Below are positions 1 to 55,010 of a DNA stretch of 55,010 nucleotides, in pieces. Source of the stretch: a bacterium (GTDB taxonomy: Bacteria; Cyanobacteriota; Vampirovibrionia; Gastranaerophilales; JBAXKC01); the NCBI GenBank assembly GCA_037137535.1, contig JBAXKC010000018.1, forward strand, positions 1-55,010. The letters are read 5' to 3'. The position numbers and the translations under genes are program-made. Numbering within the stretch: the stretch's first letter is position 1; the number at the start of each line of letters is the position of its first letter. The notes under the pieces are model-generated. The model had not been told where the DNA came from and ran no database searches. It saw only the letters and a list, made by a program, of their open reading frames with translations.

Positions 1-15
1 GAAACTCGTGGAGTA

Positions 16-327
16 CTAAGTTCTAATCGTTAGGAAAAACGGGGGCAGGTCAATAACAGTCAGCATATTTAAATACTTTATATTAGTTTTTCTCAATATC
101 CATAATGTTGTAAGTAATAAACTTGGAGTAAAACTAATTAAAAGGAAAATAGATCCTAGATTTTCATCTACTGGAGAATCTATCGCTGGAACAATAGAAA
201 CAAAACATAATAAAGTAAGTAACCCCAAAATTATCTCTAAAGGAAGAAGAATTATAGCTAACATTAATAAGTAGAGCTTAGGGTATTTGTTAACTATGTC
301 TCTAAGTTTTTCGAGTTTCTTATTCAT
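16..327 (-). CDS. hypothetical small membrane protein
   Basis: 103-aa ORF with two hydrophobic segments; AGGA-like RBS upstream; no recognisable family motif. Confidence 0.5.
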   Translation of the reverse strand: MNKKLEKLRDIVNKYPKLYLLMLAIILLPLEIILGLLTLLCFVSIVPAIDSPVDENLGSIFLLISFTPSLLLTTLWILRKTNIKYLNMLTVIDLPPFFLTIRT

Positions 328-447
328 TAATATATTTCCTATTTTTGACAGTGATGATTTTTAGTTCTTATTTTACCATATATCAATACTCCTAATTTAA
401 GTATTGTAGGGTTAAAAACCATGCTTCCCCTACAAACTACGCTGTCA

Positions 448-2931
448 TTATTTTACTCTTTTAAAAATAACAATACTTTGTTTTGGCATTTTTATTGTGG
501 ACTGTTCTCTTGAAATTTCGGTGTTTTCATTTAAGCAGGTATTATCACCTCCATATTTAGAGTTATTACTGTTTAAGATTTCTTTCCATTCACCGTCAGG
601 CATACTTTTTAGTTCAAAATTTTGTTTGTTATCATCGCTAAAATTCAGAACAGCCAGAATCTCATTACCATCTTGATAACGATGAATATGCATTATGTTA
701 TCCGGTTGATTATATTGATTTTTATATATATACGTTCTTAGATTTTCGCTGTTTCCGTTTGTAAGCGCAGGGTTTTCTTTATTTAGCTTTGCCATATCTT
801 TAGAGAAGTTCAGCATTTTAGTTTCAAGGTTTTTATCTTTATATTTATCCTGATTAAGTTTAGAGTCCTCTAGCGGTTCTTGACTTGTTACATTATACCC
901 AAATTCTGCACTTACTTTTTCGCTTGCAGGTATGCCGTCAAATTTTGCATCTTTCGGGTAATCAGCAAAGAATTTAAATGGAGCTAATTCTCCTCTTTGA
1001 TCACCCATAAACATCATTTTAGGCCCAGGATACATAAATAGAGTACCTAATGCTAATTTATTTTTTGATAGGGCAAGATTATAGGCTTTATTAAAGTCTT
1101 CTTTAGTAATGATATTTGTTATTCCTAAATCTTTTTGAAGATTTTCCCATTTTTTATCGTCATCTTTTCTTATATAAGATTTTACTAATTCATTTGTGAT
1201 AAAAAATGGTTTTTTATTAAAGTCAGCTGTGCTGTCTAGTTCATAGTCTTTGCTAAGTCCTAAATTGCGGGCAATGGCTTGGGTTATTAGCCTTGCGCCA
1301 TGTAAATAACTTATTTCGTCATGACAAGAATGATATCCTATCATTGTGTTTATAGGAGGTGTTTTAGGCTCAGGACCAACATAACCGTATGAACCTGATA
1401 TAAATTCTGATGCGAAGTTTGCAGTATCGGCTAATCCATTATTTTGTTTTTCAAATTCTTTAAATCCGTTTTTAAATTCAGCTTCAAGGTCATAAATGCT
1501 TGGAGTACAGTCAAAAATTTTCATTCCTGTTGTTAATGCCTGTATTGTGTGGGCAATGTCAAAATTCCATACAGCTCCTAAGCCTATATTAGCTCGTTTT
1601 ACAGGATCAGTTTGTGCCTCTTTTAATGTTTGTAGCGGATCTGCTTTTTCACTTTCAGTTAAAGGCGAAACGGTTCTTTTTGATTTTCTGTAGTCTTCAC
1701 CGATAAGTAAACAATTTTTACTTTCAGAATGATTTCTTATTTCTGAAGCTATTAGTTTTAATGTGCTGTCTGAGCCTAAAGAGTGAACCGCATCAAGTCT
1801 TAATCCGTCGCAATGATAATTAATTAACCAATTCATTGCGCAGTCAACCATATAGTTTCTCATGTAATTATCGTTATCGTCTTGAAAGTTTAAGCATTTG
1901 CCCCATGGTAAATTTTCGTTGCTGAATGATTTTCCGTATTTATCCGTGACATCTCCAAACGGTCCAAAGTGATTTGGAACTATATCTAATATTACATTGA
2001 TTCCTTTTTGGTGTGCATAATCTATTAATTCTTTTAATTCATCAGGGTTTCCATAAGAGCTTTGAGGTGCAAACTTTGCTACTTCATCATAGCCCCAGTT
2101 TTTATTTCCGTAAAATTCACCGCTTGGCATGATTTCAATAGAATTACAAATACCTTCTTCCGCTAATTTATCAATTTCTTTTTTTGCATTTTTATAGCCG
2201 CCTAATAAGCCTATATGAATTTCTTCTATAGTAGTTTCGGGGGGGATTCCGTATTCATCTTTCTCTCCTTTATGAATTAAGCGTTTATTTCCGTTTATTT
2301 CTTTTCCGTTTTTCCAGTCTTCATCGTTCCATTTAAAAGATTTATGGTCAACTATTTCTGACCAGCCATAAACTCCACTTGGAAGATAAGCGGATCTCGG
2401 GTCATTTTGTTTTTGAAATTTATGTTCTTCATCAAAGAATACATATCTATATCTGCTTCCTGACGGTATTTCATTAGCTTTTACTTCAAAAACACCTTTT
2501 TGAACTTCTTTCATTGGTATAATTCTTGATTGGTTTCCGTTTCCTGCTTTTGCGCTCCATTCTTCTCCTTTTGCATATTCAGGTAAAAATGGTTGATCTT
2601 CATCATATAGAGGAGGGCTGTTTTTGTCTCTTATTTCCACCCATATTTTTTTTGCTTTAGGAGCATCAACTTTAAATTTTACTGTGTCATCACCAAGATA
2701 TTGTGCGCCATATCCTAAATGTTCATCTATATGTCTGCCAAATGAAATTTTTGGTTTTATTATATGGTAGGCTTGTAGATTAATTGAAGAAAAAGTTTTT
2801 TGGCTTTCAATCGTTTTATTGTGAGAATAGTTATCAGCTTTAAAGTTTATTTTTTCAGCTTGTTTGTTTTGAGTCTTATTAACTTGAGTTTTGTTGATTT
2901 TAAAGCCTGTTTGATTTAAACGATAATCCAC
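448..2931 (-). CDS. GH13 alpha-amylase-family enzyme (malto-oligosyltrehalose trehalohydrolase TreZ / branching enzyme-like) with ~65-aa N-terminal extension
   Basis: CBM48-like start (GAQYLGDDTVKFKVDAP), DPRS, NWGYD, VILDIVPNH, catalytic GLRLDAVH, IGED, HDE, MMFMGD, C-terminal beta domain; GTG start after AAGGAG. Confidence 0.85.
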   Translation of the reverse strand: MDYRLNQTGFKINKTQVNKTQNKQAEKINFKADNYSHNKTIESQKTFSSINLQAYHIIKPKISFGRHIDEHLGYGAQYLGDDTVKFKVDAPKAKKIWVEIRDKNSPPLYDEDQPFLPEYAKGEEWSAKAGNGNQSRIIPMKEVQKGVFEVKANEIPSGSRYRYVFFDEEHKFQKQNDPRSAYLPSGVYGWSEIVDHKSFKWNDEDWKNGKEINGNKRLIHKGEKDEYGIPPETTIEEIHIGLLGGYKNAKKEIDKLAEEGICNSIEIMPSGEFYGNKNWGYDEVAKFAPQSSYGNPDELKELIDYAHQKGINVILDIVPNHFGPFGDVTDKYGKSFSNENLPWGKCLNFQDDNDNYMRNYMVDCAMNWLINYHCDGLRLDAVHSLGSDSTLKLIASEIRNHSESKNCLLIGEDYRKSKRTVSPLTESEKADPLQTLKEAQTDPVKRANIGLGAVWNFDIAHTIQALTTGMKIFDCTPSIYDLEAEFKNGFKEFEKQNNGLADTANFASEFISGSYGYVGPEPKTPPINTMIGYHSCHDEISYLHGARLITQAIARNLGLSKDYELDSTADFNKKPFFITNELVKSYIRKDDDKKWENLQKDLGITNIITKEDFNKAYNLALSKNKLALGTLFMYPGPKMMFMGDQRGELAPFKFFADYPKDAKFDGIPASEKVSAEFGYNVTSQEPLEDSKLNQDKYKDKNLETKMLNFSKDMAKLNKENPALTNGNSENLRTYIYKNQYNQPDNIMHIHRYQDGNEILAVLNFSDDNKQNFELKSMPDGEWKEILNSNNSKYGGDNTCLNENTEISREQSTIKMPKQSIVIFKRVK

Positions 2932-3202
2932 TTTGCATTCTCCTTTAGTATGTTTTTAAAAACAATTTTCAGGATGAAAAAATGCTATTTTGCTTTACTT
3001 TTATTGCAAATGTTAATTATTATTTTAATAGCTATTTGAATTGAAGTAGTTTGATTTATGACTATTTATAATTGATAATCTTTTCTATAGATTAAAAAAA
3101 TTCAGATGGAGTTTAATGGAAAATTTTATCTGATTTTAATAAATAACAAGGAATAAATAAAATGCTTTAAATTCATTAATCATTTACGAATATATAGATA
3201 AG

Positions 3203-4189
3203 TCATTTAAATCGTTTTGATAATTCATAAGTTAATATTGAGCCTGTTAATATAAAAATAAATCCAATACTTATATATAAATAGTTAAAAGGTAAATTTA
3301 TCCTATTTGCAAAGTTATAAAATGAGAATAAAAATAGCATATGTGATAAATATATTGAATATGACGCGTTTGATATATAGTTAATAATTTTGTTGTTAGG
3401 TAAATCATTAATAATAAAAGATAAAAAACATATTATGGAAAAAATTAAAATCGTAAATCTTGTGGAAAAGGTCGATGTATCTAGTGACATGCTGTTAGAA
3501 ATATAATGGTATGATTCTATGGGTAGAATTGTTAGCGATAGTATTAATATTGAGTTAATCAATAATTTCCGATTGACGAAAAAGTCTGCGATTGTCTCCA
3601 GTTTATTTGCAATATAAACACCAAATGTAAAATAAAAACTCCATATTAAAAAAAACTTATGGCTTAAAATCAAGGAAAATGGGCCGATTACATTGAAATG
3701 AGTTTTTATTATCAACAAAATTGAGTTAAGTATTAATATTGGAATTAAAAGGGGTAAAGTTTTTACTTTTTTTAAAATTGGAAATAATAAATAAAATTGA
3801 AAAATTAACGGCACAAAATAAAGATGTCTGGCTGATTCCCCCGAAAGAGTATTGTTTATAGATGAGAATAAGTTGAAATTTATTTTGCCGAAATATATTT
3901 GAATTAAATAATAAATAAATGACCATAATAAAAATAAGGGAATAGTTTTTTTTGCTCTCGAATAAATGAAGGTTAAATAATTGTTTTCATTTTTATTGTT
4001 TAACGACAATAAAATCCCTGAAATTATAATAAACACAGGTACTGCAAATCGTGACCATTGATTTAATGTCATAAGCTCAATATTAATTGGTGAATTTATA
4101 AACATTCCCGACGAGGTTAAATGAATTAAAATAACTCCAATTATTGCAAAAGCTCTTGCCCAATCTAATTTATTAATTCTTTTATCCAA
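3203..4189 (-). CDS. acyltransferase family 3 (membrane-bound O-acyltransferase)
   Basis: LDWARAFAIIGVILIH, RFAVPVFIIISG, HLYFV, SYSIYLSH motifs; about 10 TM segments. Confidence 0.88.
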   Translation of the reverse strand: MDKRINKLDWARAFAIIGVILIHLTSSGMFINSPINIELMTLNQWSRFAVPVFIIISGILLSLNNKNENNYLTFIYSRAKKTIPLFLLWSFIYYLIQIYFGKINFNLFSSINNTLSGESARHLYFVPLIFQFYLLFPILKKVKTLPLLIPILILNSILLIIKTHFNVIGPFSLILSHKFFLIWSFYFTFGVYIANKLETIADFFVNRKLLINSILILSLTILPIESYHYISNSMSLDTSTFSTRFTILIFSIICFLSFIINDLPNNKIINYISNASYSIYLSHMLFLFSFYNFANRINLPFNYLYISIGFIFILTGSILTYELSKRFK

Positions 4190-4204
4190 GTTTTATATAC
4201 CTTG

Positions 4205-5176
4205 TTAATAACGTCTGTTTTGTTCCCAAAACCATGCAGTTTTTATTATAGCTTCAATATTATCATATTTAGGCTTCCAGCCTAACACATTAACAGCTTT
4301 GTCATTATCTGCCACCAGCTTTGGAGGATCACCGATACGTCTTTGTTCTATTTCTGTTTTGATTGTTTTTTGTGTTATTTTTTCTGTGGCATTTATTATT
4401 TCTTTTACCGAATATCCATTTCCTGTTCCGAGGTTAAAATAATCAGAATCAGAGCCTGCCATCAGTTTTTCTAATGCCAATTTATGAGCTTCTGCAAGGT
4501 CGCTGACATGAATATAATCTCTTATGCAAGTACCATCAGGTGTTTCATAATCATCACCGAATATTTTTATACTTTCTCTTTGCCCTGCTGCTACCTGTAA
4601 AACTAATGGAATTAAGTGCGTTTCAGGGCTGTGGCTTTCACCTATTTGCCCGTCCTTATCAGCTCCTGAAGCATTAAAATAGCGTAAAGCCATATATTTT
4701 AAGCCGTAAGCCTCGTCATAATCTTTTAAAATCTGCTCAATCATGAGCTTAGTTTTGCCATAAACATTTATAGGGCTTTGTGGGTGTTTTTCATCAATAG
4801 GAACATATTGAGGATTTCCATAAGTTGCACAGGTTGAAGAAAAAACTATTTTCTTTACGTCTGCTTCGAGCATTGCATTTAACAGATTCAGCGTGCTTAC
4901 AACATTGTTATAATAATACTTTTGAGGGTTAGTTGCTGATTCTCCCACATAACAGCTTGCCGCAAAATGAATAACAGCTTCAATTTTATATTTTTTAAAA
5001 ACTTCTTTTATTTCACTTATATTTGCAAGATCGACATAATGAAAATGTTCTGAAAGAATAGCCTCTTTATGTCCTTCTGACAGGTTATCGCCAACTAATA
5101 CATCATAGCCTGCTCTTATAAGCTCAATTCCACAATGGCTGCCGATATAACCTGCTCCGCCAGTTATTAAAATCAT
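4205..5176 (-). CDS. galE: UDP-glucose 4-epimerase
   Basis: ITGGAGYIGSH, HFAA, FSSTCATYG, YGKTK (YxxxK), LRYFNA, TPDGTCIRDYIHVSDLA. Confidence 0.95.
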   Translation of the reverse strand: MILITGGAGYIGSHCGIELIRAGYDVLVGDNLSEGHKEAILSEHFHYVDLANISEIKEVFKKYKIEAVIHFAASCYVGESATNPQKYYYNNVVSTLNLLNAMLEADVKKIVFSSTCATYGNPQYVPIDEKHPQSPINVYGKTKLMIEQILKDYDEAYGLKYMALRYFNASGADKDGQIGESHSPETHLIPLVLQVAAGQRESIKIFGDDYETPDGTCIRDYIHVSDLAEAHKLALEKLMAGSDSDYFNLGTGNGYSVKEIINATEKITQKTIKTEIEQRRIGDPPKLVADNDKAVNVLGWKPKYDNIEAIIKTAWFWEQNRRY

Positions 5177-5181
5177 TATAT

Positions 5182-6588
5182 TTAATCCTCTTTTTGTGCT
5201 TTTTCATTTATAGTTTGTGGAATCATTCTTTCTATCATTTGTTTGATATATTCATTTTCAGAAGAAGCTTCTTTTTTTTGGATTTCTCTGGTAATAACTC
5301 CAAGTAATGAAATTTGATGTTCCTTAAATATATTTTTTAATTGCTTTAGTGTTGATTTTTGAATATTAAGTCCCGTAATTAAAATTAATCCGTCTATAGA
5401 TGAGCCTATTGTTATAGCATCAGGAACTGCAAGAATGGGAGGTGTATCTATTAAAACGAAATCATACCGTTTTTTAAGTTCTTTAATAAGATAATTAAAG
5501 GCAGGTGAAAATAAATATTGGCTTGGGTCTGTAATGGTATTGTTTCCTGTTAATACATATAAATTAGGAGTAGAGGGTACTTTTTGAATAAAAGGATATA
5601 TGTATTTAGGATCAAATTCGCTATCATTTGTTATTGAATCAGTTATAACTGATAATAAACTTTTTATATGGAATTTTTCATCACCTGCTAATCCAAATTC
5701 TGTATGAATTGAGGGTGTTCTTAAATCAGCATCTATAACAATAACTGACCTTCCACCTTTATTTAAGCTCATTGCTATATTTTGAAGGATGGTAGATCGG
5801 TTCTTTGAGTATTCAGCTGATGTAAAAGCAATTGCTTTTGATTTTTTATTTGCAGAGTGTATTTTTAAACTTGTTATTATTTTCTGATAAGCTAAAGCAT
5901 AAAAAGAAGCTAAACTATTTTCAATTACTAAAGAATTAGGGGCTTTATAGGTATCTTTATCAAGCCACGGAATAGTGCCTAATACAGGAGCTTTAATAAT
6001 ATTTTGGAGTTCAAGAATATCAGCGCATGTATCATTTAATAAGTTTTTAATAGTTATACATATCCACCCAAGCAAGGCACTAAGCAGTAAAAAATTTAAA
6101 ATATAATTTAATTTAATCAGTCTGTTTAATTTATTTATAGTATTTGGTTTTTCAATAACGGTAATTTCTGATCTGTTAAAATTATGTTTTTTATATTCGT
6201 TAATTATCTCATTTGCTATTGATAATGAGATTTTAGGATTTTTCCAGTAACTTCTTATTACGATAATATTAGAATTATTGAGATTATCAACTATTACTGA
6301 CTGCTCGAGTTTTTTCATTCCTATTTTGTCGGATAATTTTATTTTGTAATTGTTTTTTATAGAGTTCCAAACATTCATCCTCAAATCATTTGAATTAATA
6401 ATATTAATGTCATTAACTAAAGAATTTGAAGATTTAACTAAAAGCTTTGAAACAGTTTCATAGCTGGGCTTGTAGAATTTATCCGTATAAATTAAGCCGC
6501 AGATTAAGCCTGTGATTAAAAAAATCCCAAATGTTTTTTTATTTTTGTATAGTGGATTAAGAGTTGTTTTTAAGAATGACTTATTCAA
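5182..6588 (-). CDS. Wzz/Wzc-like polysaccharide co-polymerase with degenerate BY-kinase domain
   Basis: two TM segments around a periplasmic region; PVLGTIP; Walker A' VIDADLR and Walker B LIDTPP; Walker A degenerate. Confidence 0.8.
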   Translation of the reverse strand: MNKSFLKTTLNPLYKNKKTFGIFLITGLICGLIYTDKFYKPSYETVSKLLVKSSNSLVNDINIINSNDLRMNVWNSIKNNYKIKLSDKIGMKKLEQSVIVDNLNNSNIIVIRSYWKNPKISLSIANEIINEYKKHNFNRSEITVIEKPNTINKLNRLIKLNYILNFLLLSALLGWICITIKNLLNDTCADILELQNIIKAPVLGTIPWLDKDTYKAPNSLVIENSLASFYALAYQKIITSLKIHSANKKSKAIAFTSAEYSKNRSTILQNIAMSLNKGGRSVIVIDADLRTPSIHTEFGLAGDEKFHIKSLLSVITDSITNDSEFDPKYIYPFIQKVPSTPNLYVLTGNNTITDPSQYLFSPAFNYLIKELKKRYDFVLIDTPPILAVPDAITIGSSIDGLILITGLNIQKSTLKQLKNIFKEHQISLLGVITREIQKKEASSENEYIKQMIERMIPQTINEKAQKED

Positions 6589-6663
6589 GGTAATGCCTAC
6601 TTTTCTATATTAATGCCTATAATTAACAAATGTATTTTAATACAAAAATGCGACTCTGATAAA

Positions 6664-7407
6664 TCAGGCCGCATCTTTTCCGAATAAAACCACAGGTATT
6701 GTTTTTAGCAGTAATTTAAAGTCTAAAAGAATATTCCATTGATTAACATAATCATATTCCAGTTTTACTACCTGATCAAATTCTTTTATCGTTGATCTTC
6801 CGCTAACCTGCCACATTCCCGTAAGTCCCGGTTTTGCCGCAAATCTTAGATAATGCCAATCGTCATATAAATCAACTTCTCTTTGTAATGGAGGCCTAAA
6901 TCCTACAAGACTCATTTCTCCTTTTAGTACGTTGATTAATTGAGGAAGTTCGTCAATGCTGTATTTTCTTATGAATTTACCTACTTTTGTAACTCTCGGG
7001 TCATTAAACATTTTGAACATTTTATTATTAGTTTGATTTTGTTCTTGGAGTTTTTCTAACATTTTTTCTGCATCAACATGCATACTGCGGAATTTATACA
7101 TATAAAATTCTTTGCCATATCGACCTATTCTTTTTTGTTTGAATAAAATAGGACCTTTAGATTCAAGTTTAATCGCTAGAATTACTGCTAAAATAATTGG
7201 AGAAATAGCTAAAAGCCCTGCGAGAGTGGCTGAAAAATCAAATATGGTTTTAATTTTAGACTGAATAGGCTTTCTTTTTTCCAGGCTAAAATTTCTTGAA
7301 ATCCAATAAGGATTACATTTTAGAATAGAATCATCTCCTAAAGAACAATCTTCTTTTAAAGTGAAAGGAAAGTTAAAAACTAATTTTTCTGTTAATACTG
7401 CACTCAT
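6664..7407 (-). CDS. priming glycosyltransferase (WbaP/CpsE-type phosphoglycosyl transferase)
   Basis: FKQKRIG, MYKFRSM, DPRVTKVGKFIRKYSIDELPQL, GEMSLVG, KPGLTGMWQVSGR. Confidence 0.93.
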   Translation of the reverse strand: MSAVLTEKLVFNFPFTLKEDCSLGDDSILKCNPYWISRNFSLEKRKPIQSKIKTIFDFSATLAGLLAISPIILAVILAIKLESKGPILFKQKRIGRYGKEFYMYKFRSMHVDAEKMLEKLQEQNQTNNKMFKMFNDPRVTKVGKFIRKYSIDELPQLINVLKGEMSLVGFRPPLQREVDLYDDWHYLRFAAKPGLTGMWQVSGRSTIKEFDQVVKLEYDYVNQWNILLDFKLLLKTIPVVLFGKDAA

Positions 7408-7894
7408 TAAGTAATTCCATCTGATTAATAATATACACTTCTATAAACTTAAAATTAATAAAATTATTGCTTATTTTCTTTATTAATTTACCAAAAATTT
7501 ACAAAAAATTGCTTTTTCTACTTTACGAACCTTATTTGCATTATAGCAAAAATATATAGTTGTGGCGTATAAGCCCGTATAACTTTATTTGTTTAATTGT
7601 GGATATATCAACTATAATTGGCTTTTTACATTAAATAAAATTTTTATATTCTTTACAATGTAAAATTCACCAAATAAAGGAGGCAAGAAGTATATTAGAA
7701 AATTAATTTCCTTGTATTTATATTGCTTTTAGTCTTATTTGTTTATTATTTAAAGGTGTTCAATTCGTTTTGTTTTTGTAATTATGCTATTTTATTGGTA
7801 AATAAAAAACTTTTATGTTGATTTTTTTGCTTATAGTAAAATAATCATTATTTAATAAAATATATTAATCAATCTGATTATTTAAGAGGGAATT

Positions 7895-8002
7895 ATGGAA
7901 TTTTTCAGAAAACATAAAAAACTTATAATCACATTTGTTTTTTTTACATTTATGTTTTGGACTGTTGCACTAGGCATATTGCCTTTTATTTCTAAATTTT
8001 AG
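7895..8002 (+). CDS. 35-aa single-pass membrane small protein (not in ORF track)
   Basis: MEFFRKHKKLIITFVFFTFMFWTVALGILPFISKF*; GAGGG RBS at 7886-7890; stops 23 nt before the M23 gene. Confidence 0.65.
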   Translation: MEFFRKHKKLIITFVFFTFMFWTVALGILPFISKF

Positions 8003-8025
8003 CCAAATAATAAGTGAGAAGTTAG

Positions 8026-9207
8026 ATGAATTATCAGTTTAAACGTTCAGGTTTGTGCACACTCTTATTTTTAATAATATTTTCAATGTCTGTTTTCAGT
8101 TCTGATGTTGGTTTGTCTGTTGCTGCAGCAACAACTAAGCAAGTACATACAAGTATTCTCAAGCAAAAGAAAAAGACAATTGAGATTAAAAAAAAGCAAA
8201 CACATGCAAAAATTGTTGAACTAAAGAAAAAAGAACATATTGAAATTACAAAACTTTCTAATACTCAGGTTAATCTTGAGAAAACAGAAACTGATATCGA
8301 AAAATGTCAAAATAATATTACTAATATTAAGAATAAATTATATAAGCTTCAGACTAGGATTAATTCTATAACAAAAGAATACGACCATACTATTTATCTT
8401 GCGGGTCAAAGGTTAAGACAGATATATAAGGGTGAAAGAATTACGATTCTTCATATGATCATGTCAACTAGAGATATAAGTTCTTTCTTTGACAGGTTAT
8501 ATTTTCAAAAAAGACTAGCAGTATATGATAAAAATCTTTTAAGTGAATTAAGAGATAAAACGCATGAACTTTATGCGGCAAAAAGTAATGTTGAAGTTCA
8601 AAAAAGAAATTATCTCACCGCAATAGAGGAAATGAACAGCAAAAAAAGACTTTTAGCTGATAGTATTGAGACAAGTCAGGATTTAATCAGTAAACTGAGA
8701 TCCGATAGATCAACTTATGAAAAAGCTGAAAACGATTTAGAAAGTCAGTCGGCTTCTATTGAACAGCAACTTAGAAGTTCTATGGGTTCTGTAAAGTATA
8801 AAGGTGTGGTAACTGGCGGATTTTTAAAGCCAATCGCAGGAATATTAACTTCTCCATACGGTCCGAGAAGACATCCGATTTTTGGTACAAGATCTTTTCA
8901 TCGAGGTGTTGATCTTGCTGCAGGATACGGAGCACCTGTTAAAGCGTCAAATTCTGGTGTTGTTATATTTACAGGCTGGTATGGCGGATATGGTAAAGTT
9001 GTAATTATTAATCACGGTAACGTTAAAGGTCGTTCTACTTCAACCTTGTATGCTCATTTAAGCAGCTTCTCTACCTCGGCAGGGCAAAAGGTTTCAAAAG
9101 GTGAAGTTATTGCTCGTGAAGGAACCACCGGTTATAGTACAGGGCCTCATTTGCACTTTGAAGTTAGATTGGACGGATCAACTACTAATCCGTTAGGTTT
9201 TATTTAA
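8026..9207 (+). CDS. coiled-coil + M23 peptidase (EnvC/MepM-like murein hydrolase or activator)
   Basis: signal peptide, long coiled coil, C-terminal M23 with HRGVD and HLH zinc motifs, GYGKVVII, STGPHLHFEVR. Confidence 0.9.
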   Translation: MNYQFKRSGLCTLLFLIIFSMSVFSSDVGLSVAAATTKQVHTSILKQKKKTIEIKKKQTHAKIVELKKKEHIEITKLSNTQVNLEKTETDIEKCQNNITNIKNKLYKLQTRINSITKEYDHTIYLAGQRLRQIYKGERITILHMIMSTRDISSFFDRLYFQKRLAVYDKNLLSELRDKTHELYAAKSNVEVQKRNYLTAIEEMNSKKRLLADSIETSQDLISKLRSDRSTYEKAENDLESQSASIEQQLRSSMGSVKYKGVVTGGFLKPIAGILTSPYGPRRHPIFGTRSFHRGVDLAAGYGAPVKASNSGVVIFTGWYGGYGKVVIINHGNVKGRSTSTLYAHLSSFSTSAGQKVSKGEVIAREGTTGYSTGPHLHFEVRLDGSTTNPLGFI

Positions 9208-9300
9208 TAGACAACAATTTGTAAAGCTACTTCATATATTTTATTGACTTCGAGTATCTTGTTTAGAATAATAATGAATGAAGTCTTAAAAAAGGTTATT

Positions 9301-11109
9301 ATGTTGAGTTCTAAAGTCAAAAATAATAAAATAAGCGCAATAGTAGCAATCACGGCTTTATGTGTTCTTTTTGTTTCAAAATCATATGCAGATGTTACTA
9401 CTGCTCCACAATTGATATCACCTGTTGATACAAAAAATCTTGAGCCTAAGTCTTTACCTCCTATAACAACACCAGGTTCATCAGCTCAGTCATCAACTCA
9501 ACTTCCGGTTAATTCTACTGTTATCGATATAATTAGTGATAAGTTGCAATATCATCAAGAGCAAAACGTATATGTTGCTACAGGTAATGCTGAAGTAGAT
9601 ATAAAAGAAAAGAATGCCAGGCTGACCGCATCTAAGATTACTTTTGACCCTCAAAATAATGTTGTTATTGCTGAAGATAATGTGAAAATTTATAAAGAAG
9701 GCAAGGTTATAAATGGCTCTTTCGTCAGAATAAAATTAGACGAAGAGAATATGTTTATAGAAAATCCGACAACAACCGTAAATGAGGTTGTAATAAGCTC
9801 AAGGAATGCCGATGTTTTCGATAAAAGGATTGTTTCTCAAAAGGGTAGCATTAAGCTGACTGATCAGGATATTCGTCTTTCAATGTCAGATTCGGCAGGT
9901 ATTAAGGCGCAACAAGTTCCAAGTCTTGGCACTAATGCATTTAAAACAGGTAAAGCTCCTAGTTTTAAGCTTTACAGTAAACGTATAAATGTTAAAACCT
10001 CTAAAGATCAAACAATAACAATAATTAAGGATACTAAAGTTAAAGTTGGTAAAGTCACTTTATTTAATTTGCCATATTTTGAAGTTGACAATAATAAAAA
10101 AGATGAACAAGTTGAAACTTCTTTGCCTGAATTTGGAACAACACCTTCACTTGGTAGCTATCTTGCAGCAGGTCCTATTTTCCATCTCCCCGGTGGTGGG
10201 ACTTTTAAATTAGCTCCTGCAATTGCTTTTGGAAATAAGCTTGGAGTGGGCATAAAAGGTAGAGTTATAGCACATGGCAATAAAACTGAATTTGGCTATA
10301 CGACTACAAAGAAAAAATTTATGATTCAAGGTAAGCAACAACTTACCAAAAATACAGATTTTAATTATGGTTCTTATTCATATATTGACAATGGTTTCTA
10401 TGGGGCAAGACGACCAAAAGGTATTGCTGAAATCGTACATTCAAAAGATGTATTTACAAATGATAAATTTATAATCGGATTAAGAACAAGTGCAGGCTAT
10501 GTCAGCGATTTGAGATATTCCTCAACTCCTGCTAATACTCCGCAATCAATTTATTCGCAAAATTTATCCAAGAAATCTTATTCAACTGCTAAGCTCCAGC
10601 TTCAATCAACAATAGAGGGGAACCAACCGTTATTAAAACTCGGTGGTGAATATTTCCAGTTAAGACCTATCGGTCAATTTGCTGTTTCTGCCTATGGAAG
10701 TGGTGATACGTTCCAGGTTGCAAGGCTTGGTCCTCAAGTTTCAAGTAAACTCGGGCCGTTAAGATTAAATGGTTATTATTTTATGACGGGATATAGAGGA
10801 CAGACTCCTTTTAACTTTGACAGATATTATGAGGGGCATAATAATATTAGAATTGACGGAACTTTAAAAGTTTGCAGATATCTTGATATAGGTGTCTATA
10901 AATCATACAACCTTGATAGTAACTATAAAGGAAATAAAACAGTAGAAGATAGATATACTTTAAAATTTGGTCCTGATGACATGAAGTTTATGATCGGCTA
11001 TGACAGTAGAAGAAAAACTTCTGTATTCGGTCTTGAAATGCTTCTTGGTTCGGATAAGACTAATATTAATTATGATAAATTGAATTTAGTGCAAACTGAT
11101 AAAAAATAA
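9301..11109 (+). CDS. LptD/OstA-like LPS assembly outer-membrane protein
   Basis: signal peptide; OstA-like beta-jellyroll (DKLQY..VYVATGNA..LTASKITFD..AEDNV); FNLPYF; beta-strand-rich C-terminus; same operon as kdsA; ATG 9301 chosen for AAGG RBS (track starts 9244). Confidence 0.7.
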   Translation: MLSSKVKNNKISAIVAITALCVLFVSKSYADVTTAPQLISPVDTKNLEPKSLPPITTPGSSAQSSTQLPVNSTVIDIISDKLQYHQEQNVYVATGNAEVDIKEKNARLTASKITFDPQNNVVIAEDNVKIYKEGKVINGSFVRIKLDEENMFIENPTTTVNEVVISSRNADVFDKRIVSQKGSIKLTDQDIRLSMSDSAGIKAQQVPSLGTNAFKTGKAPSFKLYSKRINVKTSKDQTITIIKDTKVKVGKVTLFNLPYFEVDNNKKDEQVETSLPEFGTTPSLGSYLAAGPIFHLPGGGTFKLAPAIAFGNKLGVGIKGRVIAHGNKTEFGYTTTKKKFMIQGKQQLTKNTDFNYGSYSYIDNGFYGARRPKGIAEIVHSKDVFTNDKFIIGLRTSAGYVSDLRYSSTPANTPQSIYSQNLSKKSYSTAKLQLQSTIEGNQPLLKLGGEYFQLRPIGQFAVSAYGSGDTFQVARLGPQVSSKLGPLRLNGYYFMTGYRGQTPFNFDRYYEGHNNIRIDGTLKVCRYLDIGVYKSYNLDSNYKGNKTVEDRYTLKFGPDDMKFMIGYDSRRKTSVFGLEMLLGSDKTNINYDKLNLVQTDKK

Positions 11110-11144
11110 ATTATGACACTAGACATATTGAGGAAAATATACTT

Positions 11145-12026
11145 ATGAGCTTGAGAGATTGGTTCGACAATAGAAAAAAGAAACAATTAAATACAGCTTT
11201 GGTAGAATCTAAACTAACAAGTGAAGATTTATCAAAATTATGGGAAAAATGTTTCAACTGTAGTGAAAATCTTCCTAAAAAAGATTTAGACAATAATATG
11301 CAAGTTTGTCCAAAGTGTGATTATCACTTCAGAATTGGTGCTCAAGCAAGAATTGCTCAATTGTTTGATGAAAATACCTTTGAAGAAATGTTCAGAGAGG
11401 TTAAACCTTGTGATCCGTTAAATTTCACCGATACAATGCCTTACAAAGATAGGCAGGAAACAGCCAGAATTAAATCAGGTTTGAATGATGCTGTTGTTAC
11501 AGGTGTTGGTAAAATTGGCGGACAAGATACTGCAATTGCTATTATGGATTTCTCTTATATGGGTGGAAGCATGGGTAGCGTTGTCGGTGAGAAGATTACC
11601 AGAATGATTGAAGAGGGAATTAAAAGAAGAATTCCTGTCATTGCGATAACTTCATCAGGCGGGGCAAGAATGCAGGAAAGTGCTTTAAGTCTTATGCAAA
11701 TGGCAAAAACCAGTTGTGCTGTAGCAAGAGCTAATGAAGAAGGTATCTTATTTATTACAATTCTTACTGAACCTACTTTTGGGGGAGTAACAGCCAGTTT
11801 TGGTACTCTTGGCGATATTATAATTGCTGAAACAAGTGCTAGAATTGGATTTGCAGGAAGAAGAGTTATTGAACAAACCATTAGACAAAAACTTCCGGCT
11901 GACTTCCAGACAGCAGAATATCTTTTGAAATATGGTCAAGTTGATATGGTTTGTCAGAGAAAAGACATGAAAGAAACTATTGAAAAGATATTTAAAACAC
12001 ATTCGCATACTTTTGCACAAGTATAA
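11145..12026 (+). CDS. accD: acetyl-CoA carboxylase carboxyltransferase beta subunit
   Basis: CxxC..CxxC zinc finger, YMGGSMGSVVGEKI, SGGARMQE, PTFGGVTASF, GFAGRRVIEQT. Confidence 0.97.
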   Translation: MSLRDWFDNRKKKQLNTALVESKLTSEDLSKLWEKCFNCSENLPKKDLDNNMQVCPKCDYHFRIGAQARIAQLFDENTFEEMFREVKPCDPLNFTDTMPYKDRQETARIKSGLNDAVVTGVGKIGGQDTAIAIMDFSYMGGSMGSVVGEKITRMIEEGIKRRIPVIAITSSGGARMQESALSLMQMAKTSCAVARANEEGILFITILTEPTFGGVTASFGTLGDIIIAETSARIGFAGRRVIEQTIRQKLPADFQTAEYLLKYGQVDMVCQRKDMKETIEKIFKTHSHTFAQV

Positions 12027-12057
12027 TTGCGGTTGAGAGTAAGAACGGAATTTAATT

Positions 12058-13023
12058 ATGACTAGAAATATAGCACCATTGGAATTTGAAAAATCTATAT
12101 ATCAAATTGAAGATAAAATTGAAGAATTAAAAAAATTAAGTGCTGATACAGGAATAGACTTACAAAACCAAATAACTATTCTTACATCACAAGCAATTGA
12201 GTATAAAGAACAACTTTATTCTAATCTGACACCTTCTCAGAAAATTCAAATTGCAAGGCATTCTAAAAGACCTAATTTTTTAAATTATGTTGAAATGATT
12301 GCTGATGATTGGGTTGAAATGAGAGGAGACAGAGCAGGTACTGATGATCGAGCAATTATTGGTGGGGTCGCTTTAATTGATAATAAACCTGTAATGTTAA
12401 TCGGTACACAAAAGGGACAGACTACTAAAGAAAATCTTGAATACAATTTTGGTATGCCTCAACCTGAAGGTTACAGAAAAGCATTAAGACTTTTCTACCA
12501 TGCAGAAAGATTCAATATGCCTATTGTTACTCTTATTGATACCCCTGGAGCTTATCCCGGCATAAAAGCAGAACAAACAGGTCAAGGAATAGCAATTGCA
12601 TATAACCTTAAAGAGATGGCAAAGCTTAAAACTCCTATAACTGCTATCATCACGGGAGAAGGTTGTTCGGGTGGTGCTTTAGGACTTGGTGTTGCTAATC
12701 GTGTTTATCTTCTTGAACATGCTTACTATACCGTAATTTCACCTGAGGGTTGTGCTTCAATTCTTTGGAGAAGCGCAGATTATGCTTCTAAAGCAGCTGA
12801 CGCATTGAAAATCACATCAAAAGATTTGCTTAAAATGAAACTTATTGACGGCATAATTAAGGAACCTCTTGGCGGCGCTCATTATGATCCTGAATTAGCG
12901 GCTAAAAATGTTAAAGAAACAATTTTAGAAAGCATAGCAAGCATGAAAAATATGTCTTCAGATGAATTAAAAGCTGATAGATATAATAAATTTAGGGGTA
13001 TGGGAGTTTATACGGAAGTTTAA
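12058..13023 (+). CDS. accA: acetyl-CoA carboxylase carboxyltransferase alpha subunit
   Basis: LEFEK, NFGMPQPEGYRKA, IDTPGAYPG, GEGCSGGAL, ISPEGCASILW. Confidence 0.97.
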   Translation: MTRNIAPLEFEKSIYQIEDKIEELKKLSADTGIDLQNQITILTSQAIEYKEQLYSNLTPSQKIQIARHSKRPNFLNYVEMIADDWVEMRGDRAGTDDRAIIGGVALIDNKPVMLIGTQKGQTTKENLEYNFGMPQPEGYRKALRLFYHAERFNMPIVTLIDTPGAYPGIKAEQTGQGIAIAYNLKEMAKLKTPITAIITGEGCSGGALGLGVANRVYLLEHAYYTVISPEGCASILWRSADYASKAADALKITSKDLLKMKLIDGIIKEPLGGAHYDPELAAKNVKETILESIASMKNMSSDELKADRYNKFRGMGVYTEV

Positions 13024-13024
13024 A

Positions 13025-13939
13025 ATGGGTAATCATATAGAAATTGCAGTAGATACAAATCCTTTATGGGTTGAATATGTAGCGGATGTCTTACTTGAAA
13101 GACTTTCATGCTCTGGCGTAGTCACAGGTGAAGAAGAATATAAGCATGATGAGCTTATTAAATCATCATCACAAGTAAAAGGTTATTTTTGGGTTGATGA
13201 AAAAAATCCTTTTGATCTTGAAAAAATTCAATTAATTATTAACGAAGCAAAAGTTGAACTCGTTGATAACGGTATAAATGCAGATAATTTAGGTAGCTGG
13301 GCTTTAAGTTTCAGAGATGTTGATGAAGAAGAATGGGCTCACAGCTGGAAAAAATACTGGCATCCACAAAGAATAACAGATAAAATCACTATTTCTCCAA
13401 GTTGGGAAGAATATAAACCTTCTGATGAAGAGATTTTAATAAGTTTAGACCCTGGAATCGCTTTTGGAACAGGAACACACGCTACTACAAAATTATGCAT
13501 TAAAGCTATTGAAGATTATGTGAAAGTTGATGATACTGTTGCTGATATAGGAATGGGCTCGGGTATCCTTGCTATAATAGCCGCAAAACTTGGAGCTTCT
13601 AATGTTATAGGTGTTGATAATGATCCTTCCGTTATAACAGTAGCAGCTGAAAATGCTGAAATTAATAATGTATCAGATATCTGCACTTTTAAAGAAGGTG
13701 TGTCTACTGATATAGAAGGACAATATGATGTTGTTGTTGCGAATATATTAGCAGAAGTTCTTATTGAGATTATGCATACATTTGTTCCTCTTGTTATAAA
13801 TAATGGGAAATTAATCTTGAGCGGAATAATTCAAAGAAAAGCTGACGATGTTAAACAATCTGCCATTGATAACGGATTTAGTTTTATCGAAATGACTGTT
13901 GAAGGCGATTGGGTTGCTATTATTTGCGAAAAAAAATAA
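13025..13939 (+). CDS. prmA: ribosomal protein L11 methyltransferase
   Basis: W..WKKYWHP, LDPGIAFGTGTHATT, DIGMGSGILAI, VANILA, LILSGI. Confidence 0.95.
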   Translation: MGNHIEIAVDTNPLWVEYVADVLLERLSCSGVVTGEEEYKHDELIKSSSQVKGYFWVDEKNPFDLEKIQLIINEAKVELVDNGINADNLGSWALSFRDVDEEEWAHSWKKYWHPQRITDKITISPSWEEYKPSDEEILISLDPGIAFGTGTHATTKLCIKAIEDYVKVDDTVADIGMGSGILAIIAAKLGASNVIGVDNDPSVITVAAENAEINNVSDICTFKEGVSTDIEGQYDVVVANILAEVLIEIMHTFVPLVINNGKLILSGIIQRKADDVKQSAIDNGFSFIEMTVEGDWVAIICEKK

Positions 13940-13981
13940 AATAAAAAGTAATATGCTTTTTAAAATGTCAGGATAATTTAA

Positions 13982-15778
13982 ATGTTTTTTATAATCGCAA
14001 GAAATCTTTTTATAGGCTTTATTTCCTTTGTAATATTGCCTTTTATTGCTCTTGTTTATATTTCTGAAAATATCATTCAGCAAAAATATGAAGAGTATTC
14101 GTATACAAAAATTGATGAAACCCGAAAATTAATTGGTATATCGGACTTTTATTCTTTAGATAAAATTACAAAATACATGAATTCAAATAAATTTGAAAGT
14201 AAGCATGATAATATTTTAATTTTTTTAAATAATAAAAAAGTATATGGAAGAGAAGATATTAATGTAGATTATAAAAAGCTTTATGATTATGGTTTTGTTA
14301 ATTTTCCTGTTCATTTTAACGGTTTAAATTTTTATTCAGGCTCATATCCCATATATGATGATAAAAAAGTAGTTGGACGAGTTGTTATAATCTCTAATAA
14401 TAAGGAATTAGTCGAATTAATTTTTCAATATCACCTTATGTTAGCTCTTTCAATGATTGCTATATGTTTAATTGTTCTTGTGGCAGGATATGCTACATCA
14501 AAAAAACTAATATCTTCATTTGATGAAATCTCCATGGTTACAGGATTTGTAAGAGAAGGCGATTTAAGCAAAAGAGTTAAAACCTATTCAAAAGATGAGT
14601 TGTCCAGACTTGGCGAAAATATTAATAAAATGATTGAGTCTTTGCAAGATAGAGAAAATAAGATTCATGATTATCAACGTGCGTTACATGGTCAAAAAGA
14701 ATATTTAGAATCAATCTTTAACTCATTAAATGACGGTTTTATTACTATTGGCTCTGACTCTAGAATTATAAAGGTTAATCCTACAATTGAAATTTGGACG
14801 GGGCTTAAAGAAGAAGAAGTTCTTGGAAAAAAATTAGATCAAATTCTTAAATGTGATTGTAAGGTTGATTGTAAAGAAGAAGTAGATTTGGCTCTTTGTT
14901 GTCCTCTTATAACTCAAAATGAAAGATTAATACCTACTGAAGCTAAAATAATAAATCAAAAAACTGCTTTAGAACGCTATTTAGGGATTGTGTCTTCTCC
15001 TGTCGCTTCTACCAATCATATTGAAGAACCTACTTATGTTATATTGCTCAGAGATATTACTGAATATAAAGAGCTTGATAAAATGAGAGAAAACTTTACT
15101 GCTACTTTAACTCATGATTTAAGAGTTCCTATTTTAGCTGAGTCAAATACTATAAAACTTTTTCTTAAAGGTATGTTTGGCTCGCTTAATGAAAAACAGC
15201 AAATAGCCTTGCAGAATATGCTGGAAAGTAATAATGATCTTGTTACTCTTGTAAATAAGTTATTAGATATCTATAAAATTGAGTCGGGAAGATTTGATCT
15301 TTTAAAAGAACCTGTGGATATGAATATTTTAATTGTTGATTTAATCTCCGAATTAAGCAGTATTGCTATAAAAAATCACCAGAAATTAGATACTGCCATA
15401 AAAACTCAGCTTCCTTTAATTTATGCTGACAGAAATGAAATAAAAAGGGTCTTACAGAATTTAGTTGGCAATGCTCTTGCTTATACTCATAAAGAAGGCA
15501 AAATATTAATTGATGCATATATTCAAGATTCCGATATAATTGTTAGTGTTAAAGATGATGGACGAGGTATCTCCTCGGAAGAGCAAGAGCAATTATTCAG
15601 CAGATATTTTTCAGGCGCAAAAAAATTTAGAAAAGTTGGTACAGGACTTGGTTTATATTTATCAAAGCAAATAGTTGAAAAACATGGCGGAAAAATATGG
15701 TTTGAAAGTACATCAGGAGTTGGAAGTTCATTTTTCTTCAGCTTGCCTGTCGGACATATAGAAAATAAAGGAAATTAA
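13982..15778 (+). CDS. membrane sensor histidine kinase (TM-periplasmic-TM-HAMP-PAS-HisKA-HATPase)
   Basis: HAMP (GDLSKRV..DELSRLGENIN), PAS ending RDITE, H-box LTHDLRVP, N-box NLVGNA, DDGRGI, GTGLGL. Confidence 0.93.
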   Translation: MFFIIARNLFIGFISFVILPFIALVYISENIIQQKYEEYSYTKIDETRKLIGISDFYSLDKITKYMNSNKFESKHDNILIFLNNKKVYGREDINVDYKKLYDYGFVNFPVHFNGLNFYSGSYPIYDDKKVVGRVVIISNNKELVELIFQYHLMLALSMIAICLIVLVAGYATSKKLISSFDEISMVTGFVREGDLSKRVKTYSKDELSRLGENINKMIESLQDRENKIHDYQRALHGQKEYLESIFNSLNDGFITIGSDSRIIKVNPTIEIWTGLKEEEVLGKKLDQILKCDCKVDCKEEVDLALCCPLITQNERLIPTEAKIINQKTALERYLGIVSSPVASTNHIEEPTYVILLRDITEYKELDKMRENFTATLTHDLRVPILAESNTIKLFLKGMFGSLNEKQQIALQNMLESNNDLVTLVNKLLDIYKIESGRFDLLKEPVDMNILIVDLISELSSIAIKNHQKLDTAIKTQLPLIYADRNEIKRVLQNLVGNALAYTHKEGKILIDAYIQDSDIIVSVKDDGRGISSEEQEQLFSRYFSGAKKFRKVGTGLGLYLSKQIVEKHGGKIWFESTSGVGSSFFFSLPVGHIENKGN

Positions 15779-15780
15779 CT

Positions 15781-16605
15781 ATGGTAAATAAAGTAAAATT
15801 AAATGATTTTGAATTTGGCGGTGATCGCTTAGTTATATTAGCAGGACCTTGTGTAATTGAAGAGGATGAAACTGTTCTTTTTAAAACTGCTGAAAAAATA
15901 AAAGAAGCAACCTCAAAATTAAATATTCCATATATTTTTAAAGCTTCTTTTGATAAGGCAAACAGAACTTCTATAAGTTCATATAGAGGTGTTGGAATAG
16001 ATAGAGGGCTAAAATGCCTTGAAAAAATAAAAAGAGAATTTGAATTACCGATAGTAACTGATATTCATGAAACACATGAAGCGGCTATTGTTGCAGAAGT
16101 AGCGGATGTTTTACAAATTCCTGCTTTTTTATGCAGACAGACTGATTTATTAGTTGCAGCAGCTAAAACCGGCAAAATTGTAAATATTAAAAAAGGTCAA
16201 TTCATGGCTCCTTTACAGATTGAGCAATCAGCTAAAAAGGTTATTGATAGCGGAAATAATAATGTTGTAATTACTGAAAGAGGTGTTAGCTTTGGATATA
16301 ATAACCTTGTATCCGATATGAGATCAATGCCTATTATTAAATCTCTTGGTTATCCTGTTGTTTTTGATGCTACACACAGCGTTCAGTTACCGGGTGGAGC
16401 AGGAACAACTTCTTCAGGGCAAAGAGAGTTTGTTGAAACCTTAGCGAGATCAGCTGTTGCAGCAGGGGCAAACGGTTTATTTATGGAAGTACATCCAAAT
16501 CCTGATAAAGCTCCTTGTGATGGTCCAAACATGCTTTTCTTAGATAATATTTATGACGTTTTAAGTGTTTGTAAGGATATTTTTGAAATAGTTAAAAATA
16601 AATAA
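15781..16605 (+). CDS. kdsA: KDO-8-phosphate synthase
   Basis: AGPCVIE, KASFDKANRTS, QIPAFLCRQTD, NIKKGQF, FDATHSVQ, EVHPNP..CDG. Confidence 0.96.
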   Translation: MVNKVKLNDFEFGGDRLVILAGPCVIEEDETVLFKTAEKIKEATSKLNIPYIFKASFDKANRTSISSYRGVGIDRGLKCLEKIKREFELPIVTDIHETHEAAIVAEVADVLQIPAFLCRQTDLLVAAAKTGKIVNIKKGQFMAPLQIEQSAKKVIDSGNNNVVITERGVSFGYNNLVSDMRSMPIIKSLGYPVVFDATHSVQLPGGAGTTSSGQREFVETLARSAVAAGANGLFMEVHPNPDKAPCDGPNMLFLDNIYDVLSVCKDIFEIVKNK

Positions 16606-16639
16606 TTAACGCTATTTAACGATTATAAAATCAAAAAAT

Positions 16640-16690
16640 AATAGAAGCTTTTTGTGTAGATCTTTCTGCAACATGAGCTTCTATTTTCTT
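16640..16690 (+). terminator. long imperfect hairpin after kdsA, probable terminator
   Basis: AATAGAAGCT (16640-16649) pairs with AGCTTCTATT (16676-16685), followed by a T-rich tail. Confidence 0.55.
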
Positions 16691-16833
16691 AAAAATTAGC
16701 AGAGCTAAGTATATAATCAAAAAGTCTTTTTGATTCGCATAAATACCTCAAGAGTATTCATGTTTAAGATATACTTTAAAATATAAATATAATTATCATA
16801 AAAGGTGTGGGTACTTTAAGAAAGGCTAATTTA

Positions 16834-18756
16834 ATGCTTAAAAAACTTGTATGGCTGATAATTTCTATAATTGCAGCTTTTTCTATTGCTGTAATATTAC
16901 AGGCAGTGCATTCAGGAGAAAAAATCAATGCACTATGGCTTGTGGTTGCAACAGCTTGTATTTATTCTATAACTTATCGCTTTTATGCTTCATTTATAGC
17001 GGCAAAAGTTCTAACATTAAGTGATAGTAATATAACTCCGGCAAATAATTTAAAGGACGGTATTGATTATGAGCCTACGAATAAGTGGGTATTATTTGGG
17101 CATCATTTTGCGGCAATTGCAGGAGGAGGACCTCTTATCGGACCAATGCTTGCGGCTCAATTTGGTTATCTTCCAGGGTTTTTATGGATATTAATTGGTG
17201 CTTCACTTTGTGGCTCTGTCCATGACATGGTTATTTTAGCGGCATCAGTCAGAAAAGATGGAAAATCACTAGCTCAGATTGCAAAAGAAGAAATAGGCCT
17301 AGTCGGTGGAGTTGCTTCATCGTTAGCAATTATATTTATTATTATTATCGCTCTGGCAGGGCTTGCTTTTGCAGTTGTTAATGCCCTTGTTAAAAATGCG
17401 TGGGGAACTTATACGATTGCTATGACTATACCTATAGCCTTGATGATGGGATTTTACCTTCAAAAGCTTCGTCCCGGTAAAGTTGTTGAGATGAGTATAA
17501 TAGGTGTTATTCTTTTGTTTTTAGCGGTTATTACGGGGCATTATATCCCTAACTCACCAGTAGCACATATTTTTACATTATCAAAAACAACATTAACAAC
17601 AATAATAGTTATATATGGATTTTTTGCATCAGTGTTACCTGTCTGGATGTTATTATGTCCTAGAGATTATCTTTCTACTTACATGAAAATTGGAACAATG
17701 ATTTTACTTACTCTTAGCGTATTATTTATTGCTCCAAGTATTCAAATGCCGGCGATTACTGCTTTTGTAAATGGTGGTGGTCCAATAATACCAGGAAAAA
17801 TATTCCCATTTATGTTTATAACAATTGCTTGCGGTGCAATTTCGGGATTTCATTCGTTGATTGCATCTGGTACAACACCTAAAATGATTATTTCAGAAAA
17901 AGATATCACTTCTATTGGATTTGGAGCTATGCTTGTTGAGGGAATGATTTCAATGATGGCTCTTATTGCTGCGACAATACTAATACCAGGTGATTATTTT
18001 GCAATCAATACTCATTTATCGGCAACACAGCTTGCTTCAATGGGCTTTCCAGTTAGTAAAGTTTATGAGTTATCTAAAATTGTTGGCGTTGATGTAGTTG
18101 GTCGCCCTGGTGGAGCTGTATCTCTTGCCGTAGGGATGGCTTCAATTTTATCTAATCTTCCCGGATTAAAAGCGTTAATGCCATACTGGTATAACTTTGC
18201 TTTAATGTTTGAAGCCTTATTCATTTTAACAACAGTTGATGCAGGTACCAGAGTTGCAAGGTTTTTATTGCAAGATATAAGTGGTTATATTTATAAACCT
18301 TTTTCTCGTCAAAATTGGCTGCCTGGCATTTTGATAAGCAGTTTAGCAGTTGTATTGGCTTGGGGCTATTTAGTTTATACCGGCAATATCTCCAGCATTT
18401 GGCCTATGTTTGGTGTTTCTAATCAGCTTTTAGCTGCAATAGCTTTAGGTATTGGAACAATAATAATTGTTAAATTAAATAAAAAGCAATATGCTTGGAT
18501 AACAGCATTACCAATGACATTTATGTTTATAACTACATTCACCGCTGCTTATCAGTTAGTATTTGTATTTCTGGCAAAAGCCTCAAAGGCTCTAACCGTA
18601 TCAGAATCGTTAAATTTTAAAATAGATGCTGTTCTGGTTGTATTCCTTGCTGTATTGGCTTTTATATCACTTATAGAAATTATAAGAAATCTGTTTAAAT
18701 TAATAAAATTTCCGATTACTATGGAAGAACCCGAATTACTTGAAGAAAATATTTAG
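16834..18756 (+). CDS. cstA: carbon starvation protein A family transporter (CstA/BtsT)
   Basis: VLFGHHFAAIAG, GYLPG, PVWMLLCPRDYLS, TIACGAISGFH, FEALFILTTVDAGTR, IWPMFGVSNQLLA; ATG 16834 has an AAAGG RBS. Confidence 0.95.
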   Translation: MLKKLVWLIISIIAAFSIAVILQAVHSGEKINALWLVVATACIYSITYRFYASFIAAKVLTLSDSNITPANNLKDGIDYEPTNKWVLFGHHFAAIAGGGPLIGPMLAAQFGYLPGFLWILIGASLCGSVHDMVILAASVRKDGKSLAQIAKEEIGLVGGVASSLAIIFIIIIALAGLAFAVVNALVKNAWGTYTIAMTIPIALMMGFYLQKLRPGKVVEMSIIGVILLFLAVITGHYIPNSPVAHIFTLSKTTLTTIIVIYGFFASVLPVWMLLCPRDYLSTYMKIGTMILLTLSVLFIAPSIQMPAITAFVNGGGPIIPGKIFPFMFITIACGAISGFHSLIASGTTPKMIISEKDITSIGFGAMLVEGMISMMALIAATILIPGDYFAINTHLSATQLASMGFPVSKVYELSKIVGVDVVGRPGGAVSLAVGMASILSNLPGLKALMPYWYNFALMFEALFILTTVDAGTRVARFLLQDISGYIYKPFSRQNWLPGILISSLAVVLAWGYLVYTGNISSIWPMFGVSNQLLAAIALGIGTIIIVKLNKKQYAWITALPMTFMFITTFTAAYQLVFVFLAKASKALTVSESLNFKIDAVLVVFLAVLAFISLIEIIRNLFKLIKFPITMEEPELLEENI

Positions 18757-18764
18757 ACATTATC

Positions 18765-18803
18765 AAAAATAATCCCCCACTTATTAGCGGGGGATTGTTT
18801 TTT
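18765..18803 (+). terminator. intrinsic terminator after cstA
   Basis: AAAAATAATCCCCC / GGGGGATTGTTTTT inverted repeat with T tail. Confidence 0.8.
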
Positions 18804-18873
18804 AGCACACTTTTAAGGATAGATTATTTTTATATATAATATAATCTTATAAATTACTTTTAAAGGTAGTAAA

Positions 18874-19716
18874 ATGAATTTAATATGGGCTTTAATGGGC
18901 TATCTGGTTACAATTATTATTCAAGCATTAGGGGTTTCAGCGGTACTGTCTTCTTCAATTGCAGGTGTTATTGCTTCTTGCCTTGCTATAGCTTTAAAAG
19001 ATAATAAAAACTATTCTGCGAGCGCTTTTTGTGGTTCTTTTGCCGGAATGACCTCTTTAAGCTTGATTTTCGGGAAAGAAAACAATATTTTTTCTAAAAA
19101 ATGTATGTTATTGACGTTATTGTTAGGCTTTATCCTTAGTTTCGTATATTTTTTTATATCAAAATTAAATTCTAAAAATAAATTCAGTAAATATCTTTTT
19201 AATGGTTATGGCGGTAGACTTGGAGCTATTGCTTTTATTTCAGTATTAATATTCATTATTTTAAAATCTTTTTTATTAAATGAGTTTTCTTTTCTTCCAA
19301 TTCAAAAAAATATTACTGAAACAAATTGCTTTTTGCTGATATTTATAACCTGCATTGGAGCTTTTGCAACCTCAAGACTTAGTAATCTCTCAGTTTTTAT
19401 CAAAAATAGCAATTATAAAATATTAATTCCTGCTCTATTGAGTTTTCTTGCCTATATTATCTTTTGTAATTTTTCAGCAAATTCAGCGATCTTTTCTCAG
19501 GCTTTTTACGCAGGAACTTTTGTCGGTATGAGTTCTATCGATTTATTGCCTAAAAAAGGGACTATTTTTGCAGGGACATTAACAGGAATAATCTTGACTT
19601 TTGCTGAAAATATCTTTAAAGGTGTTGGTGGAAAACTCGGATTTACAGCGTTTATCGCTGTTTTAATTACAATTGTGATGAAAGAATTATATGCTAAGTT
19701 TAGTTTGTTGAAATAG
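18874..19716 (+). CDS. uncharacterised multi-pass membrane protein with internal duplication
   Basis: hydrophobic; repeated motifs FCGSFAGMTS..GYGGRLG and YAGTFVGMSS..GVGGKLG. Confidence 0.75.
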   Translation: MNLIWALMGYLVTIIIQALGVSAVLSSSIAGVIASCLAIALKDNKNYSASAFCGSFAGMTSLSLIFGKENNIFSKKCMLLTLLLGFILSFVYFFISKLNSKNKFSKYLFNGYGGRLGAIAFISVLIFIILKSFLLNEFSFLPIQKNITETNCFLLIFITCIGAFATSRLSNLSVFIKNSNYKILIPALLSFLAYIIFCNFSANSAIFSQAFYAGTFVGMSSIDLLPKKGTIFAGTLTGIILTFAENIFKGVGGKLGFTAFIAVLITIVMKELYAKFSLLK

Positions 19717-19897
19717 GCTTTTGACGGGTATTTTGTAAAATGTTTTGTAGAAAATTGAGTTAAGATCAGATATTAATCGAGCGGTTTGCTTCTTTTCTCA
19801 AAAATTATTTTGTGTAATACGACTCATAGAGTAAGAAAATAAGCCAGTAGAGGTCAGAGCTGTAATGTTTTTGTTTTTGCTTCATTTTTATTTTTTG

Positions 19898-19940
19898 AAA
19901 AATAAAAATGAAGTCGATGGATTCAGACATCGACTTCATT
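19898..19940 (-). terminator. intrinsic terminator downstream of the MBL-fold hydrolase
   Basis: 13-bp stem AATGAAGTCGATG/CATCGACTTCATT (19907-19940) followed by a T-tract on the minus strand. Confidence 0.75.
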
Positions 19941-19991
19941 GAGTAATTAACTAATTTTAGTAGAGATATAAATTTTTATAACACTATATCT

Positions 19992-20675
19992 TTAAACCTC
20001 AAATATTTCATTTGATTTTAATATTATGCAATCAGCCATAGTTTCTATGGCGATTTGTGTTTTAAATTCTTCGGGATTAGCTTTAATTGGCGGGAACGTA
20101 TTGTAATGCATTGGAATTACTGTTTTACAGCCAAGCCATTTTGTCGCTTCGACTGCTTCTTCAATTCCCATTGTGAAAAATCCGCCTATTGGCAATAAGG
20201 CAATATCCGGTTTGTAAAATTCGCCAATCATTTTAAGGTCAGAGTGTAAGCCTGTATCGCCGGCATGAAATATTTTTATCCCGTCAATCGTTATTAAAAT
20301 ACTTGCAGGACAACCGCCATAGCTGCCATCGGGAAGTGAACTGCTATGAGCGGCGGTAAGCCAATTTGCAGTTCCCCATTCAAAGGGAACTTTCCCCCCA
20401 ATGTTTAATCCTTGAGCTTTAGCTCCTTTTCGTGTGCAATAGTTTGCCACTTCAAAAATAGCAGAAATCTGAGCGCCTGTTCTTTTTGAAAGATCAACAG
20501 CATCTCCAAGATGGTCGCCATGAGCATGGGTTATTAAAATATCGTTTACTTTTTCAACGCTTTTATCATTTACAAACATTTCATTGCCTGTTAAAAAAGG
20601 GTCAATAATTATAGAAAAATTTTTATTTTCAATTAAAAAAGCACTATGTCCTAAATATTTTATTTTTACACTCAT
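19992..20675 (-). CDS. UPF0173-type metallo-beta-lactamase-fold hydrolase
   Basis: YLGHSAF, IIDPF, THAHGDH, FHAGDTG, LLPIGG, IPMHYNTF; ATG 20675 after AGGAG. Confidence 0.9.
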   Translation of the reverse strand: MSVKIKYLGHSAFLIENKNFSIIIDPFLTGNEMFVNDKSVEKVNDILITHAHGDHLGDAVDLSKRTGAQISAIFEVANYCTRKGAKAQGLNIGGKVPFEWGTANWLTAAHSSSLPDGSYGGCPASILITIDGIKIFHAGDTGLHSDLKMIGEFYKPDIALLPIGGFFTMGIEEAVEATKWLGCKTVIPMHYNTFPPIKANPEEFKTQIAIETMADCIILKSNEIFEV

Positions 20676-20725
20676 TTTTATTCTCCTGAAAAATAAAAGA
20701 CTTGTTAAGTTAATCATTATATCTG

Positions 20726-20757
20726 CAAAATTTTACCCTCCGATAAGAGGGTAAAAT
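20726..20757 (-). terminator. hairpin directly after leuS
   Basis: ATTTTACCCTC/GAGGGTAAAAT inverted repeat with a short T run on the minus strand. Confidence 0.65.
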
Positions 20758-20761
20758 CAGG

Positions 20762-23248
20762 TTATTTAACTACTATGTTCAAAATTTTATTAGGAACATA
20801 AATTATTTTAGCTATTTGTTTTCCATCGGTATATTGAGTTACCTTTTCACTTTCAAATGCAAGTTTTTTAACGGTTTCTTCCTCGGAATTAACAGGAAGT
20901 ACAAGTTTTTCTCTAACTTTACCGTTAATTTGAACAACTATTGTTGCTTCATCAGAAACAGCAAGGCTTGCGTCATATTTTGGCCATTCTTCCAAGAAAA
21001 GCGAACTCTTACCGCCCAATGAGGACCATACTTCATCGCAAAGATGCGGAACAATCGGTGACATAAGTTTAATTAAAGTAATTATAGAATTGCTCAAAAC
21101 TTGCTTATCTTGCTCTGAATAATCTTTTTTATTATTAACATAGTCATAGATACTGTTTACAAACTCTCTGCATTTGCTTATAGCAGTATTAAACTGAAAT
21201 TCTTGAGTAATATCGTTTGAAATTTTATTTATAGCTCTATGTGTTTCTCTCAATAGGGCTTTATTTTCTGAGGAAAGTTCAGCAGCATTAATCTCAAATC
21301 CGAAAATAAGATTTTCTTCACAGCTTTTAATTAGTCGCCATACTCTGTTAAGGAATTTATAACAGCCTTCAACGCCTTCATCAGACCAATCAAGATCTCT
21401 TTGAGGCGGAGTATCGCTCAAAATGAATAATCTTGCTGTATCCGCTCCGTAATGCTTGAAGATTTCATCAGGATCAACTGTATTCCCTTTTGATTTACTC
21501 ATCTTAGCACCGTCTTTAAGCACCATTCCTTGAGTTAAAAGATTATCAAACGGCTCATCAAAGTTTAAAAGTCCTCTATCTCTTAAAACCTTTACAAAAA
21601 ATCTTGAATAAAGAAGGTGTAAAATTGCATGTTCAATTCCGCCAACGTACTGGTCAACTTTCATCCAATTATTGACCAAATCAAAATCAAACGGTTTCTC
21701 TGTATTTTTTGGATCGATATATCTTAGGAAATACCAGCTACTGCACATAAATGTGTCCATTGTATCGGTTTCACGGGTTGCAGCTCCGCCACAAGTAGGA
21801 CAGGTTGTATTTACGAAGGTTTCAGAAGTTGAAACAGGGGATTTTCCATGTACTTTAAAGTCAACATCTTCTGGTAATAATACAGGTAATTGATTTTCAG
21901 GAACTCCCACAACTCCGCATTTATCGCAATAAACAACAGGAATTGGAGTACCCCAGTATCTTTGTCTGCTTATCAACCAATCTCTAAGCCTATATTGAAC
22001 TTGAGCGTTTCCGCAGTTGCTTTTTTCTGCCCATTCTGTAATTTTAGCTTTACCTGTTATATTATCCAACCCGTCAAACTCGCCTGAGTTAAACATAATC
22101 CCCGACTCGGTATAAGCCTCTTCAAGTTCTTCATCTGAAGTGTTTTCAGCATTTTTAATAACTTCTTTAATTGGAAGTTCATATTTTTTAGCAAAAGCAA
22201 AATCTCTTGTGTCATGAGCAGGAACACCCATAACAGCACCTGTACCGTATTCGATAAGTGCATAATCAGCTGTCCAGAGCGGTATTCTTTGACCATTAAA
22301 AGGATTTATAACATAAGTTCCTAAAGGAACACCTGTTTTTTCTCTTTCAGTAGAGGTTCTTTCGATTTCGCTCGTTCTTTTTGCCGCTTCAACGTAGTTT
22401 TCTACGCTTTTTTTATTTTCAGCAGTTGTTAATTTATCAATGGTTGAGTATTCAGGAGCTACAACAAGATAAGAAACACCGAAAACGGTATCAGGTCTTG
22501 TTGTAAACACAGGAATTTCAATATTCTCTGCACCTTCAACTTTAAATTTTAAGATTGTTCCTGTTGATTTGCCAATCCAGTTTTTTTGCATAAGTTTTAC
22601 GCTGTCAGGCCAACCTTTTAACTTATCTAAATCGGTTAAAAGCTCTTCAGCATAATCTGTAATTTTTAAAAACCATTGAGAAAGATTTTTCTTTTCTACA
22701 ACAGTGCTACATCTCCAGCAAACACCGTCTTCTACCTGTTCATTAGCCAAAACGGTTGAACAGTCAGGACACCAGTTTACAGGAGCTGTTTTTTTATAAG
22801 CTATTCCTGCTTTATAAAACTCTAAGAATAACCATTGAGTCCATCTATAATAATCAGGCTTACATGTAGTTACTTCTCTATCCCAGTCATAACTTAATCC
22901 TAAGGTTTTAAGCTGTTCTCTCATATAGTCAATATTAGAAATAGTCCATTGTGCAGGATTTGCATTTGATTGAATCGCCGCATTTTCCGCAGGAAGTCCG
23001 AAACTGTCCCAGCCCATAGGATGTAGAACATTATATCCGTTCATTTTTTTGTATCTGGCAATAACATCGGTAATTGTATAATTTCTTACATGTCCCATAT
23101 GAAGTCTTCCTGACGGATATGGAAGCATAGAAAGAGCGTAATACTTAGGTTTGTCAAATTCATCCGATGTCTTATAGATTTTTTGCTCGTCCCAGACTTT
23201 TTGCCATTTTTTTTCTATTTCCTGAGGAGTATATTGTTCGTTTAACAT
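20762..23248 (-). CDS. leuS: leucine--tRNA ligase
   Basis: PYPSGRLHMGH (HIGH), GWDSFGLPAEN, FTTRPDT editing domain, DWLISRQRYWG, KMSKS; ATG 23248 after GAAGGA. Confidence 0.98.
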   Translation of the reverse strand: MLNEQYTPQEIEKKWQKVWDEQKIYKTSDEFDKPKYYALSMLPYPSGRLHMGHVRNYTITDVIARYKKMNGYNVLHPMGWDSFGLPAENAAIQSNANPAQWTISNIDYMREQLKTLGLSYDWDREVTTCKPDYYRWTQWLFLEFYKAGIAYKKTAPVNWCPDCSTVLANEQVEDGVCWRCSTVVEKKNLSQWFLKITDYAEELLTDLDKLKGWPDSVKLMQKNWIGKSTGTILKFKVEGAENIEIPVFTTRPDTVFGVSYLVVAPEYSTIDKLTTAENKKSVENYVEAAKRTSEIERTSTEREKTGVPLGTYVINPFNGQRIPLWTADYALIEYGTGAVMGVPAHDTRDFAFAKKYELPIKEVIKNAENTSDEELEEAYTESGIMFNSGEFDGLDNITGKAKITEWAEKSNCGNAQVQYRLRDWLISRQRYWGTPIPVVYCDKCGVVGVPENQLPVLLPEDVDFKVHGKSPVSTSETFVNTTCPTCGGAATRETDTMDTFMCSSWYFLRYIDPKNTEKPFDFDLVNNWMKVDQYVGGIEHAILHLLYSRFFVKVLRDRGLLNFDEPFDNLLTQGMVLKDGAKMSKSKGNTVDPDEIFKHYGADTARLFILSDTPPQRDLDWSDEGVEGCYKFLNRVWRLIKSCEENLIFGFEINAAELSSENKALLRETHRAINKISNDITQEFQFNTAISKCREFVNSIYDYVNNKKDYSEQDKQVLSNSIITLIKLMSPIVPHLCDEVWSSLGGKSSLFLEEWPKYDASLAVSDEATIVVQINGKVREKLVLPVNSEEETVKKLAFESEKVTQYTDGKQIAKIIYVPNKILNIVVK

Positions 23249-23396
23249 CTTCGTTCCTTCTAATTTGCCTATATTTTTAACCTTTAGAATATGAAAATTA
23301 TACCTAAAAAAAGATATCTTTGTAGTTATTAATTCTTCATTCCAGAGAAAAAGTAGCTGCATATATTAATATTGGTAACAAAATTATTAAATATAC

Positions 23397-23423
23397 TAAA
23401 GCTTAAACATATTATGCCGAATA
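23397..23423 (+). promoter_or_regulatory. putative sigma28 (FliA/SigD)-type promoter
   Basis: TAAAGCTT-N11-GCCGAATA versus consensus TAAAGTTT-N11-GCCGATAA, 37 nt upstream of ATG 23461. Confidence 0.55.
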
Positions 23424-23460
23424 TTAATATATGAGAGATACCGGATGTAAAGGGAAGTAA

Positions 23461-24357
23461 ATGACTACTATTGATGCTATTTTAGCAGTAACGCAAAATC
23501 CATATTTACTTGCGGTAAAGCGTAAAAATAAAAGCGCTTTTTACAGTATTGATAAAATGGCAGAAGCTCAAGCATCAGAATCTCCGCAAAAAATTAAACA
23601 AAGTGATAAATCACAAGATATTAATTTTCAGGAATTAATTAAAGAGTTAAAGTTATACATGCCTAATCAGAGACTTCGTATTCTCATGATGATGAAACCT
23701 GATCAAATTATTGAGCTTTTACAAACACTTAAACCCGATAAATTAGCTTTAGGCTTAAAGTTTTTTAACAAGAAAAAACTGCTTAGTTTTGTGCTAGCTT
23801 TGCCAAAAGAAGATTTAATGAAAATGTTACTTAAAATATTTTCAAAAGAAGAAGTTTTAGCGATGATGCCTGTTAAAGAATTCAAGAAATTTTTTGATAG
23901 TACAAAAATCAGTCAGGATATGTTTATTAAAGTTTTTAAAAACTTGCCTCCAAACCTTCTGGCTCAAATCCTTGAGGGCATTACCGGTGTTGCGGCAGGA
24001 AATAAATCTAAAGATGAGTTAATTCAACAATTAGGTAACTTTAATAAGGCATTACTTGTTGAAGGAATTATGGGATTAGGTAAAAAACAGATTATGGCCG
24101 TTGCAAGTGAATTTATAAAAATGGATGAAAGTTTATTTGGCGAATTCTCAAAAGGTGCATTCTTCAGACCTATTGCAATAATGCCAAAGAATGAAATTGC
24201 GGGAATAATGGACGTATTAAAGCCAGAACAGCTTATCGGCATGTTATCAGAGTTACCGCAAAATATGATGGCTCAACTAGCAACCCTTGCTGATCCTGCT
24301 GCATTAACAGAATCATTATTAAAAGATCCGAAACTTTTAGCATCATTAGCAGGATAA
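23461..24357 (+). CDS. hypothetical helical-repeat protein (MgtE-N/FliG-like repeats)
   Basis: recurring ~12-aa [LM]-x(0,1)-P-x-x-[LIM] helix starts (MKPDQI, LKPDKL, LPKEDL, MPVKEF, LPPNLL, MPKNEI, LKPEQL, LPQNMM); GGGAAG RBS. Confidence 0.7.
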   Translation: MTTIDAILAVTQNPYLLAVKRKNKSAFYSIDKMAEAQASESPQKIKQSDKSQDINFQELIKELKLYMPNQRLRILMMMKPDQIIELLQTLKPDKLALGLKFFNKKKLLSFVLALPKEDLMKMLLKIFSKEEVLAMMPVKEFKKFFDSTKISQDMFIKVFKNLPPNLLAQILEGITGVAAGNKSKDELIQQLGNFNKALLVEGIMGLGKKQIMAVASEFIKMDESLFGEFSKGAFFRPIAIMPKNEIAGIMDVLKPEQLIGMLSELPQNMMAQLATLADPAALTESLLKDPKLLASLAG

Positions 24358-24360
24358 ATC

Positions 24361-24394
24361 AAAGACCTCAGCTTTTTAACAAACTGAGGTCTTT
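24361..24394. terminator. bidirectional terminator between convergent genes
   Basis: AAAGACCTCAG/CTGAGGTCTTT 11-bp inverted repeat. Confidence 0.75.
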
Positions 24395-24412
24395 AGACTT
24401 TAATGAATTATA

Positions 24413-25045
24413 TTAATCAATAACTGTGTAGATTTCAGAAATATCTTTTTTCTTTCTTTGTTTTAATTTGGAAACAAGAGGTGTTCCCATACAAAGAATT
24501 GAAACTAATTGATATGGTTCTTTTACTCCGATGATTTGTTCAAGTTTATCAACAGCATATAAAGGTGCTGTCAACCAACATGTTCCATATCCCATTGCAT
24601 GAGCTGCAAGAGAAAGGTTTTCAACGGAAGCTCCAACGCTTAAAAGTTCAGGACTTGGACGTTTTCTGTTTATTTCTTCGTCAGTCAGTCCTCTTTTTTT
24701 AAGAATTTTTAATATTTCTGAACCTTCAGGCTCCATTAATACAGCTATATTAACAGGCGCTGATGTGAAAAATGAAGAATATTTTTTATAATGTTCAAGA
24801 GCTGCATATTTATCTTGAGCTTCTTCCCATGTTTGCATTTCTTCATATGTTTCTATAATTGCTTCTCTCATTTGTTCTTTTACTTCAGGGTTAGTTATAA
24901 CCACATAATGCCACATTTGAGAGTTTGTAGAACTTGGCGCACGTCTTGCTGCGTCTAATATTTTAAGGATATCCTCCATCGGGGGAATCTCATCTTTAAA
25001 TTTCCTAGCCGAATTACGTGTTTCTATTGCCTCAAAAAGATCCAT
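24413..25045 (-). CDS. nitroreductase family protein
   Basis: AIETRNSARKF, APSSTNSQMW, ENLSLAAHAMGYGTCW. Confidence 0.9.
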   Translation of the reverse strand: MDLFEAIETRNSARKFKDEIPPMEDILKILDAARRAPSSTNSQMWHYVVITNPEVKEQMREAIIETYEEMQTWEEAQDKYAALEHYKKYSSFFTSAPVNIAVLMEPEGSEILKILKKRGLTDEEINRKRPSPELLSVGASVENLSLAAHAMGYGTCWLTAPLYAVDKLEQIIGVKEPYQLVSILCMGTPLVSKLKQRKKKDISEIYTVID

Positions 25046-25143
25046 CTCAACCTCACTTTAATACTTAGAAAAAGTCGCTATAATATTATAGTATAAAATA
25101 AAACTATATTTTCATTTTGTTATTGAAAAAGGAATTTTACTTT

Positions 25144-25923
25144 ATGAAACTAAAATATATAGTAGTAGTTTGTATCGCATTTTTACTAAGTTTTGTTATA
25201 ACACAATCAAATGTTTTTTCGCAAATTAAGTTTAATAACAAAACGTATATAGCGGTACAAACTCCATCAACAGAGCAATACAGTCCAATTGGCGATAAAA
25301 ATCGTGAAAACATTCTCATTATACTTGATGCATCGGGAAGTATGAGTGAAAAAATCGGAAACAAAAGAAAAATTGATATAGCAAAAGATTCAATAATTAA
25401 CGTGCTTAATCAGGTTTCTGACAATGAAAAAATAGGATTAAGGGTTTACGGGCATGTAATGGATTTTTGGGGATTAAAAGCCTGTGAAGCCTCTGAACTG
25501 AAAGTCGCTATTTCAGAAGGTTCAAAAAATCTTATTAAAGAGGAACTGCTAAAAATAAAACCTACAGGTGCTACTCCAATCTCTTATTCTGTTGAGCAAG
25601 CTCTAAAATATGATTTTACAGGATTATCAGGCAAAAAAAGAATAATTCTTGTAACTGACGGAATGGAAACATGCGGGCAAAGCCCGTGTGATTTAGCTGT
25701 AAGCCTTATGAAAAAAGGAATTGATTTAAAAATAGATGTAATAGGCTTTGATATTCAGGATAAAAGTTCGTTGCCCCAGCTAAAATGTATATCTTTAGCT
25801 ACAAAGGGAAAGTTTTATACGGCTAATGACTCACAGGAGCTTGTAAATTCTCTTGAAAACACTTTAAATATAGAAACAAATGTTTCTGGAGAAATTGTAA
25901 AAGACATGCCTAATCAAAAATAA
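25144..25923 (+). CDS. exported von Willebrand factor A domain protein
   Basis: signal peptide; MIDAS ILDASGSM, GLRVYG, GATPI, LVTDGMETCG, DVIGF; ATG 25144 after AAAGGA. Confidence 0.88.
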   Translation: MKLKYIVVVCIAFLLSFVITQSNVFSQIKFNNKTYIAVQTPSTEQYSPIGDKNRENILIILDASGSMSEKIGNKRKIDIAKDSIINVLNQVSDNEKIGLRVYGHVMDFWGLKACEASELKVAISEGSKNLIKEELLKIKPTGATPISYSVEQALKYDFTGLSGKKRIILVTDGMETCGQSPCDLAVSLMKKGIDLKIDVIGFDIQDKSSLPQLKCISLATKGKFYTANDSQELVNSLENTLNIETNVSGEIVKDMPNQK

Positions 25924-26027
25924 TTATAGCTATTTAGAAAATTAATTTCACAATATAAAAAATTATAAATAAAGATAAGCTATAATATAAATTAAGTAAA
26001 ATTTAATTATGTTGAGGGTTCATAACT

Positions 26028-26492
26028 ATGTTAAAAAAATTGAATGTATTTGTTTTCACAGCTCTTCTGACAGCTAATATTTCTATGGTAAATGCAGCGG
26101 CTGTAGCTGAAAAAGCAGTGCCTGCATCAGCTTATAAAGAAGTTGCCCCGTTAGAGCTTGTCGCTAAGCCGGCAGATTATCTTAATAAGAAAATTAAAAT
26201 TAATGGGACTTTTGATAAATTTTCTACATTAGGTTTAGATTATAAACCTGCTTTCAGAGATTCTAAAAAATATATCAGTTTATTAATAAGAAGACCTGAT
26301 GTCTCAAATGTAATCCCTCTTTCAGAAATGAAAATAGTAATTCAAAGAGAAAAAGCAGAAAAACTTCTTGATCTTGAAAGTGGCGATAAAATTGAATTGA
26401 CAGGTTCAGTTTTTTCATCTGCACTAAATGACCCATGGGTTGAAGTAGATAGTGTTAAAATATTAAGTGTGAAGCAAAAGAAAACTAATTAA
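26028..26492 (+). CDS. exported hypothetical protein, probable OB-fold
   Basis: signal peptide; P.DYLNKKIKINGTF and LESGDKIELTGSV patterns. Confidence 0.65.
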   Translation: MLKKLNVFVFTALLTANISMVNAAAVAEKAVPASAYKEVAPLELVAKPADYLNKKIKINGTFDKFSTLGLDYKPAFRDSKKYISLLIRRPDVSNVIPLSEMKIVIQREKAEKLLDLESGDKIELTGSVFSSALNDPWVEVDSVKILSVKQKKTN

Positions 26493-26536
26493 TAGTTAAT
26501 TGTCTGGAGATTGAGATTTAGCCGGAGAAGGAATAA

Positions 26537-29068
26537 ATGCAACAGAAAGATTGTTACTTAACAGTACATGGTCACTTTTATCAGCCGCCAAGAGAAAATC
26601 CATGGCTTGAAACCATTGAATTACAAGACAGCGCACTTCCTTTCCATAACTGGAATGAAAGAATTGCACATGAATGTTATTCACCGAATGCAGTATCAAG
26701 AATTGTAGACGTTCATAACAGTATTCTTGATATTGTAAATAACTATGAACTTATAAGTTTTAACTTTGGCCCGACTTTATTGTCATGGCTTGAAGTTTAT
26801 GCACCGAGAACTTATGAACGCATTATAGAAGCGGACAGATTAAGTATGGAAGCTCATAATGGGCATGGTAACGCAATTGCACAGGTTTATAATCACATGA
26901 TTATGCCTCTTGCAAATAGCCATGATAAATACACTCAAACAATTTGGGGAATAAAAGATTTTCAATACAGATTTGGAAGACGTCCCGAAGGAATTTGGCT
27001 TGCTGAAACAGCTGTTGACGATGAAACTTTAAGAGTTTTAGTTGATTGTGGTATAAAATATACTATTCTATCTCCGTTTCAGGCATCAAAAGTAAAACCG
27101 CTTGAGAATGAACATTCTGAATGGCAAGATGTAAGCTGGGGAAATGTTGACCCTGGAAGAGCATATAGATATTTCTTGAAAGATGGTTCTGAAAGATTTA
27201 TAGATTTATTTTTCTATGACGGATCAATTTCTAAGTCTGTTGCTTTTGAAAACCTTCTTCAGAATGGCGATAAATTTATTTATAGAGTAAAAGACGGTAT
27301 TTCTGATATTAGAGATTATCCACAACTTATCAATATAGGAACTGATGGCGAATCTTACGGACATCATACCCGTTTTGGAGAAATGGCTCTGGCCTATGCT
27401 TTAAAAAGAAAAGCAAATGATTTTGGCTTTAAATTAAGCAATTATGCAGAATATCTTGAACTTCATCCTCCTGTTATGGAAATAGACATTAAAGATAAAT
27501 CTTCATGGAGTTGTTTCCATGGTGTCGGTCGTTGGAAAGAAGATTGCGGATGTTCTACAGGGGCAGGCGCAGGATGGAATCAACGATGGAGAAAACCATT
27601 AAGAGAAGCTCTTGATTGGCTTAGAGAACAACTTGATGAAATATTTGAAGCACATGCTAAGAAATATTTAAAAGATCCATGGAAATCAAGAAATAAATAT
27701 ATCGACATCATGTTGGATAGAAATATTCTTACCGTTGAAAATTTCTGTAGCCATGAAGCGTTTAAAAAACTGACTCACCATGAAATTGTTGAAGTTGTTA
27801 AACTTCTTGAAATGCAAAGACATGCAATGCTTATGTATACAAGTTGCGGATGGTTCTTTGCTGATATTTCAGGAATAGAAACAGTTCAAATACTTAAATA
27901 TGCTGCCCGTTCAATGCAAATAGCAGAAGAATTTGCAGAGGTTGATTTAGAGTCTACATTCCTTGAAAAGCTTGCTGACGCTCAAAGTAATTTAAAAGAT
28001 TTTGGAAGTGGAAAAGATATCTATATTAACCACGTCAAACCTTCTATCGTAAGTATCAAACAGGTAGTCAGCCATTGGTCAATAAGTTCGCTATTTGAAA
28101 ATTATGCGGAAAATACCAGCTTATATTGTTATGACATTAAAACAATGGATTACAAAAAAGCAAGAAAAGGCAATACAGCGATAGTTATAGGAAGAATAGA
28201 AATTACTTCCAAAATAACCTTTGAGCAACAAGATATGATTTTTGCAATGCTTCATTATGGCGGTGAAGATTTCCATTGCGTAATTCGTGGTTTTGCAGGT
28301 AATCTTGATTATTTGAAAATAAAAGAAGATCTTGTCAATAAGTTCTATTCCTTGCCGTTGACTGAAGTTATCAGAGCTTTAGACGAGCATTTCGGGCGTG
28401 AATATTTTACTCTTAAAGACCTATTTATCGAAGAGAGAAGAAAAATTATTAACATCCTTATTAAAGAACAGCTAGATAAGTTTACAAGTACATATAGAGA
28501 ACTTTACGAAGAAAGTAAAGGGCCTATGATGCAACTTTCTCAACTCGGGCTTAAAGTACCTTCAGAGTTTAAAATTGCAGCTGAATACACTTTAAGTAAG
28601 TCTTTTAATGAACTTATAAGCGAAGCTGAAGATTTAATAAATAATGATGTTATGCAAAAAGCTCTTGATATTGCGGAAGAAGCAAAAAATATAGGCATTG
28701 TGCTTGATACACAATCTTCAATTAAGCAATTTAATGAATATATTACTGACAGAGTAAAAGAACTTTCTTCAACAATGGAAGTTTACCAATGTGAAGAAAT
28801 AATCAAACTGGTTGCTACTGCTGAAAAATTATCGTTAAAATTATCATTGACAGAATCTCAAAATATTTACTTTAACTCTATTTTGAGTAAAATCCCCGGT
28901 CTGATTAAAGCAATGAGAAAATCGGGACATTTGCTTGATGATAAAAAGTCGATAGCAACGTTATTAAACCTTGGTGATAGATTGAAGTTTAATGTTGAAA
29001 AATATTATACCGAAATAAATAAGGTTATAACTCCTGAAGAGTTGCTTCAAGGACAAAATAAAAAATAG
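26537..29068 (+). CDS. glycoside hydrolase family 57 / DUF3536 protein
   Basis: HGHFYQPPRENPW, SFNFGPTL, GIWLAETA, TDGESYGHH, SSWSCFHGVGRW, MYTSCGWFF. Confidence 0.92.
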   Translation: MQQKDCYLTVHGHFYQPPRENPWLETIELQDSALPFHNWNERIAHECYSPNAVSRIVDVHNSILDIVNNYELISFNFGPTLLSWLEVYAPRTYERIIEADRLSMEAHNGHGNAIAQVYNHMIMPLANSHDKYTQTIWGIKDFQYRFGRRPEGIWLAETAVDDETLRVLVDCGIKYTILSPFQASKVKPLENEHSEWQDVSWGNVDPGRAYRYFLKDGSERFIDLFFYDGSISKSVAFENLLQNGDKFIYRVKDGISDIRDYPQLINIGTDGESYGHHTRFGEMALAYALKRKANDFGFKLSNYAEYLELHPPVMEIDIKDKSSWSCFHGVGRWKEDCGCSTGAGAGWNQRWRKPLREALDWLREQLDEIFEAHAKKYLKDPWKSRNKYIDIMLDRNILTVENFCSHEAFKKLTHHEIVEVVKLLEMQRHAMLMYTSCGWFFADISGIETVQILKYAARSMQIAEEFAEVDLESTFLEKLADAQSNLKDFGSGKDIYINHVKPSIVSIKQVVSHWSISSLFENYAENTSLYCYDIKTMDYKKARKGNTAIVIGRIEITSKITFEQQDMIFAMLHYGGEDFHCVIRGFAGNLDYLKIKEDLVNKFYSLPLTEVIRALDEHFGREYFTLKDLFIEERRKIINILIKEQLDKFTSTYRELYEESKGPMMQLSQLGLKVPSEFKIAAEYTLSKSFNELISEAEDLINNDVMQKALDIAEEAKNIGIVLDTQSSIKQFNEYITDRVKELSSTMEVYQCEEIIKLVATAEKLSLKLSLTESQNIYFNSILSKIPGLIKAMRKSGHLLDDKKSIATLLNLGDRLKFNVEKYYTEINKVITPEELLQGQNKK

Positions 29069-29071
29069 TCG

Positions 29072-29097
29072 AAAAGGTCGGTTAATCCGACCTTTTT
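29072..29097 (+). terminator. intrinsic terminator after GH57
   Basis: AAAAGGTCGG/CCGACCTTTT hairpin with T tail. Confidence 0.8.
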
Positions 29098-29126
29098 AAT
29101 TTAATAAAAAAAATATAAATAAGTAC

Positions 29127-29155
29127 TGGACTTAAAAAAACTTTTGATGTAATAT
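29127..29155 (+). promoter_or_regulatory. sigma70-type promoter of tRNA-Leu
   Basis: TGGACT-N17-TAATAT preceded by an A-rich UP-like tract, 23 nt before the tRNA. Confidence 0.6.
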
Positions 29156-29178
29156 CATATCAAGTTGAAAAACACTTT

Positions 29179-29267
29179 GCCCTGGTGGCGGAATCGGTAG
29201 ACGCGACGGACTTAAAATCCGTTTGGGTTCACCCCCAGTGCCAGTTCAAGTCTGGCTCAGGGCACCA
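29179..29267 (+). tRNA. trnL: tRNA-Leu(UAA), type II, encoded CCA, no intron
   Basis: acceptor GCCCTGG/TCAGGGC; D-loop GG; anticodon arm ACGGA-CTTAAAA-TCCGT; long variable arm; T arm GCCAG-TTCAAGT-CTGGC; 3' ACCA. Confidence 0.97.
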
Positions 29268-29268
29268 T

Positions 29269-29299
29269 AAAACCTCCATATTAATATGGAGGTTTTTTT
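29269..29299. terminator. terminator after tRNA (likely bidirectional)
   Basis: perfect 28-bp palindrome AAAACCTCCATATTAATATGGAGGTTTT plus T tail. Confidence 0.85.
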
Positions 29300-29385
29300 A
29301 TGTTCAAATAATATTTCATTGTTTAATGCCGAATTAAAAGCTGAATACAAAAGCAGATTGAACGTTAAAGTCTTTAACAGAGAGT

Positions 29386-30183
29386 CTAAACAGAAGTTTG
29401 TATTGGGAAATTTCCAAGTTGAGGAAGGGCAAAATTTGCGTCCTGAACTTCTATTGATTCTAAATTATTTACAATAGGTAATTTGAATATAAACTGAGAA
29501 CCTTTTTCCTCACTATTTTGGTAATAGATTTTTCCGTAATGTTCTTCAATTAATTGTTTTGCGATTGAAAGCCCTAATCCATGCGATTTTTCTCCATTTG
29601 TTGGCTTGTTTTTTAATTTAGAATTTTTCTTAAAAAGTTTTGGTTGATCACTTAAAAGTATTCCACTACCTCCATCTTTTATTACGAAATTAACAAAACC
29701 GCCTTCATTGAAAACATTAATAAAAATATTAGTGTCTTTAAATGAGTATTTAATGGCGTTACTTATTAAATTATCAATAACACGAGCTATTTTTTCTTTA
29801 TCTATATTTAAAAAAGGAACATTAGAATAACTCTCATAAATTTTAATATTTTTTTGATCTGCTTGAGGCTTATATATTTTTGTTCTTTCATTAACAAGCG
29901 TAGAAAAATTTACTTTTTGTTTTGTAAGTTTGTTTTTTTTTTGAGGAGTTTCAGTTTCCTCAAGAAATTTTTCTGTTAAGTCAAGTAAGTTTTTGCTTAC
30001 TTGACTTATAATTTCGAGAAATTCTTTATTTTCATCTTCAAGATTTTTAGAGTTTTCAAGAATTAACTGGCTAAAAGCTCTTATTGAAATTATAGGATTT
30101 CTAAGATCATGTGCCACCATTTTTAATGAATCAAGATTTTTCTTTTCATCTCTTGTTTTTAATACATTAACCATAAACAACAT
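29386..30183 (-). CDS. cytoplasmic histidine kinase lacking a sensor domain (HisKA+HATPase only)
   Basis: VAHDLRNP within the first ~30 aa, NLISNAIKY, DGGSGI, GLGLSI; start may be 30174. Confidence 0.85.
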   Translation of the reverse strand: MLFMVNVLKTRDEKKNLDSLKMVAHDLRNPIISIRAFSQLILENSKNLEDENKEFLEIISQVSKNLLDLTEKFLEETETPQKKNKLTKQKVNFSTLVNERTKIYKPQADQKNIKIYESYSNVPFLNIDKEKIARVIDNLISNAIKYSFKDTNIFINVFNEGGFVNFVIKDGGSGILLSDQPKLFKKNSKLKNKPTNGEKSHGLGLSIAKQLIEEHYGKIYYQNSEEKGSQFIFKLPIVNNLESIEVQDANFALPQLGNFPIQTSV

Positions 30184-30654
30184 CCCTTTATTTTATATTT
30201 TTTTATTATTCTTTTATATATACCTTTAATTCCCTTTATATTTCTAGTGAAAACTTGACCATGGGGTTTAAAAATAAGAAAAAGTAGTCCATGTGGTTAA
30301 CTTTAGAAGTTTTTAATTTATAAAAAATTAGGATTTACTAAGATCTGAATTTTGAAAAATGTTAAGAAATAGAGTAAATCTCTATTATAGAGTTAGCAGA
30401 ACAGTAAATAGAGGTTTAATAATATTGGGGGTAGATAAACAGATAAAAGTTAAAATAACAGGCGGAAAAGATCATCAGTGGATTGAAAATGTTTTGACTT
30501 TTTAAAGACAAAACTCGGACTTGATAAAATTTGAGTTCCAATGCCTTCATTTTTGGTAAGACGTTGTGCCATTTTATGTTGCTATAACCTTAAGTTAGAA
30601 CTTAATTTACCTATCTAGCAACTCGAGTTAGTTACTCAAATTTATTTCTTGGAT

Positions 30655-32418
30655 TTATTCGTTTTTAATAATTTCCGCTATCTCATCACCATCGTTCATC
30701 ATAGAAAATCCATCTTTTTCAGACTCAAGTATTTCATTTAGAATGATTTGTTTCTCTGGAGAGATATACTCCATTATTTTTGCTATTGCTTCTCCTGAAA
30801 AAAGCGGTTTTCCTTCTTTGGTTCTAATATTTATAAGATTATCCAATAATTCATTTTTATATTCTAACGATTTAGAGATAGCACTCTCATTATTAAATTT
30901 TTCTCTGTCTTGAAGGGGATACATTCCTATTTTATTCAATATTCGTTCAAAGGCAGGGACATATTGACAAGTATTACTCATCTCCGCAGCAATGGCAACC
31001 AATTCAAGTACATTTGTTTTTGAATATGCTGCATTTTCTTTGTCATTTGTAAAAGACATATCTATAAGAGTATTAATATTTTGTAGTTTTCGATAAACAG
31101 GTAAAATAACATTTTTATATTGTTCATAACTAAAGTTTTTTCTATCTTCCGGATTATTTTCATAAAATTCTTTGGCTTGTTCTAAATTGTGTATGATTTC
31201 CGATAAATTTTCCGAATCTGTATTTTGGTTATTTCCTTTAATAAAAAGGCTTTCAAATTCTTTTAAAAATTTTTGTTCCCCTTCATCTAATAAAGAAGTA
31301 AATTTAACAAAATCATCATTATTAAATTTGTTTTCACCGATATTAACTTCATGCATAGAATGCCCTACAAGTTCATGTTGCAATGAGTCTCTAAAAATAG
31401 TGAAAAACTTTGACATGGATTGAGGACTGCCGTCACTTAAAATTTTAGAAAGGAAATATGGATTAAAACTTATTTCTTTATTCTCATAACTTGCTAATCC
31501 TTTAGGGTTTGTCAAAAAGCCGTGAAAATCCAAAAGATTAACGGTTTTAGGTAATTGATAGCCTAATTTTTTATAATCTGCAAATAAATCATAAATGATT
31601 ATTGCTACTTTGCTGGAATTTGGTATATTAAAATTAATTCCTAAATCTTTTTTTGCCTTTTTTACTATGTCAAGAGTAGTACCATCTAAGCCATATAAAT
31701 TAATTTCTTCTTTTCGTTTTTTCTGTATTTCAGCTTTGACATTCTTATATTCATCAATTGCTTTATAATAAGGTAAATTTATTTTAATTTTATCTTCTAA
31801 AAGTGAAAAATTGTCCTCGGAAAAGATATTAAGCTCTCTTCTTAATGCGTAAAGTGAATAAAGCTCTTTCATTGATTCTAAATGTTCAGGTTTTATATTA
31901 GATTTTTCAGTGTTTGAATGTTTATTAATAAAATCATCTAAAGTAAAAGTTGAAAGACACTGAATTTTATTAAAATCATCATTAGGGTTTTTGATATTTA
32001 ATTTTTTAAATTTTTCAATTTTGCTTGTAATTTGACCTCTGCCTTCTAAATAAGGTTGCCATGCTTGGATAAAATCCCCTTTTACTTTGCTTTTAAAGTC
32101 ATTCAAAGCAAAGTCTTTACTCCAAGCTTCATTCATAAAATTAACTAATTGCTTAATGCATTCGGGATTTATTTCTTTTTCTATTAATATCTTTTTTAAA
32201 CGATGAACCTTGATTTTAAACGTTTTATCTTCTTGAATATTTGAACCAAAAGAAATAGTTTTATTTTTAACTAAGAGCTTATTATGCAGTATATCCATAA
32301 AAACCTGACCGTTTTTAGACACAGGCGAAAGTTGGGGATTTTCAACTTTAGTTATTTCTTTTTCTTTTATTTTTGCCTCTATAAAACGATAAGGATGTAT
32401 TTTTATCGATACATTCAT
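30655..32418 (-). CDS. hypothetical protein with putative zincin metallopeptidase motif
   Basis: 587-aa ORF; HELVGHSMH and downstream YSKTNVLELVA; N-terminal leader ending ISFG. Confidence 0.6.
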   Translation of the reverse strand: MNVSIKIHPYRFIEAKIKEKEITKVENPQLSPVSKNGQVFMDILHNKLLVKNKTISFGSNIQEDKTFKIKVHRLKKILIEKEINPECIKQLVNFMNEAWSKDFALNDFKSKVKGDFIQAWQPYLEGRGQITSKIEKFKKLNIKNPNDDFNKIQCLSTFTLDDFINKHSNTEKSNIKPEHLESMKELYSLYALRRELNIFSEDNFSLLEDKIKINLPYYKAIDEYKNVKAEIQKKRKEEINLYGLDGTTLDIVKKAKKDLGINFNIPNSSKVAIIIYDLFADYKKLGYQLPKTVNLLDFHGFLTNPKGLASYENKEISFNPYFLSKILSDGSPQSMSKFFTIFRDSLQHELVGHSMHEVNIGENKFNNDDFVKFTSLLDEGEQKFLKEFESLFIKGNNQNTDSENLSEIIHNLEQAKEFYENNPEDRKNFSYEQYKNVILPVYRKLQNINTLIDMSFTNDKENAAYSKTNVLELVAIAAEMSNTCQYVPAFERILNKIGMYPLQDREKFNNESAISKSLEYKNELLDNLINIRTKEGKPLFSGEAIAKIMEYISPEKQIILNEILESEKDGFSMMNDGDEIAEIIKNE

Positions 32419-32557
32419 AATTACAATCAGCCTTTTAATTTATAGTAGTATTATAAAAATAAAAGCAGAATTATTATTGCGCTGTATAGGTATTTCTTTA
32501 CTACTTACAAAAAATATTTTAAAATATTACAGCATGAATTAATAAAAGAGGTGTAAA

Positions 32558-33775
32558 TTGCAGGAATTAATCGGAATTTACAATAAAGCTAAAATATTTA
32601 CTGAAAATATTGATGAAAAGTCTAAAGAACAAATTATTGAGCTATGTAATCAACCTGTATTTGAAAATAGTAAAATTAGAATAATGCCTGATGTACATGC
32701 CGGTAAAGGCTGTGTTATAGGGTTTACGGCAGATATGAATAATAGAATAATTCCAAATCTGATTGGTGTTGATATCGGGTGTGGTGTTATTGTCGTTAAA
32801 CTTGGAGCAGTAGAAATTGATTTTCTGAATTTAGATAAATTTATAAGAAAAGAAATTCCTCATGGCACAGGCGTTAGAACTGAAAATATAGAAATTAATG
32901 ATGAGTTAAAAGCTGAAATAGCTTATGTTGCAAATAGAATAGATAATCTTGACAAATTAGATTATCATTACCGTTCTCTGGGATCATTAGGAGGCGGAAA
33001 TCACTTTATAGAAATAGGAAAAGACGATGAAGGCAATTATTACCTTCTTGTTCACTCAGGTAGCAGACATTTTGGTAATGTTGTCGCCAATTATTTTCAA
33101 AAACAAGCAATAGAATATTGTAAAAATAAATCTGAAGAATTTAATCCTCATCCTGAAATTGAAAAATTAAAGTCCGAAGGGAAAACTCAGCTAATTCAAA
33201 AACATATAGATGAAATGAATAAAAATAATATTTATGATGTGCCAACATATTTATCTTTTCTTGAAGGTGAGCTTGCTGAAGATTATTTTAAATGCATGAA
33301 AATTGCTCAGAAATTTGCTAATATTAATCGTCAAATAATAGTTCATAAAATTTGTAATGATTATTTAAACATGGATGCAAAAGAAACTTTTACTACAATA
33401 CATAATTATATAGATGAAAATGGTTTGATTCGCAAAGGTGCTGTTTCTGCTCAAAAAGGTGAAAAACTCGTTATTCCTGCAAATATGAGAGATGGAGCAC
33501 TTATTGCTATTGGTAAAGGTAATTCTGACTGGAATAATTCAGCACCGCATGGTGCTGGACGCTTGATGTCGAGAACAAGGGCAAATGAAAACTTAAGTTT
33601 AGACGATTATAAAAACTCGATGGAGGGTGTTTTTACAACCTCTGTATGTAAGGCTACTCTTGATGAAGCACCTATGGCTTATAAACCGATAGAAGAAATT
33701 ATTTCTGCAGTTAATGATACGATAGACATTATTTCCACTATTAAGCCTGTTTATAATTTTAAAGCTAAAAATTAA
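32558..33775 (+). CDS. rtcB: RtcB family RNA ligase
   Basis: MPDVHAGKG, GVDIGCG, GSLGGGNHFIE, VHSGSR, HNYI, RKGA, HGAGR, DEAPMAYK; TTG start after GAGGTG. Confidence 0.93.
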   Translation: MQELIGIYNKAKIFTENIDEKSKEQIIELCNQPVFENSKIRIMPDVHAGKGCVIGFTADMNNRIIPNLIGVDIGCGVIVVKLGAVEIDFLNLDKFIRKEIPHGTGVRTENIEINDELKAEIAYVANRIDNLDKLDYHYRSLGSLGGGNHFIEIGKDDEGNYYLLVHSGSRHFGNVVANYFQKQAIEYCKNKSEEFNPHPEIEKLKSEGKTQLIQKHIDEMNKNNIYDVPTYLSFLEGELAEDYFKCMKIAQKFANINRQIIVHKICNDYLNMDAKETFTTIHNYIDENGLIRKGAVSAQKGEKLVIPANMRDGALIAIGKGNSDWNNSAPHGAGRLMSRTRANENLSLDDYKNSMEGVFTTSVCKATLDEAPMAYKPIEEIISAVNDTIDIISTIKPVYNFKAKN

Positions 33776-33788
33776 GCTTTTAAAATAG

Positions 33789-33827
33789 AAAAATAGCCCT
33801 GTTCCTAGGATATCAGGGCTATTTTTT
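33789..33827. terminator. bidirectional terminator
   Basis: AAAAATAGCCCTG/CAGGGCTATTTTT inverted repeat between convergent genes. Confidence 0.8.
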
Positions 33828-33841
33828 AAGTATTATTATAA

Positions 33842-34177
33842 TTAAAATAAACTACCGCATTTTTTGGTGATTGTTTTTGAGTCAATAAGCGCATTAATAT
33901 GGGGAGCGACTTTAATAGTTTCATTGTCTAACTTGCCTATTCCTGCATTCTTAACAAAAGCATCTAAATCAGATTGAGAAACACCTGCTTTTATAAGTTC
34001 TTCCTGTTGGCAGGAACACATCTTCTTTATATAGTTGGTAAGTTGAGGATTATTATTGACAATAAAAGAAGAATAAAGTTTTAAGCATCCATCCGGGTAT
34101 GATTCAGCTTGCGAAGCAAAAGACATTGTGAAAAAAACTGCAATAACAAGACAAAATTTAATAATATTTTTTAACAT
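33842..34177 (-). CDS. small exported Cys-containing hypothetical protein
   Basis: signal peptide (SQA), C..CxC..C pattern, AAGGAG RBS. Confidence 0.7.
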   Translation of the reverse strand: MLKNIIKFCLVIAVFFTMSFASQAESYPDGCLKLYSSFIVNNNPQLTNYIKKMCSCQQEELIKAGVSQSDLDAFVKNAGIGKLDNETIKVAPHINALIDSKTITKKCGSLF

Positions 34178-34187
34178 GATCTCTCCT

Positions 34188-34484
34188 TTAAATTCTACCT
34201 TTCCAGTAACCGCCTTTTCTATCTACTAATGCATCATAACCTGACCAAAAACGATAAAAAGGTACAATTCCTAAAACAGCATGGGTTAATACTTTATGCC
34301 CTGAGTCATCATTTATCGCCTGACCGATGCCTGGCCATATGAAAAAAGATAAAGCACAACCTGCAACAGTTTTTCCTGATATTTTACCGCTTTTAGGACT
34401 ATTCTCATTTGCGATTGCAGGATTTATAGTCATAAATATAAAACTCAGAATGATTAAATATAAAATAATTTTACTTCTTTTCAT
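34188..34484 (-). CDS. small exported/membrane hypothetical protein
   Basis: signal peptide, LSFFIWPGIGQ (TM2-like), AGGAGG RBS. Confidence 0.7.
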   Translation of the reverse strand: MKRSKIILYLIILSFIFMTINPAIANENSPKSGKISGKTVAGCALSFFIWPGIGQAINDDSGHKVLTHAVLGIVPFYRFWSGYDALVDRKGGYWKGRI

Positions 34485-34514
34485 AATTTGCCTCCTTTTT
34501 CATAATTTTTTAAA

Positions 34515-35984
34515 TCATTTTTTTATTAACTTATTTTTGTATAGGTTATCAAGATTTTGTCTTGATAAATCATAGTCGGGATCAATAGAAAGTGCTTTTT
34601 TATAGCAGTCTGCGGCCTGTTTATATTGACGTTTACTGCTATATGCTGCACCAAGATTATTATAAGCACTTATGTTTTTTGAATTTATTTCAATGGCTTT
34701 ATTGCAGTTAATTATAGCTGCATCATAATTACCAAGTGAAATATATACTGAAGCAAGATTACTATATGCTCTATCATCTTGGGTTATAGCCAATGCTTTA
34801 TTATAACTTTCAATAGCTTCTTTGTACAATCCTTTCCCTTTATAGGAATAGCCGCAGTTAATATAAGTAATCGCATTATTAGGATTTAGGGACAATGATT
34901 TTTTAAGATATTCTAAAGCCTTATCATATTCATTAAGTAAATTATAGCAACATCCTACATTTCCGTTAATTATTACATTATCAGGTGTTACTTCAAGAAT
35001 TTTTTTATAATAATCAAGAGCTGAGTTATAATTGCCTTTTGTGTAATAATCATTTGCGGTTTTTAAGTAATCATTAAGATCCTCTTGTGATGATGGATTA
35101 GGTAGTTGTTTTGCTTTAGTAACATAATTAACCGAATATATATCTTGAGAGCCTGAGTAGACTCTTGAGAGTGTGTTTATATCGCGTTGAGTGATTATTG
35201 TTCTTCCCGGAGTGTTTTGTTGATAACCGTTAGGTAATACTAAAGGAATATAACCGATAAAGTTTAAAGACCACGAATTAATTCCGCCTCTTTGAGCTCT
35301 TAGTTTTGGATACATAATATCTTCAATATTAGGGCTATGCCCTAATCCAATAGCATGTCCGATTTCATGAAGCAATATTTCTTCAAGCTCAGAAGGAAGA
35401 TACTTATTTTTGTTTAAAATCTCAATTTTACCTTTTTCGCTATTATTATTGCTGTATTTATAATTTGTTCTGCCTAACGGTGTTTCATTTGGATTTACGC
35501 TTGATAATCTATTAACCCACACAATATCGATATTACTGTTTTTATTATCTGATAATTCAAGAGGAAAAAATGATTTCCATTGATTAAGAGCATTTACAAC
35601 AGTCAGTCTATATTTTTCAGGAACATTTCCAATATAAACAGTTACAGGAAAATTCTTCCATTTAGGTATATTTTTATCGCAAGTTTCTGTGTAATAATTG
35701 CCGACATCAGGATTAGACAGAAAATTAAAAATAGGTTTTGTTGTAGTTTGCGGATTTAAACTGTTTTTAATATGGTTAATCCTGTTAGGAATACTGTCTT
35801 GATAAGTATTACCGTATAACGCTCTCTCAATAGTGTCAATTCTAGGCAATATAGCAGGATTATCAACTTTAATTCCCAGATTTTGTTCAATTTCGTCTAA
35901 ATCAGAAATTGGAATTACTTCTGAATACACAGCCTGTATATTTAACAAAAAAACTAAACATATAATAGTTAAAATTTTATACAT
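34515..35984 (-). CDS. exported matrixin-like (metzincin) metalloprotease with C-terminal TPR repeats
   Basis: signal peptide; HEIGHAIGLGHS; Met-turn DIMYP; about 5 TPRs (e.g. AYNNLGAAY..A..YKKAL..DP). Confidence 0.88.
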   Translation of the reverse strand: MYKILTIICLVFLLNIQAVYSEVIPISDLDEIEQNLGIKVDNPAILPRIDTIERALYGNTYQDSIPNRINHIKNSLNPQTTTKPIFNFLSNPDVGNYYTETCDKNIPKWKNFPVTVYIGNVPEKYRLTVVNALNQWKSFFPLELSDNKNSNIDIVWVNRLSSVNPNETPLGRTNYKYSNNNSEKGKIEILNKNKYLPSELEEILLHEIGHAIGLGHSPNIEDIMYPKLRAQRGGINSWSLNFIGYIPLVLPNGYQQNTPGRTIITQRDINTLSRVYSGSQDIYSVNYVTKAKQLPNPSSQEDLNDYLKTANDYYTKGNYNSALDYYKKILEVTPDNVIINGNVGCCYNLLNEYDKALEYLKKSLSLNPNNAITYINCGYSYKGKGLYKEAIESYNKALAITQDDRAYSNLASVYISLGNYDAAIINCNKAIEINSKNISAYNNLGAAYSSKRQYKQAADCYKKALSIDPDYDLSRQNLDNLYKNKLIKK

Positions 35985-36030
35985 TTAAGCATCTTTACTC
36001 AACTCACAACAATAGAACACATTTTACTTA

Positions 36031-36651
36031 TCAGACATTATTTATTTGCTGTTTTGCCACTAATCTATCGACTATTTCTTTTACATTTTCTTTAGTTAGT
36101 TTTTCATAAAGGATTTCTCTATTTTGAGCGATGGTTTCATCATCTAATAAAGAAAAATCTATTCTAGCTAATTCTTTTCTTATTTCTTCTTCAAATCTGT
36201 ATTTTAATATTTTAGCAGGATTTCCGCCTAGAATAGTATAATCGGGAACATTTTTTGTTACAACCGTTCCTGCTGCAATAATACAACCTTTTCCTATCGT
36301 AACTCCCGATAAAATAATACTGTTTAAACCGATCCAAACATCATCTTTGACGATAATAGGCCCTTTAGTTGCGGCTTCTTCCTTATATCCAAAGTTTTTA
36401 ACCAGAAAAGGGAAAGTTGAAAAGCCTTCATAAGGGTGATTTCCACCTAATAAAAAGGTAACTCCCGATGCTATTGAAACATAATTTCCTATGGTAAGCT
36501 TTTCTTGAGGATGTCCGAAAGTATGAACATCTAAAGGTCCATAAGTTTTCTTTCCTACACTAACTTTTGAAAGATCAAAAATTCTGGTTAAATAAGTTTC
36601 ATTATGAGCGTTCATTCTTCGCCATTGAGCTTGTAATTCATTTCCGTTCAT
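36031..36651 (-). CDS. CatB/Vat-related hexapeptide-repeat O-acetyltransferase
   Basis: LTIGNYVSIA, GGNH, STFPF, DDVWIG, GVTIGKGCIIAAG, GNPAK. Confidence 0.9.
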   Translation of the reverse strand: MNGNELQAQWRRMNAHNETYLTRIFDLSKVSVGKKTYGPLDVHTFGHPQEKLTIGNYVSIASGVTFLLGGNHPYEGFSTFPFLVKNFGYKEEAATKGPIIVKDDVWIGLNSIILSGVTIGKGCIIAAGTVVTKNVPDYTILGGNPAKILKYRFEEEIRKELARIDFSLLDDETIAQNREILYEKLTKENVKEIVDRLVAKQQINNV

Positions 36652-37582
36652 ATAAGTGATTTAAACCTCCAAGATCTATTTTTGATGAGGAATAATGAGA
36701 AATTAAATATTCCATTGCTTCATAAAAATACCAGTCATGTTTATAATCTTTCATATACTTGAAAAAACCTGTTTTTTCAAAGTTGTATTGATTATTAAAA
36801 TCAAAGTAATATGGAATAATATGCTTCAATAATATAAGTTGTTTTTCATTTTCATATATTGTTTTATTTAATAAGCCGCTATCTAAATATTCTTTATATA
36901 AAGACAGATAATTTTGCCCGAATACTTCTGCTATGTTATAACCGCCCTTGTTTGGTACGGTCATGCTTAAGAAATAAGCGGGATTATAGACAGCTGCTTT
37001 TTTTCCCGATGCGATAAGTCTTAATATAACATCAGTCTGAACTAATCTTAATTCATGTTTTCTTGAAAACTCAGTTAAATTATTAAAATCCTCTTTCCAA
37101 AGGCCAAAACCACCTATCCATGTGGAATAAAAAGACGCATAAGAAACAAATTCAGTTAAATTATTGCATAATTTCATTAGTTCTTGATGATTATTTTGAC
37201 CATTTAAAAAGAAAATTACAGGTTTTTCATTAATATTTGCTTTTACTATTTTAACCAGCTCGGCTAAACTTCCATTTTTGGTTAATAAAGTATCGTTTTG
37301 CAGTTTTAAAAAAGTTCCGTTGGCGAGAGCAAGTATATTTTCATAATTTTTATCTGCTCCCATATTAACTTCATTTCGATGATATTTTATTTTGTCAGCA
37401 AATAAATCAACATATTTTTTAACAACAGCTTGAGTTTCATCTTCGGAGCAGTTATCTGAAATAACAATTTCAATTTCGTCGGTTGTTAAAAATGCATTTT
37501 GAATTACAAGACTTTCAAGTATTTTATCCAAATACTTTGCCCTGTTATAGGTAGGAATGCATATTGACAATATTGGGGACAT
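36638..37582 (-). CDS. GT2 glycosyltransferase (abequosyltransferase WbaV-like)
   Basis: LSICIPTYNRA, ISDNCSEDET, NMGADKN; lies in a CDP-3,6-dideoxyhexose cluster; ATG 37582 after AAGGA. Confidence 0.85.
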   Translation of the reverse strand: MSPILSICIPTYNRAKYLDKILESLVIQNAFLTTDEIEIVISDNCSEDETQAVVKKYVDLFADKIKYHRNEVNMGADKNYENILALANGTFLKLQNDTLLTKNGSLAELVKIVKANINEKPVIFFLNGQNNHQELMKLCNNLTEFVSYASFYSTWIGGFGLWKEDFNNLTEFSRKHELRLVQTDVILRLIASGKKAAVYNPAYFLSMTVPNKGGYNIAEVFGQNYLSLYKEYLDSGLLNKTIYENEKQLILLKHIIPYYFDFNNQYNFEKTGFFKYMKDYKHDWYFYEAMEYLISHYSSSKIDLGGLNHLYERK

Positions 37583-37665
37583 TTTATTTTTCCTTATTAA
37601 ACTTATTTTAGTTTGCAAATTAGAGGTGGTTTTTCCCTATAAGATAAAGCAAGCGTTTAATTATG

Positions 37666-38706
37666 TTATAAAAAACTCAGTAAAGTTCTTTTAAATCCCT
37701 CATCTATCGTGGTTTCAGGTTTCCATCCGAGAGTTTTTATCTTGCTTATATCAGGGCAACACCTTACCAGATTGCTTTTTACATAAGTTCCTGACTGTAA
37801 ACTCTCATCTTTTATAACTTTTAGACCTTTTTCGGGAAATAAACCAGCTATTGTTTCAGCAAGTTCCATAATACTTGTTTCTTTATCAATGCTGACATTA
37901 TAGGCTTCACCGTTTTTGCCGTTTAAAAGGACTGTAAGAAAGCCTATTGTCGCATCAGCAATATAACAGAAGGCTCTTGTTGAGCTTCCGTCACTTTTCA
38001 TTATTATATTTCTGTTATGAACAATATCTGCTATAAAATCAGCAAAAACTCTGCCGTCATCAAGACTTATCCCAGGGCCATAGGTATGAAAAGGTCTTAC
38101 TATTTTTGCGGGGATATTATATTGATGATGCCAGGATACACATAAAGTTTCTCCTGCTTTTTTACTTTCAGCGTAGCATGATCTTACTGATAAAGGATTA
38201 ACATAACCGTAGTAAGTTTCTTTAGTTGGAATTAAGCTATCGTTCACTTCTCCGTAGACTTCTCCGCTGCTGAAAAACAGGAAACTTTTTACTTGTTTTT
38301 CTTTTGCTAGTTCTAATAAATTATTAGTGCCTAAAATATTAGCATTCATTGTGCCTACAGGATCAGAACCATAATATTTTGGGCTTGCCTGACTTGCTGC
38401 ATGAATTATAAAATCAACATTTTGTTCTAACTTAATTGGCTTACACACATCTTGAACTATAAACTCCAGATCGGCTCTGTTTTTATGATGGGAAAATATA
38501 GATAAAGCCTTCTCTTTATTTCTTACAAGAGCAATAACTTTTGTATTTCTATTTTGCTTATCGTTCAAGTATAAAAAGGTTTCAACTAAATAAGAAGGTA
38601 AAAATCCATTAGCACCAGAAATTAATATGGTAGCATTTTTAAACTTTTCCCATGCTAAATTTGAATTAAGAATATAATCTAAATCTTCTTTTATAATTTT
38701 ATGCAT
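37666..38706 (-). CDS. NAD-dependent epimerase/dehydratase (extended SDR), candidate side-chain reductase
   Basis: ISGANGFL, IHAASQASP, FSSGEVYG, YAESK (YxxxK), RPFHTYGP. Confidence 0.85.
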   Translation of the reverse strand: MHKIIKEDLDYILNSNLAWEKFKNATILISGANGFLPSYLVETFLYLNDKQNRNTKVIALVRNKEKALSIFSHHKNRADLEFIVQDVCKPIKLEQNVDFIIHAASQASPKYYGSDPVGTMNANILGTNNLLELAKEKQVKSFLFFSSGEVYGEVNDSLIPTKETYYGYVNPLSVRSCYAESKKAGETLCVSWHHQYNIPAKIVRPFHTYGPGISLDDGRVFADFIADIVHNRNIIMKSDGSSTRAFCYIADATIGFLTVLLNGKNGEAYNVSIDKETSIMELAETIAGLFPEKGLKVIKDESLQSGTYVKSNLVRCCPDISKIKTLGWKPETTIDEGFKRTLLSFL

Positions 38707-40501
38707 TGTTTTCGATTTCTTTAACAGGCTCTACAATCATTTCCTGATAAAATTCCTCTCTGGGCAAGAGTGGTGACATATCTTCTAACGGACTGGATAC
38801 CATTCTTCCGTCAGGCTTTCTGACTGATGCTACTCTCGGAGTAAAAGCCTGTAAAGGATCAAGCATTACTTCTATAACAGCAGGGCCGTCAAGCTCTAAC
38901 GCTTGTTTGATTTTTTCTCGAAGATCATCATGGTTAAATATTTGCAGATTTTGTAATCCATACGCATTTGCAATTTTAATTGTATCAGGGCAAGAAAGTC
39001 CGCTGCTTGGGTCTGAGCCTACTAAAAACCCGTCAAAATAAGCATTTTGAGTATGTTTAATACTGAGATAGCCATTATTATTAAATACAAAAAGTTTTAA
39101 AGGAAGATGATAGTGAACCATTGTTTGGAGTTCCTGAATATTTAACTGCAAACCACCGTCACCATGAACACAGACAGTTTGCCCTATATCTTTTGCCAGA
39201 CTTGCCCCTATTGCAGCAGGCAGTCCATATCCCATGGGGGAAAATCCTCCATTAGTAAATGCTTTTTGTCCTTCTTTAAGTTTAAAAGCAGTTGTATAGG
39301 AGTAAAAAGTAGCACCTTGGTCGGTAATAACGCTGTCATCTTTGCTCATTAGCTCAGATAAAACCTCAAAGAAATAATATGAATTAACATAATCTTTTTG
39401 ATTTTTTAATTCAGCTGTTACGACAGGATATTTTTCTCTCCAATGATGACATTTATCAATCCATTTTGAGTAATCACCGTTAAAATTAACCTCTAATTCT
39501 GTATTTAAAGCTGGAATGAAATTTTTTAAATTTGCTTTTACAGGTAAGTCAACATTAATTGTCGGATATTTAAAATAAGCCTCATCAAGGTTTATTACAA
39601 CCTTTTTAGCTTCTCTTGCAAATAAATTTGACTCATATCCAACGGACGAAAAACAAAGTCTACTACCCATGCTTATAACCAAATCAGCGTTCTGAACGGC
39701 AAAATTACCTGCTCTTTGTCCATACGTTCCGAATCTTCCCGCAAGAAGAGGATGAGAGTCATGTATTAAATCAAAAGCAATTTTTGTAGTAACAACAGGA
39801 ATATTATATTTTTCGATAAATTTAATGAATTTATCTTTCATTCCCGAAAGTTTAATGCCATGTCCTGCAATAATAACAGGTCTTTTAGCTTGATTAAGCA
39901 ATTCTTTTATTTGTTTTAGTTCAGAAATTTCAGTATTATCAACTTCTTTTTCAGGATAAAAACCTTTAAGCTCTTCGACTTCAATATTTTTAGATTGTAT
40001 ATCAATAGGTATATCTAGCCATACAGGACCTGGTCTGCCATTTTTAGCAAGATATGCAGCTTTTTCAAGGTGATAACGTATAGTTTTTTCATCTTTAACG
40101 GTAACAGCATATTTTGTAACGGACTCTATCATTTTAACTATATCGACTTCATGTACTCCACGCTGCCTAAGTCCTGTGTCTTCAATTAAAAATTTTGAAT
40201 TAGCTTGCCCTGAAATTACCATAAGAGGAATTGAATCATTCCATGCACAAAGGACACCTGTTAAGGTGTTTGTAGCCGCAGGGCCTGTTGTGGTAAGTGT
40301 TACGCCAAGATTTTCCGTAATTCTCTGATATCCTTCAGCTGCCATAATTGTGGCTTGCTCATGGTGATTACAGATGTATTTTATATCTTCCCTTCTTCCG
40401 AGAGAATCAATTAAAAACATGCCTCCACCGCCTGAAACCATAAAAACATGCTTTACATTTTGTTTTGCAATAAAATCTATGACGTAATCAGATAATCTCA
40501 T
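38699..40501 (-). CDS. thiamine-diphosphate-dependent enzyme (acetolactate synthase-like, YerE-like carboligase)
   Basis: HHEQ, TTGPAATN, GRPGPVWLDIP, MGYGLPAAIGA, ThDP motif GDGG..NN. Confidence 0.88.
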   Translation of the reverse strand: MRLSDYVIDFIAKQNVKHVFMVSGGGGMFLIDSLGRREDIKYICNHHEQATIMAAEGYQRITENLGVTLTTTGPAATNTLTGVLCAWNDSIPLMVISGQANSKFLIEDTGLRQRGVHEVDIVKMIESVTKYAVTVKDEKTIRYHLEKAAYLAKNGRPGPVWLDIPIDIQSKNIEVEELKGFYPEKEVDNTEISELKQIKELLNQAKRPVIIAGHGIKLSGMKDKFIKFIEKYNIPVVTTKIAFDLIHDSHPLLAGRFGTYGQRAGNFAVQNADLVISMGSRLCFSSVGYESNLFAREAKKVVINLDEAYFKYPTINVDLPVKANLKNFIPALNTELEVNFNGDYSKWIDKCHHWREKYPVVTAELKNQKDYVNSYYFFEVLSELMSKDDSVITDQGATFYSYTTAFKLKEGQKAFTNGGFSPMGYGLPAAIGASLAKDIGQTVCVHGDGGLQLNIQELQTMVHYHLPLKLFVFNNNGYLSIKHTQNAYFDGFLVGSDPSSGLSCPDTIKIANAYGLQNLQIFNHDDLREKIKQALELDGPAVIEVMLDPLQAFTPRVASVRKPDGRMVSSPLEDMSPLLPREEFYQEMIVEPVKEIENNA

Positions 40502-40506
40502 TTTTA

Positions 40507-41250
40507 TTATGTCCTTTTTTTAATATCAGAAAATCCTTCATATAACACTAAGGAATCAACTTTATACACAAGAAACTGTATTCCGAGCTGTTTAAAATAA
40601 TCAAGATCATCCCAATTATGAAAAAGACATCCTGCAATTTTTCCTGCTCTTTTAATTTCACTTACCGCATGTTCAAGTATTTCTTTAACTTTTATATTAT
40701 GAACCTCTCCGGGTATACCTAAATATGAAGAAATATCGTATGTTCCCACATAAACAAGGTCAAGCTGCGGATCATCAGCAATATCATAAATATTCTTTAT
40801 TCCGCTTTCGCCCTCTACGATTATCCCTGTTAAAACTCTTTTATTTTCAGATTCGGTATAATCCTTTTGATTTCTATATCCACCTGCTCTTGTATAGGGA
40901 GAAAATCCTCTTATTCCTGATGGTGGATATTTAATGTAAGAAATAGCCTTTTCTCTTTCCTCAACGCTGTCTATGTGAGGTACAATAATTCCGTCTATTC
41001 CAAGGTCTAATGCTCTTAATATTTCTGACTCTTCATTTTTAGAAACACGAATAACCGCTCTGCTTCCTTCCGCTTCAGCTGCCATCACCATTTTTTGAGC
41101 AGTAACGAAGTCAATAGTTCCATGTTCCATATCAATAATTACAAAATCTAATCCTGCTTTTGAAATAACATTAATTACTTCAGGAGAAGGTAAAAGACAC
41201 CATGTTCCGAAAACATTCTGATTTTCATTTAATTTTTCTTTTAAGTACAT
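40507..41250 (-). CDS. HpcH/HpaI-type class II pyruvate aldolase
   Basis: GLDFVIIDMEHG, RALDLG, IIVPH, YPPSGIRG, IVE, VGTYD. Confidence 0.88.
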   Translation of the reverse strand: MYLKEKLNENQNVFGTWCLLPSPEVINVISKAGLDFVIIDMEHGTIDFVTAQKMVMAAEAEGSRAVIRVSKNEESEILRALDLGIDGIIVPHIDSVEEREKAISYIKYPPSGIRGFSPYTRAGGYRNQKDYTESENKRVLTGIIVEGESGIKNIYDIADDPQLDLVYVGTYDISSYLGIPGEVHNIKVKEILEHAVSEIKRAGKIAGCLFHNWDDLDYFKQLGIQFLVYKVDSLVLYEGFSDIKKRT

Positions 41251-42983
41251 GTATTTAACTCCTCAGCATGAAAAAAATTCCTATAATATTTTTTATGTGT
41301 AGTTGGAGTAATGATAGAAAGTGGAACTGATTGTTCATGAAGAAATTCGCTCACTCTTTTAAGTTGAACAACTTGTTTTTCATACATATATGTCCAACTT
41401 TGCTTATCTTCAGGAATGTCCTGTTCATTATAGAAATAATTTAATTCATTTGTTTTTTCATTTACATATCCGTCCATTCCGGCTACGAATATTTCAGATG
41501 CGCCCATTTGATAAGCCATTAGAATAGCAGAAATCGAAACACTCGGATGCAGACAATTCTGAGAATATTCTGTAATACTTGGAATAGAAGGATCATCTAC
41601 TATTTCTACATCAAAATAACTGTATTTATTTGAATAATTTTTTTCTATTAATTCCTTGCCAAAAAAGGATGGAACTAAAAGCGTACTTTTTTCATTTATT
41701 GTTGAAAAATATTTAAGAAATCGTTTTTTACTGATAAAAATTTGATAATCAGGCACAAAGAAATCTCTCATATAATTCATTCCGATAGTAATGCAGTTTT
41801 CTTTTTTAATAAAATTATCAATATTATCTTTATGAGTTAAAATTGAAGGTCCACTTGCTATTATTAAAAACGGTTTTCCTTTATGTTTATTTGCAACGTC
41901 AAGATTATTATTTTTAAACGCATCTTGAGAAGGTATTATTTGAAATTTTTCAGTTATATTCTGACAAATAATTTGAGGTTCGGGAGATGGATTAAAAAAC
42001 ATTTCATTTAAAATTTCATTCATTTTATTTGAACTGTATGAAATAGGGCAATTTTCTTTTATTAAATCAGAAGCTGTCCAAATTTCATCTATTGTATAAA
42101 TATTTTTCTTAAATAAATCATCAACATAATAAGGATGAATATTTTTAAGTCCACCGATTAAAGATTGTAATTTATATCCCCAGTTTAGTTGTTTGAAGAT
42201 CTCCAAATAAAATCTTTCAATAACATCAATGTAAGCAACTGTGTTATATCTTGCATTTCCATTTTTTTCCAGGTAACCGAGTATAATTTCTATAGGAAGA
42301 TTTCCTGAGCCTCTGCCCATTCCAAAAATTGAAGCATCAATGAATGAAGCCCCTTCTTCAATAGCTCTTAATGAGTTCGCAAAAGCCATCTGTAAGTTAT
42401 TATGGGAATGAAATCCTATTTTTTCATATCCGACATCTTTAAGTTTTTTAACTAGAGCAGGAATATCAGTAGGAATAAAAGAACCAAAGCTGTCAGCAAA
42501 GTTAATAGATTCTAAAATATTTTTATTTTGCCAATTTTTTAAAATTTCAAAATGATCTGCTTCAAGCTCAGAGTAGGCCATTATATTAAGGAAAACTTCA
42601 TAACCCTTTTCTTTAAGCTCTTCAACTGTTTTTATTGCTTTTTCTATCTCATAAGGATATGCAGCAACTCTTACCGCCATTATAGGAGTATTAGTTTCTT
42701 TACATTCCTTGAATTGACTACTGTTACATTTTCCCGCATCAATCATAACGGTTAATTTGCATTTTTTTGATGCTTTAAAAATAGAAGTAAGAAATTCATC
42801 GGTACAATATGCAAAATTGCCCAGTCCTGTTATTGTTTCAGGGTATCTGTATCCTATTTCAAAATATTGAACTCCACTATTAAGTGCGGCAAAATACGAT
42901 GTTTTTACGCATAAAGGATCAAAATTCCATTTATTTAAATGCCCGCCATCACGAATAGTGCAATCTATTATTTTGATATCCAT
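41241..42983 (-). CDS. DRE-TIM (HMGL-like, 4-hydroxy-2-oxovalerate aldolase-like) domain fused to a DUF115/Maf/CstII-like domain
   Basis: DCTIRDGG, ADSFG, GFHSHNN, GMGRGSGN; C-terminal IIASGPS..TIGMN..GASEIFVAGMDG. Confidence 0.8.
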   Translation of the reverse strand: MDIKIIDCTIRDGGHLNKWNFDPLCVKTSYFAALNSGVQYFEIGYRYPETITGLGNFAYCTDEFLTSIFKASKKCKLTVMIDAGKCNSSQFKECKETNTPIMAVRVAAYPYEIEKAIKTVEELKEKGYEVFLNIMAYSELEADHFEILKNWQNKNILESINFADSFGSFIPTDIPALVKKLKDVGYEKIGFHSHNNLQMAFANSLRAIEEGASFIDASIFGMGRGSGNLPIEIILGYLEKNGNARYNTVAYIDVIERFYLEIFKQLNWGYKLQSLIGGLKNIHPYYVDDLFKKNIYTIDEIWTASDLIKENCPISYSSNKMNEILNEMFFNPSPEPQIICQNITEKFQIIPSQDAFKNNNLDVANKHKGKPFLIIASGPSILTHKDNIDNFIKKENCITIGMNYMRDFFVPDYQIFISKKRFLKYFSTINEKSTLLVPSFFGKELIEKNYSNKYSYFDVEIVDDPSIPSITEYSQNCLHPSVSISAILMAYQMGASEIFVAGMDGYVNEKTNELNYFYNEQDIPEDKQSWTYMYEKQVVQLKRVSEFLHEQSVPLSIITPTTHKKYYRNFFHAEELNTCT

Positions 42984-43744
42984 AAACCCTCTTTAATATT
43001 TATATCTCCCAAACTAGTTGAAATATATGGTGAATATTCTAATAATTCATCATAATCTATCTGTCCTGTCGTTATTCCGATTCCTGCTTTTAGATCAGCA
43101 TTTTTAGCCATAATAAGATCCATCGGGGCATCGCCTATGCAAATAGTTTCATTATTATTTGCTTTTAACAGTTCCATTGCTTTTAAAGCCGGTATTCCTG
43201 TATGTTTAGGCTCAACCGTTGATTCTTTTCCTATTATTAAATCAAAATAATTATCAATTTTTAGATATTTTAATGTTTCTTCAGTATTTTTGACTGAATC
43301 TGAAGTAACAACAGCTATTTTAACAGATTTTGCTTTAATTGCTTTAAGTAAAGGTATCACATCAGGCAATAATTCAATATAATCAAAAATTTCATTAAGA
43401 AATTCATTATGTTCTCTGACAAAAATCTCATCAATATCATTATGTGATACTTGAATGTTTAGTTTTAATAAATAATCTGCAAGAATTTTAATAACCTGCT
43501 CTCTATTTACAAGTGCAATAGGTCCTTCTTTTATAAGTTTCCATTTATCTGTGCAAAGACCCATTGTTAAACAAATATCAGAAAATAGAGCTTTATCAAG
43601 GTGGAATTTGGAAATTAAAGCAAGAGCTCTTCTTTCAATAATTCTGCCCCAATATTTATGACTGTCAATTAACGTTCCGTCCTTGTCAAATAATACGGCA
43701 TTAATTGAATCTATGCTCCAATGATTTGTCGAAATATTTATCAT
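42968..43744 (-). CDS. HAD-superfamily phosphatase
   Basis: LFDKDGTL (DxD), VVTS, PK, IGDAPMD. Confidence 0.88.
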   Translation of the reverse strand: MINISTNHWSIDSINAVLFDKDGTLIDSHKYWGRIIERRALALISKFHLDKALFSDICLTMGLCTDKWKLIKEGPIALVNREQVIKILADYLLKLNIQVSHNDIDEIFVREHNEFLNEIFDYIELLPDVIPLLKAIKAKSVKIAVVTSDSVKNTEETLKYLKIDNYFDLIIGKESTVEPKHTGIPALKAMELLKANNNETICIGDAPMDLIMAKNADLKAGIGITTGQIDYDELLEYSPYISTSLGDINIKEGLWISK

Positions 43745-43747
43745 TAG

Positions 43748-44725
43748 CTACCCCAAATATTTTAAGGACTCATTCACCAGCCAGAGAGCTTTCTCTAATG
43801 CTTTTTCAAAAACAGCTTGATTTTCAAGAAAATCCTCTCTGTCTATCTGTTCTCTTACAATTTTACGGGCAAATGAACCTATTGCAACGCCATTTGCATT
43901 AATTTCGCATTGTTTTGCAAATTCAGTTGTTTTTGAATTTGTACCGCCTGAAAGAAGAATATAAACAGGTAATTCAGCATTTTGTACTATTTCAGCTGTT
44001 GCTACCGTCTGTAATGTGGTTTTATAAGTATCGTCAGAACCGCTCATAGGAGCGCCATCAGCTTGAACAATTGTTGTATATGGCTTTCTGTTACTTATTA
44101 ACCTTTTTACTCTATCAATCAGCTGAATATTGCCAAGCTTTGAACGGTCAATGCAAACGCTTAATAAACCATCAAAGGAATTATTAAGGATTTCCCATTT
44201 TTCTTCTACTTCTTGTTCATTTGTACCAAGTGCATGCAGTTCTATTGCGCTTAATCCTTTTTTAACAAGTGGAGGTATAACAATCTCAAGTGGCTTATTT
44301 TCCGAATAAGAGGTAATGGCTTTTGACGGACAAGTTTCAATACATTTTCCACATCCGATACAACGCACTTTATTGACTATAAATTTATCATTATTACTGA
44401 TAGCATTTTGAGGACAATCATCTAAACATATAGAGCATGAAACGCATTTGTCATTATCAATTAATGCCTTGCTGACATGAGGATCGCCTTTTATTCCAAC
44501 GCTCACGCAAAAGTGATAATTATGAATTTCATCAGGGGCGATAACCCTGTTTAATCCTCTGTATGCCGCATCAACAATTTCTTCTTTAGCGCAAAGATCA
44601 AAAAATTTAACTCCTGCTTTTGCATAAAGTGCAACTAATTTTTCAATTTCTATTGCATCTTCATTTCCTGCTCCACAGACGAGTTTAAAACACTTTTTAC
44701 TTGCTAAAAGCTCATTTAATTTCAT
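43748..44725 (-). CDS. ldpA: LdpA-family 2x[4Fe-4S] protein
   Basis: FKLVCGAG, DPH, CVSCSICLDDCP, CIGCGKCIETCP, AIELH, QADGAPMSG, LSGGTN, GVAIGSFARK match recalled cyanobacterial LdpA motifs; GAGGT RBS. Confidence 0.8.
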   Translation of the reverse strand: MKLNELLASKKCFKLVCGAGNEDAIEIEKLVALYAKAGVKFFDLCAKEEIVDAAYRGLNRVIAPDEIHNYHFCVSVGIKGDPHVSKALIDNDKCVSCSICLDDCPQNAISNNDKFIVNKVRCIGCGKCIETCPSKAITSYSENKPLEIVIPPLVKKGLSAIELHALGTNEQEVEEKWEILNNSFDGLLSVCIDRSKLGNIQLIDRVKRLISNRKPYTTIVQADGAPMSGSDDTYKTTLQTVATAEIVQNAELPVYILLSGGTNSKTTEFAKQCEINANGVAIGSFARKIVREQIDREDFLENQAVFEKALEKALWLVNESLKYLG

Positions 44726-44831
44726 TTATACCTCGTTATTATCAAAAGGTCGGCTTTATTCTTGATTATTCGGTGTACTCTTAATTTTATTTATAACCAA
44801 TAATAAGAATTATATCATATACTTACTGTCT

Positions 44832-46214
44832 TTAATCCTTATAGGTCGCATCTTTACTGCAAATAAAACTTTCTATTGTCTTTATAATTAAGTTCAGATG
44901 TTTTTCTTCTAATCCGGGCCAGACTCCTATCCAGAAAGTGCTATTCATAACAGTATCAGTATTTGGAAGTAATTTATAATGCTCTTCCGTTAACTCTTTT
45001 GTGTTCAATATTCCAGAGTTTTTAATTCTGATTTTTATATTATTTTCCACATAAGCAGGCTGTCTTAGCATATTTCCCGCAAAAAGTTGTCTTGTACCTA
45101 TATTGTTTGATTCTAGGAATTTAACCAGTTCAATTTTATCAAATTTTTTATTTTCTTTAACGGTAAGAGTAAAGCCAAACCAAGATGGCTCTGATTTTTC
45201 AGGATGAGAAGGCAAGAGAAGATATTTCTCAAATGGTTTTAAACCATCATATAATATTTTGAAATTGTCATTTCTAAGCTTTATAAAACCTTGCAGCTTT
45301 TTAAGTTGAGCTAAACCGCAAGCAGCCTGCCAATCAGTTATTTTTAGATTGTAGCCCAAATGAGAATAAGTATATTTATGGTCATAACCCATAGGTAAAT
45401 TACCTAATTGATAAGAAAATCGTTTTTTACATGTGTCGTCTTTACCAGGTGGACACCAACAATCACGTCCCCAATCTCTAAATGACATTATTATCTTATA
45501 TAAATTAGGGTCATTAGTGACTAAAGCGCCTCCCTCTCCCATTGTTATATGGTGAGCGGGATAAAAGCTGAATGTGCCGATATGTCCGTGAGTACCTGTA
45601 AATTTACCGTTATATTTTGCACCAAGTGCATCACAGCTGTCTTCAATCAGCCATAAATTATATTTTTCACATAATTCTTTTATTTTATCTAATTCAAAAA
45701 CATTGCCGAGAGTATGAGCTACAAAAACAGCTTTAGTCTTGTCTGTTATCGCTTCTTCAATTTGAGAAAAATCAATATTATAAGTAGAAAGCTCTACATC
45801 AACAAAGACAGGAATTAATCCGTTTTGAATAATTGGATTAATTGTTGTAGGAAAGCCTGCACCTACTGTTATTATTTCATCACCTGCTTTTAAAGCCTTT
45901 TCACCAAGTTTTTGTGAGGTTAACGCAGAAATAGCAAGTAAATTTGCAGATGAGCCTGAATTTGTCGTTAAAGCATATTTAGTTCCTAAAAATTTTGCAA
46001 ATTCTTTTTCAAATTTATCATTAAAACGTCCTGTCGTGAGCCACATATCAAGACTTGCGTCTATCATGTTTAAAAGCTCCTGTTCATCAAGGACTTTACC
46101 CGATGCAGGGATATATTTTAATTCTTTTTTGCATCCGTAAACTACGCTGTAATATAGTTTTGCTGTTAATTTAACTGTATTGCGAAGTAATTTTTCAACA
46201 ATTTCGGATTTCAT
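44832..46214 (-). CDS. rfbH: CDP-4-keto-6-deoxyglucose 3-dehydrase (E1/DdhC)
   Basis: NSGSSANL, SFYPAHHITMGEGG (His at the usual PLP-Lys position), RDWGRDCWCPPGKDDTC Fe-S ligands, YDHKYTYSHLGYNLK; ATGA overlap with the rfbG stop. Confidence 0.93.
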   Translation of the reverse strand: MKSEIVEKLLRNTVKLTAKLYYSVVYGCKKELKYIPASGKVLDEQELLNMIDASLDMWLTTGRFNDKFEKEFAKFLGTKYALTTNSGSSANLLAISALTSQKLGEKALKAGDEIITVGAGFPTTINPIIQNGLIPVFVDVELSTYNIDFSQIEEAITDKTKAVFVAHTLGNVFELDKIKELCEKYNLWLIEDSCDALGAKYNGKFTGTHGHIGTFSFYPAHHITMGEGGALVTNDPNLYKIIMSFRDWGRDCWCPPGKDDTCKKRFSYQLGNLPMGYDHKYTYSHLGYNLKITDWQAACGLAQLKKLQGFIKLRNDNFKILYDGLKPFEKYLLLPSHPEKSEPSWFGFTLTVKENKKFDKIELVKFLESNNIGTRQLFAGNMLRQPAYVENNIKIRIKNSGILNTKELTEEHYKLLPNTDTVMNSTFWIGVWPGLEEKHLNLIIKTIESFICSKDATYKD

Positions 46215-47332
46215 TTTAAATTTTCCCCACTCCACGATATATTTTGACTTTGAGCTGTTGAAACATAATTTTTTATTTGATTATAAGTATAATTTTCTAA
46301 ATCGTTATTTCCCGAATAAAATTCTTTATACCAGTCAACGGTTTCTTTAATAGCCTCATCAGCTTTATAAACAGGTTTCCAATCAAGATAAGTCATTGCT
46401 TTGCTTATGTCTAATTTTAATAAATTTGCTTCGTGTAATTCTTGAGCGCCTGTAATGTTTAAATTTCCGCCACCCCAATGTTTGATAGTTTTTTCGACTA
46501 CTTTTTCTACTGTCAGGACAGAATCGTCATAAGGACCAAAATTCCAGCCCGAAGAGTATTTTATAGGATTTTCTATAAGTTTTTCAGCCAATAGAAGATA
46601 ACCTGACAATGGCTCAAGGACGTGTTGCCATGGTCTTGTAGCTTTTGGACTTCTGATTTGTATAGTTTCATTGTTTGAAAGTGATCTTATGCAGTCGGGA
46701 ATAAGTCTGTCTTCTGCCCAATCACCGCCACCTATGACATTACCCGCTCTTCCCGAAGCTAAAGCCATATTATGAGTTTGCTCAAAGTCTTTAGGATTGA
46801 AAAAAGAGTTTCTGTAGGAAGAAGTTAAAAGCTCGGCGATACCTTTGCTTGAGCTGTAAGGGTCGTATCCGCCCATCGGGTCAATTTCTCTGTAACCGTA
46901 AATATATTCTTTATTTTCATAGCATTTATCGCTTGTTACGTTAACAACAGCTCGAACGCAGTCATTTGCTCTTACTGCTTCAAGAACATTTAAAGTTCCC
47001 ATTATATTTGTTTCATAGGTAGTTAAAGGATCTTTATAAGAAAGCCTTACCAATGGTTGAGCTGCTAAATGAAACACAATTTCAGGATTATATTGTTTAA
47101 TAACTTTTTTTAAATGCTCGGCATTTCTTACATCGCCAATTATATGAGTTAATTTTTTATTTAATTGAAGTTTATTAAACATTGACGGGGTTGTATTAGG
47201 TTCTAAGGAATATCCGATAACCTCAGCACCCATCATTTCAAGCCATAAAGAAAGCCAACTGCCTTTAAATCCTGTGTGGCCTGTGACTAAAACTTTTTTA
47301 TTTCTATAAAAATCAGAAAAAGTGTTTTTCAT
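46211..47332 (-). CDS. rfbG: CDP-glucose 4,6-dehydratase
   Basis: VTGHTGFKGSWL, HLAAQPLVR, TSDKCYEN, DPYSSSK, RAGNVIGGGDW, RPWQHVLEPL. Confidence 0.96.
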   Translation of the reverse strand: MKNTFSDFYRNKKVLVTGHTGFKGSWLSLWLEMMGAEVIGYSLEPNTTPSMFNKLQLNKKLTHIIGDVRNAEHLKKVIKQYNPEIVFHLAAQPLVRLSYKDPLTTYETNIMGTLNVLEAVRANDCVRAVVNVTSDKCYENKEYIYGYREIDPMGGYDPYSSSKGIAELLTSSYRNSFFNPKDFEQTHNMALASGRAGNVIGGGDWAEDRLIPDCIRSLSNNETIQIRSPKATRPWQHVLEPLSGYLLLAEKLIENPIKYSSGWNFGPYDDSVLTVEKVVEKTIKHWGGGNLNITGAQELHEANLLKLDISKAMTYLDWKPVYKADEAIKETVDWYKEFYSGNNDLENYTYNQIKNYVSTAQSQNISWSGENLK

Positions 47333-47334
47333 AA

Positions 47335-48108
47335 TTACTCCCATATTTTCCATGGAGCATTTCCGTCTTTCCATAATTTTTCCAGCTCAACTTTTTCTCT
47401 TAAAGTGTCCATTGGTTGCCAAAACCCATTATGTCTATAAGCATATAAATTATTTTCTTCCGCCAGTTTTTCGAGTGGTTCTTTTTCCCAAATTGTAGAA
47501 TCACCGTCTATATAATTAAATATTTCAGGTTCAAGCACAAAGAATCCGCCATTTACCCATGAACCGTCACCTGCAGGTTTTTCCATAAATGAAGATACGC
47601 TGTTGTCTTCTTGAATATTTAACGAGCCAAATCTTCCTTTTGGAATTACAGAAGTTAAAGTGGCAAGTTTTTTGCTTTCTTTGTGGGCTTTTATTGTTTC
47701 GGTAATATTAACATTGCTAAGCCCATCACCATAAGTTAAAAGGAAAGTTTCATTTCCTATATAATCTTGTACTCTTTTTAGTCTTCCGCCTGTCATGGTA
47801 TTAACTCCCGTATCAACAAGAGTTACTTTCCAAGGTTCAGCAACATTTTTGTGAATTTCTACAGAATTATTAATTAAATTTACTGTTATGTCTGATTGGT
47901 GCATATAATAATTTGTGAAGTATTCTTTTATAACATATCCTTTGTATCCAAGTAGGATGATAAAATCATTTAAACCATAATGAGAGTAAAGTTTCATTAT
48001 ATGCCATAATATAGGTTTTCCACCTATTTCAATCATAGGTTTAGGCTTTATATCAGTTTCTTCGCTTAATCTTGTCCCAAATCCACCAGCTAATAATACT
48101 GTTTTCAT
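47335..48108 (-). CDS. rfbF: glucose-1-phosphate cytidylyltransferase
   Basis: LAGGFGTRLSEET..PKPM, TMTGGRLKR, TYGDG, NGGFFV, FWQPMDTLR, APWKIW. Confidence 0.96.
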   Translation of the reverse strand: MKTVLLAGGFGTRLSEETDIKPKPMIEIGGKPILWHIMKLYSHYGLNDFIILLGYKGYVIKEYFTNYYMHQSDITVNLINNSVEIHKNVAEPWKVTLVDTGVNTMTGGRLKRVQDYIGNETFLLTYGDGLSNVNITETIKAHKESKKLATLTSVIPKGRFGSLNIQEDNSVSSFMEKPAGDGSWVNGGFFVLEPEIFNYIDGDSTIWEKEPLEKLAEENNLYAYRHNGFWQPMDTLREKVELEKLWKDGNAPWKIWE

Positions 48109-48275
48109 CTTTATTATCTCAATTCACTAAAACCAGACATTGTTTTAATAATAACTTAAAACTAATTAAATTGTACAACATATTGCAGATTATTCGCATT
48201 TGGATTATATGCTTTTTATACCGCTCTTTTAATGCTAGTATCAATGGGTATGTATAATTTATAAAGTCCTTAAAG

Positions 48276-49433
48276 GTGAAAAATATGGAATCAATGATTT
48301 TTTCAGGTGGATTATTTGTTCTGATTATGGCATTGTTGCCTTCGGTCGCTTTTTTTTGTTTAGAGGCGGTTTGTTTCAGAGACAGACTTATACGTGCATC
48401 ATTAACCTTCATTTTTGTTATATCTATATTCCTTAGTCAATTCTTATTATCTAATGGATTCCTAATACCTGGAATTTTTCTTTTTAGTTATATTATTTTC
48501 TGGATTACAATTAGCTATAAATGTAATAGTGCACTTCCAATTGGTGATTTTAAATCTGCTTATAAAATTACAAAAAAATATTCTTTTTTATATGCTGGTT
48601 ATTTTTCAATTTTATTAATAAATATTCTTGAATCTTTAGCTATTGATGTTACTGATGAAGAAAGAGATAAAAAACTTTTCGATAAATATATAGTGAATTC
48701 AGATGAACAGACCTTAGCTTATCTGTCCGTATTAATATTTTATAAGCCCTTTGTAACAAACTATTTTATTGCTTGGTTTGAAGCTCAGATTGACCAAAAT
48801 AAAAGTTGTGAATTAAAAAAATATTATCCTATTTATATGAGATCACTTGGTATTAATCATAAATATGAAGAAATGATTTTATTTTATAAATCAATAGAGC
48901 AAGATTTTATAAATACTAAAAGCGATGTTAAAATATGTAGCACATGCTTATTTTACTTGTTTAATTTTTTAGGAAAAATAAACTTATCCAATATATATTT
49001 CGAAAAAGCATTTTGCAACACATCTGATATGGTAAAATTAAGTTTTATTGCAAGAGTAAAATTTAATGCGGGTGAAACTGAAGAGGCTTATAACGATTTG
49101 CAGGAGTTGGAAAAGAAACCTAATAGCAAATATATAGCATACAGAGTAAAACATTGGTTTGAAACAAGTCGAATTGTATCTGAAATTGAATTTTCTCCTG
49201 AAATAGCACAATCTCTTGAAGAAATTGAAAAGAGGGCAACATTAAATAGTTCTTCTATTGCACCTTTTATGAATGAAAAAAGCTTGGATTCAAGTTTAAT
49301 TTCTGATGGAAACATAAAATCAGAAATTAATATTATTCTTAAAATCATTCTAATTCTTATAGTAATAGCTACATTATTATATGAAACTGCTTTATTTTTA
49401 GGTATTGTTCCTAATTATTTTAACAATATATAA
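48276..49433 (+). CDS. hypothetical membrane protein with helical soluble region
   Basis: 385-aa ORF; 3-4 N-terminal and 1 C-terminal hydrophobic segments; no family motif; start may be ATG 48285. Confidence 0.55.
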   Translation: MKNMESMIFSGGLFVLIMALLPSVAFFCLEAVCFRDRLIRASLTFIFVISIFLSQFLLSNGFLIPGIFLFSYIIFWITISYKCNSALPIGDFKSAYKITKKYSFLYAGYFSILLINILESLAIDVTDEERDKKLFDKYIVNSDEQTLAYLSVLIFYKPFVTNYFIAWFEAQIDQNKSCELKKYYPIYMRSLGINHKYEEMILFYKSIEQDFINTKSDVKICSTCLFYLFNFLGKINLSNIYFEKAFCNTSDMVKLSFIARVKFNAGETEEAYNDLQELEKKPNSKYIAYRVKHWFETSRIVSEIEFSPEIAQSLEEIEKRATLNSSSIAPFMNEKSLDSSLISDGNIKSEINIILKIILILIVIATLLYETALFLGIVPNYFNNI

Positions 49434-49783
49434 AATTATCCCAGTAGTAGTTGTTAAATTAACAACACTTTAGAGGCTGGACAAATTCAAAAGGAATTCC
49501 AGTCATTTTTTTGTAGTCCACTTCATCTTTTTTTAAATGTCCAAAATTAATTTAAGTCCAAAGTTCAGAACCAACTATTTTTTATATTGTAGTATTTCTA
49601 TTAGATATACTTAGGTCCTCTAGAATGTTAAAAATTATATCAATTTATTGTTTATTGTTGTATAAATAATAAATTTTCTTTACTCTTAATTTAGGTTTAA
49701 ATGTATTATTGTATAGTTGTGCTTTTTTTTGAATAAAATAGGTTAAATTTTTTAGTAGTATTTATGAGTAGGAGATAATTTGA

Positions 49784-52700
49784 ATGGTAAACATTAATCT
49801 TTATGCAGATGAAGTTGCTGAAAACAAGTATATTTATAAATATAACGGCGATAATGATCTTCAAAGCAAGGAAGAATATAATCAAGCAGGTTTATTGATT
49901 TCAGAAACTCATTACAGTTATAGTGGTGTTGCCACTTTAAGCTCTTACACTAAAGATACATACCAATATGATAATAACAACCAAAAAATTTCAGATATTG
50001 AATATAGTTATAACGCTAGCGGGACATTAGAATCGGAAGAAAAATGGCTTAACGATAATAAGTCAGGATTAATTCCTGTTTATGAAAAACTTTACACAAA
50101 TGGTCAGCTTACTTCTTCTCTGTCATATACTGACAGAACTTTAGATGTTAATGGAAATATAACAGGTGCGACTATAATAGATAACCTTAATAACGACAGC
50201 ATCTACGGGCATGTTGTAAGAAACGGTAATACATTTGAATTTTATAAAATAGACGGAAATCAAGAAGTTCTTGAAAGGCAATATGTATTTACTTTTGATG
50301 AAAGTGGAAATGTATTAACTGAAACAGGTTTAATTTTAAGAAACAGCAGCTGGGTTCAAAAATATCAAGATGTTTATACATATGGTCAGAACAATATAAT
50401 ATTAAGTGAAGAACATTATCAAATTAATGAATCAGATTTAGAGCATCCTTATTACTATAAAAAAAATAATACTTATGACGGAAATAACCTATTAGCTTCT
50501 TATACCCAAGAATGGCATCAAGCAGGCGGAGATGGAACTGCTAATGTTGTTTTAAATTATGATAATGGTAGATTGATTTCAGAAATAAGAACAGTTGCCG
50601 ATCAGCCTGATAAACAATATTATACCGATGTTAAAGTAAGTGATGGTAATTATTATTTAGGCACTTATGCAAATGAATTAATACAGGGAAGTGACAAAAT
50701 AAGTTCAGCTTTTAATGGAAATGGTGGAAATGATACCATCATAGGTGGTTCAGGCAATGATAATATCGATAATTCTGGCGGCACTGCCATAATGATTGGC
50801 GGGGCAGGAGATGACACCTATGTTGTTAATAACTTAAATGACGTTATTATTGAAGGAGCTGACGGTGGAAATGATCAGGTATTGCAGACTGTAAATAATT
50901 ACACGTTAGATGCTAATGTAGAAACATTAAGAATATATAATGAACTTGGTTTAACCGCTTCAGGTAATGATTCAGATAATACAATAATAGGCTCATACGG
51001 TAACGATACAATTATCGGCGGTAAAGGTAATGATGTCTTATATGGGTCGGGTGGTGACGCAGCAGATGCTCAAGCAGATATACCACATTCAAATGATACT
51101 TATCTCTTTAATCAGGGCGATGGATTTGACACGATTAAAGATGGTGATGGTACGGATAAAATTATATTCGGAAACGGTATATTAAAATCTAATACCACTT
51201 TTTCATTAACAGGTAATGACTTACTTGTTAATGTCAATGGCAGCGATACTGATAAAATACTTATTAAAGACTGGAATACCGCTGCTAATAATATTGAAGA
51301 ATTATGTTTCTCTGATGGAAGCAAATATATAAATTCTCAAATAAATGCCTCTTTATATTCGCATAGCTCTAATTTTTTATACAGAATTGATCCGACAACA
51401 AACACAGTGATGGGTAAAAAAGAATTTAACGCAAATGGTCAGTTAGTTGAGTTTAGTTTTAATGTTGATAATGTAAATACTAAATATAGACGTCAATATG
51501 ACCAGAATGGTGTTTGGACAGGAGTTACGGTTACAGAAACTACCGATCAAACGATAACTGCAAGGGATGAGTATGAAGTTGATGCAACAGGAAGATTTAT
51601 CCCTGTTACTCATCTTTGGACAAACAATAGCGGAATAGTCCAGCCTGAACAGCACTATCAAAAAGTTTTTACTAATAATGTTCTTACTCAATTAGATATA
51701 TTAAATCTTGATAATAATAAAATAGGCGAAATTAATACTACTGATACAGGGACAGGAGCAAATAGGGTTATAACCTCTAATGGCTTTTATTTGGATGGGG
51801 ATACTCATGTAAACCCATATACTGATACTCAGACCTTTTATTCAGATGGACAAACTGTAAAAGATTTTATACATTATGAACCGGGTGATTTGGGTGGAAC
51901 TCATAAAGAAACCTATGATACAGCAGGCAGACATCTTCTTATTGAACAGATTGACAATGCTTCAGGTGCAAATTTCCTTGACAGAACAACCTTTCAGTAT
52001 GATGCAAACGGTAATTTTACGAGCATAATTCAGACCTATCACGACAGCTCTATTCATTTAGATAAAACAATAACTTCTACTTTTAATTACTTAGAAGGTG
52101 GTTTGATTTCAGAATCCAGAGTTATTGTAACAACAGAAAATAATGGAGATCCAGTAACCACTAATGATAAACTAATCTATTCTAATGTTTATTCGGATAA
52201 TGGTGTCTATAATGATACAACTCCTTTTAATGTAATTTCTGCTTCTAGTAATGGTAGTAATAACATAAGTGCAACAGGTGGAAGTGTTATTGTTGTAGGT
52301 GGAAGTCAATCTGACTTGATTTCATTGAACAGCTCCGGTAACGCTGTGGTTATGGCTGGGCAAGGAAATGACACAATTGCAGATTACGGAACAAATACAA
52401 CTTATTATTATAGCTTAGGTGATGGAAGCGATATAATAACTGATCCAGATGGAACAGACGTAATTAAATTTACTGGAGTTAATCCAAATAATCTGACATT
52501 TGACACTATTGGTGATAATCATGAAAATCTTTTAATTACAATAAGTGATACAGATAAAATTACTATTCAAAATTGGGTAACAAGCCTTGATAATCAAATT
52601 GAAACATTCAAATTTGATAATGGAAGTGTTTGGACAGCTCAAACTATAAATAATATCCTCAATGGTGGCATCAGACCTAATGAGGGAACCAGCGGTAATG

Positions 52701-55010
52701 ATGTTATAAACGGTACTGCTAATGATGACATTATAAATGGATTCGCAGGAAATGATATAATAAATGGTCTTGACGGTAATGATACTATTGATGGCGGTGT
52801 TGGCTCAGATACAATGGTAGGTGGCTTAGGCAATGATACTTATATCGTTGATAATTTAGGCGATGTTGTTCTTGAAAGTTCTAATTCAGGTAATGATAAA
52901 GTTATAACCAACCTTGTGAACTATACCTTATCATCAAACGTAGAAAACCTTGATATGACAGCTTCGGTTTCAGTAAGAGCGACAGGAAATTCATTAGATA
53001 ATACAATAACAACCGAAATTGGAAATAATACAATTTTTGGTATGGCAGGAAATGACATAATTACAACCGGTACAGCTAGCGATTATTTCTCAGGCGATGA
53101 TTATATTGACGGTGGAGCCGGTGCAGACACTATGTCAGGTGGATTAGGCAGTGATACCTATATTGTCGATAATTTAGGCGATGTTGTTATTGAAGATATA
53201 AACTATGGCTATGATAACAATGCATACGATAAAGTAATTAGTAGTGTGAATGACTATACTCTGGCTGATGAAGTAGAAAACCTTGAATTATCCGGTACTA
53301 TTGGAATGAAAGTAACCGGTAATTATTTGGGTAATACAATTACAGGAACAGTAGGTATTGATACCTTGATTGGTGCTAATGGTGACGACACATATTATGT
53401 TAACAGCTCCAGTGATGTTGTTGTTGAAACAAATTCAGCTTCATCAGGTAATGATACTGTTATATCAACAGCTTCTTATACCCTTTCTGCAAACGTGGAA
53501 AATCTTGCGTTATCCGGGACTGTGGGATTAAAAGGAGTTGGTAATGAATTAGGCAATACGATTGTAGCAACTGCGGGTAATAATACACTTTTGGGCTTTG
53601 CAGGAAATGATGTAATCTCTGGTGGTACAGGAAACGATATAATTGACGGTGGTATCGGAAACGACATAATATCAGGTGAGGCAGGAGATGACACGATTGA
53701 TGGCGGTGCCGGAATCGATACAATGATAGGTGGATTAGGAAATGATACCTATATTGTTGACGAGTTAGGCGATAGTGTATATGAAACTATTAACGCGGGA
53801 ATTGATAAAATTAAAACAAATCTTATTAATTACACGTTAGCTTCAAACGTAGAAAATCTTGAAATGACTGGAACTCTTGGTGTTAAAGCAACAGGTAATG
53901 AGTTATCTAATACAATTACCGTAACCTCAGGAAATAATACAATATTTGGCCTTGAAGGCAATGATGTTATAACAACAGGCTCAGGTAACGACACAATTGA
54001 TGGTGGTGTTGGAATAGACACAATGACAGGCGGATTAGGCAATGATACATACATTGTTGATAATTCAGCGGATGTTATTATTGAAACATCTTCAATCAAT
54101 TCAGGCATTGATAAAGTTATGTCCTCAGTCTCTTATACACTTTCCTCAAATGTAGAAAACTTGGAATTAACAGGTTCAGCAGGAATAAGAGGAGTTGGTA
54201 ACGAATTAGTTAATACCATTATTGCAAGTGCCGGAAATAATACACTTTTAGGTTTTGCAGGAAATGATGTAATTTTAGGCGGTACAGGTGATGATTTAAT
54301 CGATGGCGGAGTCGGAACGGATACAATGACGGGTGGACTAGGCAATGATACCTATATTGTTGACAATTTAGCTGATGTTGTTATTGAAACAAATGCAGAT
54401 GGATCTGGAATAGATAAAGTTCAGACAGCTCTAGCAAGCTATACATTAGGTGCAAGCATAGAAAATCTCGAAATGACTGGTACAACTGGAGTAAAAGGGA
54501 CTGGTAACGAATTAGCTAATATAATAACAGGCGCTTCAGGTAACGACACTATTGATGGTGGATCCGGTGCTGACACTATGATAGGTGGATTAGGTAATGA
54601 CACCTATATCGTTGACAATTTAAGCGATGTTGTTAATGAAGGTCTGAACGCTGGAATTGATAAAGTTCAAGTAAATATAAATGATTATACACTTGCTGCT
54701 AATGTTGAAAATCTTGATATCATTGGAAGTGCAGGAATAAAAGGTAGTGGTAACGAATTAGCTAATACAATCACAGCCACAGCAGGAAATAACTCTATCT
54801 TCAGTCTTGCAGGAAACGACTTCATCACGGGCGGTAGTGGTAATGACTTAATTGACGGCGGTATCGGCACTGATACAATGGCTGGCGGTTTAGGCAATGA
54901 TACTTATATAGTAGATAATCTTGGTGATGTTGTAATTGAAAGTGTTAATTCCGGTACAGATAAAGTTAAGACTGATCTTGTTAACTATACGTTAGCAACA
55001 AACGTAGAAA
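49784..55010 (+). CDS. giant RTX/hemolysin-type Ca-binding repeat protein with YD-like blocks; 3'-truncated by window edge (not in ORF track)
   Basis: ATG 49784 after AGGAG; the same frame reads MVNINLYADE... at the start and ...LVNYTLATNVE at the window end (1742 codons); many GGxGxDxxx nonapeptides and YTLxxNVENL motifs. Confidence 0.93.
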   Translation, partial: MVNINLYADEVAENKYIYKYNGDNDLQSKEEYNQAGLLISETHYSYSGVATLSSYTKDTYQYDNNNQKISDIEYSYNASGTLESEEKWLNDNKSGLIPVYEKLYTNGQLTSSLSYTDRTLDVNGNITGATIIDNLNNDSIYGHVVRNGNTFEFYKIDGNQEVLERQYVFTFDESGNVLTETGLILRNSSWVQKYQDVYTYGQNNIILSEEHYQINESDLEHPYYYKKNNTYDGNNLLASYTQEWHQAGGDGTANVVLNYDNGRLISEIRTVADQPDKQYYTDVKVSDGNYYLGTYANELIQGSDKISSAFNGNGGNDTIIGGSGNDNIDNSGGTAIMIGGAGDDTYVVNNLNDVIIEGADGGNDQVLQTVNNYTLDANVETLRIYNELGLTASGNDSDNTIIGSYGNDTIIGGKGNDVLYGSGGDAADAQADIPHSNDTYLFNQGDGFDTIKDGDGTDKIIFGNGILKSNTTFSLTGNDLLVNVNGSDTDKILIKDWNTAANNIEELCFSDGSKYINSQINASLYSHSSNFLYRIDPTTNTVMGKKEFNANGQLVEFSFNVDNVNTKYRRQYDQNGVWTGVTVTETTDQTITARDEYEVDATGRFIPVTHLWTNNSGIVQPEQHYQKVFTNNVLTQLDILNLDNNKIGEINTTDTGTGANRVITSNGFYLDGDTHVNPYTDTQTFYSDGQTVKDFIHYEPGDLGGTHKETYDTAGRHLLIEQIDNASGANFLDRTTFQYDANGNFTSIIQTYHDSSIHLDKTITSTFNYLEGGLISESRVIVTTENNGDPVTTNDKLIYSNVYSDNGVYNDTTPFNVISASSNGSNNISATGGSVIVVGGSQSDLISLNSSGNAVVMAGQGNDTIADYGTNTTYYYSLGDGSDIITDPDGTDVIKFTGVNPNNLTFDTIGDNHENLLITISDTDKITIQNWVTSLDNQIETFKFDNGSVWTAQTINNILNGGIRPNEGTSGNDVINGTANDDIINGFAGNDIINGLDGNDTIDGGVGSDTMVGGLGNDTYIVDNLGDVVLESSNSGNDKVITNLVNYTLSSNVENLDMTASVSVRATGNSLDNTITTEIGNNTIFGMAGNDIITTGTASDYFSGDDYIDGGAGADTMSGGLGSDTYIVDNLGDVVIEDINYGYDNNAYDKVISSVNDYTLADEVENLELSGTIGMKVTGNYLGNTITGTVGIDTLIGANGDDTYYVNSSSDVVVETNSASSGNDTVISTASYTLSANVENLALSGTVGLKGVGNELGNTIVATAGNNTLLGFAGNDVISGGTGNDIIDGGIGNDIISGEAGDDTIDGGAGIDTMIGGLGNDTYIVDELGDSVYETINAGIDKIKTNLINYTLASNVENLEMTGTLGVKATGNELSNTITVTSGNNTIFGLEGNDVITTGSGNDTIDGGVGIDTMTGGLGNDTYIVDNSADVIIETSSINSGIDKVMSSVSYTLSSNVENLELTGSAGIRGVGNELVNTIIASAGNNTLLGFAGNDVILGGTGDDLIDGGVGTDTMTGGLGNDTYIVDNLADVVIETNADGSGIDKVQTALASYTLGASIENLEMTGTTGVKGTGNELANIITGASGNDTIDGGSGADTMIGGLGNDTYIVDNLSDVVNEGLNAGIDKVQVNINDYTLAANVENLDIIGSAGIKGSGNELANTITATAGNNSIFSLAGNDFITGGSGNDLIDGGIGTDTMAGGLGNDTYIVDNLGDVVIESVNSGTDKVKTDLVNYTLATNVE
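52680..55010 (+). repeat. tandem coding repeat of about 240-350 bp RTX modules
   Basis: GG(L/A)xxDTYxVDNxxDVV anchors near 52820, 53138, 53372, 53728, 54029, 54332, 54584, 54884. Confidence 0.85.

Follow-up and report, generated by a model that had tools for sequence, protein, structure and literature searches.

According to the ORF listing, eleven tightly packed open reading frames run on the minus strand from position 48108 to position 36031 of the window, by which is meant the whole 55-kb stretch of DNA that was analysed. All eleven genes listed in an earlier note on this DNA lie where that note placed them, and their families were assigned by profile search, with domains from Pfam and equivalog calls from TIGR/NCBIfam models read against their curated cut-offs. 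The host is an uncultured relative of the cyanobacteria, a Gastranaerophilales-like member of the Melainabacteria. The features are:

47335..48108, minus strand: rfbF/ddhA, glucose-1-phosphate cytidylyltransferase, 257 aa (TIGR02623 equivalog)
46211..47374, minus strand: rfbG/ddhB, CDP-glucose 4,6-dehydratase, longest ORF 387 aa (TIGR02622 equivalog)
44832..46235, minus strand: rfbH/ddhC, E1, PMP- and Fe-S-dependent CDP-4-keto-6-deoxyglucose 3-dehydrase, 467-aa ORF with GTG start (NF011936)
43748..44725, minus strand: LdpA-like protein, 325 aa, 2x[4Fe-4S] ferredoxin domain inserted into a TIM barrel (Pfam LdpA_C, Fer4)
42968..43744, minus strand: HAD-IA phosphatase, 258 aa (PF00702, PF13419)
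41241..42983, minus strand: fusion protein, DRE-TIM aldolase plus MptE-like/DUF115 (PF00682, PF01973)
42024..42983, minus strand: DRE-TIM (DmpG/BphI-like) pyruvate aldolase domain, fusion residues 1-320 (PF00682)
41241..42023, minus strand: MptE-like/DUF115 domain, fusion residues 321-580 and stop codon (PF01973)
40507..41250, minus strand: HpcH/HpaI class II pyruvate aldolase, 247 aa (PF03328)
38699..40501, minus strand: YerE-like ThDP-dependent carboligase, 600 aa (three TPP_enzyme domains; JanthE match)
37666..38706, minus strand: extended SDR, 346 aa (PF01370)
36638..37618, minus strand: GT2 glycosyltransferase, 326-aa ORF with TTG start (PF00535, 66 bits)
36031..36651, minus strand: hexapeptide-repeat acyltransferase, 206 aa (PF00132, Hexapep, 43.4 bits)

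When the longest ORFs are used, seven junctions are overlaps of 8-40 nt or spacings of 3-5 nt, the gap between rfbH and the LdpA-like gene is 106 nt, and the gap between the SDR and GT2 genes, which precedes the TTG start of the latter, is 47 nt. This TTG probably lies upstream of the true start, for which an ATG 12 codons further on is the better candidate. The true start of rfbG probably lies about 10-20 codons downstream of the longest-ORF start, the alignment to its model beginning at residue 22, and rfbH probably starts a few codons inside its GTG ORF.

The ddhA, ddhB and ddhC genes beside the ThDP enzyme are genuine, with scores above the equivalog cut-offs: RfbF reaches 438.5 bits over its full length (cut-off 300.25), RfbG 523.7 bits (278) and RfbH 697.8 bits (423). 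RfbH matches the solved Yersinia E1 dehydrase 3bcx/3bb8 at 3.4e-169, and the alignment has in common the YPAHHITMGEGG stretch and a CxC...C motif, which we take to be the active-site His and the cluster ligands. With support at the family level, RfbF would make CDP-glucose, RfbG would convert it to CDP-4-keto-6-deoxyglucose, and RfbH would take off the 3-OH to give CDP-4-keto-3,6-dideoxyglucose. No E3 that would pass electrons to E1 is encoded here: at the thresholds used, no E3/AscD-type reductase, flippase or polymerase was found in the 55-kb window, and the description of the pathway as self-contained is too strong.

The ThDP enzyme has all three TPP_enzyme domains, and its GDG...N motif is canonical, in contrast to the CDG of JanthE. 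JanthE, from Janthinobacterium sp. HH01 (8rph, 8rpi, 8rpj), is the best relative among solved structures, with a match near full length over residues 3-589 (8rph, 4.1e-140, 471 bits). More distant are 5ahk (258 bits, 1.7e-75), presumably the Pseudomonas protegens YerE homologue, and the best AHAS structure (230 bits, 3.5e-67), while every AHAS model stays under its cut-off, the best being an NCBIfam equivalog at 366 against 538 bits. On sequence grounds the enzyme groups with YerE-like sugar-branching carboligases, not with AHAS, and it is presumed to branch the sugar at C4. For the YerE-like JanthE, short to long 2-oxo acid donors are described, including 4-hydroxy-2-oxovalerate (PMC12188165). 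Pyruvate is a donor of JanthE as well, whose natural substrate is not established (PMC12188165), and a plain C2 branch must therefore be reckoned with.

Between E1 and the ThDP enzyme lie the LdpA-like, HAD, fusion and HpcH genes. The LdpA-like protein matches Pfam LdpA_C (75.3 bits), LdpA_Fe-S-bd and Fer4 with two 4Fe-4S motifs. It has the domain set of cyanobacterial LdpA, a circadian-clock redox protein, and its AF2 model (pLDDT 93) resembles cyanobacterial LdpA clusters in the Atlas with TM 0.87-0.92, but its 149.7 bits lie under the NCBI LdpA equivalog cut-off of 450, so that of the earlier label "ldpA" the fold is retained and the equivalog identity is not. Unlike cyanobacterial LdpA, it occurs in glycan operons, beside an aldolase, in non-photosynthetic lineages, with no clock context seen. 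The Foldseek matches of the model, at 9-13% identity, are TIM barrels that bind phosphate, and aldolases; these matches and those of the DUF115 domain are remote (TM 0.36-0.64, 8-16% identity) and inform on fold, not function. Eight Cys in two CxxCxxCxxxC motifs are invariant in the alignment, as are an SGGTN and a later Gly that, judged from the residues, look like a phosphate-binding motif and together with the HAD phosphatase hint at a phosphorylated intermediate. The HAD protein scores 96.8 bits on PF00702 and 94.9 bits on PF13419, and its top NCBIfam models, PpaX and phosphoglycolate phosphatase, are all under cut-off.

That a DRE-TIM aldolase is fused here, as claimed before, holds; the partner domain is corrected to MptE-like/DUF115. 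Residues 3-242 of the fusion are HMGL-like (PF00682, 81 bits), and the aldolase domain matches the "putative aldolase" 3dxi at 2.2e-45 and the 4-hydroxy-2-oxovalerate aldolases 8ih7, 4lrs and 1nvm at 4e-18 to 5.5e-15. Aligned to DmpG/BphI-type enzymes it retains DxTxRDGxH and HxH, and NCBIfam aldolase models score below cut-off (113 vs 229). Residues 361-504 are MptE-like/DUF115 (PF01973, 37.7 bits, gathering score 34.6). The AF2 model of this domain (pLDDT 82) is matched by Foldseek to SteA (1.5e-5) and M. jannaschii HPPK 8sd5 (2.4e-5) and, more weakly, to sialyltransferases and Maf 5mu5 (about 1e-3, TM 0.36-0.47), and its Atlas neighbours are MptE-like, with GT2+MptE and MptE+WaaZ_KDO_III architectures among them. 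The model points to a nucleotide-binding fold and makes the domain a candidate kinase or transferase. The HpcH protein (PF03328, 96.2 bits) scores 146 and 138 bits on the HpaI and GarL models, under their cut-offs, and matches GarL 4tv5 (4.5e-31), HpaI and YfaU in the PDB.

Downstream of the ThDP gene, the SDR (PF01370 Epimerase, 156.8 bits, with no NCBIfam model above cut-off) is presumed to be a YerF-like reductase of the side-chain ketone, although its best PDB match, a UDP-glucuronate decarboxylase at 2e-44, counts against this role. GT2 homologues follow the SDR in loci L008 (38%) and L009 (27%), and L008 likewise ends in a hexapeptide protein. The hexapeptide protein of the window, under cut-off on Vat/CatB-type (119 bits against 300) and WbbJ (74.5 against 243) models, is presumed to be a sugar O-acetyltransferase.

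A comparison set of 79 related loci shows that the LdpA-like, HAD and fusion genes, often with HpcH, form one conserved module, whose partner is a ThDP enzyme in 9 loci, a CMP-ulosonate-type cytidylyltransferase in 35, and both in none. The 9 ThDP loci, in which the fusion-adjacent ThDP enzyme is conserved, carry the LdpA-like gene in 8, HAD in 8, HpcH in 5 and the SDR (at least 50% identity) in 6, so that two aldolases are present in the window but are not a fixed need, HpcH being missing from 4 of the 9. The order LdpA-HAD-fusion-(HpcH)-ThDP-(SDR) recurs in 8/9 ThDP loci from at least six phyla, which is more than chance. Fusions of the window's clade adjoin a ThDP enzyme in all 9 related loci with enough downstream sequence, and the ThDP loci, the window and 3 loci with truncated sequence make up one fusion clade with SH-aLRT 100 and a long stem. 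Counting against this regularity, L007 and L008, two of the seven ThDP loci with full 10-kb flanks, have no rfbF/G/H nearby, and L001 has no LdpA-like gene and a HAD of a different kind; for L003, whose two-domain fusion is close (60% and 48% identity), no partner was detected 10 kb upstream or 2 kb downstream. As to the other partner, PF02348 is Pfam-confirmed in 6 cytidylyltransferase loci and was not recovered in a seventh, L072, while in the archaeal L037 a single ORF joins HMGL-like and CTP_transf_3 domains, i.e., an aldolase fused to a cytidylyltransferase. In distant loci such as L076, with a NeuB synthase near the aldolase and the cytidylyltransferase, the latter may serve NeuB's product.

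The enzymes after which PF02348 is named have 2-ulosonic acids as substrates, and the substrates of ThDP enzymes are 2-oxo acids. The mutually exclusive partners thus point to one kind of product for the module, which suggests that it makes a 3-deoxy-2-ulosonic-type keto acid, serving in the window as branch donor. The cytidylyltransferase pairing fits such a 2-oxo/ulosonic product, with which the branch would exceed the C2 unit of yersiniose. The operon would, with a probability that we place on the favourable side but well short of certainty, produce a CDP-activated 3,6-dideoxyhexose with a long hydroxylated C-4 side chain, a rare acyl-branched surface sugar of the yersiniose/erwiniose/caryophyllose class. 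In this scheme the LdpA-like, HAD, aldolase-DUF115 and HpcH proteins would build a polyhydroxy 4-hydroxy-2-oxo acid of 3-deoxy-2-ulosonic type from pyruvate and an aldehyde, probably phosphorylated. The YerE/JanthE-like enzyme would decarboxylate it and attach the resulting acyl-anion equivalent at the CDP-sugar's C-4 ketone, the SDR would reduce the new side-chain ketone in the role of YerF, and the sugar would be transferred by GT2 and O-acylated by the hexapeptide enzyme. Such a "unifying scheme", in which an aldolase supplies a 4-hydroxy-2-oxo acid, a ThDP enzyme transfers it to CDP-4-keto-3,6-dideoxyhexose and a reduction follows, has been formulated by Steitz et al. in 2022, with ErwI (a BphI-type aldolase), ErwE, which refuses pyruvate, and ErwF for erwiniose, and MMAR_2331 (HpcH/citrate-lyase type) and MMAR_2332 for caryophyllose (PMC9306805). 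The long-branched sugar of the earlier note thus stands in outline, carried by the YerE-like enzyme, ddhA/B/C, the SDR and the conserved module, but not as something beyond known pathways, the aldolase-fed route being already published for erwiniose, caryophyllose and gastriose (PMC9306805).

Other readings of the same genes can be weighed against this one. That the ThDP enzyme is an AHAS or unrelated carboligase, and the cluster yields an ordinary abequose- or paratose-like 3,6-dideoxyhexose finished by the SDR, is very improbable: relatives are named "acetolactate synthase large subunit" in public sources and AHAS models match at E-values down to 1e-109, but the JanthE score is twice that of any AHAS, no small regulatory subunit is adjacent to the gene, and its linkage to sugar genes and module is kept across phyla. 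Less remote, though still unlikely, is a yersiniose-type pathway where the ThDP enzyme adds C2 from pyruvate, the SDR reduces it, and the module serves another product, for example an acidic sugar or substituent of the same glycan. Besides the acceptance of pyruvate by JanthE, YpYerE prefers it (PMC12247030), and at least 15 loci with all four module genes have no ThDP enzyme. A CMP-ulosonate-type cytidylyltransferase is, however, absent from the window and from 9/9 ThDP loci, so that with a C2 branch nothing visible would use the keto acid; the fusions linked to a ThDP enzyme group in a separate, long-stemmed clade, the ThDP gene directly follows the module, and ErwE is a precedent for a donor fed by an aldolase (PMC9306805). 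The reverse order, in which the ThDP enzyme installs acetyl from pyruvate and the aldolase or aldolases lengthen it on the CDP-sugar, with DUF115 holding the cytidine nucleotide, was named and tested by Steitz et al. (PMC9306805) and is distinctly unlikely here. It would draw on the resemblance of the DUF115 model to cytidine-nucleotide-binding folds, i.e., Maf and sialyltransferases solved with CMP, CDP or CTP, and on the MptE+WaaZ_KDO_III architecture. Against it, in DmpG-type aldolases pyruvate is the nucleophile and the acceptor an aldehyde, and they are not known to act on side-chain ketones; the same fusion occurs in at least 35 loci without a ThDP enzyme, most of them also without E1; and the rejection of pyruvate by ErwE speaks against this order for erwiniose (PMC9306805).

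Whether the LdpA-like protein belongs to side-chain synthesis at all is a related question, as it might instead be the missing E3 that passes electrons to RfbH, which we consider doubtful. The absence of a recognizable E3 from the window, the position of the gene after rfbH, the lack of any E3/AscD-type protein from L010, L013 and L014, all of them with the LdpA-like gene, as far as their flanks were scanned, and the NAD_binding_1 protein directly after rfbH in L001, the one ThDP locus without that gene, are in favour. But among the 35 loci that have the gene, 34 place it no more than 3 kb from the aldolase and 31 lack E1 at 45% identity or above, and in housekeeping contexts it is found paired with an aldolase-only gene, while L004 and L037 have E1 with neither an LdpA-like gene nor any E3 in the scanned flanks. 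The predominance of the TIM barrel in the model and the conserved residues at the barrel end suggest that the protein is catalytic and does more than carry electrons. We infer that the LdpA-like protein is a partner of the aldolase and tracks it rather than E1, although the earlier note placed it where an E1 reductase would be expected. The two roles can coexist.

The operon reading with a long C-4 side chain can finally be set beside known systems. The erwiniose cluster of Pectobacterium atrosepticum contains ErwE (ThDP), ErwF (reductase), ErwI (BphI-type aldolase) and ErwJ (acetaldehyde dehydrogenase) (PMC9306805). Compared through cluster descriptions, both have ddh genes, a DRE-TIM aldolase, a YerE-like enzyme, an NAD(P)H reductase and a glycosyltransferase, but the window lacks an ErwJ-type dehydrogenase, its aldolase is fused to MptE-like/DUF115, and it adds the LdpA-like, HAD and HpcH genes. 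In DmpG/DmpF and BphI/BphJ the aldolase has the same catalytic motifs and a tightly linked redox partner gene, an acylating aldehyde dehydrogenase, where the window has the LdpA-like Fe-S TIM-barrel protein, linked at the gene level. The clusters for caryophyllose (Mycobacterium marinum; MMAR_2331 aldolase/citrate-lyase family, MMAR_2332 ThDP, MMAR_2333 glycosyltransferase) and gastriose (M. gastri; MygI, MygE, MygF) likewise place an HpcH/citrate-lyase-type aldolase beside a YerE-like enzyme and a glycosyltransferase, to which the window adds the DRE-TIM-DUF115 fusion, the LdpA-like and HAD proteins and a Melainabacteria host. For these sugars a long polyhydroxy branch from an aldolase-made keto acid has been proposed (PMC9306805). 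The yersiniose A pathway of Yersinia pseudotuberculosis (DdhA-D, YerE, YerF) has the same first three enzymes and logic of ThDP branching and reduction, but the window has no DdhD/E3, extra module genes and, probably, a donor other than pyruvate. For the module's relatives, the likely logic is that of the CMP-ulosonic pathways (Kdo: KdsA, KdsC, KdsB; sialic acids: NeuB, phosphatase, NeuA), where condensation gives a 3-deoxy-2-ulosonic acid, a HAD trims the phosphate and PF02348 activates; the module condenses with a DRE-TIM pyruvate aldolase, whereas KdsA and NeuB are PEP-dependent synthases, and in the window the ThDP enzyme takes the place of the cytidylyltransferase. The strategy would thus be a known one, while the set of helper enzymes for building the side chain is undescribed.

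The eleven open reading frames that run on the minus strand from 48108 down to 36031 coincide exactly with the coordinates of the earlier note, and their families match those named there. From this follows that its gene list was correct, with one omission: the MptE-like/DUF115 partner to which the aldolase is fused was missing from it.

Genes of the operon 48108-36031, from first to last

1st, minus strand: RfbF, glucose-1-phosphate cytidylyltransferase (TIGR02623, 438.5 bits; cut-off 300)
2nd, minus strand: RfbG, CDP-glucose 4,6-dehydratase (TIGR02622, 523.7 bits; cut-off 278)
3rd, minus strand: RfbH, the E1 enzyme (NF011936, 697.8 bits; cut-off 423)
4th, minus strand: LdpA-like protein with two 4Fe-4S motifs
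5th, minus strand: HAD-IA hydrolase
6th, minus strand: fusion protein, 580 aa; HMGL-like (DRE-TIM) at residues 3-242, MptE-like/DUF115 at residues 361-504
7th, minus strand: HpcH/HpaI aldolase
8th, minus strand: ThDP enzyme, 600 aa, three domains
9th, minus strand: extended SDR
10th, minus strand: GT2
11th, minus strand: hexapeptide acyltransferase

When the longest open reading frames are taken, seven of the junctions are overlaps of 8-40 nt or spacings of 3-5 nt, and there are two larger gaps, of 106 nt and 47 nt. Between 33500 and 50000, promoter-like sites number 96, compared with 84.5 ± 8.0 in shuffled sequence, and terminator-like sites 6, compared with 7.1 ± 3.0. In DNA of 30% GC both counts are uninformative, and the scan therefore leaves the ends of the operon undefined.

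With three equivalog models exceeded, Ep, Eod and E1 of the CDP-3,6-dideoxyhexose (ddh/asc/rfb) pathway are all present. Compared with the solved Yersinia enzyme 3bcx, E1 scores 3.4e-169 and has the stretch YPAHHITMGEGG in common with it. At family level, it is supported that RfbF, RfbG and E1 together provide CDP-4-keto-3,6-dideoxyglucose. For E3 (DdhD/AscD), the [2Fe-2S] flavoprotein reductase of E1, no FAD_binding_6, NAD_binding_1 or Fer2-type match was found in the window (19 open reading frames at E ≤ 1e-3; 22 at E ≤ 1e-6), and tblastn of the window with an E3-like protein from a related locus, L001, gave no match. E3 could be encoded elsewhere in the host genome. Since homologues of E1 are known to work with general cellular reductases, its absence from the window does not block the pathway.

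How such a sugar may acquire a long branch is described by the unifying scheme of Steitz et al. 2022, which is partly demonstrated: a 4-hydroxy-2-oxo acid produced by an aldolase is joined to CDP-4-keto-3,6-dideoxyglucose by a YerE-like enzyme, and a YerF-like reductase completes the branch (PMC9306805). Erwiniose depends on ErwI, a BphI-type aldolase, together with ErwJ, ErwE and ErwF, where ErwE refuses pyruvate; caryophyllose has MMAR_2331, of the aldolase/citrate-lyase family, and MMAR_2332; gastriose and a sugar of R. palustris follow the same pattern (PMC9306805, whose supplement holds no gene-content table for the clusters). Aurantose is added in a 2025 review (PMC12247030). In the window, an aldolase, a ThDP enzyme, an NAD(P)H reductase and the deoxy-keto-sugar genes all occur within a single operon, which thus holds the gene set of an acyl-branched sugar cluster according to this scheme (PMC9306805). 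As the published scheme already covers the logic of aldolase, YerE-like enzyme and reductase, the long-branched 3,6-dideoxy-sugar pathway proposed in the earlier note is that scheme applied to a new locus: a sound lead, but not a new concept, and the kind of system is already known. The operon differs from the known systems in that the aldolase partners ErwJ of erwiniose, DmpF and BphJ have no counterpart in it; no acylating aldehyde dehydrogenase of the DmpF/BphJ/ErwJ type was found among its genes. In the literature searched, the coverage of which was incomplete, we found no description of the donor-building module discussed below, of its coupling to CMP activation or of a link between the LdpA family and pyruvate aldolases.

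The ThDP enzyme, of the decarboxylase/AHAS-like superfamily, has all three of TPP_enzyme_N, TPP_enzyme_M and TPP_enzyme_C. Its best match among solved structures is the YerE-like carboligase JanthE (8rph), with 4.1e-140 and 471 bits over residues 3-589, to be compared with 258 bits (1.7e-75) for 5ahk, which we take to be a YerE homologue from Pseudomonas protegens, 230 bits (3.5e-67) for the highest-scoring AHAS and 173 bits for the highest-scoring glyoxylate carboligase. Judged by sequence and among solved structures, the enzyme is nearer to the YerE-like JanthE and 5ahk than to AHAS or glyoxylate carboligase. In the alignment to 8rph the GDG of the cofactor motif is followed by N; JanthE itself has CDG where the window enzyme has the canonical GDG. 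The genes rfbF, rfbG and rfbH lie upstream in the same operon, the SDR gene follows immediately downstream, and the many database relatives at 57-66% identity are all generically named. According to PMC12188165, JanthE of Janthinobacterium sp. HH01 is YerE-like, takes donors from pyruvate to 4-methyl-2-oxovalerate and 4-hydroxy-2-oxovalerate, and has unestablished natural substrates.

The earlier note had named a true AHAS as one of the results that would refute its proposal. The best AHAS equivalog model, TIGR00118, gives 366 with a cut-off of 538, every other NCBIfam AHAS model falls far below its own, and among the open reading frames of the window there is no AHAS small-subunit gene beside the ThDP gene. 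From these scores, together with the 471 bits for JanthE against 230 for AHAS, a true AHAS next to an ordinary dideoxyhexose pathway is exceedingly improbable.

Two further observations concern relatives of this enzyme. The database protein P0237, of 742 aa, continues in frame from the C-terminal half of an HpcH aldolase, which aligns to residues 105-245 of the window HpcH with 42% identity, into a ThDP enzyme of the window type; as a single case and a possible gene-calling artefact, it was set aside as a Rosetta-stone fusion of HpcH and ThDP enzymes. The database proteins P0114, a homologue of the fusion (51% identity), and P0167, a homologue of the ThDP enzyme (62%), both carry Clostridium botulinum as source name, and the cassette therefore seems to be present in at least one cultured organism.

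The DRE-TIM domain of the fusion matches the Bacteroides "putative aldolase" 3dxi at 2.2e-45. Its DxTxRDGxH and HxH, presumably the DRE-TIM catalytic motif and the metal ligands, align to the 4-hydroxy-2-oxovalerate aldolases 1nvm, 4lrs and 8ih7 and are invariant in the 23 members of the fusion-family alignment. The scores of the curated aldolase models are not reached (NF006049, 113 against 229; TIGR03217, 102 against 286), and the domain, which putatively works like a DmpG/BphI aldolase, is not an equivalog. A Claisen-type synthase (IPMS or homocitrate synthase) was dropped as a candidate, since aldolases score higher and the last residue of the motif is His, like that of DmpG. The nearest relatives of the separate HpcH aldolase are GarL, HpaI and YfaU.

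The DUF115 domain passes PF01973 by a narrow margin (37.7 bits; gathering score 34.6). A structure model built from 15 sequences (pLDDT 82) finds SteA and an archaeal pterin pyrophosphokinase (M. jannaschii HPPK 8sd5, 2.4e-5) at about 2e-5, and sialyltransferases and a Maf glycosyltransferase at about 1e-3 with TM 0.36-0.47; its Atlas neighbours include GT2+MptE and MptE+WaaZ_KDO_III architectures. The modelled fold thus weakly resembles both MptE-type pyrophosphokinases and Maf-type nonulosonic-acid transferases. A putative kinase role would fit the presence of a HAD phosphatase; equally possible is that the domain would bind a cytidine nucleotide or an ulosonate.

At E ≤ 1e-3 the fusion family comprises 765 proteins among 7998 scored candidates, with generic source names and a best non-self identity of 63%. 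When species-representative genomes were scanned with the 23-member alignment, at least 599 candidate stretches were obtained, of which at least 586 were confirmed as fusion relatives. The 79 loci considered here come from the best 80 of these, with flanks of at most 10 kb on each side, and were searched by tblastn (coverage ≥ 40%, E ≤ 1e-5) with the window operon proteins and six proteins from the loci. The ThDP enzyme occurs in 9 of the 79 best loci (L001, L006-L011, L013 and L014), always just 3' of the fusion; eight of the nine have the LdpA-like gene, eight the HAD gene, five HpcH and six an SDR of at least 50% identity. Flanks are complete in seven of the nine, and rfbF/G/H accompany the cassette in five of these and are absent from L007 and L008. 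The close fusion relatives L002-L005 have at most 2 kb of downstream sequence each, and L003, where these 2 kb are available, shows no partner gene at all.

In a quick maximum-likelihood search based on 59 of 80 rows, 21 rows shorter than 480 aa having been dropped, the window, the nine ThDP loci and three of L002-L005 form one clade with SH-aLRT 100. Its stem measures 1.01 changes per site; the clade is nested within the remaining fusions and takes in Melainabacteria, Elusimicrobiota, Actinomycetota, Planctomycetota, Omnitrophota, Bacteroidota and two lineages of the candidate phyla radiation.

A relative of another kind of enzyme, a cytidylyltransferase, is found near the aldolase in 35 of the 79 best loci, and none of these 35 has the ThDP enzyme. 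Pfam identifies it as CTP_transf_3 (PF02348) in L029, L053 and L018 (E 1e-38 to 8e-40), and the family was also recovered in L076, L060 and L064 and missed in L072 through the choice of open reading frame. We take PF02348 to be the family of the CMP-Kdo, CMP-sialic, CMP-pseudaminic and CMP-legionaminic acid synthetases. Those of the loci that are nearer have the order fusion, LdpA-like, HAD, HpcH and cytidylyltransferase, followed by a protein of about 600 aa whose C-terminus weakly resembles GT-B, a methyltransferase, and CDP-glucose genes accompanied by a DegT aminotransferase of the ordinary type; E1 was not found in these nearer loci. In distant loci such as L076 a NeuB synthase is also present, and there the cytidylyltransferase may serve another acid. 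All four module genes (LdpA-like, HAD, fusion and HpcH) occur together in 20 of the 79 best loci, 5 with and 15 without the ThDP enzyme. In the archaeal locus L037, aldolase and cytidylyltransferase are one protein: a single open reading frame of 584 aa (9980-11734, plus strand) has HMGL-like at residues 9-239 and CTP_transf_3 at residues 348-562.

Before this open reading frame, at 3574-9977, L037 carries rfbF, rfbG, an SDR gene, a transketolase divided into N and pyr/C parts, rfbH and a HAD gene, which may reflect another route of dideoxy-sugar branching by a transketolase-type ThDP enzyme. In L072 a stand-alone MptE-like/DUF115 gene (9206-9961, plus strand, 251 aa, 2.2e-13) lies immediately 5' of the aldolase gene, an arrangement equal to the fusion split and in reverse order.

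The LdpA-like protein has an LdpA_C domain, scoring 75.3 bits with PF12617 and 30.7 bits with PF25160, carries its two 4Fe-4S motifs, and does not reach the equivalog score of the clock-protein orthologue (NF045992, 149.7 bits; cut-off 450). Of the 79 loci, taken from the best of at least 586, 35 have it, and in 34 of these it lies at most 3 kb from the aldolase. Its AF2 model (34-sequence alignment, pLDDT 93) is a TIM barrel that is interrupted, behind its third strand, by a 2x[4Fe-4S] ferredoxin domain. Foldseek relates the barrel to thiamin-phosphate synthase, tryptophan synthase alpha and class I and II sugar-bisphosphate aldolases, with target-normalised TM 0.55-0.64 and identities of 7-13% across the matches listed, and in the Atlas it groups with cyanobacterial and plant LdpA clusters (TM 0.87-0.92). 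Residues K14, D43, E162, H164, C191 and D223 are invariant and sit at the ends of barrel strands; SGGTN is invariant as well and, together with a later Gly, is read as a predicted phosphate-binding site. Together with the HAD gene, this motif suggests a phosphorylated intermediate. Complex prediction of the full fusion with the LdpA-like protein, from their family alignments, gave a score of 0.00, which is neutral on binding.

These data bear on whether the LdpA-like protein takes the place of the missing E3, a role which is unlikely and which is partly compatible with one in side-chain synthesis, the two not being exclusive. Within the best 79 loci, E1 at 45% identity or more is missing from 31 of the 35 loci that have the LdpA-like gene; E1 occurs without it in L001, L004 and L037, and L001 alone shows an E3-like NAD_binding_1 protein, after rfbH. 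From the linkage to the aldolase, the rarity of E1 nearby, and the TIM-barrel model with its invariant strand-end residues, we assign the LdpA-like protein to the side-chain module. In four loci from Melainabacteria-type genomes (L022, L039, L035 and L049) it is encoded directly 5' of a DRE-TIM aldolase without DUF115, as a two-gene unit among housekeeping genes rather than glycan clusters; spermidine synthase, a beta-lactamase-family protein, ClpB and rhamnose genes are neighbours.

The reading that we find probable starts from CDP-4-keto-3,6-dideoxyglucose. The module would join pyruvate and an aldehyde to a hydroxylated 2-oxo acid, the JanthE-like ThDP enzyme would transfer the decarboxylated chain of that acid to C-4, the SDR would reduce the new side-chain ketone, and GT2 and the acyltransferase would carry out the finishing steps. 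A plain C2 branch made from pyruvate, with the module doing something else, would agree with pyruvate being among the donors of JanthE, and is quite unlikely when the position of the ThDP gene, always just 3' of the fusion, is considered. That the branch is made first and then extended on the CDP sugar is very unlikely: the module also occurs in loci with a cytidylyltransferase and no ThDP enzyme.

To return to a module that delivers a finished acid, we infer that its product is a 2-oxo acid able to exist as a 2-ulosonic acid and consumed by either the cytidylyltransferase or the ThDP enzyme. Because a CMP ester at the anomeric C-2 hydroxyl needs ring closure, the acid would probably be C6 or longer, and the branch of the window sugar would accordingly have at least five carbons (C5). 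More tentatively, and as something possible rather than probable, the LdpA-like protein, HAD and DRE-TIM-aldolase::DUF115, optionally with HpcH, may constitute an undescribed, PEP-independent route to a keto acid of the 3-deoxy-2-ulosonic type, which would be CMP-activated for ordinary glycosyl transfer in many phyla and decarboxylated by a YerE-like ThDP enzyme, so as to C-branch a CDP-dideoxyhexose, in a single derived clade that includes the window.

The surroundings of the operon are of mixed character. Directly 3' of it (34515-35984, minus strand) lies a gene whose 489-aa product combines a matrixin-like (Peptidase_M10) region with five TPR repeats; it is not a sugar gene. In L035, separate matrixin-like and TPR genes at 2083-3115 adjoin the LdpA-like/aldolase pair; the likeness may be coincidence or a remnant of common ancestry. 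On the opposite strand, an open reading frame of at least 1742 aa (49784-55009, plus strand) runs off the window end. It contains RTX calcium-binding nonapeptide repeats in ten stretches (HemolysinCabind, 4.1e-77) as well as an HCBP_related domain, is oriented divergently to the sugar operon, and probably encodes a repeat protein that is secreted or located at the surface. Just upstream of rfbF, the open reading frames 48276-49433 (plus strand, 385 aa) and 48119-48412 (minus strand, 97 aa) overlap, which makes it unlikely that both are real. Neither these two nor 30655-32418 (minus strand, 587 aa) and 9244-11109 (plus strand, 621 aa) have a Pfam or NCBIfam match at the thresholds used. About 29 kb from the operon, a second small polysaccharide group (3203-7407, minus strand) encodes a priming transferase (Bac_transf), a P-loop ATPase resembling tyrosine kinases, an NAD-dependent epimerase and a membrane acyltransferase of the Acyl_transf_3 family, and could be a source of priming and export functions absent from the operon. 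A DAHP_synth_1 family protein of 274 aa (15781-16605, plus strand, 6.8e-76), the size of the Kdo-8-phosphate synthase KdsA, suggests a Kdo-containing outer membrane in the host lineage. The leucyl-tRNA synthetase encoded in the window shares 73-76% identity with proteins labelled Candidatus Gastranaerophilales or Melainabacteria, which makes the host a non-photosynthetic, uncultured relative of the cyanobacteria.

Long-branched deoxy sugars, of which erwiniose, caryophyllose, gastriose, aurantose and the R. palustris sugar are examples, are rare surface determinants, and to our knowledge the precursors of the side chain are unestablished for most of them. The cassette provides a defined four-gene donor-building module, which might be reconstituted and which is widespread, with at least 586 fusion relatives in species-representative genomes. 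If the module feeds both CMP activation and ThDP branching, two strategies of glycan building would be linked, branched sugars would become predictable in uncultured phyla (Melainabacteria, CPR, Omnitrophota and Elusimicrobiota), and new pairs of aldolase and ThDP enzyme would be at hand for chiral tertiary alcohols, a stated aim of groups working on YerE-like enzymes. The module may also offer a biochemical handle on the LdpA family, which as far as we know is otherwise known only as a cyanobacterial clock-associated redox protein. The module route, if true, would give this family its first enzymatic context, as TIM-barrel proteins with Fe-S clusters that partner a pyruvate aldolase whose substrate is phosphorylated.

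Follow-up and report, generated by a model that had tools for sequence, protein, structure and literature searches.

An LdpA-family protein encoded in a putative branched-sugar operon of a Gastranaerophilales bacterium is probably an iron-sulfur TIM-barrel enzyme of the side-chain module

To our knowledge, LdpA has since 2003–2005 been known solely as a redox-sensitive clock input of cyanobacteria. The E3 reductases of 3,6-dideoxyhexose pathways are plant-type [2Fe-2S] ferredoxins fused to an FAD/NAD(P)H ferredoxin-reductase module, while IspG (GcpE) and dihydropyrimidine dehydrogenase/PreA are TIM barrels coupled to [4Fe-4S] domains that feed electrons to a bound substrate, which in IspG is phosphorylated. 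The available text of a 2026 review describes a redox-sensing role alone for clock LdpA and leaves its mode of action on CikA open (PMC13421787), and a 2017 survey, in its available part, treats LdpA as a clock factor restricted to cyanobacteria (PMC5520375). Acyl-branched sugars are made by the clusters for erwiniose (ErwE/F/I/J), caryophyllose (MMAR_2331/2332) and gastriose (MyGE/MygI/MygF), in which deoxy-keto-sugar genes share a single cluster with genes for a ThDP carboligase, for an NAD(P)H reductase and for at least one pyruvate aldolase; for erwiniose, the aldehyde is supplied by the acylating acetaldehyde dehydrogenase ErwJ (Steitz et al. 2022, PMC9306805). Our literature search returned nothing that pairs LdpA with a TIM barrel. 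Among the matches listed, no paper tied clock-type LdpA to Melainabacteria, Vampirovibrionia, dideoxyhexose, rfbH or aldolase, and none on DUF561/ycf23 dealt with function by title and abstract.

The window analyzed here, i.e., the whole stretch of 55,010 nucleotides of contig JBAXKC010000018.1 (assembly GCA_037137535.1), contains an operon of 11 minus-strand genes running from 48108 to 36031:

47335..48108, minus strand: rfbF, glucose-1-phosphate cytidylyltransferase, first gene of the operon (TIGR02623, 438.5 bits, cut-off 300)
46211..47374, minus strand: rfbG, CDP-glucose 4,6-dehydratase (TIGR02622, 523.7 bits, cut-off 278)
44832..46235, minus strand: rfbH (E1), CDP-6-deoxy-L-threo-D-glycero-4-hexulose 3-dehydrase of the iron-sulfur type (NF011936, 697.8 bits, cut-off 423)
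43748..44725, minus strand: ldpA, LdpA-family protein, TIM barrel with an insert of two [4Fe-4S] ferredoxin motifs (Pfam, NF045992, AF2 model)
42968..43744, minus strand: HAD-family phosphatase, conserved downstream partner of ldpA (Pfam Hydrolase, HAD_2)
41241..42983, minus strand: HMGL-like (BphI/DmpG-type) pyruvate aldolase fused to an MptE-like (DUF115) domain (Pfam, TIGR03217)
40507..41250, minus strand: HpcH/HpaI-family class II pyruvate aldolase (Pfam HpcH_HpaI, 96.2 bits; TIGR02311 HpaI, 146 bits, sub-threshold)
38699..40501, minus strand: ThDP-dependent carboligase of the acetolactate-synthase fold, YerE/ErwE-like by position (TPP_enzyme_N, M and C)
37666..38706, minus strand: NAD-dependent SDR, candidate YerF/ErwF-like side-chain ketoreductase (Pfam Epimerase, 156.8 bits)
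36638..37618, minus strand: family-2 glycosyltransferase (Glycos_transf_2, 66 bits)
36031..36651, minus strand: hexapeptide-repeat O-acetyltransferase, last gene of the run (Pfam Hexapep; Vat/CatB-like, sub-threshold)

From ldpA to the SDR gene, neighboring genes lie 3 or 5 nt apart or overlap by 8–16 nt. The HAD gene begins 3 nt past the ldpA stop codon, the distance given in the first-pass annotation, whereas rfbH ends 106 nt upstream of ldpA. Scanning of the rfbH-ldpA gap revealed neither a terminator-like site nor a promoter-like site on the minus strand, so a separate transcription unit gains no support. In the aldolase fusion, Pfam assigned residues 3–242 to the HMGL-like and 361–504 to the MptE-like domain, and the protein scored 101.8 bits, sub-threshold, against the 4-hydroxy-2-oxovalerate aldolase model TIGR03217. 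Every acetolactate synthase equivalog scored below its cut-off for the ThDP enzyme, whose role as a sugar carboligase is suggested by analogy with the scheme of PMC9306805; the position of the SDR gene after it would be consistent with side-chain ketoreduction.

The ldpA open reading frame has an ATG start and encodes 325 amino acids. Both Pfam models of the LdpA family passed their gathering scores, PF12617 (LdpA_C) with 75.3 bits (cut-off 22.2) and PF25160 (LdpA_Fe-S-bd) with 30.7 bits (cut-off 27.6); Fer4 was matched in two stretches. Against the NCBIfam model CircClkLdpA (NF045992), the protein reached 149.7 bits over model positions 9–343 of 360 and missed the equivalog cut-off of 450; it is therefore called a family member and not an orthologue of clock LdpA. 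The cluster motifs are C94-x2-C97-x2-C100-x3-C104-P and C122-x2-C125-x2-C128-x3-C132-P, which bears out the earlier description of a full-length LdpA-like protein with two CxxCxxCxxxCP motifs. Both four-cysteine [4Fe-4S] motifs lie between the N-terminal and C-terminal halves of the barrel, and all eight cysteines were invariant in alignments of 45 homologues and of 17 sequences.

The AF2 model of the protein (pLDDT 93.6, pTM 0.91) shows a (beta/alpha)8 TIM barrel with the two-cluster ferredoxin domain inserted after strand 3, at residues of about 85–141. The top structural match was the KDPG aldolase 8di1_A (Z 17.5, rmsd 2.9, 209 aligned), followed by the RPE 1tqx (Z 17.1) and the HPS 9lj9 (Z 17.1). 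By these best matches the predicted barrel most resembles small sugar-phosphate enzymes, that is, phosphate-binding aldolases and epimerases. The flavin barrel DusB scored Z 15.1, about 2.4 Z units under the non-flavin barrels, a margin small enough to leave room for an FMN site. The sequence profile search of solved structures matched the ferredoxin insert only (residues of about 78–162) and returned no solved relative of the barrel. In the model, the GGTN and GS motifs come after strands 7 and 8, and the strand ends carry invariant polar residues; the predicted barrel thus carries an enzyme-like conserved site with invariant pocket residues. Complex prediction from alignments, run without controls, for the LdpA-like protein and the HMGL-like aldolase domain (residues 1–330) gave scores of 0.23 and 0.00 against a mark of 0.32 and counts neither way.

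RfbH aligned with the solved Yersinia E1 (3bcx) at 566.8 bits. The alignment keeps the CDALG cysteine, the CxC-x7-C stretch (DCWCPPGKDDTC) and PAHH with its AHH motif, so that RfbH has the DegT-fold dehydrase body, the cluster cysteines and the histidine in place of the Schiff-base lysine that mark an E1. We take the CxC-x7-C cysteines and one upstream cysteine to be the cluster ligands. An enzyme of this type requires an electron donor, and the first-pass annotation had noted that RfbI/AscD/DdhD is missing from the window. The domain scan agrees, as no Fer2, FAD_binding_6 or NAD_binding_1 match was found among the window's open reading frames of at least 110 aa. Searching the whole genome (2.95 Mb, 100% complete) with the same three models likewise revealed no E3-type reductase; these models are generic, and a very divergent E3 could escape them. 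The sole NAD_binding_1 protein has 285 aa and is of the PyrK/DHODB_Fe-S_bind type, FAD_binding_6 gave one sub-threshold match, and Fer2 gave three matches over the cut-off in frames of 590–675 aa and a fourth, sub-threshold, in a frame of 278 aa.

The earlier suggestion was that LdpA stands in for the missing E3 as electron donor to RfbH; its [4Fe-4S] pair would then pass single electrons to the [2Fe-2S] cluster of RfbH while the barrel binds a flavin or docks a reductant. The fold alone would allow an FMN-binding barrel, rfbH and ldpA co-occur far above chance, and among the 42 class genomes with positions listed for both genes, 5 have ldpA immediately after rfbH. LdpA itself, however, gave no Fer2, FAD_binding_6 or NAD_binding_1 match. 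At the other rfbH loci of the class, E3 was adjacent in 0 of 16, whether or not ldpA was in the vicinity, and ldpA adjoined rfbH in none (70 of 144 flanking ORFs scanned). The most frequent neighbors of ldpA are a pyruvate aldolase and the HAD gene. In five more rfbH-bearing genomes of the same order, the only NAD_binding_1 protein is of the PyrK type. Moreover, in a family of the same class (f5), 34 of the 104 genomes contain rfbH and none contains LdpA; each of the five genomes searched had one NAD_binding_1 match, and the two of these inspected by Pfam lie in hydrogenase-like operons. There, RfbH runs without either protein. Altogether, 11 rfbH-bearing genomes of the class were checked and none yielded an E3-type protein, indicating that an iron-sulfur E1 without a dedicated E3 is common in the class. 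The electrons for E1 probably come from a generic low-potential donor of this anaerobe.

The gene neighborhoods bear on the same question. Species-representative genomes contain at least 581 related loci, of which the survey covered the best 80, and a cassette partner was counted only within a contiguous co-directional chain. Such a partner was found in 37 of the 80 loci and in the other 43 there was none. The HMGL-like aldolase was present at 30 loci, the HAD gene at 21, the ThDP enzyme at 12 and rfbH at 10; within this sample rfbH was always accompanied by the HMGL-like aldolase. Four more genomes of the class show the rfbF-rfbG-rfbH-ldpA order, as do viral contigs and records whose labels name other phyla, indicating adjacency beyond chance, and the linkage is thus not peculiar to this genome, as the first-pass annotation had allowed it might be. 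In B-type and C-type loci the gene right after ldpA is the HAD gene, generally with tight spacing or overlap, and in all five B-type loci ldpA-HAD is the sole conserved pair. In three genomes ldpA is paired with an aldolase (G205, G399) or a HAD gene (G273); these genomes are absent from the rfbH match list (E ≤ 1e-60) and have no ThDP enzyme above 32% identity to that of the window. A further genome (G024) has ldpA and the aldolase directly after rfbH, with the ThDP enzyme 20 kb off. Three loci with rfbH and a ThDP enzyme and without ldpA (L037, L043, L044) carry a different keto-acid gene set, so that ldpA varies with the keto-acid module and not with rfbH.

Phages carry related cassettes. 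In 23 viral contigs with LdpA relatives of 33–55% identity, a ThDP enzyme was nearby in 19 and rfbH in 16, and most of these cassettes have no recognizable HAD gene. Four Pfam-scanned contigs (L110, L112, L113, L124) have an HpcH-like aldolase directly upstream of ldpA. In the two with full flanks (L110, L113), ldpA is accompanied by aldolases, a CTP_transf_3 cytidylyltransferase and an MptE-like gene, with no rfbH or ThDP enzyme. These pairings of LdpA with aldolase or HAD where rfbH was not found, in genomes and phages, together with the occurrence of rfbH in f5, make electron donation by LdpA to RfbH unlikely in our judgment, in spite of the rfbH genes in the genomic chains and viral loci above.

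Slightly less likely still is that LdpA is a phylum-wide redox sensor, possibly with input to KaiBC, that entered the operon by rearrangement or for redox-dependent regulation and has no catalytic part. Of 201 genomes sampled from the phylum, 197 indeed have a family member, mostly in single copy; 71 of the 201 genomes exceed 450 bits against NF045992 and the other matches lie at roughly 145–410 bits. Likewise, the window's genome (G000) has one ldpA copy together with kaiB and kaiC (KaiC 584 bits, cut-off 546), and cassette copies lie a short tree distance from 'core' copies. On the other hand, two genomes keep the cassette order beside a separate core copy (G131 with types A and C, G322 with types B and C), and the cassette turns up again in phage contigs and in the records bearing labels of other phyla. 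This recurrence and the spacing to the HAD gene make chance co-location unlikely. A Beta-lactamase2-family gene upstream of 'core' ldpA (11 of 20 loci) was considered as a functional clue and dismissed as uninformative synteny. Finally, the iron-sulfur clusters and the ThDP enzyme at 12 of the 37 partnered genome loci and 19 of the 23 viral loci could fit LdpA acting on the nucleotide sugar after ThDP coupling, e.g., by reductive removal of a hydroxyl from the branch, which we regard as very improbable given the ldpA-aldolase and ldpA-HAD modules where no rfbH and no close ThDP relative was found, the CMP-transferase-type gene that takes their place beside ldpA in L110 and L113, and a barrel closest to small sugar-phosphate enzymes.

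We consider it somewhat better than an even chance that LdpA is an iron-sulfur TIM-barrel enzyme of a 2-oxo-acid (side-chain) module, acting with the HAD protein and the two aldolases and not as an E3, in an operon for the synthesis of a CDP-activated acyl-branched 3,6-dideoxyhexose. If the erwiniose and caryophyllose pathways are a guide, RfbF, RfbG and RfbH would produce CDP-4-keto-3,6-dideoxyglucose, which the ThDP enzyme would couple with a hydroxylated 2-oxo acid; the SDR would reduce the new ketone, and the family-2 glycosyltransferase and the acetyltransferase would complete a surface glycan sugar. LdpA itself would most likely catalyze a redox or dehydration step on a small, probably phosphorylated, carbon compound, the HAD protein may then dephosphorylate the product, and the aldolases may condense it with pyruvate. 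The first-pass annotation had offered a redox enzyme of side-chain synthesis as its second possibility, and the linkage to aldolase and HAD genes, the barrel fold and the conserved site speak for it: a metabolic redox enzyme is supported, the E3-substitute reading is not, and LdpA is most probably part of the keto-acid module. A metabolic function of the family fits this evidence, while the 'non-clock' setting claimed with it needs the caveat that the genome carries kaiB-kaiC; the recommended genome check yielded these genes and neither an E3 nor a second ldpA.

More tentatively, and at about one chance in three by our estimate, the whole LdpA family, including the Synechococcus clock protein and a candidate plant-dominated cluster, could be an iron-sulfur TIM-barrel enzyme of aldehyde/2-oxo-acid-precursor metabolism, the circadian phenotype of ldpA mutants then lying downstream of a redox-dependent activity and not reflecting a dedicated sensor. 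If so, the melainabacterial and phage cassettes with LdpA, HAD protein and pyruvate aldolases would be the first genomic handle on the substrate. A family that is near-universal in the sampled phylum, with many copies under the clock-LdpA cut-off, appears in some lineages and phages to be wired into operons for the 2-oxo-acid side chains of branched sugars. The chemistry of LdpA would thereby become a bench question with defined partner enzymes, and the 2022 scheme for acyl-branched sugars would be extended by a new precursor module.

The window protein agrees with LdpA (light-dependent period A) of Synechococcus elongatus PCC 7942 in domain order and in all eight cluster cysteines. Alignment with 11 LdpAs of photosynthetic cyanobacteria showed that it shares the invariant barrel residues K14, C17, D43, S75, D81-P-H83, K86, E162, H164, Q221 and D223 (window numbering), as well as GGTN 260–263, G283-S284 and R287. 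The identity to photosynthetic LdpAs is, however, only 28–31% and the host is non-photosynthetic. Whereas the window ldpA is embedded in a sugar/keto-acid cassette, none of 30 photosynthetic cyanobacterial loci has a HAD, aldolase, rfbH or ThDP neighbor within 1.5 kb, which confines the argument from gene context to one part of the family. The protein resembles E3 (AscD/RfbI/DdhD) only as an iron-sulfur protein encoded beside E1 in a 3,6-dideoxyhexose cluster, and differs from it in carrying two [4Fe-4S] motifs on a TIM barrel in place of the E3 domains. With IspG and PreA its predicted fold shares the architecture of barrel and iron-sulfur domain; no sequence relationship to either was found and neither was among the top structural matches. 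The acyl-branched sugar clusters, as described in PMC9306805, have no LdpA-like iron-sulfur barrel, no HAD protein and no fusion of aldolase and MptE. The window operon has every element of that scheme, with aldolases of the BphI/ErwI and the aldolase/citrate-lyase (MMAR_2331) types; an ErwJ-type acylating acetaldehyde dehydrogenase gene is absent from it, and LdpA and the HAD protein would, by analogy, fill the logical slot of ErwJ.

The ldpA-like gene is a single open reading frame:

43748-44725, minus strand, ldpA-like gene encoding 325 amino acids

Its product matches the Pfam families LdpA_C (75.3 bits, cut-off 22.2) and LdpA_Fe-S-bd (30.7 bits, cut-off 27.6), has two Pfam Fer4 stretches, and contains in its translated sequence both CxxCxxCxxxCP motifs that the first-pass annotation had described. 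The NCBIfam clock-LdpA equivalog aligned over almost the full length with 149.7 bits (cut-off 450). The gene is the fourth in a co-directional run of 11, consisting of rfbF, rfbG, rfbH, the ldpA-like gene, a HAD phosphatase gene, a gene for an HMGL-like aldolase fused to an MptE-like domain, and genes for an HpcH/HpaI aldolase, a ThDP enzyme of the acetolactate-synthase fold, an SDR, a GT2 and a hexapeptide acetyltransferase. The end of rfbH and ldpA are separated by 106 nt with no terminator-like site in the gap, and the genes from ldpA to the SDR are spaced by 3 and 5 nt or otherwise overlap by 8-16 nt. RfbH scored 566.8 bits against the solved Yersinia E1 and in the alignment to that enzyme keeps the CDALG cysteine, the CxC-x7-C stretch and the AHH motif; judged by its sequence, it belongs to the genuine iron-sulfur E1 enzymes. 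Another small group of glycan genes, 30 kb away from the operon (3203-7407, minus strand), contains a Bac_transf priming transferase, an AAA_31/ParA-like (tyrosine-kinase-like) protein, an NAD epimerase and an Acyl_transf_3 protein. At 49784-55009 (plus strand), an open reading frame of more than 1740 amino acids that continues past the window end has 11 RTX/HemolysinCabind repeat stretches and an HCBP_related domain, and probably encodes a large secreted calcium-binding repeat protein.

The first-pass annotation had noted that the window lacks an E3, the AscD/RfbI/DdhD-type reductase that normally donates electrons to E1, and had proposed LdpA either as the electron donor to RfbH or as a redox enzyme of side-chain synthesis. 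No E3-type domain was found in any window ORF of at least 110 amino acids. Genome-wide searches (81 contigs, 100% complete) with NAD_binding_1, FAD_binding_6 and Fer2 revealed no canonical E3: NAD_binding_1 matched a single protein, 285 aa long and PyrK-like with a DHODB_Fe-S_bind tail, the one FAD_binding_6 match is sub-threshold, and the Fer2 matches that exceed the cut-off, three in number, fall in frames of 590-675 aa. Therefore, the premise of a missing E3 was right, and it extends to the genome. Elsewhere in the class, 16 rfbH loci without adjoining ldpA had 144 ORFs of 100 aa or longer within 4.5 kb; 70 of these were scanned, leaving out BLAST-identified rfbF/rfbG ORFs and more distant ORFs, and none of the 70 matched Fer2, FAD_binding_6 or NAD_binding_1. 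Five more rfbH genomes of the window's order had an NAD_binding_1 match of the PyrK type only. Five rfbH-carrying genomes of f5, a family without LdpA, had one NAD_binding_1 match each, and the two genes inspected both lie in hydrogenase-like operons. Across the class, the iron-sulfur E1 thus seems to work with no dedicated E3, and in f5 with no LdpA either. In two genomes of another family, f9, a Flavin_Reduct-domain gene is located approximately 1 kb from rfbH (L045:10970-11593, L046:7261-7887) and might serve there as an alternative source of electrons for E1. At three other rfbH loci of the class (L036, L041, L042), a split transketolase (N and pyrimidine/C halves) comes after rfbH, joined in L041 and L042 by a DegT::GNAT fusion; this gene content indicates another way of branching or tailoring the same deoxy-keto sugar.

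The LdpA-like protein was modeled by AlphaFold2 from a 45-sequence alignment (pLDDT 93.6, pTM 0.91) as an eight-stranded beta/alpha barrel interrupted between strand 3 and helix 3 by a ferredoxin domain, a topology that would place this insert on the active-site face of the TIM barrel. By Foldseek and VIA-align, the model groups with the phosphate-binding barrels of aldolases, epimerases and synthases; KDPG aldolase (Z 17.5) was the best match, followed by ribulose-phosphate epimerase and hexulose-phosphate synthase (Z 17.1 each). The flavin barrel DusB reached Z 15.1, and a flavin site in the modeled barrel is conceivable. Invariant residues at the strand ends are K14, C17, D43, S75, D81-P-H83, K86, E162, H164, Q221, D223, GGTN 260-263, G283-S284 and R287, and they stay invariant when 11 LdpAs of photosynthetic cyanobacteria (28-31% identity) are added. 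Such conservation is typical of an enzyme pocket and not of a simple electron carrier. Consequently, while the observation behind the first-pass annotation stands, its reading of LdpA as a replacement for E3 in donating electrons to RfbH is not supported, though conceivable, as E1 seems to run without either E3 or LdpA in f5 and the predicted barrel is enzyme-like.

LdpA_C is present in 279 of 401 genomes of the class (within the window's order, 184/188 in family f2 and 0/104 in f5), and rfbH (E ≤ 1e-60) in 139 of 401. Among the matches listed, comprising 150 of 287 ldpA places, 42 genomes had a place for both genes. In five of these, ldpA adjoins rfbH (the window's own genome, G024, the second copy of G131, G247 and G373), and in the other 37 the two are on different contigs or far apart. 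The linkage, whose uniqueness to this genome had been named as a point against the proposal, therefore recurs in four others. Three of them share the window's gene order all the way from rfbF to the ThDP enzyme; in G024 the cassette is reduced and ends in an aldolase gene, ldpA follows rfbH, and the ThDP enzyme is 20 kb off. Of 20 further ldpA loci surveyed with flanks of approximately 9 kb, 11 were a "core" copy behind a Beta-lactamase2-family gene (type A), five an ldpA-HAD pair with the remaining neighbours not conserved (type B), three a cassette or reduced ldpA-aldolase pair (type C), and one none of these. Genomes with two copies combined A+C, B+C and, twice, A+B. In a tree of 45 sequences, types A and B each formed a clade (support 99 and 100, respectively), beneath which the type C copies formed a short-branched grade; the closest relative of the window LdpA was a cassette copy without adjoining rfbH. 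Two genomes with an ldpA-aldolase pair (G205, G399) and one with an ldpA-HAD pair (G273) were absent from the rfbH match list (E ≤ 1e-60) and had no ThDP enzyme with more than 32% identity to that of the window.

Partners of ldpA in contiguous co-directional chains, best 80 of at least 581 LdpA relatives in species-representative genomes
None: 43 loci
Aldolase only: 15 loci
rfbH, HAD, aldolase and ThDP enzyme: 9 loci
HAD only: 7 loci
HAD, aldolase and ThDP enzyme, without rfbH: 3 loci
HAD and aldolase: 2 loci
rfbH and aldolase: 1 locus

At the 37 partnered loci among these best 80, an aldolase was among the partners at 30, HAD at 21, the ThDP enzyme at 12 and rfbH at 10. Complete or almost complete cassettes with an LdpA identity of 55-64% were found on genome contigs (L131, L206, L193, L199, L200, L144) labelled Elusimicrobiota, Omnitrophota, Planctomycetales, Candidatus Aquicultor and Geobacter, reflecting either horizontal transfer or mislabelled bins. 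Relatives with 33-55% identity are also encoded on 23 viral contigs, 19 of them with the ThDP enzyme and 16 with rfbH. Most phage cassettes lack a recognisable HAD. In all four Pfam-scanned viral loci, an HpcH-like aldolase is upstream of ldpA, and a conserved ORF of approximately 120 aa without a Pfam match directly downstream (L112:9140-9520, L124:9109-9465, L110:9070-9438, L113:6783-7163) occupies the position of the bacterial HAD gene. Two of these loci (L110:7213-10779, L113:4055-8665) combine ldpA with HpcH-like aldolases, a CTP_transf_3 cytidylyltransferase and an MptE-like (DUF115) gene, with neither rfbH nor the ThDP enzyme in their full flanks; this gene content suggests that the keto acid can also be CMP-activated, in an ulosonic-acid-like manner.

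Gastranaerophilales and Melainabacteria are a non-photosynthetic sister lineage of cyanobacteria, and the nearest homologues of the LdpA-like protein (60-67% identity), as well as the related genome entries, carry the names Candidatus Gastranaerophilales or Melainabacteria. The window's genome has one LdpA-family gene and, outside the window, kaiB and kaiC side by side (contig C42:19841-21593; KaiB 80.3 bits, KaiC 584 bits vs an equivalog cut-off of 546). In the phylum, 197 of 201 genomes have the LdpA family, and only 71 of 201 exceed the clock-LdpA cut-off. A 2017 survey calls LdpA exclusive to Cyanobacteria (PMC5520375), and a 2026 review describes as unknown how LdpA exerts its control over CikA (PMC13421787). 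Among the ESM Atlas structural neighbours, a 169-member cluster (TM by query 0.89, LdpA_C and LdpA_Fe-S-bd) was 99% Eukaryota, mostly Streptophyta, and another was commonest in Uroviricota, which provides leads only for an extension of the family to plants and phages. We found no paper linking clock-type LdpA to these cassettes or calling LdpA a TIM barrel.

The best-supported reading is that LdpA is a metabolic enzyme of side-chain synthesis, the other proposal of the first-pass annotation, which fits the cassette partners, the fold and the invariant pocket residues. Against it count the 43 of the best 80 related loci without any cassette partner, the HAD-less phage versions, the remote ThDP enzyme of G024, the conceivable flavin site, and the absence of HAD, aldolase, rfbH and ThDP neighbours within 1.5 kb of ldpA at all 30 true cyanobacterial loci examined.

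In the "unifying scheme" for acyl-branched sugars, pyruvate aldolases make a hydroxylated 2-oxo acid, a ThDP enzyme couples it to CDP-4-keto-3,6-dideoxyglucose, and the product is then reduced (PMC9306805). The window operon matches this scheme. For erwiniose, an acetaldehyde dehydrogenase feeds a BphI-like aldolase, whereas the window operon has no such dehydrogenase and holds LdpA and HAD in that logical slot. On these grounds we propose an LdpA-HAD-aldolase route, in which LdpA would carry out an iron-sulfur-dependent conversion of a small precursor that probably bears a phosphate, HAD would next dephosphorylate the product, and the aldolases would lengthen it with pyruvate. The operon gives a useful handle on what the LdpA family does chemically: the kind of pathway is known, and its LdpA-containing form is new here.
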